Assembly (NCBI RefSeq): GCF_000143415.4
Contig: NW_003314393.1
Span: 191,175-255,174 of the forward strand
Source of the DNA: Selaginella moellendorffii
Taxonomy: Eukaryota > Plantae > Lycopodiophyta
Length of the DNA stretch: 64,000 nt
Direction of reading: 5' to 3'
Part shown: one piece after another, positions 1 to 64,000 of the stretch
How positions within the stretch are numbered: the stretch's first letter is position 1
Layout: each line of letters opens with the position of its first letter
The notes under the pieces: model-generated
What the model was told of the DNA's origin: nothing
The model's database searches: none
What the model saw: only the letters and a program-made list of their open reading frames with translations
Position numbers and translations under genes: made by a program

Positions 1-356
1 CAGCCAAAACTTCTTCACATTGGCTAGCCAAGCAAGACACTCGTCCACACCACCATCACCGGAAAAGGTTGGAATCTTGAGTCGATCTACCAAAGAAGGC
101 TTACTTGGAGCGCTACCCCGTCCAGCCTCGAGTGCCTCAACACGCCCACGCATGGTATCCATCATGCCATGCATCTCGTCTTGCATCTCTTGCTGATTTT
201 TATTAAGGGCTCGCAGCTCATGAACCACATCTTGAATGGTCCAAATCTCCGCAGCTTCGTTGACACCATCGTCGGCACCACCGTCGGCACCACCATCGAT
301 GATAGGATTCCAGCGTTCAGCTTGGTCGGCCATCGCAACCAATCCTCTGATACCAA
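1..356 (-). mobile_element. Ty3/gypsy gag N-terminal fragment with PBS (short-LTR family)
   Basis: Minus strand reads ...GRVEALEAGRGSAPSKPSLVDRLKIPTFSGDGGVDECLAWL (gag-like). PBS TGGTATCAGAGG at 344-355 (reverse complement). Closely similar to 49820-50055. Confidence 0.75.
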
Positions 357-498
357 TGTTATGATCCGGCGCAAAAAGACAAAGATCTAGTTGCCCTAGA
401 CTATGCTACGCCACCTCTTGAGGTTCCTCACCACCCAACCACCCCCGAGCTACCTCAAAAGCTCCACTGCGCCGCCGCTCCACTGTGAGCCCTAGGGT
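357..498 (-). repeat. Partial LTR of short-LTR gypsy family, runs into gap
   Basis: Begins TGTTATGATCC next to the PBS; matches LTRs at 7495-7709 and 50056-50266. Confidence 0.8.
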
Positions 499-620
499 NN
501 NNNNNNNNNNNNNNNNNNNNNNNNNNNNNNNNNNNNNNNNNNNNNNNNNNNNNNNNNNNNNNNNNNNNNNNNNNNNNNNNNNNNNNNNNNNNNNNNNNNN
601 NNNNNNNNNNNNNNNNNNNN
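499..620. other. Assembly gap (N run)
   Basis: N bases. Confidence 1.
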
Positions 621-2638
621 CCCAACTTTTGTGACTTGCAGGGTGCTCTTGATCCTTTGTTGCATAGCCACAAGGAAACAATGGAAACCCACAAAGGTTC
701 TTATTGCCTTGGAATGCAAGTGGAAACCGAGTGTTTAAATTGTATGCAGTTGGGACCAATCCGCTTAAGTTGTTGAATGAAACATTAAAGGCTGACAAAG
801 GCAATTCCCCAAACTCGTTTGGGATCCTGCCTTGGAGCATGTTCCAGGATAAGTCAAGCGACTGAAGCTTTTTCAAGCTGGAAAGGTTGAGAGGTATGGC
901 ACCGGTGAACTGGTTGTGCGAGAGGTTAAGATGCATTAGTCCAACCAGTTGCCCAATTTCTTCTGGGATGACACCCTCGAGAGAGTTGCTTGAGATGTCC
1001 AATGAAGTCATGTTGTTTGCAACAACGATCGTTGTCCGATCAAACTGTATCCTTGCGTCGTTGACTATGATGACCAGGCTCAACTCTACCCCTGTGTAAA
1101 TGCCAAGATTCAAATCCCCACTCGTGTTGCCCTTGAAACCTTGAAACTTCCAAAGCACGCGTGGCAGCTGCCCTGTGAGCTTATTGTTTGACAGATCTAG
1201 AATTTGGAGCCAAATGAGATTGGTGGTGCAATCTGGAATCTGCCCAAACAGCTTGTTGTATGCAAAAGACAATATCATAATTCCTGACCAGCTGCAAGTT
1301 TCTTGACTGTGAAATGGTTCCTACTATAGTCCATGACTCTGAGATAAGTGGAATTCAAGCTTTTTGCTGGAATTGTGCCGCTCAACGTGTTGTTGGAAAT
1401 GACAAAGAAGACCAAGCTTGTCAAGTTACTCAAGTCAAGCAGCACCTCACCCGTGAAATTGTTCTGCGCAAAGTTGACAACCTTGAGCTGGGAGCAATTC
1501 CCTAGCCTTGAGCTAATCTCTCCCTGGAACTCGTTCGTTGAGAGATCCAAGTAAACCAGGTTAGTGCATGCACCAAACGTTGGCATTTTGCTCCGTATCA
1601 AGTTTCCATGGAGGTCGAGATAGCCAAGATTGGTGCATTTGTCGAGTGGAGGAACTTCATTTCTGAGATAGTTGTCACTCAAGTCAAGTATCTCAAGACG
1701 ATCCAGCTGGCTAATGCCTTTTGGAATGCTTCCATCTAGATAGTTTTTGTTGAGGTGCAATTGCTGGAGAGCCTTGATCTCTGTGATCGAATGCGGAATG
1801 CTTCCTGTCAGGCTGTTAACGTCCAAGCGAAGTAGTACAACAGGAGAAGACGCATTAAACATGGGAATGTTTCCTGTAAAGTTGTTGTAATGGAGCTCTA
1901 GGTGCGTTAGAGATGGCATGCCCACCATAACATCCGAAGGAATCGATCCGTTGAGAAAATAGTTTTGCGATAGTCCCAACCACTTTAGCCTACGAAGACC
2001 AGCAAAAGAGCCAGGTAATGGGCCATATAGAAGGTTGTCAGACATGTCTAGAAATGTGAGGTGCGAAAGGTTTCCAAGAGTGATTGGTATAAGCCCCTCC
2101 AAATTGTTTGTAAAAAGTGATAAACTTTCCAATTTCTTGAGCTTACCCAGCGATGGAGATATAGAGCCCATTAAGGTGTTGTTTTCCAGACTGAGGAACC
2201 GCAGCTTGGAGCAGTTCCCAACACTCGATGGAATAGACCCGCTCAAGAAATTATCAGATAGCCAGAGCTCAGTGAGATTCTGGAGCTGCCCTAATGTTGC
2301 TGGAATATGGCCAGTCAATTGGTTCCCTCTCAAGTTGAGCTCTGTGAGTGAGGAGCAATTTCCGAGGGTGGTAGGAATTTGCCCCATTATTTTAGATGGA
2401 GCTCTGAAAGATATGAAAGCTGCCCAAGCCTTGGCGTGAGAGTTCCCACCAAGGCTTCATCAAGATCCACAGAGGATAGATGTATGGACACTACTTGGCG
2501 TTTAGAATTGCAACTAATGCCTCTCCAGCTGCAAATCCCATCCTTGCTTCCTTCATGCCAGTTAGAAAAGGTAGAATTGCTTTGGAACATGCCTTGCTTG
2601 AACTCCAGTAGAATTTCCATGTCCATGATCTTATACAA
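621..2638 (-). pseudogene. LRR receptor-like protein pseudogene, inverted copy; 3' end lost in gap
   Basis: Plant LRRs (LxxLxLxxNxLxGxIP), LRRNT cap CSWRGISC and GNKNLCG. Split into three ORFs by the same two frameshifts as 10173-12387. Confidence 0.9.
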
Positions 2639-3330
2639 AAGAAAGAAAACCTTAAGAGTTTCATTTCAGAATCATGTGATCATACATCAGACGACAGATT
2701 CATGCCAAGTGCGAAGAGAAGTACGATGCCCCAGAGTCATGGTCTGTTGTCAAAGTCATGCAACTACAAGTTTTTATCTTGATTGGCAAGCATGCTGTGC
2801 TGACTATGCTGCTGTGCTGACTGGCAACCATGCCATGTTTGACACCACACCATAAAAGTAGTGTTGCCATGTCTGTAAAGCATGAATAATAGAGAGTAAC
2901 TCTTGCTCATATGTGGAATAATGTTGTTCTATGTGGAATAATGTTGTTCGTCTAAGAAAATCTTCACAAACTCATGAAGATAATGCCCAAATACCTCCAT
3001 CATCAACCGAGTAAATGTGGCTGGTGCATTCGTCAAACCAAACGGCATAACTGTAAACTCAAAATGCCTGAAGCTTGTGTTAAATGTGTGAAACACAAAA
3101 TCCCTAGGCCCCAAAGTGGAGCCAGAAGGGTGCCACGTGGTGGTGGCTGAAGCAAAAGCCAAACGAGCGTAACACATTTAGATTGAAAGCTCCGACTTGA
3201 AAGGTTGAGAGCGGGAGTGGAACTCCCAACGAAGTGCTCGAGGAACAAGCACGAAGTGAGTGATAAGTGAGTCTCTAGAAAAGGGACACAAGAGGACCAA
3301 CACATGACACATGGAAGAGTTTAAGATGGA

Positions 3331-4964
3331 TGTAAGCGACTAAATTTTCCATTCTACTTTAGTCACTTAACCACACTTCCGATCACTTGGAGGAGTCTCA
3401 TTCACAACCTCCATAAGTCCCATTCAGGACTTGGGACTTGCTAATCCCAAGAATGGCATCCATGCCACTCAACACTTACACCTGGTCCAAGTGCTCCACG
3501 TGTCCAGTCCCAAGACCGACACCCAAAGGTGCCACTGGCATATCGGCCCGTTACGCTAAGGCCATGCCCATTCACCTTTGCCGCACTAGTGGTCCAATAC
3601 CACTTGCATCACAATCCCGTCTCTCCAAGACTGGACCATCCGTCCACGAGTGGTCATCCTAGATCCACTCCTTAGCATCCTTAGGATGCCCACAGACATG
3701 GGGAATAGCCTTCCCCAATATCCCTTTGTCAGTTCCTACCAAATCCCTATGGCCAACACTGCCACTAGATCAAGGCCCACCGGCCCGATCACTAAGTCCC
3801 ATGGTCCTCTGGGACTTCCACACCATGTGACTGTATCCTTAGTCACTACATTAGAGGACTGTTCCTCCTCCTTTCCCCCATTTGGGACTCCGGGACAACA
3901 TTTCGGAACACCGCGGGCCTACGCAAGCCCCGTGGGTACTCTCCCCACCTTTCGCCTTTAGGTGCTCTAGCCATGGGCTTAGAGCGAGGTTCCGTTGAGC
4001 CACGCCTGGTATCCAAGTAGGTAGTGCCACCCACACTTGGACTGGGAGCATCGGCCAGTCGATCTCCCGGGGGAACTAGAGCCGGCTCTTGAACACTTCA
4101 CCAAGCTACCCCGCTTGTCGGTCTGTGTTCACTCTAGTCTTGGACTTCCCAGTGGGCAGCTCATCACCCAACACTAGGTCCGGCCTTCCTGGGCCAAACT
4201 GGCCTTTCCTGGCCAAACTGGCTCCACTGCAGTCCTCCCCCTACTATACTTTTGGAGCTCACCAAACCCCCCAGGGTCTGGGAGACGAACGCTTTGGGCT
4301 TTCACCCTCTCAGACTCGAACTCCGACTCGGACTCGGACTCGGACTCGGACTCGGGCTCGGGCTCAGTCTCAGCCTCGGCCTCGGTCTCGTTCTCGGTCC
4401 CGATCTCGGTCCCGGTCTCGGTCTTGGTCTCGGTCTCGGTCCCGGTCTCGGTCTCGACTTCGGACTCCATCTCGGACTCCATCTCGGACTCCATCTCGGA
4501 CTCCATCTCGGGTCCATCTCGGACTCCATCTCGGGTCCATCTCGGACTCCATCTCGGGTCCATCTCGGACTCCATCTCGGACTCCATTTCGGGTCCATCT
4601 CGGGTCCACCTCGGACTCCATTTCGGGTCCATCTCAGGTCCACCTCGGACTCCATCTCGGACTCCATCTCGGACTCCAACTCGGGTCCATCTCGGACTCC
4701 ACTTCGGACTCCAACTCGAGTCCATCTCGGACACTTCCACGTGTCATGTGTTGGTCCTTTTGGGTCCCTTTTTGGAGCCTCGCTTTTTGCTCGCTTCGTG
4801 CTCGTTCCTCAAGCACTTCGTTGGGAGTTCCACTCCCGCTCTTGACTTTTCAAGTCGGAGCTTTTGGTCCAAACGTGTTACGCTCGTTTGGCTCTCGCTT
4901 CAGCCACAACCACGTGGCACCCTTTCCGGCTCCACTTTGGGGCCTAGGGATTTTGTGTCTCACA
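3331..4964 (-). mobile_element. Solo LTR (chromovirus-like) with 5-bp TSD ATGGA
   Basis: TG...CA termini. ATGGA at 3326-3330 and 4965-4969. Internal array of 12-bp CTCCATCTCGGA units. Homologous to 7868-9221; the terminus resembles the LTR end of 27459-28606. Confidence 0.9.
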
Positions 4965-5143
4965 ATGGAGTCTAAGATGGACCCGACAAATATTGCCAAT
5001 GCATTAAGTCTGACTTCCATCATGAGTTCAAGCAATTTTGTCAAGAATGGATGGATGCACCAACAAAAGAGGAGCACGAGGCAAAGGCAAATGAATGCTT
5101 CCTGTCAGGCTGTTAACGTCCAAGCGAAGTAGTACAACAGGAG

Positions 5144-7050
5144 AAGCCCGTGTAGATTTTGAACTTATGAGTTGAGTTCACAACTTCTCAAACACAAGAA
5201 ACACATTGGCTCATCTTGAACCAACATTTTTTCATCTTTCCAATTTTGATTTAATTTATATTTCTAAGTAAATTAATAAAATACAAATAAAAATATAGAT
5301 CTGAACATTAAAAGCTATCTAAAAACACTTCTCAAGCTTCGCAACTGTAAGGCTTGCTTGTGGATGTGATAGTTGATCTTAGGATCTTGATTTAGTTCTT
5401 GCATAAAAATGTAATAAATGTGCTTGTAGGCTAAATATATCTTTCCCTTATTCTCCCTCTGTGTAAAATTTGGATAGGTATAGGATGGATTTTTGTAGAT
5501 TTTGACAGTGTAGCTCGTATCATTTGACAACTCAATCACAACAACAAACTCCTTAACCATAGCATTGATGTAATTTATCTTTGTGATTGTGCATTTCAAC
5601 TCTTTTGCCAACTTGATCTTCTCTTGCGTACTTTTCAAAATGGAAGACTTATATTGTATAGCTTTCCCATTCCTAGCTGGTCGTGTATGCTATTCTAGTG
5701 TTGACATTGGTGGCATAACAATATCAATAGCAACATTTGAGGAAGTCTTCAGCTTGAAACCTATTCTCTCCAGACTTTCAATCTTTTCTTTCAAAAGATT
5801 GCAGCTTCACTCAACTAGTCACTCCTTTGGCACAGAATTTAACTTTAAAATAATTGAGCTGTGGATCCCACTTGTATGAGTAACTTCAATTCCACAATAG
5901 TAAATCTAGCTTGATTGGCGGCCCTTTACCCCTAGATCTTGACAGCCCCAGAAACATGGCACTACTAAAGAACTTGAACTTGAGTGCACAAATGCAAGAC
6001 ATTGACTTTGACTCTCAATCATTTTAGAGCAACTTGCATTGCTCTTGGCACTGACTCTTTGAATTGCCCAATTAATACTAGAAACTAGCTCACAAGCAAT
6101 AACCTTCTCAACCTTTAGCATCGGACTTACTTATCTAACAAATAGCACCTCCTCCACTCCATGTTCCTTAATTCTTCTTTGGTGCCATTTAACAGAATGG
6201 TAGTCAAACTTTGGATAGTGAGGGTTGGAAGGAGTGATGTTTGGCCCATTAAATGTTTGCTGACACTTCATACGGGTTGTCTTTGTGTCCCCAAGTGGTT
6301 CATAATTTGATTTTATAAGAGTTCTAGCAACAACTTCTTCCACCATCTTAGACATTGACTCTATTGCTAGTGTTGTCCTTTTATCAACCCACTCTCGAAG
6401 CCTATCTAAGTTTAGACCTATATTAGCAAACTTTGTTTTCTATGCAACCAAAGCTTTTGATGACTACTCAAGAGATCTAGTGAGGTCGGAGAGCATAGCT
6501 TTGTAGAGGGACACTTTTCCTTTCCCGGTTTTAGCTCTCCAACTTTAATATTTGCTCTCAAAGAGATTAATTGTTGGTGTAAGTGCAATATCATCAAATG
6601 GTTGATCCTAGGAAAAATACAACATTTAAATGTAACAAGAAAGAAAATGAAAGAAAGTTTACATGGAAAATATAATGGCCCTATTGAAACATTTGAACTT
6701 TCCACTATGCAAACTAACATTCCATCTGTGGAAGGTGTTCAATTAACACTTTGTCTCCTTCATACCACCATATATGCATCTCATTTGCCTTTGCCTCGTG
6801 CTCCTCTTTTGTTGGTGCATCCATCCATTCTTGACAAAATTGCTTGAACTCATGATGGAAGTCAGACTTAATGCATTGGCAATATTTGTTAACACTCTTT
6901 GCTCAAAGAAACTCACAATTCTTCTCTTTACCTTGTAACAGCTGACTTTTATCATGTCCAAACATTTGCCACACAGCCAACCAATGAGCACTAGTAGTAT
7001 TTGCCATGAAACCACAGAAGTTAGGTTTCTTCCAAGTTCGCTTTTCAACA
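5144..7050 (-). mobile_element. Decayed Mutator-like (MULE) element fragment: TIR, SWIM and DDE region
   Basis: End AAGCCCGTGTAGATTTTGAAC resembles the TIR at 52396. Degenerate SWIM (5315-5638). Minus strand 6780-7045 reads PNFCGFMAN...WLAVWQMFG...KEKNCEFL*, a decayed MULE FMAD/CxFH region. Confidence 0.8.
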
Positions 7051-7494
7051 GCCTTAGAAATACATGTCCAAAATATAGTTTGAGTTTGGAAATCTTAAAT
7101 CTTGAATTCAGTTATAGCTATAGTTAAGTTGCACTACAACCTATAGAAAGAATGGGTATAATGTAAACCAGTATGGTGTCCTTAAAAAATGAAAAGCCAC
7201 TTACTTGTGATCATAAACATAGGCTCCCATAATTGACTAACCTAAAACTCATTCCATGTGGTCAAAATGGATCTAGGAATTAGTTAAGTCCCCATCTCCA
7301 TCCATATCCATTTGCTATACAAAGTCTACACTAGAAGCAGTTTACAATGGTGAGCAGGGGAATGGTTTACCTTTAACTCTTTTGAAGGTTGGTATAGGAA
7401 GGGCCTTCGGGAAGAAAATTGTGATTGACGAGCCTCTTATATTTGTGGGGATACATAATTACATTTTGGACAAAATAAAGATCACCTGAAGTAT

Positions 7495-7709
7495 TGTTAG
7501 GTGTCAGTTTTGACCATATGGTCAACATTGGTCAAAGGGAGGCTCAAGGGTATAAGGGACTTAACCTACCCTAGGGCTCATACTATAGCAACAGCACAAT
7601 GGAGCTTTTGAGGTAGTTCAGGGGTGGTTGGGTGGTGAGGAACCTCAAGAGGTGGCATAACATAGTCTAGGGAGATTAGATCTTTGTCTTTTTGTGCCGG
7701 ATCATAACA
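7495..7709 (+). repeat. LTR of short-LTR gypsy family (~215 bp)
   Basis: TGTTAGG...ATCATAACA; reverse-complement homologue of 50056-50266. Confidence 0.85.
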
Positions 7710-7792
7710 TTCCTCTGATACCAATGTTATGATCCGGCATAAAAAGACAGAGATATAATCGCCCTAGACTATGCTATGCCACCTTTTGAGGT

Positions 7793-9965
7793 TTCACCAA
7801 GATTGATTTGAGGAGTGGATATTATCAGATTGCAATGGATGATGTATCTATTTCCAAGATAGCATTTTGTAAGCGACTAATTTTTCTATTCTACTTTAGT
7901 CACTTAACCACACCTCTGACCACTTGGAGGAGTCTCACTAACAACCTCCATAAGTCCTATTCCGGACTTGGGGCTTGTTATCCTCAAAAATGGCATCCAT
8001 GCCACTTAACCTTTGCGCTTGGTCCAAGTGCTCCACGTGTCCGATCCCATGACCGACACCCGACATATTAGCCCGTTACCACCAACATATTAGCCCATTA
8101 CACTAGGCCATGCTCAGTCACCTTGGTCACATCAGTAGTCCAACACCACTTGTATTGTGATCTCGTTTCTCAAAGATTGGGCCATCCGTCCATGAGTGGT
8201 CATCCTAGATTCACTCCTTAACACTCTTTACTCTCCCCGCCTTCTGCCTTTGGGTGCTCTAACCATGGGCTTAGAGTGAGGTTCCATTGAGCCATGCCAG
8301 GTATCCAAGTAGGTAGTGCCACCCATACTTGGACTAGGAGCATCGATTATTCAATCTCCTGAGGGAACTATAGCTGGCCCTTGAACATTTCACCAAGCTA
8401 ACCCACTTGTTGGTCTGTATTCACTCTAGTCTTGGACTTTCGAATGGTTAACCCATCACACAACACCTGGGCATAGCCTTCCTGGGCCAAACTAGCCTTT
8501 TCTAGCCAAATTGGCTCCACTGGTATCCAACCCCCACACTCTCCCTACTATACTTTTGGAACCCCTTGCAGCTCCCCCCCCCCCCGGGGGACGATCGCTT
8601 TGGGCTTTCACCCAACTGCCTATATTAGTATTCGGACTCGGACTCGGACTTAGTCTCGGTCTCAACCTTGGTCTCGGACTTGATCTCAGTCTCGGTCTCA
8701 GTCTCAGTCCCGATTCCATCTCGGACTCCATCTCGAGTTCATCTCAAACTCCATCTCAGACTCCATCTCGGGTCCATCTCGGGTCCATCTCGGACTCCAT
8801 CTTGGGTCCACCTCAGGTCCACCTCAGGTCCACCTCCGGTCCATCTCGGATTCCATCTCGGGTCCACCTCGGGTCCATCTCAGACTCCATCTTGAACTCC
8901 ATTTCGGGTCCATCTCGGGTCCATCTCGGACTCCATCTCAGACTCCATCTCGGGTCCATCTCGGGTCCATCTTAGACTCCATCTCAAACTCTTCTATGTG
9001 TCATGTGTTAGTCCTCTTGTGTCCCTTTTCTAGAGACTCACTTATCACTCACTTCGTGTTTGTTCCTCGAGCACTTCATTGGGAGTTCCACTCCTGCTCT
9101 CAACCTTTCAAGTCGGAGCTTTCAATCTAAATGTGTTACGCTCGTTTGGCTTTTGCTTCAGCCACCACCACGTGGCACCCTTTTGGCTCCACTTTGGGGC
9201 ATAGGGATTTGGTGTTTCACATATTTAACACAAGCTTCAGGCATTTTGAGTTTACAGTTATGCCATTTGGTTTGACGAATGCACCAGCCATATTTACTCG
9301 GTTGATGATGGAGGTATTTACGCATTATCTTCATGAGTTTGTGAAGATTTTCTTAGTCGATATTTTTGTTTTCAACAAGAATATGGAGGAGCATAAGGTG
9401 CATTTATGCAAGGTTCTTTTGTTACTCCATAACAACAAACTTTATATGAAGAAGAGAAAATGCAAGTTTGCAAAGTTAGAGGTGAAATATCTAGGCCATA
9501 TTGTGACATCTAAGGGTGTCAAGACGGATCTAAGGAAGGTAGCTATGGTGGAGAATTAACCTACGCCAACTTCAGTGGCCGAGTTACACATTTTTCTTGG
9601 TATAACTAGTTACTACCAATGTTTCCAGCATAAATTTGTAGAGGTGGCTATTCCTTTGACACGGTTGTTACGCAAGAATGTGCCATTCGAGTGGAAGAAG
9701 CCACAAGAGGAGAGTTTTGTGGTGTTGAAACAATTGTTGAGCGAGGCTCAAATTTTGTGCAATGTTGATCCATCAAAACTTTACGAGGTGACATATGATG
9801 GCAAGTGGTTATGCATTAGGAGGATTTCTTATACAAGAGGGACAATCTATTGCATATGAGAGTCAAATTTTGAATCCTGCAGAACAACATTATTCCACAT
9901 ATGAGCAAGAGTTACTCTCTATTATTCATGCTTTACAGACATGGCAACACTACTTTTATGGTGTG
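7793..9965 (+). mobile_element. Decayed Ty3/gypsy RT-RNase H fragment, interrupted by a solo LTR
   Basis: [13 protein letters not shown]...SKIAF|NTSFRHFEFTVMPFGLTNAPA...; RNase H-like YSTYEQELLSIIHAL; stops and frameshifts. Confidence 0.85.
7868..9221 (-). mobile_element. Solo LTR with TSD CATTT/TATTT
   Basis: TGTAAGCG...TTTCACA. Removing it restores the RT frame. The duplicated arm (near 3082) preserves CATTT. Confidence 0.85.
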
Positions 9966-10172
9966 GTGTCAAACATGGCATGGTTGCCAGTCAGCACAGC
10001 AGCATAGTCAGCACAGCATGCTTGCCAATCAAGATAAAAACTTGTAGTTGCATGACTTTGACAACAGACCATGACTCTGGGGCATCGTACTTCTCTTCGC
10101 ACTTGGCATGAATCTGTCGTCTGATGTATGATCACATGATTCTGAAATGAAACTCTTAAGGTTTTCTTTCTT

Positions 10173-12387
10173 TTGTATAAGATCATGGACATGGAAATTC
10201 TACTGGAGTTCAAGCAAGGCATGTTCCAAAGCAATTCTACCTTTTCTAACTGGCATGAAGGAAGCAAGGATGGGATTTGCAGCTGGAGAGGCATTAGTTG
10301 CAATTCTAAACGCCAAGTAGTGTCCATACATCTATCCTCTGTGGATCTTGATGAAGCCTTGGTGGGAACTCTCACGCCAAGGCTTGGGCAGCTTTCATAT
10401 CTTTCAGAGCTCCATCTAAAATAATGGGGCAAATTCCTACCACCCTCGGAAATTGCTCCTCACTCACAGAGCTCAACTTGAGAGGGAACCAATTGACTGG
10501 CCATATTCCAGCAACATTAGGGCAGCTCCAGAATCTCACTGAGCTCTGGCTATCTGATAATTTCTTGAGCGGGTCTATTCCATCGAGTGTTGGGAACTGC
10601 TCCAAGCTGCGGTTCCTCAGTCTGGAAAACAACACCTTAATGGGCTCTATATCTCCATCGCTGGGTAAGCTCAAGAAATTGGAAAGTTTATCACTTTTTA
10701 CAAACAATTTGGAGGGGCTTATACCAATCACTCTTGGAAACCTTTCGCACCTCACATTTCTAGACATGTCTGACAACCTTCTATATGGCCCATTACCTGG
10801 CTCTTTTGCTGGTCTTCGTAGGCTAAAGTGGTTGGGACTATCGCAAAACTATTTTCTCAACGGATCGATTCCTTCGGATGTTATGGTGGGCATGCCATCT
10901 CTAACGCACCTAGAGCTCCATTACAACAACTTTACAGGAAACATTCCCATGTTTAATGCGTCTTCTCCTGTTGTACTACTTCGCTTGGACGTTAACAGCC
11001 TGACAGGAAGCATTCCGCATTTGATCACAGAGATCAAGGCTCTCCAGCAATTGCACCTCAACAAAAACTATCTAGATGGAAGCATTCCAAAAGGCATTAG
11101 CCAGCTGGATCGTCTTGAGATACTTGACTTGAGTGACAACTATCTCAGAAATGAAGTTCCTCCACTCGACAAATGCACCAATCTTGGCTATCTCGACCTC
11201 CATGGAAACTTGATACGGAGCAAAATGCCAACGTTTGGTGCATGCACTAACCTGGTTTACTTGGATCTCTCAACGAACGAGTTCCAGGGAGAGATTAGCT
11301 CAAGGCTAGGGAATTGCTCCCAGCTCAAGGTTGTCAACTTTGCGCAGAACAATTTCACGGGTGAGGTGCTGCTTGACTTGAGTAACTTGACAAGCTTGGT
11401 CTTCTTTGTCATTTCCAACAACACGTTGAGCGGCACAATTCCAGCAAAAAGCTTGAATTCCACTTATCTCAGAGTCATGGACTATAGTAGGAACCATTTC
11501 ACAGTCAAGAAACTTGCAGCTGGTCAGGAATTATGATATTGTCTTTTGCATACAACAAGCTGTTTGGGCAGATTCCAGATTGCACCACCAATCTCATTTG
11601 GCTCCAAATTCTAGATCTGTCAAACAATAAGCTCACAGGGCAGCTGCCACGCGTGCTTTGGAAGTTTCAAGGTTTCAAGGGCAACACGAGTGGGGATTTG
11701 AATCTTGGCATTTACACAGGGGTAGAGTTGAGCCTGGTCATCATAGTCAACGACGCAAGGATACAGTTTGATCGGACAACGATCGTTGTTGCAAACAACA
11801 TGACTTCATTGGACATCTCAAGCAACTCTCTCGAGGGTGTCATCCCAGAAGAAATTGGGCAACTGGTTGGACTAATGCATCTTAACCTCTCGCACAACCA
11901 GTTCACCGGTGCCATACCTCTCAACCTTTCCAGCTTGAAAAAGCTTCAGTCGCTTGACTTATCCTGGAACATGCTCCAAGGCAGGATCCCAAACGAGTTT
12001 GGGGAATTGCCTTTGTCAGCCTTTAATGTTTCATTCAACAACTTAAGCGGATTGGTCCCAACTGCATACAATTTAAACACTCGGTTTCCACTTGCATTCC
12101 AAGGCAATAAGAACCTTTGTGGGTTTCCATTGTCTCCTTGTGGCTATGCAACAAAGGATCAAGAGCACCCTGCAAGTCACAAAAGTTGGGAGGACTTCCT
12201 CTTCCGTGAGGCTTCAGTGTGGGCATTTGGCTGCGGTGTGTTTATTGGCTTTTGGGTCACATTTTTAGGCATCACGTTCTGGGACAGCCTTCAAAGTTGG
12301 AGGTATAAGCTTCGGGCAAAGGAACATGAGGACGCATCTATTGGCCTCAGCATACCTTCATTTCTTCCTCGTCTTGGCAGTTCTTAA
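10173..12387 (+). pseudogene. LRR receptor-like protein (RLP) pseudogene
   Basis: LRRNT, about 20 LRRs, island domain, GNKNLCG, transmembrane segment VWAFGCGVFIGFWVTFLGITFW and a short tail with no kinase. Frameshifts near 10421 and 11500; no signal peptide evident. Confidence 0.9.
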
Positions 12388-12499
12388 GAAATGCTAACTT
12401 GTTAATCCAGAACTCAAATGAAAAAGCTGATGAGCAATTGACCTCCATGAGTCTAGGTCGTGGTGGATTCAGAGGCTTTACTCTGATCAAAGTTTAGGC

Positions 12500-13036
12500 A
12501 ATGGAAGAACATGACAATACAATAGCAAACCCAGAAATAGGCAAATGAACAGTGGATACAGAACTTTCCATACTTTAATTTGAAAAGTCTAGGCTCTTCG
12601 GATCAAACCAACCAATGACCGACTACATGAGTGTCAGAATACCGTCCTTGACCCGGTCATACATCACTTTAAATTTCAAGCACATGTGACACAATGGCAA
12701 ACAGATTTCTAGTGTTCCTTGGTCATGGTATTCCAGCATATAGTGGTGGTCAATGGAAGAATACATGACAAATAAAGATGACAGAAGTTAGTCACTCAGA
12801 AATGTTGGTCAAGGTGGATACAGAACTTTCGATATTTTACTTTGATCAAAGTCTAAGCTCTTCAAATACTGGTCAATCAATGAATAGCCAACCAACCAAT
12901 GACCGGCTTTAACATGAGTATAAGAATACCGTCCTTGACCCGGTGATACATCACCTTAAATTTCAAGCTTGTCAAGGAAACATGTGATACAATGGCAAAC
13001 AGATTTCTTGTGTTCCTTGGTCATGGTATTCCAGCA
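12500..13036 (+). repeat. Tandem duplication of promoter and first codons of the TMEM45-like gene
   Basis: 12605-12740 resembles 12889-13036 (includes ATGGCAAACAGATTTCT..); 12500-12600 resembles 12752-12865. Confidence 0.75.
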
Positions 13037-13783
13037 ATTGCGTTCATCTTTTGGGGACTCTTGCTTTTTCTCACGAATGCAGCATCTCGTTTTCGAGGCC
13101 ATGAAAAACCTGGGCGACTCTCCCTCATTACAAAGCCAGCTGAGTTTTACATTCTCTTCCTTGGGAGTGCAGGAGTCATCACTTTCCACTGCATTCTTCA
13201 GCCAACACGAAGCTATCCTGACCTGGAGCACATCTCCATGGCTATTCCGTTCATGATCTATGCACTCTGTTTACGTTCCAAGCTACACTTGCCAAGTGCT
13301 TTTGTAAGTCTCATGGAAGCAGCAGCGTTCGCCCAAGAACTCTTCCTCTTTCATTGGCATTCCACGGATCATGTCGGCGTGGAAGGACATTATCATATGC
13401 TTCTACAGCTCATTGTGACTGCCTGTATGTTCTCAAGCCTCGTGGAAGTGTTTGTGCCACAGAATCACAATGCCATGATGATCAAGTTTTGGAAGTCAAT
13501 TTGTATCATCTTCCATGGCATTTGGCTGCTTCAGCTCTCATTACTTCTTGTGTTCCCAGCAACGTTCCTGCCTCTGGGTTGCCAAGTGTTTGTTCGTCAC
13601 CACCAAAAGATCGAGTGTGGCAGTGAAAACCTTGTCAACCAGTCCAAAGCTATGGGAACATTGCTTTTCAGTTGGTACCTCTCTTTGTTGATGGTAGGAA
13701 GTGCAATATCCTATGCTGTTATTGAGAGAAAAACTCTATACAATATTAGTATATGGAATGAACAGGATGAAGAGCTACCATAA
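12992..13783 (+). CDS. TMEM45 / DUF716 family multi-pass membrane protein (263 aa)
   Basis: Intact single-exon ORF; GHGIPA, LEH, FHWHSTDHVGVEGHYHMLL and HGIWL motifs; several hydrophobic helices. Confidence 0.85.
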   Translation: MANRFLVFLGHGIPAIAFIFWGLLLFLTNAASRFRGHEKPGRLSLITKPAEFYILFLGSAGVITFHCILQPTRSYPDLEHISMAIPFMIYALCLRSKLHLPSAFVSLMEAAAFAQELFLFHWHSTDHVGVEGHYHMLLQLIVTACMFSSLVEVFVPQNHNAMMIKFWKSICIIFHGIWLLQLSLLLVFPATFLPLGCQVFVRHHQKIECGSENLVNQSKAMGTLLFSWYLSLLMVGSAISYAVIERKTLYNISIWNEQDEELP

Positions 13784-14899
13784 CTTCCCTATAGTGAATA
13801 ATTATAAAATGGAATTTAACCCTTGAACAAGGGCACCAGAACAGAATCTAAGTTTTAGAGCTATGGTACAGTGAACAAAAGGATGAAGTTAAACTCTTAA
13901 GCATATAACAAAAAAATGAAGGAACATGAACATGGAGCAATATCATAATAGTTTTAGAGCATTTAGAATTCCAACTCTAAAATCAACATGCAAAACAAAG
14001 CTAGATGATTTTAGCATATTTATAGCAAAATACACCAACTAACATGGTAGAGTTTAGGCTTAGATATAAGCAAGATTCAAAACAAAAGATAGCACACCTA
14101 ATGGGGAGATAAATAATATCTCAAGTAGTTCATACCTCAACCTACCCATTATCCCCATTATATTTGGAATTGCCCATATCCCCTACCCCATTATAAATGA
14201 ATTAGAGAAAAGTTTATTAAAATTGAGGATTATTATAGAATATATATGGGTATCATAGATATATTCCCATTTTACTTAAAGTGAAAAATAATTAACGTCA
14301 TTCTTTTAATTTAAAACATTTTTCTAAATTTAAAATGTATGATCAAGATGACATCTTTGAAAGCTAGCATTTTATATTTAATTTTATATAGCTTGCTGTA
14401 GTTATAAACTTCTAAAGTTAAGAAGTTCCTTATTGAACAATTTCTGAAAAATATTTATTGTGCATATTGAACTTTTTCATGTATAATAATATTTATTTAG
14501 TTTTATATTATTAATTAATATAAATATTCTATAAAATATAAGTAAAATAATTTTTTTGATAATGCCATATATTAATATTAACATAGTGGAATTTTGATAG
14601 CCATAAAATTGATTTCAATTTGAACCACTTGCTCCTGTATATAAGCTAGGGTTTTGAGATTACACATTTTTGTATTCCATTTCCATATTTAATGCACTCA
14701 TATTAGTGAAAGTGAAGGGTAATTCTAATTGTCTTTAAGGAGTGTTTGGTTTAGATTTAGCTTTTGCATTATTTAGATCTCTCTTATTTATGTAGCTTTT
14801 CAATTTCTTTTTTTCTTTTTATTTTTTTTGCTTTTTTCCATTTATTTTTATGGCAAAATAGTAACTTCCTCCTTCTTTGACTCTAGAGTAACAGTTGGG

Positions 14900-15750
14900 G
14901 CAATTTCTCAATGCTATGTAATTGCAATTGAACAATCAGACTCAATTGATAGTGGCATTCATGGCATGTGGTGTATCTCTTACTATTGTTGCCCATCATT
15001 GAGTTCAGTTGGAGTTCTTTTGTGGGAATTTTGGGGATGATGTATATCATTAGTTTGATCACTTTATAGTGATTACCACTTATCATTTTTGGGATGATAT
15101 TTAGTGTCTATATAATTTCCCCACATGTTTTAAAGGGATAACATTGCAATGGTACAATGGTTTGAGCACAATCAAACAATTATTTAGACATATTGACAAG
15201 CCTTATAAGAATTGCATTATCTTTATTAGGGGTCATTTTCGTCAACGATGCAATTTTACTTCTAAATCCTCCTACTTTGTATATAGCCAATTATGTCGGA
15301 GCGGAATAAATTGGGAATATTGTGGCCAATGCTTCAGCAATGTCTTATGGGACTCATATATGCACTAGCTCCAGTCACCTTAGACAACATTCTTTGACTA
15401 GCACAACATTATGGAATATCACTTCTTTCACTTATTGTTGCATATGCTTTAATGCCACTTTTTGTGGGAGATGATCTTGTTCTGATAGAAGTGCTATTGT
15501 TGCTTGTGTTCAAAGACAAGGGCAAGGATGTAGTTATGACCATAATGTTTGTTGCTAGACATGTGATAAGGTTGGCCACACATATTTGTGTTGTTGATAT
15601 TTTTTGATTAGCATCATCTATTTCCTAAGTGGAAGCTTTGGTATTAATAATGTCTTATTGGTGCTATGGTCTTGATGTAGAGATTCTTTTGAGAAATGAG
15701 AAGTTGCGCAAGTATTGGAGGATGCTTGAATGAATAAGTTATTAACCCCT
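14900..15750 (+). mobile_element. Possible highly decayed Helitron PIF1 helicase remnant
   Basis: Fragments IFWDD and QLFRHIDKPYKNCIIFIRGHFRQ resemble PIF1 motifs II/III (IIWDE; PFGGKxxxxxGDFRQ). Weak. Confidence 0.35.
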
Positions 15751-15847
15751 TCATCTTTCTTTTGAGAGTACCATCAATGGGTTCACTCGGCACCAGTTCA
15801 TCTAGTTTTTACTTTCCAAGCTCGTTTTTAGTTAATAGGGGTAGAGT

Positions 15848-16180
15848 TGAGACTAACAAAAAGGGTATGATAGCAAGGGTGTTTGACAGGCATGGTAAGC
15901 TATCATCCAACAATATTAAGATATTAATCTCGATATGCAAGGGTTTTTGTCAAGCCAGTGCAAGATAGAGCAAAAGAGAATTAATAAGCCGGGCCAAGTA
16001 TGCTTGGCTAAATAGACACTTAGGAATTTTTTCCCTATGCTCGTCCGGCCAAGTATAAATGCAAAGTCTAGTTTACTAACACTTGAACTGATAAAGGATC
16101 TAACAATACCAACCTCCTACGGTCATCGTAGTAAGAAAAGAATATCTGAAAGGACTAGCTGATAGGTAACTTTCGATACC
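15848..16180 (-). repeat. Truncated LTR of the 17024-24111 family
   Basis: Similar to 17813-18160 (TTGAGACTAAC...GATAGC...TAACTTTCGATAC). Confidence 0.75.
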
Positions 16181-16199
16181 TAAAGTTATATTTGCAACA

Positions 16200-19100
16200 G
16201 TTATTGCTCGTAAACCAATTTCTTGTATCAATTGGGCAATTTGAAGAGTCAGTGCCAAAAGCAATGCACGTTGCTCCGGAATGATTAGGAGTCAAGCTCA
16301 TTGTCTCGCATAAGTTCAAGTTCTTTAGCAATGCCATGTTTCTAGGGCTGTCGACATCTAGGGATAAAGGGCTGTCAGTCAAGTTGGATTTACTATTGTG
16401 GAACTACTGTTACTCATACAAGTGGGATCCACAGCTCAATTATTTTAAAGCCGGATTTTGTGAAGCTACTGAGTGAAGCTGCAATCTTTTGAAAAAAGAG
16501 ATTGAAAGTCTAGAGAGAGTAGGTTTCAAGCTGAAGACTTCCTCAAATGTTGCTATTGATACTATTATGCCACCAATGTCAACACTAGACCAGCATACAC
16601 GACCAGCTAGGAATGGGAAGGCTGTATAATATAAGTCTTCCATTTTGAAAGGTACGCAAGAAAAGATCAAGTTGGCAAACGAATTAAAGTGCACAATCAC
16701 AAAGACAAATTACATCAATGCTATGGTTAAAGAGTTTGTTATTGTGATTGAGTTGTCAAAAGATACGAGCTACACTATTAGAATATACAAAAATCCATCT
16801 TGTACCTGTCCAGATTTTACATAAATGGAGAACATTGGAAAGATATATTTAGTCTGCAAGCACATTTAATACTTTTTTGTGCAAGAACTAAACCAAGATC
16901 CTAAGATCAACCATTACATCCACAAGCAAGCCTTACAGTTGCGGAGCTTGAGAAGTGTTTTTAGATTGCTTTTAATGTTTGGATCTATATTTATATTTGT
17001 ATTTTATTTGTTGAATTTACTTGTGTAGTGCACGTGGTTTTGACCCTTTATCCTATGGTGATTTACCATAGGATAACACCACGAAGCGGAACCTAAACCC
17101 TCTTTATGCCACGTGACACATGCCACATGTCACATGCCACGTGTCCATGCCACATGTCCACAGGACAGTGGTGTGGAACCTGTGGTTCAGGGCCTTGGGC
17201 CATTGAATGAAGGAACAGTGCCAGACTCCCAAGTGTGGAGCCAAGGAGTGATGGAACTGAACCACGGAGTAACTCCCAAGCATACAACCCAAGGAGTGAA
17301 AGAACAAGAGCCTGGAGCGACTTGGAACAATCCTAGAGCAACCAGTATCCCAATGCCAGGACCAGCACGCAAAATGGAGTCTGGCGCTATTTCGGCATAC
17401 CGGTGGCCTAACGAGAGAGCATGGGTACTCCACCGGCTAGCATGGAATGGAACTTGGGCTTAGACCCAAGCTGGACACAGAACAAGGACAGGCACGCAAG
17501 CGAAAGCTAGACTATGCCTCAGGTTGGTCGGCCATGCCCGACCTACCCACTATCCCTACTATACATTTAGAACCCCCGACAGGCCCCCCCACCCCTTGAG
17601 GAACACACGCTTTGGGCTTTCACCCCAAGCCTCCCTTAGTATCAGGAGTTAGTCTCTGGGACAAACTTGAAACTTACTAAATATGGAATGTCCTTAGATT
17701 GTGAAGTTGGACATGGGACGAACACCATTGTGTTCAAAACAATCTCTACATTCTGTAGATATGCCAAATGAGCAAATCTAAACACTTTCCATAAATAGCA
17801 TTTGGGACCGAATTGAGACTAACACAAAGGGCATGATAGCGAGGGTGTTTGGTAGACACGGTAAACTATCATGTAGCGATATTGAGGGACTAATCTCAAT
17901 ACGCAAGGGTTCTTGTCAAGCCAGTGCAAGACAGAGCAAAAGAGAACTAAAAAGCCGGGCCAAGTATGCTTGGCTGAATAGACACTTAGGAATTCCGTCC
18001 TTATGCTCATCCGGCCAAGTACAGATGCAAAATTCAGTTTACTAACACTTGAACAAGAGGGACTGATAAAGGGTCCAGCAATACCGACCTCCTGCCATCG
18101 TGGCAGTAAGGTAAGAGTGTCCGTAAGGACTAGCCGACAGATAACTTTCGATACTCGAAGTCACATTCGCGACACTCTCCCCCCCTAGGGAAGATCGACG
18201 TCCTCGTCAATGCATACTCGAGTCTAGAATACTGCCAAGGAAACAACTCTAGAAAAAATTCACAATATTCACACTATGTGAGAAATGCACCAATTGAAAT
18301 GAGTTAGGAGACAACCTCTTTGTCTAATACGGATGCGCTATCAGCTCAGACACCTTCTGGCCATCGCCGACAAGGAAATGACCAATGGAGTTAGCCACCA
18401 TTGCTGCTCTGGGAGTCACCCAACTTACAAAAGTGTGATATGCCCCTGCCCGCAGGAACATAGAGAGAGAAGCCAGAGGCCCCAACCCTCCTAAGCAAAG
18501 AAACCAAACCTGTCGGTAAGGTTTAGATAGACTACTGTAAATAGGTAGTTAGAGTTGTTTACACGGTCACGCCCTTTTAACGGAATAAGGAACATCGACA
18601 GAGAGGCAGGTTATGTGACCAATCGACAGTAGCTACCACATGACTAGAGATTTCAACATGCACACGAAGTGCCGAAGCCAGTTTGCCTATTACTGGCCCA
18701 AACTCAAAGATCAATAAATGGACAATATCAAAGTCAGAGACAATGATATCTTAAAGACTTAATTACCAGTGATTAAATTTTAGATTAGAACACAAAAGTA
18801 TTCCAAATAATTTATCATCCGATAAACTAGTATTATAGTAGATAGGAACCACCAAGTTCATCAAAATTGGTAAACACAGGATTCACCATCCAACAAAATT
18901 CAATAGCAAGTATATCATCAAATAAACTCAATGATGAAACTTAACTACTGAAAATAGCAGACAGTAAACCAACAATTTACTAAAGATAACTCAAAGAACA
19001 CAAAGTATCATGGATTGACAAGCACAATGCTCGCGAATGTATCACCTGAAGGAAATAACATCCCAACCTATCAAAACTAACTTGAGCAATAATCAACAGA

Positions 19101-22100
19101 ATAGAATGAATGTGGCAAGACCAACAAACACTCATTCATGCCAATTATCACACTAGCCAATCCGAATAGATCCCAGCTAACAACACTAAGGAACTCAAGT
19201 TGCCTAAGCAAATGCCAGCAACATCCTACTGATGTCTCAAACCCAAGAGACTAATCTAGAGCAAACCACAAAGAACATATGGTATTGCGAAAAGCCAAAA
19301 GCCATCAAAGAGAACAATTAACCATCATGAAAGATCATCAATTATCCCATTAAAAAGATATGCCAAATCATCGTAAAAAAACAATCTACCATCCCGAAGA
19401 ACAGTAAATCATTCTATACCAACAATAATCAAGCAAAATCTTTTGACAAGGATAAACAACTATCTTAGATAATAGTTAGTCATCACCAATGATTGCTAGA
19501 TGCAAAAGCCAACTTCAACATCGAAGCTAATGAGCCAAAATTCCTTCCCCAACAACTTCTAACAAATGGAATAATGAGCATGAAAACTCAAAGAACCAAA
19601 AGCTCAAAGAAGTCTATAGCCAAGTCATGCCTAACAATGATCACGAGTCTCGCATGAACTAACTTCAATGCTAAGAAGAAAATCATGGTATAACCCACAA
19701 TATCCTCATTAACACATCTATAAGCTAAACTCCATAATGCAAAGCTAATGAAGAGCATGTCTGCATCAATCCAAAAGCTAAGCATAACGAAGCTATACTT
19801 GACAAGTGATCACCAAATGATCCTCCATGAATCCATTTATAGCAAGACGTAACTCACTTCATAACAAGCACAAGAAGAATCATCAATGCCACTCAGTTCA
19901 TTTGAACGTCAACATAGTTGCTAACTAGCAAATTTGTGAATGCTAATAATATAAAGCTACAGCTCAAGCATCAACACTAATTGCATTGAGACTAATGAAA
20001 CTCATTATCAATCTTATGGAGAGACATCTCATCTCACTCAAATCTCAACATCATCAATGTCAACGACAAGGCATCACTTCAATGCCATCAACACCATAAC
20101 AAAACTAGAAGAAAGCAAGAGTGAATCACCACTCAAAACTCTCCAGCAACTAAGCTAACCAAAGTTGAAGATACTTTACTCAGTATCCGAGACTAATCCT
20201 TCAGCAAAACTTAGTTACAGATAACACTTCATCACGGAGTGATTCACCACATCCAAGACTCAATGAAATCCAACACCACAACTAAATGCAACCAAATGAT
20301 ATCGACAAAGGTAAAGTCAACATATTAACATGGAAAACCCATGTAAGTCTAACAACACGATCCTTCGCAATACCATCCGATAAAGCAAGCCCATCACCGC
20401 TAAATTATCATCGAGTAAAGCAAGTGTCAAAAACCCTTGATAAAATCTACAAGCAATCTCTAGTTGCAAAGCAACCAACAATCACTTTTCAACTTGCCTT
20501 CACAAGACTTAAACACTAAACTCATGCCATCGAGTTATATACTTGTCTAATATCCCCAGGTGCGAGATAAAAGTTCATGGACAAGCACGAACTAAATGAC
20601 TACTCAAATCCAACTTAACCGCGATAAACTCACTAATGCATTTAGCCAATAGCTTTGAACATGCCTTGAAGAGGTTAGCTACACATGATCAACACTAAGT
20701 TGAAACTTAAGTGAAGACCATGAGATGGACTCATGTCGGTACACAACTTCCACTTAGACAAAGCTATAGTATGGGTACTAACATCTCAACCATAAACAAC
20801 TAAGTTGGACATCACCATCCTCAGCCAAGGCACAGGGCCACCAAGACTAAGTCAAGATTAGTGAGAGCTCACTACTTTTATAGAGTCTAATGAAATGCAA
20901 AGTACAACCTGCCACCAAGCATAATACTACAGAAGAAAGGCACAAGGGTCACCCTTCTTAGAAAAGTGCAACGGCCACTTTTCTACACCAACTCCAGACT
21001 CTATCCAACTCAATTGCCTTAGCCCCAAAACTTAGCATCCCTTTCGAGTTGCATCATACAAATTACTTACTAAGGTCTAAGCCAACCAAAGTCAACTCTA
21101 ACCCCTTCACTAGTTTGTACTGGCTTACGAAAATGGAATGGTTTTCAGACAAAGTGATAATAGATTAGCCATTGGAAAAGTCTAAGAAAATTTGTGGAAA
21201 ATTTTTCCATTCTAGAGAAAGAATGACTTTTAGTCCAGGAATACAAACTTTCAAGACTCAACCAACTTCCTCCTACTAACAACTTCACATAGGTTCACCT
21301 CAACACAAATTCTCATGACCCATAGTATGCTTAAGCCTCAAACATCTTTTGCTCATACCTCCGACATCCAAGTCCGACATCCGCAAAAATGCAAAGTGAA
21401 CATCCAAGGCTTGATGACGAAGACCACATCTTCGGATATCCACATTGCACTAACACTCTTTTTAACCACCTTCAAGATCTAATGTGAAGCTAAAACACTA
21501 ACAAGAAAAATGACATGGAAAATCAAGCTCTAAGGAAACTTCCTCATCACTTAAAATAAAAATGCCACTTCCACTAACACAAGTGTTAGAAATGTTAATG
21601 CCTCAACCTCATACCTTCTCTATCCAACAATCTACAATCTACAAGTGTTCACGGATCAACTAATAACCTATAGCAAATGAATGCTATAACCCTTTCCAAC
21701 ACCTTATGGGCAAACCCTCAAGGAAACAAAGAACCAACTTAAGCTTAGCATAATGGACCACCATCGAGAATCCAGTCAAAGCTACTTCAATGCTACTTTG
21801 TGCAAGTAGACTAGCTTCACCACCAACCACTTTGGGGTTAATCATTGTCTAACCAAGCAACTTCGTAAACACATTGCTCATTATCACATGGATATGATAT
21901 GGAAATCACAATGTCTTGATCATCAATCAAGCAACACACGAGCAATGCCAATGTCATTACTTCAAAGGTGTAGGTGAGTATCAAGTGTCAACTCAATTCG
22001 ACAAAATGCAACATAAATGCCACACTCCACCGATAGAGACTTACAACACCCAACACCACTAACTTTTGTTCACAACACAGACAAACTCATGCCACTCTCT

Positions 22101-24236
22101 TTCCAACCAAACTCAAAACTAATCCAACACCAAGCTACTCAAAGAGCAATAGCAAAGTTCCCCGGAAAAGAATTGAGCATTGCAACCCAAGTCTTCAATA
22201 ACAAGCCTAGACAAAATGGTTTAGCGCTTTACTGCTATCCACCCCATAACTGACCATTTGTAAGACCATCATCTCCAAGATGCATCAAGATAGGGACTCT
22301 TGATTACATACCATGAACACAAGCAATGAGTTAACACCTCGTTGCAAATCATGTCTCCAAGAAGAGAGAATGATTTACGTGTTTGATCCTTCGTCCCCGA
22401 TGACTCTTTTTTCGGTCTAATCTTTGATTACACCTCAAGTTTGCTTTCACACTGCCTTTAGTCCAATCCAAGAAAAGTTTATGAGAGAGCACAGCAACAA
22501 TTACTTGAATCAATAGACTCATCCCTATAGTCTTGATTGATCCACTTGTAATCATGCCTAGGAAGGATCCACTAGTGCCGTGCTAAATAGCTACGAACCA
22601 GCTTATTTACCACTCATAGCAAACCCAGGGAAAGTTTACTTTCACCCATGGTACATGGAAAAACTCATAGAACTACTGGAACAACTCATGGAACCACCGA
22701 TAGGCTAACATTAATCCTGCCAACTCAAAGCATATCCTTGAGTTGCTAATGCACTCACGAGCCTAAGCGCAAACTCGTGCAAATTGGAACAACTTAATCC
22801 CTCTTGTGAGCTCAAGCTCAAGCTCACATCATAAGGTACAAGAAGGTAACAAAAACCATACCCAAGGAACAATTGCAAAGCCTTTACACCTAAGCGTGTA
22901 CCCACTCGGATCATCGTTTTCATCTCTGCATATGCAACAAGACTAGTTGCCCAATCTCATTGTATAGTACTTGTTGAGACTCATTCTCTGATACCAAATG
23001 TAGCGCACGTGGTTTTGACCCTTTATCCTATGGTGATTTACCATAGGATAACACCACGAAGCGGAACCTAAACCCTCTTTATACCACGTGTCACATGCCA
23101 TGTGTCCATGCCACGTGTCCACAGGACAGTGGTGTGGAACCTGTGGTTCAGGGCCTTGGGCCACTGAACGAAGGAACGGTGCCAAACTCCCAAGCATGGA
23201 GCCAAGGAGTGACGGAACCGAACCACGAAGCAACTCCTGAGCATACAACCCAAGGAGCGAAGGAACAGGAGCCCAAAGCGACTTGGAACAGTCCTAGAGC
23301 AACCAGCATCCCAATGCCAGGACTAACATGCAAAACGGAGCCAAATGGAGTCTAGTGCTATTTCGGCATACCGGTGGCCTAATGCGAGAGCATGGGTACT
23401 CCACCAGCTAGCATGGAATGGACCTTGGGTTTAGACACAAGCCGGACGTAGAACAAGGACAGGCACGCAAGTAGAAGCTAGACTATGCCTCAGGTTGGTC
23501 GGCCATGCCCGACCTACCCACTATCCCTACTATACATTTAGAACCCCCCATGGGCGCCCCCCCCCCTGAGGAACACACGCTTTGGGCTTTCACCCCAAGC
23601 CTCCCTTAGTATCAGGAGTTAGTCTCTGCGACAAGCTCAAAACTTACTAAATATGGAATGTCCTTACATTGCGAATTTGGACATGGGACGAACACCGTTG
23701 TGTTCAAGACAATCTCTACATTCCGTAGATATGCCAAATGTGCAAATCTAGACACTTTCCATAAATAGCATTTGGGACCGAATTGAGACTAACACAAAGG
23801 GCATGATAGCGAGGGTGTTTGGCAAACACGGTAGCGATATTGAGGGACTAATCTCAATACGCAAGGGTTCTTGTCAAGCCAGTGCAAGACAGAGCAAAAG
23901 AGAACTAAAAAGCCGGGCCAAGTATGTTTGGCTGAATAGACACTTAGGAATTCTGTCCTTATGCTCATCCGGCCAAGTACAGATGCAAAGTTCAGTTTAC
24001 TAACACTTGAACAAGAGGGACTGATAAAGGGTCCAGCAATACCGACCTCTGCCATCGTGGCAGTAAGGTAAGAGTGTTTGTCAGGTAACTTTCGATACCC
24101 GATTCGTGACAACTTGGAAATATAGATTAAATCAAAATTGGAAAGATGAAAAAATGTTGGTTCAAGATGAGCCAATGTTTTTCTTGTGTTTGAGAAGTCG
24201 TAAGCTCAACTCATAAGTTCAAAATCTACCTAAGCT
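16200..24236 (+). mobile_element. Decayed MULE 3' fragment (SWIM + TIR), split by an LTR element into 16200-17023 and 24117-24236
   Basis: Homologous to the reverse complement of 52396-53370; ends ...AGTTCAAAATCTACCTAAGCT (TIR). Confidence 0.8.
17024..24111 (-). mobile_element. Non-autonomous LTR retrotransposon (LARD-like) with TSD ACTTG
   Basis: LTRs 17024-18174 and 22999-24111 (TG..CA). PBS TGGTATCAGAGA at 22985-22996 (rc) and PPT at 18175-18185 (rc). TSD at 17019-17023 and 24112-24116. The 4.8 kb interior has no long ORF. Confidence 0.9.
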
Positions 24237-27200
24237 AGATCCTAGGAGGAGATGAGAGTAGTGACTTGAAGGGGAGTTTACAAGCCACTCACTATGTTAC
24301 TAAATTTGGTGCAAACAGAGAGTCACTTGCAATTGATATCAAGGGATCTTTGACTGACTAAGCAATCACCTTCTTCTTTCCTTTTGCTCGGGTGGTTGTA
24401 GTTTGTTGCTGTTGTCTGTAAATGTCCTTAGCAACCAATATAAGGCTTTGACCATATGGTCAACATTGGTCAAAAGGAGGCTGAAAGGTATATTAAGGCA
24501 TGTTAGGACTTAACCTACCCTAGGGCTCATAGTGGAACGGCAGCATAGTGGAGCTTTGGAGGTAGCTCGGGGGTGGTTGGGTGGTGAGGAACCTCAAGAG
24601 GTGGCATAGCATGGTCTAGGGAGATTAGACTTCAATTTTTATTGGAGGAATATGAAAATTGATATTCTCAAGTATTGTAAATCATGCGAGCTTTGTCAAC
24701 GGGTTAAGGTGCCATGGGAGAAGTGGGGGGCATTTTTGCAACTTTTACCTATTCCTTAGGGCTGTTAGTGTAGTATTTCTATGGATTTCATCACTTGTTT
24801 GCTACTAACACAGAGGGAAAAAGAGCAAGGATGGGTCATAGTGGATTGGTTGACAAAGTATATGCCGTTGTTGGCTCTTTAGAAGACTATCACTGCTTCA
24901 AACTTGGCTGCGGTTTATTTGGAGAAGGTTTTTTCATGATTTTGGTTTCCCGAAGGACATTATTAGTGATTGAGTTTCAAAGTTCACCAGTGGATTTTGG
25001 AAGAGTTTTACAAAGGCTATACAAGTGACTTTGAAACTCTCGAGTGGAGATCATCCTTAAACGGATGGGCAAACTGAATGTGTGAATCAGGTGGTGGAGG
25101 ATATATTACATTGTAGCATTGGTCAAAGGCCAGGATAGTGAGTTCTTTATCTTCCATTGGTGCAATTTGCTTACAATAATAGCCAATACAGTGGAACCAA
25201 GCTAAGTCCTTACTTTTCCATGTTTGGAAGGCATCCCCAAACAGTGGTGGAGTTGGGATTGGATTTGAGTAAGGAAATTCAAGATAAGCTTGATTCTGAG
25301 ATGACTAATTTGGCCACAGAACTTGATGAGATTCTGGTGGTGTGCAAATGGAATTGGGGAAGGAGGGGTGCTTCCCCCAAGGCTCGCTTAAACACGAGAA
25401 ATGCTTCAACGCCCTTTGCAAAATGCCCCCCTTTGCCCTTATGGGGCAAGGGTTTTATACGTTGTATTCTCATCACATGGACAAATGGTCTTAAAGGGCA
25501 AAAGGTTGCCCCAAGAGAACAAATCAAGTGTTGGAGTAACACTTGTAAAGATGGTCCTTGTGAGTAGGACTTGAATACAAGAAGTTGTATTCCAGTGTGT
25601 TGGCACGTCAAAGGTGGGACCTCATGGGTCGTCAGATGACAAAGTCCAAAAAGCTAGAGGACTCAAATAGAGTCAAGGAATAATCCTGAAGGATTGATGG
25701 AAGCATTTGGACTGAGGTGTGTTGTGCCCTACTAATGATGGGGGGGGGGGATTATAGGATCCAAGGATGAGAACAGAGGGTATCTCATCGATGGGAGAAT
25801 GTGCCATGCTAAAGTGTTGGGAAAAGTGTTCCTAGAATAAGCAACTTTGGTGCAGAGTTCTGTGCGAACATTATAATGTAGTGCTAATGGATAGTTGGCA
25901 TGAGAAACCACTGGGTTGGTCTTGGCAAAGACCTAGACACAAGTGCAAAGTGTCATAAAGGTAGACACATGGAGCTGATGGTGTGGAGACACCAAATGGG
26001 CCAAGGTGTGATGCCTTGAGGTTATGTTGATGGGTTCATGAGAACCCCTTGCCAAGGGAATCTCAATGGAAATGGGAATGGTATAGGCTATATTGGAAGG
26101 CATGTGGTTGGAGTGTGGTAACCCAGATAATGATGAAGGTGTGGAAGCACCAAGCAATGAGTTGTAGGGCTTGACAATTATAGGGCAACTAAGCAAAAGG
26201 TGCAAAGATAATTAGTTAAACGGGTAGAAGGTAGCTACCCAAGATAATGGCATAAGGAAGTTAAATATACCCTTACACGGGCTAAATTGCTTATGTTGCG
26301 ATATAGTGAGTCAATGTCGTAAAAGGAAATGCTCATTGTCAAGGAGACCATCATTGGGACACCCAAACACTCTGGAACACCAGAAGGTGGTGTTTAGTGT
26401 CACGAGGGCAATAGATAAGGCCCAAGGGACTAAGTCCCTAGCGAATGATGGATAGAAGGTGCTATCCAAATGTCCAAGGTTGCGGAGACGGGAGAAGACT
26501 GTCTACCCAAATTGGACAAAGCTAAAAATGGAATTTTGGCAAGGCTAGTGAAAGCCTATGAGCAGCAACATTAACCCCGTTGTGTGGGATTATAAGGTGA
26601 GCATACCTGGATTGAGGAACCACTCCCTAGGCTATCGGGTAAATTCGTTCCTAAAAATACTTGCTAAGGCATGATAGAAAGTGCAAAGCTATCCTCCTAG
26701 TCTGGAGGAGAATGACAGAAAGAAAGGTGTGAAGCCAAAGGCAAATAGTAAGGGGATAGAACCGAACCATAGGAATCGAAGGGCATGACCAGGGCTGGTT
26801 ATGCCAGTTGGGAGTGGAGAATCAAGTGGGGGCTCGAGGGTGTTGTTGCTAGCAAACCATGATGCCATGGAGAGTCTAAAATATGGAATTGTCCATGTTA
26901 GACTATAGGGCAACTAGAAAGCTTGCAAAAAGGGAGGCCTTAGCAAGCTAAGGGACAGAGTTCCTTCAAGGTTCCCAAAACCCTCTCTTTGAACACTCGG
27001 GAACTACTTCCCTAACTTTGATAGCCTTGCCCCATGGCAAGCTTCAAGACCACGCTTCTGCTATGCCACTCTAGTTTCATGTGTTCCATGAACCATTTAC
27101 CCTTGGCCTTTCTAGGTACTAAGCTACCTAGAATCGTCTTTGAACGAAAGTTGATGGTCAAGGACTTTCACGCTTATGCAGGAACCATGTTACGGTGGTC

Positions 27201-27458
27201 GGAGGACTTACCAAGTGAGATTGGCAAGTCGGGGGAACAAATACCTTAGTTGAAGGTGATAATTTCAAAAGGGTGGGCCATAGGGCCAAGCATGGAGGAG
27301 TCCATGCATGATCACAGACTAGTCAAGTGAGAGGACTTGGTAGTGCAGAGGAACTAGGTTCCTAAGCTGTGATTTGTAGCACGCTTTATAAGTTGGTGCA
27401 CCGGCGTGGGGAGTCACGCCAGACATCCAGTGTAATGCCGTCTGTAGATGCATATACG

Positions 27459-28606
27459 TGTAAGGAACCAACTCGCCGAGGTGTCGTAGGCTAAGGGAAC
27501 CCCGAAAGCATGACCAAAATGACTAAGAGTTCATCGGATGGGACCAAGTCAAAGATCGAGTCCAAGACCGACTCTAGGACCGAGTTCGAGATAGAGTCCG
27601 GAATCGAGTCCAAGACCGACTCGGGGACCGAGTTCGAGTCTGAGTTCGAGACCGAGTTCGAGACGGAGTCCGAGATCCGAAATCGGGTCCGAGACCGAGT
27701 CCGAAGTCGAGTCCGAGGTCGGGCCCGAGATCGGGTCCGAGATCGAGTCCGCGATCGAGTCCGAGACCGAATCCGAAGTCGGATCCGAAATCGGATCCGA
27801 GATCGAGCCAGAGACTAAGTCCAAATACTAATACGGGTCAAGGGGTGAAAGCCCAAAGCGTGCGTCCCCCAGGGGGGGGGGGCTGCAGGGGGTTCCAAAA
27901 GTATAGTAGGGATAGTGAGGTCCAGGAACCAGTTTAGAAGGGACTCTCCAGTGGGGCTCCCAAACTGACTTGAGGTTGGGACTGGGACCGAGGGGCCTTG
28001 GGTGGGAGTGAGCATGGACTTGGTTGGTGCCGGAGGGGCCATCCAAGGAAGTGCTCAAGAGCAGCTCCCACTCCCGAAAGGGAAACCGATTGCGGTGCTC
28101 CCGGCTCATGTGGAGTGGTGCCCCACTTGAGTACCATGCGGCTCATTGGTCCTCGCCCTTCCTAGGGGCTTGGGCCTTCCTTCGGGATGGAAGTGGGGGG
28201 CGAGGGGTACCCATGCCGGGCCGTTAGGCCACGGTGTTTCGTACCGGCGTCCCGAAGCAAGTGTTGCACTCAAGACTTGGGATTTAGAGGGTCCCATGAT
28301 CAAGTCTTGTGGTACCAAGGGATGTTAGGAACCTGGAAGCTTGGTGTGCTTGGCTGCTTGTGCTTGCGGGGAGTGAAGCCGAACCTTAAGTCCAGTCTAA
28401 CCCGGGGAGGGGGATTGGGAGTGATTTGGGAATCCGTGGAAGGATGGCTAACGCTCCATTGCTTGTGCAGTGAGTAGCTGAAACCAAGTAGGAGCTGGTA
28501 CCATAGGCAATAACCTTGGCAAGGGAACTTAGCAAAAGCCAAGGCAGTGTTGGACGGATAGACGAGGTAAGCTGGCAAATTGGAAAGGAAAAATTTGTGG
28601 CTTACA
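27459..28606 (+). repeat. 5' LTR
   Basis: TGTAAGG...GGCTTACA; contains a GAGTCC/GAGACC microrepeat array. Confidence 0.95.
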
Positions 28607-28609
28607 ATT

Positions 28610-28621
28610 TGGTATCGGAGC
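28610..28621 (+). promoter_or_regulatory. Primer binding site (tRNA-iMet)
   Basis: TGGTATCGGAGC, one mismatch to TGGTATCAGAGC, 3 nt after the LTR. Confidence 0.9.
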
Positions 28622-28665
28622 CTTTATCTCAGTTCTAGCGAAGGATAGAGGCGGATTGCTGGGAG

Positions 28666-31600
28666 ATGGCAAGGGCAGGGCGTAAGCGAACCCAGGCGGA
28701 GACGGAACCTCCGCCGGAGCTGGAGCCTCCGGTTGAACAAGAGGCTATGGATGAGGAATCCTTGCATGAGGAGGACTCCAGTGAGGAAACTTCCAAACAG
28801 GAGTCCGGTGGCGAGGTTCGGTCGTCCAAGGCTCGATTGGACGTCCTAGAAGGACAGTTGGCACAGACCAATGCCCTGCTGGAGACTCTCGTACGCAAGT
28901 TAAAGCGTGACGAGAAGCGGAAGAAAAAGCGAAAGACTGCGGAGGCTGGCAGCGCAGAAGGTGCGGACCCTTCGGCAGGGACTGAGGCAAAACCAGACAA
29001 GGTCGAACAGACCGAAGTGGAACCAGTCCCTCAAGCAGTTCCCAAGTACAAACCAAAGCCCCCACCGGTGTTCAAGGGAGTGAACGACTATAAGGTTGTG
29101 GAGGATTGGTTTTACGATATGGAGGACTACTTCCGAGCGTTGCGGTTACCGAGCTCGGAGAAGGTCCCATGTGCAAAACCATACTTGGCAGATAATGCCA
29201 AGTCTTGGTGGAGAACAACGGAGGCCAACGAAGGACTGGTGGCCACCTGGGACATGATGAAGGCGAGGATCCGCGCGACATACGTTCCTCCGAATGCCAC
29301 TCTGCATCTGAGAGATGAGTTGAGTAGGCTGAAGCAAACTGGAACCATCCAGGAATATGTGAATGGGTTCATGGCAAAGAGGATACTTGTCACGGACATG
29401 GGGGATATGGATGCGTTCCATGCCTTTATATCAGGTTTGCAAACCTGGGCTCGCGGTGAGGTGATGCGCTGGAACCCGACCAACTACAAGGAAGCGTTGG
29501 ATGCGGCCATCAAGGTGCATTTCAACGATAACCTGCGAAAGGGGAACACGACGGGGTCGGGATCCACGTTTCACAAAGGGGCCAAACCGAGGGGAACATA
29601 TAGCAAGGGGAAATTCAAGAAGAGTTTCTCTAAGAATGAGTCCTCGGGGTTCCGGAAAGGCAAATCCGGTGGCCAGCGAGCGAGTACGTGGGGAAGTCAA
29701 GCGAAAAAAGACAAACCCACGGATAAGAAGGTCAAGTCGTATAGCAGCGTGGGCAACAACGTATGCTACAACTGCGGCGAAGCGGGACACTTCTCAAGGG
29801 AATGTCCCTACCCGAAGAAGGCCAGAGCCAATATGGCCATCAAGTCGGGTGAAGTCCAAACTGAGGTATGTGATCCAGTCCCTAACTCAAAGTTACTCAT
29901 TACACGAGCAACTTTGGTAGAGAGTCGTTCGCGACATCTACTAGCCCTCCGAGGGAAGCTCGGAGGTAGCTTTGTTAAGATCCTTATTGACACGGGTGCT
30001 TCGGATAATTTTGTGGCTGCAGACATAGTCCGGCAAGCCGGACTAACGGTGCAGCGGCTAGGCGAACCAAGGACTATAGAGTTTGTTCAAGGTAGCCAAA
30101 GCACCGATGAGGTACTTCGACAAGCGAGAGTCGAAGTGGGGACATGGAAAGTGGACATGGATTTCACCGTCTTGGACATGGCGGGATTTGACGTGATCTT
30201 CGGAATGGATTGGTTTAATCGGTTCGTGGTGGCCCTGCATGGACAAGGTAGGAACCTTGTGGTATTGGCGAATGCCCAAGGAAGAAGATCTAGGGTGGAG
30301 GCCCAGGATCTAAAGGTAGGGCAAAGCAAGGCCAAAGAGTCATGCTTAAACCTGGTGTCCACGAGAGGACAACTCACTAAAGGAACTAAGGCAGCCTTTT
30401 TGTGCTTACTCTCGGTGAAGAGTGACAAAAAGACAAGAACGGAAGAAGTACCTTTAGTGATCCAGCAGGTGCTGGACCAATTCCAGGATACCATGCCAGA
30501 GGAGCTACCGGCGGGGTTGCCCCCCGCACGACCGATAGAACATAAGATTGAGCTAGTCGAGGGTGCTGAGGCGGTGGTTCGTCCACCCTATCGATTGAAC
30601 GAAAAAGAACTCAAGGAGCTCAAGAGCCAACTAGAAGAGTTGGTGGGCAAAGGGTATGTTAGGTTGAGCAAGTCGCCGTATGGGGCGCCGGTGCTATTTG
30701 TGAAAAAGAAAGATGGATCTATGCGCATGTGCATAGACTACCGGTTGCTCAACAAGTATACCAAGAAGAACAAGTACCCTTTGCCAAGGATCGAGGACCT
30801 GTTCGATAGGTTGGGAAAGGCAAAATACTTCTCGAGGATTGACCTAAGGTCAGGATACTACCAGATCAGGGTAGCTGAGGAAGATGTCGAGAAGACAACC
30901 TGTCGAACGAGGTATGGGAGCTTTGAGTTTTTGGTGATGCCCTTTGGGCTGTGCAATGCGCCGGCAACGTTTTCGGCGTTGATGAACCACATCTTTGTAC
31001 CCTATCTGGATCGCTTCGTGGTCGTCTATATTGACGACATCCTGATCTATAGCGAGACGCTAGAGGAGCATGCCGAACACTTGGCGAAGGTGTTTGAGAA
31101 ACTAAGGGAACACAAACTGTATGCTAAAGAGAGCAAATGTGACTTTGCTCAACAAAAGGTAAAGTTTCTCGGGCATGTGGTGGGCCAGGACGGGCTCAAG
31201 GTGGACCCGGAGAAAGTCCAAGCGATCCAGGAATGGGAACGACCATCGAACGTACATGAGTTGAGGGCGTTCCTGGGGCTATGCAACTACTATCGAAAGT
31301 TTATCAGACACTATTCGAGAGTAGCCCTGCCCTTAACGGACCAAACAGGAAAAGGGAAGATGGTATGGACAGCGGAATGCGAGGCGGCATTCGTCCACCT
31401 CAAAGGGAAGTTGAGGAAGGCTTCGGTGTTGGCATTACCAGACTTTGGTAAGGACTTTGAGGTAGACACGGATGCTTCGGACTTTGCGTTGGGCGCAGTT
31501 TTGAAGCAAGACAACCATCCAGTAGCGTTCTTCTCGAAGAAGCTGGACAAGGCTCAACGGAAGTGGCCTGCCCACGAGAAGGAATTGTTTGCGGTGGTCA

Positions 31601-33438
31601 AGGCGCTCAAGGAGTGGCGACACTACCTTGGGAGACACTTCAAGGTTTACACGGACAATGTGGCAACGAAACACTTCTTGTCACAGCCCGACCTAAGGGG
31701 AAAACAAGGTCGGTGGGCCAATGCTTTGGCCGAGTTTGATTGCGAGATCCTGTACAAGCCTGGGAAGAGCAACATCGTGGCAGATGCGCTCAGTCGAAAA
31801 GCGAGCTTGAAGTTGGCGATATCTAGCGCGACAGCAACCTTTTGGGACGATGTGCGGACCGCATACGAGAGTGATGGTCTAGCACAAGAAGTGTTGCTGA
31901 GGAATCTGGAGGCGCGGGAAGCTCACCAGAGAGGTGAGCTGCCAACGGAAGAGAAAACGGGCTATGCGGAACGCAACGGACTCATATATTACAAGCAAAC
32001 GAGGGTGTATGTTCCAGAAGGGGAACTAAGGAAGGTAGCCTTGGAAGAGTGTCATGACGGACCTCTCGCGGGACACGGCGGAGTGCCCAAGACGATGGGC
32101 TTACTCAAAAGGAAGTATCACTGGCCAGATATGGCTAAGGACGTCCAAGACTATGTAAAGACATGCCCAACATGTCAGCAGGTCAAAGCCGTGACGAAGG
32201 CTAGTGGGGGCTTGTTGCAAAGCATCCCCATTCCAGATCGTCCGTGGAAATGTCTCACGATGGACTTCATCACGGGACTACCCCCAAGCGAGGGGTTCGA
32301 TGCGATATTCGTGGTGGTGGACCGATTTTCAAAGATGGCACATTTCATACCCACCACGACGGATGTGGATGCGGAAGGTGTGGCGAAGCTGTTCTTCGAA
32401 CAAGTGGTTCGAGTGCGGGGAAGGCCGGAAGAGATTATCTCAGATCGAGATAAGATCTTCACCAGTAGGTTCTGGAGGACACTCCTAGAACAGTATCGCA
32501 CCAAGTTGAAATTCAGCACGGCCTATCACCCACAGACAGGTAATGGGTATTGAGTCAAGATTGATGGCACTAACACTTCTTGACAGACGGACAAACGGAA
32601 AGGGTGAATAGGCAGCTGGAGGATTATTTGCGATGCTATGTCTCGGGAGACCAGACCGACTGGGTAAGTCATTTGGGACTTGCGGAAATGTGTTATAACA
32701 ACTCACCACATTCGAGCATCGGGGTGAGTCCATGGGAAGTCATCAATGGGCGAGCTATTGAAGGTCCTGTGGAACTCGGCGTGGCCGAGTATCATGGAGA
32801 GTTACCCGCAGTGGAGGCATTCACGGCGGAAAGACTCAACATTTGGAATCTAGTGAGGGATTCCTTGGAACGGGCTCAACAAAGGCAAACTAAGTACGCG
32901 AACCAAAAGCGTCGAGATGTGGAGTTCCAAGCTGGGGAGAAGGTGTGGCTGAACACCAAGAACCTCAGGCTACCAAGTGGGATCAGCCGGAAGTTGACCC
33001 AAAGGTAAAAATGCATGTATTCCTGTAAATGAATTGATCTTGAGTTCCTTAAGCAGGTTCGCGGGGCCTTACGAGATTGAGGCTCGAATCGGTAAAGTGG
33101 CTTACCGTCTCCGACTTCCTCGAGAGATGGGGAAGATGCATCCCGTGTTCCACGTGAACTTACTCAAGCCGTATTTTGAGGATCCGCTTCGCAAGGACCA
33201 AGTAAGACCTTTACCTGAGGTTATCCAAGGGGAGGAGGAATACGAAGTCGAGGCCATCCTCAATGCGCGCAAGAGCAAGCGACAAGGACGCGAGGTGAGA
33301 GAGTTCCATGTGAAGTGGAAAGGATTTCCACACTGCGAAGCAACATGGGAACCGGAGGAGAACCTAGCGAACGCGCGAGATCTAGTGGAGGAATTTCTGC
33401 ATGGCAGAACTCTATGTACTTATGCAAAGTTCAATTAA
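28666..33438 (+). CDS. Gag-Pol polyprotein with chromodomain; exons 28666-32539, 32587-33004, 33057-33438
   Basis: CCHC knuckle [14 protein letters not shown], protease LIDTGA, RT YIDD, RNase H TDAS, integrase HHCC + MDF, GPY/F motif and chromodomain EYEVEAIL...VKWKG...TWEPEENL. Two GT-AG introns restore conserved motifs. Confidence 0.92.
32540..32586 (+). other. 47-nt spliceosomal intron in the integrase core
   Basis: GTAATG...CACTAAC...GACAG; removal restores HPQTDGQTER. Confidence 0.88.
33005..33056 (+). other. 52-nt spliceosomal intron in the integrase GPY/F region
   Basis: GTAAAA...AAGCAG, AT-rich; removal restores [12 protein letters not shown]. Confidence 0.88.
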
Positions 33439-33845
33439 AAGTATCAATTTGAGAAGTTGAGCAATGGCATATGTTGGGACCCGAAGGCGCGCCGAAGGTG
33501 AGCTAATTAGCATGGGTTAGCTAGGTCGACCAGGCGTAGGGAGCTACGCCCGACTCCCTGCGGGGATGTCGAATCCGTAGACGTATTCTACGGAGGTTGG
33601 GTTTGAGTCCCAACCCCCTAGTAAAGCAAGGCTGGGTTCAAGTCCCGACCCCATACTAGGGCGTGGTGAGGGGTGGAGTATAGGGACACCTATATTCCGT
33701 TGTCATGAGCTCTTGGCCGGGGAGGCTAACTTAGGCACACCGCTAAGTGGGGGGATGCCCCCGGAGACATGGTCAACAAGTTGTAGGATAAAAAAAAAAG
33801 AGACGTTCGATGTGGGCATCGAACTTCTTCTATGGGTGGTGGAGT

Positions 33846-34993
33846 TGTAAGGAACCAACTCGCCGAGGTGTCGTAGGCTAAGGGAACCCCGAAAGCATGA
33901 CCAAAATGACAAAGAGTTCATCGGATGGGACCAAGTCAAAGATCGAGTCCAAGACCGACTCTAGGACCGAGTTCGAGATAGAGTCCGGAATCGAGTCCAA
34001 GACCGACTCGGGGACCGAGTTCGAGTCCGAGTTCGAGACCGAGTTCGAGACGGAGTCCGAGATCCGAAATCGGGTCCGAGACCGAGTCCGAAGTCGAGTC
34101 CGAGGTCGGGCCCGAGATCGGGTCCGAGATCGAGTCCGCGATCGAGTCCGAGACCGAATCCGAAGTCGGATCCGAAATCGGATCCGAGATCGAGCCAGAG
34201 ACTAAGTCCAAATACTAATACGGGTCAAGGGGTGAAAGCCCAAAGCGTGCGTCCCCCAGGGGGGGGGGGCTGCAGGGGGTTCCAAAAGTATAGTAGGGAT
34301 AGTGAGGTCCAGGAACCAGTTTAGAAGGGACTCTCCAGTGGGGCTCCCAAACTGACTTGAGGTTGGGACTGGGACCGAGGGGCCTTGGGTGGGAGTGAGC
34401 ATGGACTTGGTTGGTGCCGGAGGGGCCATCCAAGGAAGTGCTCAAGAGCAGCTCCCACTCCCGAAAGGGAAACCGATTGCGGTGCTCCCGGCTCATGTGG
34501 AGTGGTGCCCCACTTGAGTACCATGCGGCTCATTGGTCCTCGCCCTTCCTAGGGGCTTGGGCCTTCCTTCGGGATGGAAGTGGGGGGCGAGAGGTACCCA
34601 TGCCGGGCCGTTAGGCCACGGTGTTTCGCCCCGGCGTCCCGAAGCAAGTGTTGCACTCAAGACTTGGGATTTAGAGGGTCCCATGATCAAGTCTTGTGGT
34701 ACCAAGGGATGTTAGGAACCTGGAAGCTTGGTGTGCTTGGCTGCTTGTGCTTGCGGGGAGTGTAGCCGAACCTTAAGTCCAGTCTAACCCGGGGAGGGGG
34801 ATTGGGAGTGATTTGGGAATCCGTGGAAGGATGGCTAACGCTCCATTGCTTGTGCAGTGAGTAGCTGAAACCAAGTAGGAGCTGGTACCATAGGCGAGAA
34901 CCTTGGCAAGGGAACTTAGCAAAAGCCAAGGCAGTGTTGGACGGATAGACGAGGTAAGCTGGCAAATTGGAAAGGAAAAATTTGTGGCTTACA
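33846..34993 (+). repeat. 3' LTR
   Basis: Near-identical to 27459-28606 and the same length. Confidence 0.95.
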
Positions 34994-36693
34994 ATACGGA
35001 GGTTGGGTTCGAGTCCCGACCCTCTAGTGCTTGGGTTCGAGTCCCGACCCTATAGTGCTTGGGTTCGAGTCCCAAATCACTAGGGCGTGGTGATGGTTTG
35101 GAATATGAGGACACTCATTTTTCGGTGGTCATGTACTCTCAGTGCGGAGACTGGCTTGGGCACACTGCCAAGTGGGGGATGCCCCGGAGTCGTGATACAT
35201 GGTTAGATTGCTTAGTGTGGCTCGGCATATCTAATTTGAACACTTTGGTGCAAGTGGCACCAAGGACGTGGTGAATGAGATGGGGACACCCAGTCTTGGT
35301 TGCTATGGACCCTTGGCCGGAAGGGCTAGCTTGGGCACACCACCAAGTGTGGGGGATGCCCCCAGGGTCGTGGTCAACAAGTTAAAGGTCTGGAAGACTA
35401 GTACCTATTGGCAAACCTGTTAAGGTGTCAAGATTAGATTGCTAAGTGATCGCATGGCTAAACAAGGATGAGGTCCTTGTGAGGTTAAGGAACAAGGTTC
35501 CTAGTTCAAAGCGTTGATTTGAACTATTGATAATGGTGTGGCTTGGTCAAGGTGACCAAGTGGGAAGGACACCTAAGAAAAATGAACTACGACAATACAA
35601 TGGTATTGTGAGTTCAAAGTAGTTTCTGGGAGAGACCTTTGGGAGGGTCACAAAGTTGGGCCGAGGAAGGGGCCCATAGCAGAAAATGCTAAAAAGGTGA
35701 GCACCCTCTGGACTTGGCAAAGTGGAGCTTTTCCATGGAACCAAAAGGATACCTCAAGGAGAGAGGTAGTGATCCTGTGTTGCTTGATGCAACAATCAAC
35801 GGATAAGAGCAAAAGACTAGTGGCCAAGTTTGGGCCATGGAATTTAATGGGAGGAATCCAAATGGCAAAGTTAGCCAAGGAACACTAATGTGTTTGATGC
35901 TAATGGATTGCGGGAAAGGAAGTGGATTTCCAAGGATAGATTCCCAAGTGCTCCAATTTGGCGAAGTAAAAGCTCCAAGTGGGGAGTAGCAAAGTAGCCA
36001 AAGGATAAGGCCGTGGACAGCCGTGGACAGCCCTGGCACAAATGATGAAAATTGAAACGTAGTGCCAAGGGTGGCACAAAATAGAAAAGAAGATGATGGT
36101 GCCCTTAAGTAGAGAACTTCCTAGGATAGGGAGGTGGACTTGCACAATATGTGCAATACAAGATGTCGGAGGCACTTAGAAAATTGACTTCAAGAAGTCA
36201 AAAATAAACGTTCCAAAGTGCAAAGGTTATGTCGATGGAATCCGAGACTACTCGGGAATGAGTAAAGCTCTATTTCGTTAAAGTGGGAATTGTCATTATC
36301 CCACTTGTAAAATAAGGTTTCCAAACCTTTATATAGTATATATATATAACAAAATTCAACTACATTGAGGCACATGCCATTTTATTTTAAACAAGGAAAT
36401 GTCTACTCAATCACTTCTCCTCCCCCTGCCACTGCTTCACCTCTCTCTTCTCCTTGTCATCGTCGTCCAATTTCTTTCCATCCTTTTAATATTGGCTCAG
36501 TTGCTCCGAGTCTAGGTGGAGCCCAAGTCCCCATTCAATCTTTACTTTCCCCTTATTAATAAAACAACTTCGTAGACTTCCAATAACATGCTGTAAATGC
36601 AAATCCTCTCAAAGAATTGTCTTTTAATATTAATACAATGGCATGGAACCCCATGCCATAATAAGTTACATTTTTAAATAAATACATGCCATC

Positions 36694-39600
36694 TCAGACT
36701 GTTATTTTTTGCCTCCAACGCCTATACAATAATCTTGGAATTTCATCACTCTCCACACTATCAGGATTTAAACCCAATAGTAATGCCATCTCTTCTCTAA
36801 TACATCCACGCTCATGTTCAGTGGTCGAAGAACCCATCCGGTTGAGCAGATTATGGAGATGCGGATAGTGCTTGGCTAGACAATATACATGCCATAAATG
36901 ATGACTGGTGTCTGTCCGATCAAATGGCTTCTGATATACCGTTCCATCTGCCATTTGGTTGATTTCTGCAGCCACCTCCTGGACTGGCCGGTTCTCTATC
37001 ACCATCGCTTCAAGCCGTTTTGCAAGGTCCCCCAGAACATACAGTTTCTTCTCCCTAGTTTCCATACTGCAAGAGATGGGGTGCACTGCATATGTGTGCG
37101 TGTTCGCTGCAGTTTTAATCGGCGAGTCATCGATGATGAGGATTTCACTTGACCTAGCAGTCCGGTTCATCACTACAGCCTTTGGCTTGACGAAGATGGG
37201 CTTGCTACCCCTCACATGGACCATAGTCAAGCAATCCTCCTGCGTTAGGAGAAAGTCAAATGGTAATATTACTCGCGTCTGATCGTGCATCATCTGTAGC
37301 AACGTTAATGCATTGTGGCACATCATGGATGTCCAAACTCCCAATTGCAAATTGAACCCGGCCCTCTGTTTTAAGTGTCGCATGGTCATTATTAGATCCC
37401 GCAGTTTCTCCCGTGTGATTAATGTGAATCTGTCTCTTTTGACCAACTTGCGACCGCAGGCTTTGGAGGGTGCAGTGACATTCGAGGACGAGCCACGCTC
37501 ATGGGAGAAAAGGACACCGTTCAGATCAAAAACGATACAGTACTTTCGCCGTGACTCTGAAATGAAATGCGTCAGCATAAAAAATGGTACAAGTCAATTT
37601 TACCATCTACAATATTAGCGAATGGTGCTCCCGATGGTCGTTCAGAGGGTTTTGGTCGAGGAAACGTGAAGGGCGGAAATACTCTCCTCTGCAATGTGGG
37701 GTCAATCGCATCCGATGGCGTGTGGGCACATGCCATTTCAGCTGTAGACTCTGGTACAACTGGCTCAACAGTGGCATGGGGTGGTTCCGATGGCGTGTGA
37801 TCACACGCCATTTCAGCTGGTGCCTCCGTTGGCAAAGTGGACATGACCGAACAGGCAGCAGGGGCGGTGTAGGGAGGTTCCAACGGCGCGTAGTCAGACG
37901 ATTGGGCACACGTTGGAAATGAGGATACGACCGGCTCGGCGGCTGGGGCGGCCTCATGCGGGTCCAATGGCGCCTGGTCACCGTCAGTTGGATACGTGGA
38001 CAAGATTGACTCAGTGGTATGGGCAGCATCAAGTGGAGCGTGGTCAGCTTGCTTGGCGTTGATATGGATAGTAGCCTCCACCAGCTCTGATGACTCTTGC
38101 AGGCAAGTAGAGTCCACTGGCGGATCCATATGCATGTCCAAATATCTCCCTTCGATTGAGATGGTATCCTCCCGTGCTACTAAAAACAAACTCATTAGCA
38201 CATTGAATCGACTATATTGTATTTACCATCAACTGCTATTGAGGAACTAGGACTGATATCACTTGGGCGCACTGCTGATTCTGAAGGATTGGACATACGT
38301 TTCGACCCTTGCTTGGCACTATCCTTCCTCGACACTAAAGGCTAGAGTTTGTATCTTAATTCAACTGAATAATCTCTACTTACCATTTCTTCTGCGACCT
38401 ACATGGACAATGTTAGAAATGGTAAAAGGTTAGGAATGGATGTACTATTATTTACCTGATGGTTTGTCTTGTATGACCTTCCTCCGCTGCTCTTTGGCCA
38501 CCTCAGGCTGGCCATCGTCGTCATCATCGTCATCGTCGTTATTGTGATCGTCACCATTGTGAGGACCATCCAAGTCCTCTTCGTCCTCCTCTTCTTCATC
38601 CTCCTCTTCTTCGTCCTCCTCTTCTTTGTCCTCCTCTTCGTCCTTCTGCTCTTCCTGCTCATTATCTTTCTCTGGCTCCTCATCCCCCTCTTGCATTTCT
38701 TCCATAGGCTGCTCAGGCTGGATGGCTTGTTTTTCCAGGACCATCTTGGGAAAATCATCTGGCCGAGTCTCCATCTCAAAATACAAGACATCCATAGCCT
38801 GTTTTAGTGCGTGACCTAGGACCGTATCCTCACCCGACTGTCTTAACATGGTTTTTGCACGTTCTTGCACCCTTCGAAGACGACGAGATGAGAAAAACCT
38901 GGCCCTGACTTGAAAAGCATCCCTCATCCATTGTACCTCTCCATTGAGATTGGGGAAGGGGAGTCTGCCATAGGAATCTGAGTCAGAAGGTGGTGACTGG
39001 CTCCTTTCACTCAGCCCTTGATCTGCAATGAATGGCATGAGCACACACACCATAACCGCGAGGCATTACCTATCATCTTTTCGTTGCCCTTCTTCCTTTT
39101 TGAATCAAACGCCTCTGATCCCGACGACTGTCCAACGTGCTTTCGCTTTTTATGACCACTGTCAGTTTGAGCTTGGCTGGTGCTTGCCTGTTTTGCCTTT
39201 GAAGAAGTGTCTCCTGCAAGGAATGGCATGAGACCACACGCCATTGCAAATATAATTTGTACCTCCTTTTTTCCTATTGCTTGTCTGTTTGTCCTTCTTC
39301 GACGTGCCACCAGTGCGCTTTTCAGTCCTCGTGTCTGAATATTCACAACGATCTATAATCAAAATGGCGTGAGGCCTCACGTGACCTTACCTTGTGCAGG
39401 TTGTGAGCTCGGCCTAACATCAGTAGCTGTTAACGCCGTTTCAGCATCTGGGGGTGGCCACGCTCCTGCATACAGAGCTTGTGAGATAACATTTAAACTT
39501 AAATTGCGTACTCACACGGTTCGTAGAGAAGATACTATTTTTCTTTGGCAACTGTAATTATATGCTCCATTGAAGTCACCTCTTCAATGGAGTTTGTCAC

Positions 39601-40790
39601 CGCAATACACGGGACACCCTTGAGTAGTGCGGCTCGAAAGAATAGTCCGCCGCAGTTGTACTCGACAACGCATTTGCCCTTGGAGTCACCCGCTATTGCG
39701 TTGAAGACCCAGCTGAGCATTTCCCATGCTGCACCTGGAGCTTTCTTTGGATTCGAAAGCTCCATAGCCGTCTTCAGTTCCTCAGGCACGGGTAAATTGA
39801 CCTCCCTCAGATCAATTCGATCGGCTTTGTTGAACGAAGCTGGGAAGTCACTCCAGTCCCACTTTGCTGCAGGACCAATAACAAGAGCGACTGTGAAGAT
39901 GCGGACATTCGTCAGTATCTTCTTCTTAGCCATTATCCCATGGATCTCCCGCATCTCCTTGCCTTTCAACCGAGCCTTCACCTCGTTCAAGGCCTTCCAG
40001 AACTTGTGATAGGATTCGGAGTCGTAGATCATATAGTGGACTGAAGATTCCACCTCCGCAAGTCCCACCATTAAGTCAATGATGGAGCTGACTTCGTCTG
40101 CATGAGTGATCTCCTCATTTGTGAAGTCCATCACACAAAAGATGTTCTTGACCTGCTCATCTCCGCGGGAAACGATGCTCCTCCACCTTTGATCCTCATC
40201 CGAATTCACGTATGCCCGGTAAAGTTCTCGATAGGCCTCTGTTGCGGGGTCGAGCTGTTTCTGAAGCCGGCGGTCGACATCCCTCTTAATGAAATTTGGA
40301 TACTGATCCAACTTCTCAGCTTTACTTTTCGTGGCATCCCGCATCAGATCGATGAACTTGGGGGCCCCCTTCACGTAGTCGTCAATGTCTTCATTTGACA
40401 AGTCCAGCTCTTCCATCATCTCTTGCGTGGTGTCGATGCTCACCCTCGCCACGGCCACTTGCTCGAAGATCCAATCCTTCAATAGCGCACGAGCTCTCAG
40501 AGTCGTGCACAAGTCCTCGTATGTCACAATATGGCCGGGAGTCATTTTGGTCTTGTTGAAGACTACCTCACCACGTAGAAGAGCATTAGCCACTGTCAGA
40601 AGGTCATCGTCGTCTAGAGACCGCGAGAAACACAAGGCGTTGAGCTTCAAATCATTGGGCTTCCGGCCGTCCTGTACACGCCATCTGTAACCGGACTGCA
40701 CTCGAGAGCCCAATCGGTGCATGCCAATGTTGCTACTGAATGGCATGTGGCCTCATGCCATTTTCTACTTGGCCTAAAAGACTTACCATT
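36694..40790 (-). pseudogene. Multi-exon cargo gene: degenerate amino-methyltransferase-like domain, acidic linker, FCP1/NIF-like HAD phosphatase; one in-frame TAG at 39535-39537; 5' end unresolved
   Basis: GT-AG mini-introns join ORFs 39535-40746, 38448-39053, 37572-38201 and 36694-37578 in frame. CIVFDLNGVL, LGVWTS and IIDDSPIK are FCP1-like. KCVVEYNCGGLFFRAALLKGVPCIAV resembles MTase motif I. Confidence 0.7.
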
Positions 40791-43722
40791 TGAAGCCGAA
40801 TGGAGGCCGTGACAATCGAGGCCGGACTCGCTGGCGAATGTGCACTGTGTGTGCAGCGGATCGTAGCAGCAAGGCTACTCTGCCACTTATAGTTGGAGAG
40901 TGGTGCTGAAATCTCCCGGGACGCCAAGTTGGCTGCGTGTGGGTGGCGGAGTGGGCAGCGGAGTTGGCGGCGAAGTTACAAACTGGGTGTGTCTTGAAGT
41001 GGACGCCGATGCACACGAGCGCGATGTGAGCGCGAGTGTGATGCAAGCGCGAGTGGACGCCGATGCACACGAGAAACCTGTAGAGAAGTGAGTGTGATCG
41101 CGAGTGGGAGCGCAATGCGAGCGGGAGCGCGAGTGTGATGCGAGCGCGAGCGCGAGTACAAAGCAAAATGCAAAACCTAACCTCACACGCGCGAAATGTC
41201 ACAACGGTTGGTAATCCCGCCACGTCATCATTCCTCGGACTTGGGCGCCACCATTAATTTCTGGATTGCCGCGCGCATGCAAGCACGCAAAATCCAAAAG
41301 AAATCTGCAACGTCATCATTCCTCGGACTGCATGCACGCGAAATCCAAAAGAAAGATCATGATTGGGATATCATTTAATACCCTCGCTATATTTATACCA
41401 TGCATGATTGGATATTCCAAAGCATCTTGTATTTCCAAAAATGGCAGATGTTCAGCTAAATAAAGAAATTCTATCTGTTTCTATTTTTCTCTCAAATCAA
41501 TATTATAGCGTGTGGGCTCATGCAATTTTGAACCAAAGAAACCCAAAAAACGTTGGACCCAAAATATTTTGAAAAAACCCAAAAAACCCTAAACATTTTA
41601 AACCCAAAAATCCAGGCGTCCTGTGGCGTTATTCCTTGAATGGCGTGTGGGCACATGCCATTTTCAGGGCCAAATGCTGAATGGAGAAAAATTCCCTTTC
41701 AGTGCAAATGTTGCAAGAGGCAGATGCCGAGCACAAAGGACTGTAACTACCTCACATTACACAGATAAACTTTTCTCTATTTGGCAAAGATAAACTTTAT
41801 AGCGTGTGGGCTCATGCAATTTTGAACCCAAAAAATGCACCAAAAAATTCTCGGCGTCATCTGGCGTTATCTCTTGAATGGCGTAGGGCCGCATGCCATT
41901 TTCAGGGGCACATAGGAGTATATTCCTAGGATATTCTGACACGCGTGAGATTTTTTTGAGTTTTCTGGAGATCCAACCATTAGATCGCAACTAGATTTTA
42001 CAGAATGGTATACAATGTCTTTCTTGATGACCCTGCAAAGAAGCATCTCGATCGGACACCACATGAGACCACACGAGCCTTACAATGTTTCAGGGGCATT
42101 TGCCATAGATCCGACCGTTATTTTGCTCCAAGATATTACAGTTTGGTGTGCATTGACCTTTCCATCGACACTACAAAGGGACATCACAATCAGATGCAGG
42201 ATTACAAGAAACTAACTTCACTAACTCTGGTTTCACCAAGATCTACGTAAGGAGTTATGAAATGAAAGGACCCTCTCTATTGAAATGTGTTTATGGTCCT
42301 AGGGGCATTGTGACATATCAAAGGATTTTGCATCAAGTTCTGTATTTGCATGTTTATCAAGCTACTGAATTGCTAAACCCTAAACCCTAAACATGTGGCA
42401 AATGCTGTGTGAAGAAAGATGCCCTTTCTGGGCAAATGCTGTAAGAGGCAGATGCCGAGCAGATGTATCACAGGCTAGCAAAGGGGACAAACGAAAGGTA
42501 GCTATAAACATGACGGGATGCAAATAGATTACTAGGCTGGTCCTACGAAAATCAAAAACCATAATCGAAAACATTGAAAATGCAAAAAGAAAGGTTTATA
42601 ATAATTTTGAATTTTAAGCAACCAAAGGAATGTAAGTAGGGCATGTGTTTGTAAGTTTAAAAATGCCTCAACCACTTAAATTCCCAAGTAAATAAAGCTG
42701 TTTCTATTTTTGGTACAGGTAAACTTTATAGCGTGTGGGCTCATGCAATTTTGAACCCAAAAATGCACCAAAAAATGCTCGACTAGCATTATTCTTTGAA
42801 TGGCGTGTGGCCTTATGTCGAGCATTATTCTTTGAATGGCATGTGGCCTTATATTGCCATAAATGGACGTACACACACAGCATAATTATTCCTTTACACG
42901 GCAAATAATCTTGGCGCGGATCGCTGACATGGCATGGCAAAGTTCGAATCACTGACATGGCACAGCTGGATCGAGGCAAGGACATGATGTGACAAAGTTC
43001 AACCTCCCACAGCAAAGTCTAGAAGCTACTCAGTTTGAAATTTGTCAGAGGAATCATAAGATCTGGTTTGTCAAAGGATTTGATGTGACGTTCAAGCGTG
43101 TGTTATTTTTGAATTTTCGAACTCATTCCTAGGTCTATCATTTTTGTGCGCCGTGTTCTTGGTTCCGCTGAGCGCAGTGAGCGCTGCTTGTGTAAGCGGC
43201 GTTGTGGGCTGTGGTTTATGCGTCTACGAGCGGTTGCGACATTGCGAGCGCCATTGCGAGCGGCAGTTTATGCGAGTGGCAGTTTGTGCGAGCGGCGCTA
43301 CGAGCAGTTGCGGTGTTGCGAGCGGCGCTACGAGTAGTTGCGGTGTTGCGAGCGGCACTGTCTTTGGTGTGGCTACCGCTTCCTTTTGATATTCGGCACT
43401 TGTGCTTCCTGGTATGTTCACCATGGAATGGCTTAGGACCACATTTAGAAATGGCATGAGGCCACACGCCATCTTGGGCCCTTGCAATTTCATGGCTAGC
43501 GTATTGTCATGTATTTTTTTACTTGCCTGCAGCTGTGTGTATATCAAGATGGCATGAGGCCTCATGCCAATTTTGTGAATGCGAAATTTCACATGGGTGT
43601 CAGTAGCATGTTTGAATAATGGCATGTGGCCTCATGCTATTGAGGTTGTTTGGTATGTTATGATTTAGGCCATTCTCCAATCATTTTTTGTATGGTCTTA
43701 ACTTCTTTTCTGCACTTTCAGA

Positions 43723-46700
43723 ATGGCCTTCAGGGTTAGGGAAAAGGTTTACATTTTGAATGGTGGGAAGAGAGTTGCAAAAGGGACCCTTGTGTCTATG
43801 GATCGGAACTTTGTTATACACTGTCAAAGGCTTGGGGAAGGCAATGCTACTGTATCAGTAGAGACTGTCTTCGATGGGAATGTGGTCGCTATTGAACGAG
43901 GAGAGATGGTCGTCGGGGTAAATGTTGTTGTTGCCTTAAAAAATCTTCAGAAGAAAGCAGATGTTGGGGACAGCGCAAGTGCGACGCATGTTCCCTCCGT
44001 GGATCTTAAGAACCGTGCTACATGGATTCAGGCAAAGGTGTTTCTAAACAACCCCGAGGGGAAGGTGGTAGCTGAGGGCTTAGCCACAGTTGTCGATCCA
44101 AGAGATGCGGTTGCTAATCAAGAATTGGGCTGGGATGATATTGGAGTTGCGATTTTAGAGGTTGTTGACACAGAAGAAAACAGTCTGACTATTGGAAGCA
44201 TTGTGCGGTGGAAATTGAGGCACTTAGTGTTTGAGAATGTGAAGGATTCACAATCAAACACCACTACAACTGATGACAGAACATCTATTCATGGGAAAAG
44301 AAAGTACACCTTCCTAAAGCGCAGCCAAAGGGATCTGAGCAACGAACCGAAAAGGCAGAAAATGGCGATGGAGGTTTGAATGGTCTCGACAGTTGCTTGT
44401 TGCAAGAGGAGGTGCTGTCAACATGCTGATTGGGATGCTATTGAAGAGGAGAGAGCAAGATACAAGACATTGTCCTGGAAGGCAGCTCGCAATTTTGTGT
44501 ATGAGGCATTACGGTCATCTGTTAATGCTTCAGAACATCAGGTGGGGGGCATGGTCTTCCAGAGGGGTTTGGTCTGCACGAAGGCATGGAGAATCATTTA
44601 TGGAGTCCCTCGAACCACATTCTACAGAATCAAAACTGAGTTCGAGGAACAAAGGGTTCAACAGGCAGTCCATGGGAACGACGGTACGCACAAAACCAGG
44701 GGTCATGTTGTATATGGAGAGGCAATCTTCAAGAGGTTTGTCGAGACATGTAGTGAGCAGCAACCACATAAAACCCGCCTCTTGGAAAATGGAACACGAG
44801 ACACCCAACGAGTTCTCCCTTCCATGTATACCAAGGGGGCCATATTGGAAGATGTGAATCGGGAACTCCAGAGTAATGGCTACAGGAAGCTGAGCCAATC
44901 TAGATTTAGTAGATTGTGGAGCAACAGGTTCAGGGATGTGAGTATAGGAAAGTACTCCAGCTTTTCAAAGTGTGACGAGTGCACTGCTATCAAAATGGCT
45001 TTGTCGAAGAATTCTTGCAGCGCTCAAGAGCGAGAGACGTTGGTTAGAAGGCGGCTCGACCACAACATTGAACAGAGAAGCTGCAGAACTGCATATTATC
45101 ATAACAGGATTCTCTCCATGGAGAGACCTGACTCTTACCTCTGCATCATCCACGACAAAATGGACCAGAAAAAGACGTGCTTACCTCGACTCAATCCTGC
45201 CCCCAAGGCAATCTCTTCATCCATGCAGCTGCCTGTGTCTTTGTTTGGCATAATCGCTCATGGGCATGGTGCCCAGAACTATGGGAACTTCTTTGTACCT
45301 CTATGGGGTGGCGGGGGTGCAAACATGATGATTGCGTCCCTAGCAAAACACTTAAGGTCTCTGCAAAGTGCGCAAACTGAGTTGAACGGCCAACCCTTGC
45401 ATAAGGCCCTTGTCGATCGAACCCCATACAGGGTTCAGCTGGAGGAGGAGCAAAGGCTTGCAGTATCGCATGGGGCCCCATGCCATCCCAGTGAATATGT
45501 TGGCCGTCAGATTGTAGGGTTATCACGTGAGGCCTCATGCCATTCCGACGAGGCTGGTCGCCCGGTGAATGCACAGCCTCATCCAAACGAAGCAGAATCT
45601 CAAGGAAGTTCTTGCGGCCGATGTGGCCTTCCACCCCATCTTCTGCTCCAAACAGACAATGCTGGCAGTGAGAACAAAAACATGTACGTCTTCGCGTACT
45701 TGGCGATGCTTGTTGCCAAAGGCATATTTGAAACGATTACACTTGGCTTTCTCATGGTTGGGCACACTCATGAAGACGTCGATGCCATGTTCAGTCACCT
45801 GGCAGAGTCCCTCCAGCAATCCAATGTCCTCACCCTCCCACAACTCTACGATGAATTCCAAAATTGCATCAAAGGCACTGTTGAAGCTGCACTTCTGACA
45901 GAGGTTCCAGACTTTAAGGGGTTTGTAAGAGGCTACATCAGGGACGGATCCGAAACGCTGATTGGCCACTCCAAGCCTCTTCAGTTTCATTTCAGCATGT
46001 GTGACGGTGCTCCAGTGATGAGGTACAAGATGAGAGAATGGGACACAGTGTGGCTGCCAGTGGACGGCATTGAACTCTTCAAGAGAGATCCCATAACTAG
46101 GGAACCTATGATTCCTCAGGGTTCCCCACGGCCGATGCACCCGGATGGACTCAAAGACCAGGAAAGTATAGTGGCCGGGATTAGACAGCATATTGCCTTC
46201 TGGAAGAGGGGGTTGGTGTTTGGTGGAGAATCCTATTTTCAGAGGTGCAAGCCTTTGCTCGAATACTGGGAGAAGATTATATCTGCTATCCAAAATGGGC
46301 CAGTTGTATATGAAGAATTGGAAGAGTCCTTTTGGCCAGAACCCAGAGCACCAGATAGTAGCGGAACAATGTCCTCTGGAAATGCAGTGACAGATAACGA
46401 TGTTGAGGATCACTATTGTGGGCCGAGGAACAAGAAGCCGGATTCAGCATTCAATCCAGTACAGGTCTGCAAAGGAATGGTCGTGCTTGTCAGACCCAGT
46501 AATAAAAAACAAATGATATGGGTGGGGCGCTGCATCACTGATGCAGAGGAGGACGTGGAAACTAACTCCTTCAATGTAACTGTGGAGTGGTTCAAGCCAA
46601 GTTCTGGATATACGAAGGATTGCCTAGAAAAGAGATGGGTGCTGAATCCAAGGGATCCCAGCATGAGCATATCGGTGGATAATGTTGTGCATGGTTGGAT

Positions 46701-46864
46701 GCGAAAGCAGAGTGCCACCATCACCTTGCCAGACCATGCAAGAGATGCAGCAAGAACATTCATAACCCGGGTTCAAGGTGAGATTCATGAATATTCCTTT
46801 ACTAAGTTTCTAATGTATTTTATTTCAAGGTGAACAATCCGAATCTGAATCAGAGGAGGCGTGA
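43723..46864 (+). pseudogene. Sola-like DDD transposase with an in-frame TGA at 44377-44379 and a last intron at 46778-46829
   Basis: CCKRRC, CTKAW, FSKCDEC, IIHDKMDQKK, LQTDNAGSENKN and FLMVGHTHEDVDAMF. ORFs 43723-44379 and 44380-46833 abut in the same frame across one stop. Confidence 0.85.
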
Positions 46865-48418
46865 TGGCATGTGGCCTTACGCCATTCCTAGGTGAGATGA
46901 TATAAATAACAAGTATAAATTCTTAGTTGTTCTAGCAAATCTTACTTAAAGTTCAAGGTGAACAAGCCGAATATGAATTCATCGGATTGTTATAACAAAT
47001 TGCGAGGTGATGGCATGAGGCGATACGCCATTTGAGAGTGGTAGCCATTCCTATATGAGGTGAGTGAAGTATTTATTAGAAATACCTCATTCAATTGTGC
47101 ACTTCTAAGTCTTGGTCCACTTAGTACTGTTTGCATGTTTTTATTTTAATTCTTTCTCTAAAATGTTATTTAGCATGTGGCTTCATGCCATTGCTCTCCA
47201 CAATCATGCATTGAATTTCTATCCTTGCATAATACTTCTCCATATATATAGCATGTGTGCACATGTGATATGGTTCATTAGGCCTGATATAGTGTGTGAG
47301 GTAAAACAAAGATGATGTGACATATGCATTTACCAATCACACGTGCATAAATCTAATAATATGGCGTGTGGTCCATATTAATGGCACATAAACCCATATT
47401 GTGGGCTTACGTGCTTTATGTACCATCATTCCCTTGCAGCGTGTGTGTTGGTTTCCTTTTATAACACAACGAACTCCATATTTTAGGGTGAAGAGCGTTC
47501 TCATGGCAAGCACAAAATCTGTAAGTGAGGCAGAAAAGGAGACGGAGAAGGAGATAGGTGAAGATGTAGAATATATAAGTCTTCCAAACTCCCCGTACTA
47601 TACTCCAGGTGATCATTTTTCTGAACAAACAGCAACATTAACAACTATCGAGAACGCCCCAGAAACGTCAAAGACAACAATCCAAAGCAAAACAACTGAC
47701 CCGGAGAAGGATGATAGTACCGCTGAGAGTACCAAAAAGGAGGTGTCCACTAGCACTTAGGCTTATAATGGCGTGTGCCCTCATGCCATTTACTTGATCA
47801 CCAAATACCTTTTTCCCTTTGCACTAGTATATCTTAATACTGGTTTGAGAAATAGAATGGCATGTGCCCTCAGGCCTTTTACTAAATCACCTTTGAAAGA
47901 AATGCAAGCCTCTATGTCGTAAAAAAAAGGTACTAGAGAAATTCCTTAATAATATGAATGTTATTTAGTTTCATGAAAATACACTAAGGGTCAAATGAGT
48001 TAAATGACTTCTCCAGACTAGCAATGCCTCTTGCTACACCTTCACAATTAGATTCGTTAGAAAAAGATAACATTGAATAATATCTAAATGTTCTCACCAT
48101 TAAGTTATATGTCTGGCTAATAGGAATGACGTTCATCTTGGAAAGCTCACCACACGCTCAATGAACAAACAAATAGTGTGTGCGCGCATGCCATCGCTCT
48201 TCTTTAGCTTCAGATTCGGCTTGTTCACCTTGACAATGAGATTTATTATACAACCAGATGGACTCAGTCTGGACATAAAGTCACCGCGCTAGTCACCATG
48301 CCCCAGATATGTCTAGCCCCTGGACAAAAAACATATAATTTCACGTCATTTTCAAATACTTGAAAATTTGTACCTAGTCCCATTTTACTGAATAAATCCC
48401 ACTTTAACAAAATAGAGC

Positions 48419-50266
48419 ATCTTGCTAAAAACAAGATTATCGTCTAACAAAATCTCCACAAACTCATGAAGATAAAGCCCAAATACCGCCGTCATCAACC
48501 AAGTAAATGTGGCTGATGCATTCATCAAACCAAACGGCATAACTGTAAACTCAAAATGTCCGAAGCTTGTATTGAATGCCATCTTAGAGATAGATGCATC
48601 ATCCATTGGAATCTGATGATATCCACTCCTCAGATCAATCTTGGTAAACACTCGTGCTTCACCAAGCTTGTCCAGGATATCATCCACACATGGCATCGGC
48701 ATCTTGTCCTTCATTGTCTTCTTGTTTAAAGTGTGGTAGTCAATACACATCCATATTGAACCGTCCTTCTTCTTCACAAGCAAGACTAGAGCACCAAACG
48801 GAGACTTACTTAGCTGAATAAATCCAAACTCAAGTAACTCCTTGACTTGTCGTTGAACTTCTTGCTCCTCTGCATAACTTAACCGAAATGGATGCCGGTA
48901 AATTGGCCACGTCCTCAGCTCCAATGTAATCCCATGCTCCACACCTCGTAATGGAGGCAACCTATGAGGAAGTTCCTGTGGAAAAACATCAGAAAACTCA
49001 TCTAGTACATCCCGTACTGCTGCTTCTCCCCCATACGTGCCTTGGTCCCCCAAGTCATGAACAAACAGCAAGTAATTCGAAAGTGCTTTTCCATTACGAC
49101 AAGCCCGCTTCAAAGATGTAGCAGAGAGCATAACAATTGGTGGTTGAACGCCCTTGCCAAACCACACATCTTTAACGCTATTATACTCTAGCGAGATACA
49201 CTTAATACTCCACTTTATCTCGGAATCCACCTTCACCAACCATGGCATCCCAAGAATGAGATCCACACGATGGATATCCGCGAGATAAAAGGTCTCCACA
49301 AGTGTGGTTTTGCCAACCAACACTTCCAACCCCTCGACATAAGCATCGAAATGTTGAGTAGAGGTAATTGCACCTTCCACTGTGTGTGGAAGAACTCCGC
49401 ATGTGACTAGGCCATGCTCCGCAAGAAACTTTGCCGAAACAAAGTTGTCATCGCTCCCACTATCCAGTAAAATCCGCACTGGATCGCCACGGAACACGCC
49501 CTCCAGCATTAAAGCTGATTCACGCATATCCTTAAGCTCCATCTTGTTCCACACAAAGTTGAGCTGACGAGCAACGATCAAAAGTCGCTTCCTCCGACCG
49601 GAATGGTCGTTCTCCTCATCCTCACATTGCAAAGTTTGCAACTTTTTAGTATCTGACTTACCGTGAGAAGAAGATTGGCCATTCTTCTTGTCTTGCTGCT
49701 TGTTCTTCAACTGTGGACAATCAACTTTATAGTGTCCAAGTTCACCACAATGATGACAACTCTGTCTATAATTCTTCACAAAGAACTTCTGCTTCTTGGA
49801 CCCCTTTGCATCTAAAGTAGTGCTACCCCGTCCAGCCTCGAGTGCCTCAATATGCCCATGCATGGTATCCATCATGCCATGCATCTCGTCTTGCATCTCT
49901 TGTTGATTTTGATTAAGATCTCGCAGTTCATGAACCACATCTTGAATGGTCCAAATCTCCGCAGCTTCGTCGGCACCATCATCGGCACCACCATCGACAA
50001 TAGGATTCCAGTGTTCAACTTGGTCGGCCATCGGAACCAACTCCTCTAATACCAATGTTATGATCTAGCGCAAAAAGACATGCTACGCCACCTCTTGAGG
50101 TTCCTCACCACCCAACCACCCCCAAGCTACCTCAAAAGCTCCACTGCGCCGCCGCTCCACTATGAGCCCTAGGGTAGGTTAAGTCCCCCACCCTATCATG
50201 CCTTAATATACCCTTGAGCCTCCCTTTGACCGATGTTGACCATGTAGTCAAAGCTGGTGCCTAACA
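48419..50266 (-). mobile_element. Truncated gypsy element: 5' LTR 50056-50266, PBS, internally deleted gag, PR, partial RT
   Basis: CHHCGELGHYKVDC, LLDSGS, IDLRSGYHQI and LLDD. The RT is cut exactly at the TIR at 48418. Gag capsid is missing relative to the copy at 1-356. Confidence 0.9.
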
Positions 50267-52583
50267 ACGGGCCAGATAGAAAGGTGGTACCAAATGCTGG
50301 GCAGAATGATGCTCCTAGCTACAACCACTCTCACTGGCAAACCAAGTTTTCAAGGAGCCCACTACTGGATTGACGTTTGTATCCTTTGGAGCAAGGTGTT
50401 ATTCTGGAGTGCTGGACTGAATTGGGTACCAACCTGGATTCCTAAGTACCTAGTGTCCTCTCCTGGTTTGAGCCACTAGAAGCCGATGTCCTGACCCCAA
50501 GATTCAATGCCTGGCTGCCCCCAATTTATGCCCATTGATTTGTTCCAGTTAATTGCTGCACCAGCCACGAGGTTGAAAGTCTCCAACGCCTTCTTGGCTG
50601 CATCCAGGTTCTCCTTGGTCGCGAGTAGGAACAAGGCTGTGTCATCTGCGAATGCTCCATCCAAGAGTTCTTGAGTCACTCTTGTGGTTCGTGGAAGTTG
50701 CTGTCTCGCCACCGGTAAGGTAAGTCCTTTGATGCGCCTGCCTTCTACAAGAAACATGCCCAAGGCCTCAACCACAATCAAAAAAAGATAGGGTGCAAGT
50801 GGACACACTTGGCGTACCAAGCGTCCCAGCTGAAAACTCAGTTCTGTCTCACCGTTGATTGTGACTCTGCTTGCAGCTCCTCTATACAGTAATGAGGTCC
50901 TAGCGACCATCTCTCTTGGGATGCCGATCGTATGCATATACTCCTCTAGGAACCTCTAGTCCACACAATCGTAGACCTTCTCGAAGTCCAATAATTACAC
51001 TGCAATTTGTTGGTCAAAGGTCTCTACCCATCTCTAAGCCAGCAGGTACGTCCATATATTTTCTGCGATTTGCCACCCTGGAACGAACCATGTTTGCTAC
51101 TCCCAGATGATCAACGGCATAATAGCTTGGAGCTTGAGTGTCATTGCTTTGGCATAGACCTTGTAGGACGTGTTGAGCATGGTGATTGGCCTCCAATTCC
51201 TCAATTTCTACAAGTCCCCCCTCTTTGGGATAAGCGCAATCTAGCCCTCAAGGATCTCGCCAGGCAAGGCCCCATCATGTTGAGCATCCTGCCATGCTTG
51301 CAGTAGCAACAGGCCTATAGTCTCCTAGTGCTCCTCAAAGAAGATGGGCAAGAGGCCATCAATACCTGGCTGCTTGTCATTGCTGAGCTTCTCAAGTGCT
51401 TCCCGAAGCTCCACTAGTATGAAGTCCATCCTCAGTGAGTCATACCACTCATGAGGGACACGCCAGGGAAGGGACGCAAGCACTTCCACTGCTACCTTCT
51501 CTCTTTCTAGAGTCCACCCCTGGGATGTGTATAATGCTTGGTAGAACTCCTGGGCAAGCCGTTGCATTCCCGATTGATCCTCGATGACCCTCCCATCGCT
51601 GTGTTTCAGTCCTAGGATGGGAGGAAAGTCAGTCACTGGCCTGATTCCGTTAAAAAAAGCCTTGTTGAGAAGGCATTCATTTAAGGCCCATCCATCTTCC
51701 ATGGCCTAGAGACCCATGGTCCATGCTACGTACTCCAGGTCACATAGCTCAGCTTCCCATTCATCTAAAATACTGCTTGCCACTTGTGCTCATTTTGCAT
51801 GTTCAGCAACATCCTACGTGCTGCTGCCACCTTCTGCCTGGCTAGTCTTAGGTCCTTCGTCGCCGCTCCTTTGAGGTCCTTTTGGCATGCTCGGAGCTTC
51901 TGGGAGCAAGACAGGAGCACCAAGATTAGCCCCATCTTGTCCTGTGCAAGAGTGTCATGTATAAGCCCGATTGCCACCAGGTCTTGCATCATTGCTCTTG
52001 CGATTGATCATTGGACTGTTGTCCCTTTGTCCCTTTGAAGCTTGATCACACAACGGAGGGGGTCATGATCTGAGAAAGAGGTGAAACCGAGCCATGTTTT
52101 GAGGCTTCCCCCATCCTGCCGTATGCAAGGTGAGGCGTAAATCCAGTCCAGTCTCGACTAGGAGGTCACTGTCTGCCACCTTGTAAAATGGTGAGCATGA
52201 GGTGTGAATCCCACAGCATGTTGGAGGTCCATGATCCTCAGTACATCCACGAGCTGACTCTACTGCTCCCGCTCATGTAGCTGAATTTTTTCCTGCATTC
52301 CCCTACTATCACAGATGTCCTTGACCATGTTTAAGTCTCCTAGGACCAGCCATTCATCTACTTGCCCCTGGGCAGACTGCAACATGCTCAGCCAGGAGCC
52401 CGGGTAGGTTTTGAGCTCATGAGCTCACAAGCTGAGCTCACGGCTTCTCAAACACAAGAAAAACATTGGTTCATCCCGAACCAACATCTTTCCATTCTTC
52501 AAATTTTGATTTAATCTATATTTCCAAGTAAATTCGACTAATAAAATACAAATATAAATATAGATCCGAACACTAAAAGCAAT

Positions 52584-54110
52584 CTAAAAACACTTCTCAA
52601 GCTCCGCAACTGTAAGGCTTGCCTGGTGGATGTGATGGTCGATCTTAGGATCTTGGTTTAGTTCCTGCATAAAAATGTAATAGATGTGCTTGCAGGCTAA
52701 ATATACCTTTCCCCTGTTCTCCCGCTGTGTAAAATCTGGACAGGTACATGATGGATTTTTGCAGATTTTAACAGTGTAGCTCGTACCCTTTGATGACTCA
52801 GTCACAATAATAAACTCCTTAGCCATAGCACTGATGTAGTTTGTCTTTGTGATTGTGCACTTTAGCTCTTTTGCCAGCTTGATCTTCTCTTGTGCACCTT
52901 TTGAAATGGAAGACCTGTATTGTATAGCCTTCCCATTCCTAGCTGGTCGTATATGCCGGTCTAGTGTTGATATTGGTGGCATAGCAGTACTAACAGCAAC
53001 ATTTGAGGAAGTCTTTAGCTTGAAACCTGCTCTCTCCAGACTTTCAATCTCTTCTTTCAAAAGATTGCAGCTTCGCTCAACTGGCCACTCCTCTGGCACA
53101 GAATCTGGCTTCAAAATAATTGAGCTGTGGATCCGGCTTGTATGAGTAACATCAGTCCCACAACAGTAGATCCAGCTTGACTGGCGGCCCTTCACTCCTA
53201 GATCTCGACAGCCCCAGAAACATGGCACTGCTGAAGAACTTGAACCTGAGCGCACAAAAGCGAGACACTGACCTCGACTCCCAATCATTCCAGAGCAACG
53301 TGCATTGCTCTTGGCACTGACTCTTCGAATTGCCCAGTTGATACGAGAAACTGGCTCGCGAGAAATAACCTTTTCAACCTCTGGCACTGGACTTACTTGT
53401 GTAACAACTGGCACCTCCTCCACTCCATGTTCCTTAGTTCTTTTCCGGTGTCGTGGAACAAAATGATAGTCAAACTCTGGACGGTGAGAGCTAGAAGGAG
53501 TGATGTTTGACCCATCAAATGTCTGTCGACGCTTCATACGGGCTGTTCTCATGTCCCCAAGTGGCTCATAACTTGATTTCATAGGAGTTCCAGCAACAAC
53601 TTCCTCCACCATCTTGGACATTGACCCTGCTGCTGGTGTTGTCCTTCTACCAACCAGCTCTTGAAGCCTGTCTAAGTTCGGACCTGTACCAGCAAACCTT
53701 GCTTCCTGTGCAGCCAAAGCTTTTGATGATTGCTCAAGAGATCTAGTGAGGTCGGAGAGTGTAGCTTCATAGAGGGACACTTTTCCTTTCCCTGCTTCGG
53801 AAGCTCTCCAACTCCAATGTTTGCTCTCAGAGAGATTAATTGTTGGTGTAAGTGCAATATCATCAAGTGGTTGATCCTACAAAAAATGCAACATTTGAAT
53901 GTGACAAGAAAGAAAATGAGAGAAAGCTTACATGGAGAGTATAATGACCCCACTGAAACATTCGAACTTCCCACCATGCAAGCCAGCATTCCATTTGTGG
54001 AAGGTTTTCAATTGGCACTTTGTCTCCTTCACGCCACCATATGCGCATTTCATTTGCCTTTGCCTCGTGCTCCTCTTTAGTTGGTGCATCCATCCATTTC
54101 TGACAAAGCT
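52584..54110 (-). pseudogene. MULE transposase C-terminal half (catalytic E motif + SWIM); N-terminus deleted; intron 53877-53931
   Basis: TPTINLSESKH (TNNxxES-type) and SWIM CTCPDF...CKH. Homology with the 5144-7050 copy breaks at ~54110, before the FMAD region. Confidence 0.8.
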
Positions 54111-54320
54111 TTTCGCGAACCAACCTTTTCGAGCTTGAGTCTCTCTCACTCGTCACAAAAGAATGAAACTCTCTTGAAGGGAAGAGAGCATGGAGATAAG
54201 AGGGAGAACAAAAAATCAATGCTACAACTTTTGTGATTGATTGGCGCTTCTCACTCATAACCACATTCATTTCAACATTATTATTCCTCTCACAATCAAT
54301 TATACATATCTTAATATCTA

Positions 54321-54863
54321 NNNNNNNNNNNNNNNNNNNNNNNNNNNNNNNNNNNNNNNNNNNNNNNNNNNNNNNNNNNNNNNNNNNNNNNNNNNNNNNN
54401 NNNNNNNNNNNNNNNNNNNNNNNNNNNNNNNNNNNNNNNNNNNNNNNNNNNNNNNNNNNNNNNNNNNNNNNNNNNNNNNNNNNNNNNNNNNNNNNNNNNN
54501 NNNNNNNNNNNNNNNNNNNNNNNNNNNNNNNNNNNNNNNNNNNNNNNNNNNNNNNNNNNNNNNNNNNNNNNNNNNNNNNNNNNNNNNNNNNNNNNNNNNN
54601 NNNNNNNNNNNNNNNNNNNNNNNNNNNNNNNNNNNNNNNNNNNNNNNNNNNNNNNNNNNNNNNNNNNNNNNNNNNNNNNNNNNNNNNNNNNNNNNNNNNN
54701 NNNNNNNNNNNNNNNNNNNNNNNNNNNNNNNNNNNNNNNNNNNNNNNNNNNNNNNNNNNNNNNNNNNNNNNNNNNNNNNNNNNNNNNNNNNNNNNNNNNN
54801 NNNNNNNNNNNNNNNNNNNNNNNNNNNNNNNNNNNNNNNNNNNNNNNNNNNNNNNNNNNNNNN
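54321..54863. other. Assembly gap (N run)
   Basis: N bases. Confidence 1.
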
Positions 54864-55220
54864 ACAGAGAGAGATTGAAATGTCGGTTCTTGTGCGAACC
54901 GACATCTTCAAGGTTTTTTTTTTTTATTTCATTGACTTGATGGGGCATTTCATGTGAAAATTAGAGGGTGGAAGATGTCGGTTCTTGCGCGAACCGACCT
55001 CTCCCGTATTCTTGTTGTGTTTTTCCTTTTTCTTGAGAGGTAGGGTGAGGTCAGTTCTCGCGCGAACCAACCTCTCCCAGTGACTTATGTTTTTTTCCTT
55101 TGTATTTCTTGTAGTTTACAATCTATTTTTCACATCTTTTACTTACAAACTTTTCTTGTGAGAGCAGATATAAATCAAGCTTGACTGCTTGAAACTTCCA
55201 AAAAGGGACTTGAACTTCAA

Positions 55221-58200
55221 ATGCCACAGGTTTGCTTTACATTACAAGTTAGATGTTTTAATAGTTTTGCTTTTTATTTTAGAGGAAGCGCCGAGGCCAA
55301 CCTCAATGGTCTCGATCTCCAGGAAAAGGCAGCCGCCTTGATCGCTGTGGGCTTGGCCGATTGAGTGGAGATTCATCTCAAGTATCTAATGAAGTTTCGG
55401 CTAGTCATGCTGGAGGCAACGATGAGTATAACAATGACGTGGATGTTGAGATGAACACTCAAATCAATGTTGGTGTTATTGAGGCTGTTGGTACTGGTGT
55501 TCCTGAGGCTGCGGGTACTGGTGGTGGGGTACTTGCATCTGATGTTGGTGGTGGTGGGGGTGCTATGCCTTCGGTTGCTGAGGCTGCTCGCGGCCAGGTC
55601 AATGAACCAGTTGAGGACGTTATTGGTAGCGTTGTAGGTGGATCTACTACAGAGGCTACTGGGGGCATGGTAGCTGCTCCTACTGCTCCTCAGGCTGGTG
55701 GTGCAGGGGGAGTTAATGGTGGTGAGGGATTATGCATGCATGATTCTGACACCATCTTGAATGATCGTGTTCGGGACACAATTATCCAAGCTCAAGAACG
55801 GACAGTCAGTAAAGTGTTACAGGAAATGGCGTGGAATGGCCCTCATCGATTTCTAGTTCCTTTGTGCCGATTGGTTCAAAGCCATTGGGTGCGCTCAGCT
55901 TACGACCTCAACATGGCTATCTACAGCTCCTTTGCCGAGGTCGGGTTTGGGAGCACAACTGGTACCTTCATCGTTTCACCAACTTTCCCTGGAACCGGCC
56001 GGACAGAGTCAGTGACTACTGAACTTGAGGAAAAATGGGATCCTATATGGCTGCGAAAGTCTCGTGAGTTTGATGGATTCTTAGGACAACATGTGGAGAC
56101 AGCAGGGTTCATTGGAAAGCTCTTTTGGGTGATCGATGGAAACCATAGGTGGCTGGCATTTTGGAAGTGCATTCAAGAGAAGTTCCGAGATGACGAAGAA
56201 CGACACATTAGTGTTCCAGTCACACTTGTTGAACCAATGACTCGGGAGCACACTGTGAAGCTCAACATGGCATGCCATAAGATCAACATGTAAGAATTTA
56301 TTTTTTGTAAACTTAGCTAATATCGTGTTTCTGCAGGCTAAACCAATTTGCGTTTCAAGCTCATACATTGGTACATGACATTGAGCACCTTCGGTTTATG
56401 GGCATGCTCTCGCTAGAGGAGGTCCAAACGTTGTACAATCGTGAGGTATTTGAAGCAATTCGAGTGAAGCTAGCAGCTAGGAAAGGCCAAGAATTGCAGA
56501 CTTGGTACCAACTGCCACTTGATTTTCTAGTTGCTGTCTGGGCGAAGGTAAATTATTATTGAAGTATGTATCAACTTACATAATGTTTCTTGCAGCCCAT
56601 AATCAAAGGAGAAAGAGCGTCATTCTTTAAAAATGCCCGAGGGGACGAGCAGCAGAAGGAGATGGAGTGGCATGCGATTGAGCAGCAAATTTTGAATACG
56701 AAGAGAACAAAGGTGAAAAAGTTGCTCTCGATTGCAGACATACGACGCGGGCAGGAATGGCTTGATAGCATTGCCGAGATTTGTTCTCACGTTCGTAAGT
56801 TCTTATAAAATTTGTGAAACATTTCATAACTCTTTGTGTGTGTAGGAACTGGTAAAGCACCGGAGGAACTCATTTACAACATCTCTAAGAGTAAAATGTC
56901 CTTTGCTGAACAAAGTGTCTGCTTGGAACTTCTCAACACTTGGCTGCGAAATAATGAAAAACGCTGCGAGATAAGGATGGAGAAGGTGATGAAGGAGAAG
57001 GCGTACATTTCTCAGAGTATTGCCGCTGGTGAGGAGATGCTACAAGTCTGGGATGAGAAGTTTCTTTCCAGCACCCGCACAGGTATCACTCTCAAAGAAT
57101 ATATTCGTGCTTGTCTTGCGGAGCTAGGGAATGGTTGGCTTCCACGTGGTGGGACGAGTTCGGCTGAGTTCAAGAACCAACCAGGACAACCATTTCTTGC
57201 GAGGCGCATGGTTTACAGGTATTTTTTCAATTCTCATTTATATATTGGTATTTATATTTTTGTTTTACTTTGTAGATATTTAAAATATAGCCCCGGCGCA
57301 CCGGTATACACAACCGGTGTTTTGCAGAAGCTCCTGACTAGAGGCAAGAAGCTTGGGATGTATGAGCCAGAGTTCTACTGTCCTTGTACACATGAGAGGG
57401 AGCTATGCCCGTGGTACCTTGAACTCGTGGAGCAGATGCCAACATCGGACTTCGAGCTAGATCTCTACCTTGAATGTCATCCAGGTTCACTTGAAACTCA
57501 GCACTTAGCTAGGAAATATTAACCTTGAGTTATATTTTTATTTTCCAGAGGCTCTTTCTGACTGTGATAACGACATTATTGAAGTTCAACAACTAAACCT
57601 AGAAGTCAGCACTCAGGAAACCATTCAGGAGATGGCAAATCCAAATACCGTTGAACCAGAGGAAATTGTACAGGAAATTCCAGCACAAGAGATTCCAGTA
57701 CCTGCTCCTCGCAACCCCCGAAGGGGCCGTCATGAAACCTTTCATGAGAGTAAGGACTTTGATTTGGAACATTCTTTTATTCATTCTTGACTTCACTTTT
57801 TTTTTTATAGATGTTGCAGAGAGCAGCCATCAGTCTTTTCGGCGGACTAAGACATTCTTCCCATCCCTCCCTACGGCTACAGATGACGACTTAGAAGAGC
57901 TCTCCTCTGCAGCGATGCATAAACAGGTTAGTAAGCATGAATTTTATCTTCAACTTTTAGTTCTAATAATTGATTTTCAGGTTCGCCCTCTATCCCCAAT
58001 GGCCAGTGTTGGGGAAGTTGCTATTCTCATTGGGGATTACACACAGCTTTTAGATGCTACTAGTCGGGAGCTCTACATGCTTGATCGGTGGATCCATGGT
58101 TTGGGTCAGCTCACACCTTATGGGAAGATCGATTTCATCTTTTTTGATCTTCCCGGGATGGCACCACCGCAGGGGGATACTCCGTCATGGAATGTGTTGC

Positions 58201-59075
58201 AGGCCCAACACATTTCCCAAGCCTTAAAGGTTGCGAGCAGCTTCATGACATACGAGGGTGTGGTTGTCATGATCCTTCCTCGCTCTCTAATGTGGGAAGG
58301 CCTTCTCGCACACTTGGCTGACAACGATGATGGATTTGTTGAGTTTTCATCTGGCTACCTTCTTTCGAGTATGGCGGTAGACACAAAAGGCACTAGCAGG
58401 TAGACGCGAAAGGTGTGTGACTTCTTTATTTATAAATTAACTCTATTCTATTTTTTTTTCCAGATTTATTCCTGGAACTACCATGCTCTATGCCACATTG
58501 GGAACCGGCGTAATGCCACACGAGCTGACGAGCGTGCTGCTCTTGCTTTACCAGGATATGACAGCTCTACAGACATCATCCCAAATGTGATTGACTCGGA
58601 CGTTCTTCACCCAGCGTTCCCTGGTTATCGACATCGTTCGGTCACGGCCATGCAAATCTTGTTGGAGTTATTTTGTCCGCCAAAGGGGATTGTGCTTGAT
58701 GCTACAGCAGGATTTGGATCAATGGTGCAGGCAGCAAAAGAGACAGGCCGAGCGGTTTTTGCACTTGAGAAGGAGGGTGCCTTTGAGGACATTCTTAGGA
58801 GATTTTGCGACAGGTGATGTTAGTGCTTGAAATAATCTATAATATTTATTCTCAAATGTTTCTATTTTATTAGGTCTAAACTTATCACACACAGTGTTTC
58901 AGTCCACACGCTTGATCTTGATGATATGGATGATCATATGGACCAAAGTCAATTCCACTTACCTATTTATGCTGAACGTATGGCACAACATTACATACAA
59001 CACGAGCCTATAGTGAAGGAGCATTCCACTATACCCATTTCTACTTTTCTGGATATGGAAGCAAAAGAAGATTGA
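55221..59075 (+). pseudogene. 11-exon ParB/Srx-domain + beta-class N6A/N4C DNA methyltransferase-like gene; one in-frame TAG at 58401-58403
   Basis: Introns 55230-55282, 56290-56336, 56548-56595, 56795-56845, 57219-57275, 57485-57548, 57750-57810, 57927-57980, 58413-58463 and 58814-58873 keep one frame. WVIDGNHRWLAF (ParB); IGDY, IDFIFFDLPG and HPAF...LLELFCPPKGIVLDATAGFGSMVQAAKETGRAVFALE (beta MTase order). Confidence 0.85.
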
Positions 59076-62000
59076 ATATATTCTGATTTTAATATAAATT
59101 ATATTGTTTAATATATTATTTTCTTTTTTTGTAGACTAAAAGATTAGTTCATGTCGAACCAATAATCTACATGAGCTTATGGAATACCTTAAACACCTAG
59201 ATTTTATATTAAAAATTCTTGGTTCGGGACGAACTAAGGTAGTGCCATTAAACTTTCGCTAGTTAGAGGATTGTATTGACTTCCTTTGACTTTCATTGAC
59301 TTTCATTGACTTGAGCTCAGCTCAAAAACTACCCAGCCCGCTCAGCCAGCTGAGCCTTTCCCAGAACTAGGACAAGGTGGTTTTGTACCTAAGAAGACCA
59401 TTTGGTTGAGACCACCATTGCTATGCCACCTCTTGATCTGGCCACCACTTGCATGGCCGGGTTCCACCAGAGCCATCCCCTCATGCCAAAGGTGTAGTTT
59501 GGGGCCTCGGTTATTTTGTGCTCTTGCAGACACAAGATGTTGAGACCTCCTTCTAAGCTGATCTCACGGATGTGGAACTTGAGCTGCACCCTTTTGTTGA
59601 GTCGACTGCTGGTCCAGCTAAGTCCTTGACAGTTCCAAGTGACGATCATGAGTGTTGTCATGGAGCCATGTACTTCCAGGAAAGTGAGGTGTTGTAGGAT
59701 CTGCCCTCCACTCTGTAGAGATGGTCCACACCGCAGTCATCTTCCCCCTGTGCTTTGTCCAGAAGAAGCCTCAGATACTGTATTTCGCAAAGCTAGTCCA
59801 CTCAGTCATGGCACTCTCCATGTGTGTCTGGTAGTCACCAATGGTGATGACCTCTGGGAAGGCTGTGTTCCCGTGGTACATCAGCCAGTCTTCTGCCTCT
59901 GTGGGACTTAATTCCGGCTTAGGTGGAATCCACCTGATTGCCATTCCTACTATTTGAGGGAGGACTGGCTGGAAGCCATCCCCTTCAACGTCCGTAAGAG
60001 GTCCCTCGAACAGTTTGGGCTGTGAGGACGAGCCCAAAAGTGGTGGGGCAACCAGGAAGCGAATGTGGGGAGCTTGGGCTGGAGAACACGCCTTCAAGAT
60101 CTTCTCCTGCTCTGCAGGTAACTCAAATGGCTTTTGGGAGGCCAGCCTGTTCTGCTTGACTGAGCAGGCCTCCTCCCAGTGTCCAGCACACTGACAAAAG
60201 TTGTATTGAGGTTTTGAGTTCTCTGTTTGGATCCAAATATACTGACCTAGCACTGCGATCTCTATCAGGATTTCAGTTGGGGTTGACATGAAAACTTTGA
60301 GGTGGATGGGACCAAGAACACCCTCTGCTTCTACAGTTTCGAGACCGGCAGCTATCTGGCCAATACTTCCTTCAACCCGCTCCTAGATCACCATTGTGAT
60401 CCGCATTTCCATGGGAACATCCCACAATGCGATGTTCACTGGAAAGCTCCCACCCTTGAGACATGCCTGATCCTCTGCTGTGAACCTCGGGATCCATGGG
60501 TGGAATGACACCACCCAATTCTCATCAAAGGCCATGCATGGCCTCTGCCTGAGACCGTGCCTCCTTTGTCTCAAAGACGACTGTGTAGCAGCCCTACCCG
60601 TGTGGCAGCATCTTCTTCACGAGGATTCCCTATCCCAACGTTGCATTGATCCAGTCGTTGGCCATGTGACTTGTTGGGAACTTCCCCCTGAAAACAGCAA
60701 TCAGTGCCTTCTTATGGAGTTCCTCTTCTTTCTTTGCTATTGCTCTTTGCATAGTCTCGGCCAGCTTAATAGGGACAGCCTTTCCTCTCCTGTTGTCGTG
60801 GACCAAGTCTCTTCCACCCTCTGCTGCTGCTGCCACCTTGTACACTTCAGCAGGACCAGGTGTTTCCCCATTCATGTTGTGGGAGGCGTTCTTCTTATTA
60901 ACATCACTGTTCTCGTCCAAGGAGTGCAGTGCTTCTACCACCTTTTTGCAGCCTGATTCTTCTCCACTCTTGACTGGGTCTTTGCCACTCGCTTAGGTGT
61001 GTTGGCCTCCTGGTGCTGGTTCACCTGTATCTCCATTCTCTTATCAGTGGGGGTGTGCTCCTCCTCAAGAAAGGCTTCAACTGTGTTTGTCTAGGATGGG
61101 CCCTCCTTGGCAAGTCTCAGAGTTTTAAGTTTTTGCCACGTTGCTTGCTTCACTTTCTTCTTCTCACATTTGGTCTTCCTCTTGTTGAAGGCATCATGAT
61201 CCTGGAACTGAAGTGAGCCATCTGACTATTCATCTAGTGAGCGCTTCGCCTCTGGCTCTGTTTCTGGCTCTCCAAGTCCCGTATCAACTGTTGGTATTGG
61301 CGTAACATCCACCTTGCCACCTTGATCTTGCGCCCATGCATCAAAGAGATCTGCTTGCTGTGTGGCCACGGCCTTCGTGATTAATTTCTGAGCTTTGCGC
61401 AGTGTAGGTCCCAACATGAGGTCCTCTCCCAATGGATTCAGATCCAGCTCTCTGATCATGCACATCAGAGTGGACTAGAGTTCTTTGTGTATTGGAAGCG
61501 GAGAACTTTGGATCTTTTCCTCAAAGTGGCGAGGGTCCCAGACCAACATCTCTGCCTCATCGAGTCTCGGAAGTGGAGAGGGGAGCAACACCTTCTACCT
61601 CTCATGAGGTGCTGTGGGAGAGTCCAGGTCTGATTTCCTCACTTGTTGCAAGTGCGAAGGGTCCACCTGGTGTGCTTCCTCCTGCACTCTTGCATGTACT
61701 AGATCAGGGATGAGCCCAGCCTCATCTCCAGGAATCTCTGGGTGGTACGAGGGGTTCTCGCCAGCTGGGCATGAGCTTGACGATTCCTCTGAGCAGGGAG
61801 TGTGCCTGCTACCCAGCCCTTCAAGTCTGGAGGTTCTATGATAGAAGTCCAAGAGCTGCTCGACGTGCATCCCACAGTGAATGTTCTCCATGTCTTCCAT
61901 GTCATTCAGTAGGTGAGTTAGCTGCGAGACTTCCTGTTGGATTCGTTGTGTCGACTCATGATGCACATGTTTCGTGAACCTCTCACTATTCTAAAAGAAT

Positions 62001-63239
62001 ATACCACTGCCTGCAAGCTTTGGCAAGAACAAGTGTAGACAGTCTGTGCTATCTCCAACCTGTCTCGAGTTAGTGTGGAGCCTCGCCACTGGGGGCTGTG
62101 AGCTGGATCGGGGCCTCACACTTGAGGAATGAGCTGGTGAAGATGGAAGTGAAGCTCTAGGCTTGGTCGTCAGCTCCGACAAGCATCTATGGGCAAACTT
62201 CAGTGTCTGGAGTGGCTGTTCCTTGTTCAGCCTTGGGGCCACAGCTGAACGGTTTGTTTCCCTGGAGAACTCCTGGCTTGGTTGTGTCTTTGAGTGACAG
62301 ATTGTGAACTCATCTTCTAGTGAGGCCTCCATGTTGATTCTGCAGGACAGAAGTGCATCCACACTAGGGCCTTGTTCCTCTCTATTTTTGGTCGTTCTGG
62401 GTGGGGCAAACTTGAGTTCTCCTGTCCCACACCCTAGCTCTGCTGCTGTTGCACTTGCTGCTGCTCTGCTAGTGACTCCTGACCTGACCCTGGTGCGCTG
62501 CTCTTGCACTTCTATGAGACATTCATCCCTATGAACCCCCTCAGCTGCAAAAGTGCTTGGGATGATTCCCCGCAAGCCTTTTTGACTTGTGACTGGCTTG
62601 AGACTCTCACGAAGCTCCTGCACTCCAGCCAGTGACCATGCAAGTGGGTGAGGGGAGGTAGCTTCGTCCTCTTCTCCACTCTTAGTGGACACTTCGCCTC
62701 TGGCATGGCTTACACTTCCGACTTTTTCCAGGACCTGGCCATCTCCCAACCTAGAAACATCCACCACTTCTATCTCATGGTTCTCATCCTGTTGGGCTGC
62801 TGCTTTTCGTGGTTCACTTGCTGCCTTTTGCAGCAGTGTTCTGGCCATTGATACAGAGGGCCCTTTCCTGTCCTGGCTTGCTGCTGTGTGTGCTCCAAGA
62901 CCTCGACCTTGTAACAGTCTTCCTCATGGGAGCTGAATGCTGAGGCCCCTACCTCACACTCCATGACCTTGGGAGCTATGATTGATGGGCGTGGATGCTG
63001 TGACTCCCTTGCTGACACAAGAGTGAGTACACAGCACCAGCAAAAAAAGGGGAATGATGCTTCTACGGCAGATGCCCCCGCTGACGGTAGCAAGTGTGGG
63101 GAGATTGCACGCTCTCCCCTAAGCTCTCTTCTACCTCTGGCTGCGCCTCCGATCACGGAAGCCATGGTATGGGTGCCTTCCACCACTGCCTCCCCAAAAA
63201 TCGTCCAACATTAGGGTTCACCGCCAGATATGTGCTGCA

Positions 63240-64000
63240 ATTCAGCAAGATTGCTGAACGTGTATGTACATTCCCCATGTCCCAATGGGACTAATACAAA
63301 AACTGGGCATGCCGCCCTCTCAATGAGCTACTCTACATGATCCTCATATGTCACAGCTGGACCTAGTCCTGGAGTAGAAGTGGACGTGGTCGTCTCAAGC
63401 ATATCATGTCAATGTCCAAGTCTCCTCCACGAGCTGACCTTAGAACAAAGTCCGGGGGGCGCCACTGCCAACGAATCTCACCACCTCTCAATCTGCTGAA
63501 GCATGGGAGCCACCTGGATCTCCACTCCTCGAGCTGCCTCAGTTTCACCCGCTCTTTGAGGATGGTGTAGTGAAGATGCACCGCTGCAAGAGTGAGTCTC
63601 CACCATGCTGCCACCACTGCTGATATTCTCGCTTGTTGCCCATCAAAGCGACAATGGTTCCGTGCCTCCCAGAGTGCCTGCACTCCTGTTGCCCTCCAAA
63701 TGGACCAGCGCTCATGGCCCGTTGCCCCCAGATGGACATCCCAACTTCAGCCCCTGTCACGTCCCACCGGACTCACATGTTCCATCCATGTCGTCCGTAG
63801 CAGCGAATACGTCTCCAAGCTGGATCAATGGCTGGACCTCTAGCTCCCTCAAACCAGTGGAGGATATCCCCACACCGAGCCTCAAACCCTAGAATGTCTC
63901 TGAGTTCCTACGTCACCTTGCAATCCAGCAAGATTGCAGCACCACTTTATGCAATCCACATTTTCCGTGTGCCGTTGTCGAGACGGCGAGATTGAGAGCA
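63240..64000 (-). mobile_element. 3' end of another L1-type LINE ORF2 (zf-RVT / C-terminal region)
   Basis: ALWEARNHCRFDG (WxxRNxxxF motif); stop at 63363 followed by a short 3' UTR. Confidence 0.7.

Follow-up and report, generated by a model that had tools for sequence, protein, structure and literature searches.

An LTR retrotransposon of 7535 nt in Selaginella moellendorffii (27459–34993, forward strand, of the 64,000-nt stretch of DNA analysed here, hereafter the window) contains a 157-nt intron directly behind gag (29866–30022), and its family likely sets the ratio of Gag to Pol by removing this intron optionally. Judged from the reading frames, splicing would leave a Gag-only frame of 401 aa, and retention would give Gag-Pol; that this choice sets the ratio is argued by analogy with the Copia elements BARE1 and EVD. 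The mechanism by which single-ORF plant Gypsy elements reach an excess of Gag is largely open, and splicing is established for Copia elements (BARE1, EVD, and copia). A chromovirus case with exact junctions points to convergence on Copia's solution.

Structure and identity of the element

This retrotransposon is an intact and young member of the Ty3/Gypsy chromoviruses. It is bounded by two LTRs of 1148 nt each (27459–28606 and 33846–34993, both on the forward strand like all features of the element given below), the 5' LTR having TG..CA ends and an 11-G run, and a 5-nt target-site duplication is located just before the 5' and just after the 3' LTR. Eight mismatches between the two LTRs, together with the intact target-site duplication, indicate a recent insertion. 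A 13-nt primer-binding site (PBS; 28610–28622) was recognized in the sequence, which we take to be of the tRNA-Met type. This assignment is based on the description of the element SM1-Galahad, for which a PBS of the tRNA-Met type is given (PMC3350952). The TG..CA LTR pair, the PBS, and the 5-bp target-site duplication are those of a Ty3/Gypsy chromovirus, and the same applies to the domain order identified with Pfam, i.e., Gag-PR-RT-RH-IN with a C-terminal chromodomain. The gag region (28666–29865; 400 codons) comprises a capsid domain and a CCHC zinc knuckle (Pfam Retrotrans_gag, Ty3_capsid, and zf-CCHC). The rest of the protease, reverse transcriptase (RT), RNase H, the integrase zinc finger, and the first part of the integrase core were assigned by Pfam to 30023–32539, and a Tf2-type SH3 domain and a group-I chromodomain to the last pol exon (33057–33438). 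Read without splicing, a single ORF of 1295 aa extends from the ATG at 28666 to a stop at 32551–32553 and covers Gag, zinc knuckle, protease, RT, RNase H, and most of the integrase core. The remaining integrase and the chromodomain are encoded by two further frames downstream.

These features fit the published SM1-Galahad, a name that is based here on description and host. In line with this host, the protein of a gene adjacent to the element shows 100% identity to one of S. moellendorffii. In the accessible part of its description (PMC3350952), SM1-Galahad comes from the same host species and has a size of about 7.5 kb (7535 nt here), LTRs of 1076/1146 (1148 nt here), a poly-G of 11–25 (11 here), and, as here, a 13-bp PBS. 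Its single ORF of 3885 bp/1295 aa is exactly equal to ours, and its short downstream ORFs measure 316 and 309 bp (318 and 309 bp here), the last one encoding a group-I chromodomain (PMC3350952). The only size mismatches are those of ORF2 (318 vs. 316 bp) and of LTR length, by 2 nt. As far as the accessible text goes, SM1-Galahad has hundreds of genomic copies, the integrase exons were read as separate short ORFs, and no intact copy was found, whereas both LTRs and the target-site duplication are intact in the present copy; the main text contains zero mentions of introns or splicing (PMC3350952). The ORFs for integrase and chromodomain that were described as separate for SM1-Galahad in 2012 are resolved here as exons, which is also a warning that ORF-based annotation misreads such intron-bearing elements as broken.

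All four introns, each with GT..AG ends, are present in the young insertion. Intron 1 (28567–28632; 66 nt) has its donor in the LTR and its acceptor 34 nt upstream of the gag ATG, and its removal deletes the LTR end and the entire PBS. Intron 2 is the 157-nt intron behind gag. Intron 3 (32540–32586; 47 nt) lies inside the integrase core motif; without its removal, the frame stops at 32551–32553, and the conserved glutamate of the motif is located downstream of it. Intron 4 (33005–33056; 52 nt) is located upstream of the part encoding the SH3-like domain and the chromodomain. If only introns 3 and 4 are removed, a Gag-Pol frame of 1557 aa results, which is colinear with relatives at both joints (18 rows aligned); many relatives are continuous ORFs of about 1500–1560 aa, the nearest of them with 52–56% identity. 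A complete integrase with chromodomain is thus predicted only after removal of introns 3 and 4. The A+T content of the short introns amounts to 0.60–0.67.

Apart from the introns, the LTRs contain 12-nt tandem repeats (27526–27850 and 33913–34236) with open Ser/Arg/Glu-rich frames. Repeats similar to these are also present in other elements of the window (4292–4796 and 8614–9019).

Splice joints in the sequencing data

Eight of 23 available sequencing runs were examined, four of which (X1–X4) are probable RNA with coverage near the end of gag. X1 and X2 belong to one study (P1), X3 to a second, and X4 to a third (P3); all four are low-depth contigs from which rare variants have been dropped, and their RNA nature is guessed. 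The DNA-like run X8 is deep (1694 contigs; summed depth 230–1800), is filed under another organism label, and is likewise of a guessed kind. Furthermore, in the raw data of three RNA runs (X14–X16; 9.2 million reads each), 10, 2, and 0 reads matched the window, none of them at the donor site of intron 2.

The joint of intron 1 was present in X1, X2, and X4 (studies P1 and P3) and absent from X8. Intron 3 was spliced in X1, X2, and one raw RNA read of X14, and intron 4 in X1 and X2 (both P1), while in X3, introns 1 and 3 remain unspliced in contigs that span them. For intron 2, the joint 29865/30023 was found in X1 at a depth of 7.73 with 255 letters on the short side, and in X3, i.e., in another study, at a depth of 4.67 with a short side of 28 letters, which is below the 31-letter bridging mark. 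Firm support for this joint is one contig in one run (X1). One contig of X2 begins precisely at the acceptor of intron 2; the joint itself is listed neither in X2 nor in X4, which shows the joint of intron 1, and it is absent from the deep run X8. Bin depths fit zero coverage inside intron 2 in X1 (3.14 vs. 3.15) and X2 (2.30 vs. 2.30), and neither of these runs contains a contig retaining the intron, despite pol coverage at equal or higher depth. In X3, depth within intron 2 was above that of the spliced contig (4.33 vs. 1.60). This extra coverage and the unspliced contigs may represent genome RNA or DNA, and a signal for retention of intron 2 was detected in X3 only, with this same ambiguity of source. 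A non-canonical joint in X4 (29960/30073; depth 2.4) was rejected, since it probably reflects a diverged copy or an artefact.

With X1–X4 being RNA by guess and the DNA-like control X8 carrying another organism label, the joints might stem from DNA, namely from a retroposed copy that lacks introns and is carried by some plants, and not from current splicing. We consider this highly improbable: X8 contains none of the four GT..AG joints (0/4), though non-canonical joints at depth 2–3 are listed there, and the raw read with intron 3 spliced originates from a recorded RNA run (X14). A copy without intron 1 would moreover have no PBS or LTR end, and even a retroposed copy would be a record of splicing at 30022.

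Identity between the spliced copies and the copy at 27459–34993 amounts to about 96% (in X1, 14/315, 32/765, and 64/1748 letters differ), so that the joints speak for the family and not for this locus. Among 40 of the 139 variants, the spliced copy of X1 shows 38 codon changes relative to the window copy, of which 32 are synonymous and 6 non-synonymous with 0 stops; the synonymous share expected for random transitions is 35%. Purifying selection acts on the spliced copy, and the ratio of 32/38 without any stop implies that two coding-competent lineages about 4% apart have all four introns in common.

Regarding the ends of the transcripts, probable RNA contigs start within the LTR at 27932 (X3) and 27991 (X2). 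Between 27932 and 28665, eight ATGs with short frames are located upstream of the gag ATG, none of them within intron 1. At the other end, the region 33400–33450 has an A+T content of 0.70 compared to about 0.44 around it and carries an AATTAAA at the pol stop (33433). Contigs of X1 and X2 end at 33385 and 33395, just before this A+T-rich stretch, a weak hint from a single study. An internal poly(A) site near 33433 is possible; mRNAs would then lack the polypurine tract and the 3' LTR.

The intron at the gag–protease border

In the preliminary description, a 55-nt intron (29866–29920) had been proposed as a splice switch at the end of gag. The underlying letters are present, comprising GAG|GTATGT at 29866, CTAAC at 29882–29886, TAG ending at 29920 (55 nt), and an AG ending at 29922, use of which would preserve the frame (57 nt). 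No stop interrupts the stretch in the Gag-Pol frame, and cutting out 55 nt would give RVVRDIY and a stop at 29942–29944. The principle of the switch agrees with our data, as gag and pol form one frame of 1295 aa that gives Gag-Pol without frameshift, and splicing from 29866 gives a Gag-only frame. The same holds for the donor, which is used in the joint 29865/30023 of X1 and, weakly, of X3, and which is the only supported part of the 55-nt candidate. The other parts were not borne out. Instead of the proposed joints 29865/29921 and 29865/29923, neither of which was found in the low-depth contigs of the eight runs (four with probable-RNA coverage near the site), the observed joint lies at 30023 and defines an intron of 157 nt. 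The branch A of the suggested CTAAC is just 20 nt away from the donor. In the 157-nt intron, by contrast, TTGAC is located at −33 and TGCAG forms the acceptor. Judged from this joint, Gag would not acquire the anticipated end TERVVRDIY; the observed joint adds one codon, which is followed by a stop at 30026–30028 on the window copy and results in a Gag of 401 aa.

The signal of the 55-nt stretch is somewhat more than chance. Its A+T content (0.58 vs. 0.48 for the ORF) is matched by 4.2% of overlapping 55-nt windows, and when the codons of the ORF were shuffled 2000 times, 3.75% of the shuffled sequences contained a pattern of donor, CTRAC, and YAG, which had been defined with the site already in view. 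Conceivably, the donor at 29866 is in addition joined behind the AG at 29920 (Gag only) or 29922 (in-frame Gag-Pol without retention), as a minor or extra route: the A+T content, in the top 4.2%, comes near that of the short introns, the CTAAC is perfect, and contigs lose rare forms. We nonetheless regard such use as very unlikely, with no corresponding joint in eight runs, a branch A close to the donor, and TAG and GAG as acceptors compared to TGCAG at 30022. For the 57-nt variant in particular, which is unlikely to serve as a bypass for Gag-Pol, no read support was obtained, and the distance from the zinc knuckle to the protease Asp would drop from 61 to 42 aa. Among 120 relatives examined, 33 were measurable and have 50–97 aa (median 62), so the linker would be shorter than in 33/33 closer relatives, although more distant Gypsy proteins come down to about 30–48 aa. 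The 19 residues lost align with a conserved hydrophobic motif of the relatives, but their deletion costs no more profile score than nearby ones (81.4 bits vs. 72.8–80.6 bits for nearby 19-aa deletions; 88.9 bits unspliced), and the segment was therefore not singled out by this test. The only close matches of a representative search were two short decayed fragments (P0001, 75%; P0031, 66%), of which P0031 is colinear across the 55-nt stretch and too decayed to judge the donor; in a metagenome scan, the best 80 of 134 loci reached a DNA similarity of 64–67% at best, in RT only, which is uninformative for splice sites.

The 157-nt intron (3n+1) is itself open in the Gag-Pol frame and encodes the linker and the N-terminus of the protease including the catalytic Asp (codon 29989–29991), so that a protease requires its retention. 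Since the catalytic Asp resides in intron 2 and the integrase is split by introns 3 and 4, a working Pol requires that intron 2 is kept and introns 3 and 4 are removed. This arrangement is that of BARE1/EVD-type elements, in which a GT..AG intron is placed where the protease begins and its removal leads to a stop right after gag. The spliced contig of X1 continues to 30785, at least 760 nt past the joint, with pol covered at equal depth; contigs cannot show RNA ends. A search for a Gag-only protein of 220–700 aa returned no match among 3610 candidates in a protein collection.

The splicing of intron 2 could also be adventitious or favoured by the host, i.e., sites would be used by default, most transcripts would be a dead end (decay, no protease), and nothing would be gained in terms of Gag:Pol. 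A stop far upstream of two junctions, as in the fully spliced RNA, is a usual trigger of decay. For EVD, decay triggered by an early stop is discussed, and fully spliced Copia elements are known in Arabidopsis, according to the accessible part of the study (PMC5580714). Such a dead end would agree with the lack of contigs retaining intron 2 in X1 and X2, with the very low RNA level (10, 2, and 0 reads in 9.2 million each), and with the exon-like A+T content of 0.49 in the 3' two thirds of the intron. However, the donor directly follows the zinc knuckle and the stop follows one codon later, which leaves Gag whole; purifying selection acts on the spliced copy; BARE1 and EVD share the design; and among the four AG|GTRWG donors of the ORF, only the one at 29866 has a joint. 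We therefore judge dead-end splicing to be unlikely and favour optional removal of intron 2 as the means of balancing Gag and Pol.

A donor near gag was also noticed in a second, distant Gypsy element of the window (48385–50064, reverse strand; about 35% identical). A perfect G|GTAAGT is located there at 49661, 18 codons past the zinc knuckle, and trial acceptors 98 and 202 nt downstream would shift the frame into a stop after 10 and 17 codons, respectively.

Probable sorting of transcripts and comparison with known systems

It is probable that splicing divides a single primary transcript among three pools, namely Gag mRNA, Gag-Pol mRNA, and genome RNA that stays unspliced. Fully spliced RNA would be translated into Gag, which is supported by the joints. 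RNA that keeps intron 2 and loses introns 3 and 4 would give Gag-Pol; this pool is deduced from necessity and was not seen in the contigs, which cannot phase introns. Unspliced RNA would be the packaged genome, consistent with the intron-bearing new copy and perhaps with X3. As intron 1 excises the PBS, spliced mRNAs could not be primed for reverse transcription, and new copies would inherit all introns. Retrotransposed copies are classically recognized by their lost introns. This family has nonetheless preserved introns whose removal its integrase requires, and an intron across the PBS would explain their survival, including the retention of all four introns by two lineages about 4% apart and under purifying selection. 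Taken further, an active LTR retrotransposon may have turned into an intron-containing gene, with obligatory integrase introns, sorting by splicing state alone, and a PBS-excising intron as a lock that allows only unspliced RNA to be copied, a proposal that we put forward tentatively and to which we assign slightly less than an even chance.

In foamy viruses, the major donor is located in R, upstream of the PBS, which yields spliced RNAs without PBS. As proposed for the element described here, their spliced mRNAs keep enzyme expression apart from genome RNA; as retroviruses, however, they obtain Pol and not Gag from spliced RNA, and the accessible text describes no small integrase introns (PMC7828637).

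The closest parallels are found among Copia elements. BARE1 of barley (Ty1/Copia) has an optional 104-nt GT..AG intron at the start of the protease, with a stop three residues past Gag, and shares with our element a single Gag-Pol ORF, a short GT..AG intron at this position, and a stop shortly after gag (PMC3735527). Its near full-length Gag-only RNA and its separate RNA pools for translation and replication are likewise comparable to what we propose here (PMC3735527). In contrast, BARE1 has one intron and relies on promoter choice and a missing R to keep its translated RNA out of replication (PMC3735527), whereas the Gypsy element described here has four introns, two of them obligatory in the integrase and one removing the PBS. 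EVD/ATCOPIA93 of Arabidopsis produces shGAG from a protease-centred intron, the splicing of which leads to a stop just past the junction and the retention of which gives Gag-Pol (PMC5580714). It differs from our element in being Copia. In EVD, splicing is coupled to early termination near the start of the integrase (PMC5580714); the X1 contig, which extends well beyond the joint, argues against such coupling here, within the limits of contigs. No such conserved splicing was seen in Arabidopsis Ty3/Gypsy elements, as stated in the accessible part of the EVD study (PMC5580714). The element described here works like BARE1 and EVD but stands outside their group, its domain order being that of Gypsy and not of Copia.

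Partly spliced transcripts are also known from plant Ty3/Gypsy elements, which applies to Ogre and CRR (PMC6317226, PMC3735527). According to the available portions of these papers, the intron of Ogre lies between protease and RT, and its splicing gives the long polyprotein, a logic opposite to that proposed here, while splicing in CRR removes RT, unlike here (PMC6317226, PMC3735527). A 2025 review considers plant LTR elements to be generally without introns and, in its accessible text, names Ogre and EVD as exceptions (PMC12786077). In our literature search, we encountered neither Galahad elements with introns nor a chromovirus with a Gag intron centred on the protease, and likewise no LTR retrotransposon with an intron that excises the PBS, though subscription papers and supplements may hold such cases. 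The accessible texts on lotus, sunflower (Copia only), Tcn1, Diaspora (predicted LTR donors only), and retrovirus packaging contained no such case.

Further features were noticed elsewhere in the window. An inverted duplication of 2310 nt (621–2930 and 9881–12190) is 100% complementary and contains a leucine-rich-repeat receptor-like gene; as one arm adjoins an N gap, this could be either a very recent duplication or an assembly artefact. An ORF of 299 aa on the reverse strand (36694–37593) has a weak match to NIF phosphatase (E 6e-6), and an intact ORF of 817 aa on the forward strand (44380–46833) appears transposase-like by eye.

Follow-up and report, generated by a model that had tools for sequence, protein, structure and literature searches.

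Spliceosomal introns in the integrase of SM1-Galahad, an LTR retrotransposon of Selaginella moellendorffii, and an intron that takes out its primer-binding site

Four spliceosomal introns appear to be present in a single LTR retrotransposon family, SM1-Galahad, of the lycophyte Selaginella moellendorffii, and the two that interrupt its integrase have probably been kept because a further intron, at the 5′ end of the transcript, removes the primer-binding site (PBS) and would leave mainly unspliced RNA copyable. That the two integrase inserts are themselves spliced introns is, in our judgement, very likely. The copy described here lies in a window of 64,000 nucleotides (the whole stretch of DNA that was analysed, from the forward strand of contig NW_003314393.1; all positions are counted from its first letter). 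Its features are given below, the target-site duplications (TSDs) and the purine-rich tract (PPT) being read directly from the sequence.

27459–34993, plus strand: LTR retrotransposon, whole element (7535 nt; TG..CA ends)
27454–27458, plus strand: 5′ target-site duplication, ATACG
27459–28606, plus strand: 5′ LTR (1148 nt, TG..CA; 11-nt poly-G at 27872)
28567–28632, plus strand: intron 0 (66 nt, GT..AG; joints in likely-RNA contigs of runs X15 and X16)
28610–28622, plus strand: primer-binding site TGGTATCGGAGCC (tRNA-Met type; wholly within intron 0)
28666–32553, plus strand: ORF1 of the unspliced RNA (3885 bp / 1295 aa; stop four codons into intron 1)
29866–30022, plus strand: intron P, alternative (157 nt, GT..AG; joints in runs X17 and X16, contig ends in X15)
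32540–32586, plus strand: intron 1 (47 nt, GT..AG, phase 1; in the integrase core, between D1260 and E1296)
32587–33004, plus strand: integrase exon 2 (418 nt; contains the catalytic E1296)
33005–33056, plus strand: intron 2 (52 nt, GT..AG, phase 2; in the C-terminal SH3-like domain of integrase)
33057–33438, plus strand: integrase exon 3 (remainder of the SH3-like domain, chromodomain and stop; Pfam PF24626 and PF00385)
33832–33845, plus strand: purine-rich tract preceding the 3′ LTR
33846–34993, plus strand: 3′ LTR (1148 nt; 99.3% identical to the 5′ LTR)
34994–34998, plus strand: 3′ target-site duplication, ATACG

Pfam matches place Gag, a zinc knuckle, protease (PR), reverse transcriptase (RT), RNase H (RH) and the N-terminal half of integrase (INT) in ORF1, and an SH3-like domain and a chromodomain in the last short ORF; the overall order, Gag-PR-RT-RH-INT with a C-terminal chromodomain, is that of a chromovirus (Ty3/gypsy). 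On the plus strand between 33438 and the 3′ LTR we found no ORF of at least 120 aa and no env gene. The two LTRs differ at 8 of 1148 sites (K2P 0.0070) and ATACG is present on both sides, in agreement with a first-pass annotation of this DNA, which had described LTRs about 99% identical and an intact TSD. At the grass substitution rate of 1.3e-8 per site per year, which is uncalibrated for Selaginella, this divergence would correspond to an insertion age of about 0.27 million years. Since the LTRs are 0.7% apart and the TSD is present, this copy of the element was made by reverse transcription with its introns in place. The sequences on either side (27430–27458 and 34994–35383) resemble the element's own 3′ untranslated region, with identities of 91% over 34 nt (34995–35028), 73% (35031–35189) and 77% (35280–35383), and the element has probably inserted, as a nested copy, into an older relative of itself.

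In the accessible text of its original description (Novikov 2012; PMC3350952), SM1-Galahad is a family of hundreds of copies assigned to the Galadriel clade, 7.5 kb in length, with LTRs of more than 1 kb that carry a poly-G run of 11–25 nt, a 13-bp tRNA-Met PBS and a PPT. Its consensus, built from many copies, contains an ORF of 3885 bp / 1295 aa followed by two short ORFs, 316 and 309 bp long, the second of which encodes the chromodomain (PMC3350952). The copy in the window has the same organization (7535 nt, LTRs of 1148 nt, a poly-G of 11, an ORF1 of 3885 bp / 1295 aa, a PBS and a PPT), and its downstream ORFs measure 318 and 309 bp against the published 316 and 309 bp, again with the chromodomain in the last. 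As matched by this published description, rather than by the consensus sequence, the element is a young copy of the chromodomain-bearing Ty3/gypsy family SM1-Galahad. The original authors found no intact copy and read the pieces as separate ORFs, three in all; the strings 'intron' and 'splic' each occur 0 times in the accessible text (PMC3350952). Because the published consensus has the same 3885-bp ORF1 and 309-bp chromodomain ORF, the split ORFs are the state of the family. The family as published and the element here agree in size, LTRs, PBS and ORF lengths, and differ in that the pieces are here exons of one spliced gene, which has two further introns. The sister family SM2-Galahad has a single uninterrupted ORF of 1577 aa (PMC3350952, accessible text), which suggests that introns were gained in the SM1-Galahad lineage.

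The 47- and 52-nt GT-AG inserts break the reading frame at HPQT|DGQTER and KLTQR|FAGPY, exactly as the first-pass annotation had it. Excision of both joins these residues and opens a single frame of 1557 aa, from the ATG at 28666 to the stop at 33436–33438, with no other break in its 1557 codons; removal of insert 1 alone gives a frame that ends at 1440 codons, and removal of insert 2 alone one that ends at 1304 (both counted from 28639). The two introns total 99 nt, and exon 3 is therefore in the frame of ORF1. Compensating frameshifts (47+52 = 99 nt) were considered and ruled out, as exon 2 is out of frame and the ORF1 stop lies inside insert 1. The GC content is 40% in intron 1 and 33% in intron 2, compared with 52% in the coding region. 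A CTAAC motif, previously put forward as a branch point, is indeed present in intron 1 and ends 12 nt before the intron's end, and intron 2 contains TTGAT; both are recognized as motifs only. The chance of finding GT..AG at both inserts, in any equivalent placement, is about 0.029 x 0.024 = 7e-4; the exact skips in RNA-type data, described below, are the more direct evidence. The ends of intron 1 (32535–32586) carry a 5-nt direct repeat, GACAG, with 6 equivalent placements, and those of intron 2 (33003–33058) a 4-nt direct repeat, AGGT, with 5; short direct repeats of this kind may be marks of recent intron gain.

Comparison with 206 proteins showed spliced junction 1 to be gap-free in 203 of the 203 homologs that span it and spliced junction 2 in 162 of 188. 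The best single-copy homologs are plant polyproteins of about 1530 aa (45–49% identical), and protein searches returned no close family member, with identity of at most 59% among the matches listed. Among the best 150 representatives, an HPQT-like motif is present in 137 (133 continue with DG or NG and 4 run on for at least 119 residues) and absent in 13; none of the 150 stops just after the motif, and these protein sequences thus give no sign of intron 1 in relatives. Eleven metagenome loci were distant (47–64% over short stretches), and 0 of 11 cover junction 1. A decayed integrase near 25050 had also been cited as lacking the insert: insert 1 is absent there (24616–25261), but this integrase is only 30–42% identical at the protein level, so that it belongs to another family and is uninformative on intron-less SM1-Galahad copies.

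DD35E integrases depend on their catalytic glutamate for activity. Because E1296 lies in exon 2, the product of the unspliced RNA is predicted to have no working integrase, and because E1296, the SH3-like domain and the chromodomain are all downstream of intron 1, a whole integrase needs splicing, as the first-pass annotation had maintained.

Eight of 24 sequencing runs were compared with the element. X15 and X16 belong to one study, X17 to another and X23 to a third; X15–X17 were classed as RNA by guess, and the two runs on record as RNA, X23 and X24, contributed 10 and 2 reads. Introns 1 and 2 are both exactly skipped on a single X15 contig (record 6) and again in X16 record 20, and intron 1 is skipped in 1 of the 10 raw reads of X23, with 41 letters on the short side; no joint was listed for the 2 reads of X24. 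The earlier proposal that the inserts are spliced is borne out by these junctions. An X17 contig (record 13) retains intron 1 and enters the start of intron 2, which indicates that unspliced RNA or DNA is present in that run. All four intron skips occur in X16, spread over three contigs (records 18, 19 and 20), with intron 0 on separate contigs from introns 1 and 2; contigs are not molecules, and no single molecule linking intron 0 to the integrase introns was seen. In X15 and X16, runs of one study, the spliced contigs break off shortly upstream of the stop codon (33385–33395), and coverage in X17 and X23 reaches further 3′.

The spliced contigs differ from the copy in the window by about 2–6% and thus derive from other family members, so that splicing is demonstrated for the family and not for the window copy. 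Between the expressed copies and the window copy, exons 2 and 3 show 11 differences, of which 10 fall at third positions and leave the amino acid unchanged when read in the spliced frames (p 1.3e-4); in exon 1, 24 of 29 differences are synonymous. The test was based on 40 of the 160 differences found. The bias in exons 2 and 3 indicates that the parts behind the introns are under selection as protein.

Genomic copies of the family were examined in DNA run X1, of which 89,447 contigs were compared with the element. Depth inside intron 2 (position 33007) was 1.083e6, against 1.097e6 (32841) and 1.125e6 (33215) in the exons, these being summed depths and no copy number; in X16 the depth was 0 inside intron 2 (33007) against 11.2 in exon. 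The position-level DNA depth refers to intron 2 only (33007), and DNA depth in 199-nt bins is unusable for intron presence, as a 47-nt loss falls within the scatter (0.86–1.24e6). None of the 15 best-supported of 307 X1 joints (depth 288–462) is at an intron, some X1 joints being uncounted. X14 record 15 spans introns 1 and 2 without a gap, X4 record 26 is gap-free through intron 2, and 24 X1 contigs carry a 1-nt deletion inside intron 2. Introns 1 and 2 are near-completely retained in DNA copies; rare intron-less copies are possible below the joint-depth cut. The published consensus with its same 3885-bp ORF1, and an X1 depth in intron 2 equal to that in the exons, answer the concern that the inserts might be unique to this copy: they are family-wide. 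Introns 1 and 2 show the features of U2-type introns, namely GT..AG ends, AT-richness, exact removal in likely-RNA data and presence in DNA copies.

Two further introns, absent from the first-pass annotation, concern the production of Gag and the PBS. The joint of intron P is present in an X17 contig and in X16 record 19, and in X15 contigs break off at 29865 and resume at 30021, at the borders of this intron. Its excision removes the protease DTG (29989), and in the spliced RNA a stop at 30026–30028, one codon past the junction, yields a 401-aa Gag-only product; it is an alternative intron that terminates translation just after Gag, of the BARE1/EVADE type. In X17, spliced intron P is found alongside retained intron 1. 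Bin depths suggest that X15 and X16 are without any contig through intron P, and a Pol message, which would retain intron P but lack introns 1 and 2, was not seen in the likely-RNA runs.

For intron 0, X16 record 18 joins 28455–28564 to 28631–29561 with no letters between, and X15 record 1 has LTR sequence joined ahead of 28631; the splicing evidence for this intron comes from that one study (X15, X16). The donor at 28567 lies in the LTR, upstream of the PBS at 28610, and the intron is made up of the final 40 nt of the LTR followed by 26 nt in which the entire PBS is contained. The PBS, TGGTATCGGAGCC, is one letter off TGGTATCAGAG, the form found at other PBSs in the window, and is presumably a match to tRNA-Met itself. 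The CTTAC that terminates the LTR, within 28601–28650, lies 27 nt upstream of the end of intron 0 and loosely resembles a branch point. Folding of 28500–28700 places the pyrimidine tract and AG of intron 0 in a hairpin directly after the PBS, a weak lead (z = -1.73; 9 of 200 shuffles were as good). At four other PBSs in the 64-kb window, intron 0 has no clear counterpart.

Other features of the window include a non-coding LTR element on the minus strand (17024–24085) with LTRs 90.7% identical, a PBS at 22996 and no internal frame of more than 82 codons. Over 110 nt, pieces of its LTR resemble that of SM1-Galahad at about 80%. A donor-like ATG|GTAAAT precedes the PBS of this non-coding element by 45 nt, and the element is possibly a non-autonomous passenger. 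The minus strand carries at 48385–50064 another gypsy-type Gag-PR-RT frame, which shares 34% identity with ORF1 and has a PBS at 50054; a DUF7869 frame of 817 codons lies at 44380–46830 on the plus strand. Positions 621–2930 and 9881–12190 form a 2310-nt inverted duplication (99.9% identical) that contains a piece of an LRR gene and lies beside an N gap (499–620); this is either a recent duplication or an assembly artefact.

In the replication of LTR elements the PBS is needed for tRNA priming and the U5 end for attachment. Because the PBS lies inside intron 0, RNA spliced at that intron is not expected to be primed; without the tRNA primer site and the U5 attachment end, it would serve as message only. 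If the splicing of intron 0 is coupled to that of introns 1 and 2, RNAs that keep the PBS and have lost the integrase introns would be rare. Under such largely all-or-none splicing only intron-complete RNA would be copied, and the introns would persist. Three products are predicted: a 401-aa Gag from RNA that has lost intron P; from unspliced RNA, a 1295-aa Gag-PR-RT-RH protein ending in a dead half integrase; and, from RNA that retains intron P but has lost introns 1 and 2, the full 1557-aa Gag-Pol, which includes integrase and chromodomain. Use of intron P on part of the RNA would set the Gag excess. We put forward only tentatively the more general proposal that splicing acts as a master switch deciding whether an RNA becomes genome or message, through an intron that is formed by the LTR end together with the primer site and makes every spliced RNA uncopyable. 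The LTR's terminal CTTAC would then be a possible branch point, and the hairpin or the tRNA primer might mask the acceptor.

The first-pass annotation held that unspliced RNA must be selectively packaged. That necessity is not established: since intron 0 removes the PBS, selection at priming could do the same job. It is nevertheless conceivable, though in our estimation unlikely, that the introns are real and the template is chosen elsewhere, through selective packaging of unspliced RNA (by an intronic signal or nuclear routing) or through a separate replication transcript from another start site, with intron 0 as a side effect or a translation enhancer. BARE1 offers a precedent, as only its unspliced, uncapped TATA1 transcripts, those found in particles, are copied (PMC3735527, accessible text). 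Intron loss, moreover, is one-way, so that a small leak past the PBS gate should erode the introns, and their near-complete retention may need a second filter; the X17 contig with intron 1 and the start of intron 2 would also fit. Against this, excision of intron 0 takes out both the PBS and the U5 end and blocks priming alone, with no extra machinery, and we came upon no second start site or packaging signal; a choice of template by packaging or transcript can also hold together with the PBS gate.

We consider it very improbable that the intron-bearing copies are non-autonomous, receiving integrase in trans from a rare intron-less master or from SM2-Galahad with its uninterrupted ORF, and that the gap-free contigs represent an intron-less DNA copy. 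A single such copy could fall below the depth cut of the X1 joints examined, but the PBS stretch and the protease active site are missing from those runs too, with the breaks falling exactly at GT-AG ends, and a DNA copy without these could not be a master. X17, in addition, has intron P spliced beside intron 1 retained, and exons 2 and 3 are intact, with nearly all their differences from the expressed copies at synonymous sites; a passenger would not have preserved them in this state. That mutations of the ordinary kind in a dead copy happen by chance to look like introns has hardly any probability left; the spliced contigs do come from family members other than the window copy, but exact skips in three runs, the family-wide presence of the inserts, the 7e-4 chance for both ends and the lack of any other break in 1557 codons all argue against it.

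Retention of the integrase introns through removal of the PBS can be set beside several known systems, as these are described in the accessible parts of the sources cited. A Gag-making intron at the Gag/protease border with a stop just after Gag is known in BARE1 of barley (PMC3735527), and Gag splicing in EVADE/copia (PMC12786077, PMC7197481). BARE1/EVADE share with SM1-Galahad the short alternative intron and the stop just after Gag, and their spliced RNA is not copied into the genome. They are, however, Ty1/copia elements with Pol made from unspliced RNA, whereas SM1-Galahad is Ty3/gypsy and its whole integrase requires two more splices; the filter is a second promoter in BARE1 and, likely, PBS removal in SM1-Galahad. 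With its gypsy domain order and an unspliced RNA whose frame stops before E1296, the element does not belong to the BARE1/EVADE group. Ogre, a plant Ty3/gypsy element, requires splicing of part of its transcripts for the full polyprotein; it is a non-chromovirus whose two ORFs are separated by a single intron of about 274 bp, in contrast to the 47- and 52-nt introns within integrase and the PBS-removing intron of SM1-Galahad.

In foamy viruses the major splice donor is located in the R region of the LTR and precedes the PBS, and Pol is made from a spliced mRNA (PMC5035957, accessible text); from the positions of donor and PBS we infer that their spliced RNAs lack the PBS. SM1-Galahad shares this placement of a donor in the LTR and ahead of the PBS, but foamy viruses are retroviruses with env, in which the pol message skips gag by one large intron and no short host-like integrase introns are described in the accessible text (PMC5035957). 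With its single Gag-Pol frame, the element departs from the foamy-virus layout, which has env and a separate Pol. A 2025 review names, in its accessible text, Ogre and introns of the EVADE type as the sole plant exceptions (PMC12786077). In the open-licence literature we found no report that places introns within the integrase of a retrotransposon, and none of an LTR retrotransposon whose PBS is spliced out. Splicing in SM1-Galahad is a variant of known retroelement splicing, in which Gag introns, polyprotein introns and LTR donors are already known and the integrase introns and the PBS-removing intron are new among open-licence reports.

The loss of introns by passage through RNA is a textbook mark of retrotransposition. 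A high-copy, recently active family with two obligatory integrase introns contradicts that expectation, and splicing out the primer site is a simple way round it. A family published as 'broken' can be re-read as intact, and screens based on ORFs would call such elements dead. Two questions become testable: by what means retroelements keep message and genome apart, and how spliceosomal introns arise anew. If splicing does act as a master switch, an LTR retrotransposon would be free to gain and keep host-type introns in pol, the dose of integrase would come under host splicing control, and SM1-Galahad would provide a natural system for intron gain in a retroelement, with its intron-less sister SM2-Galahad as the control.
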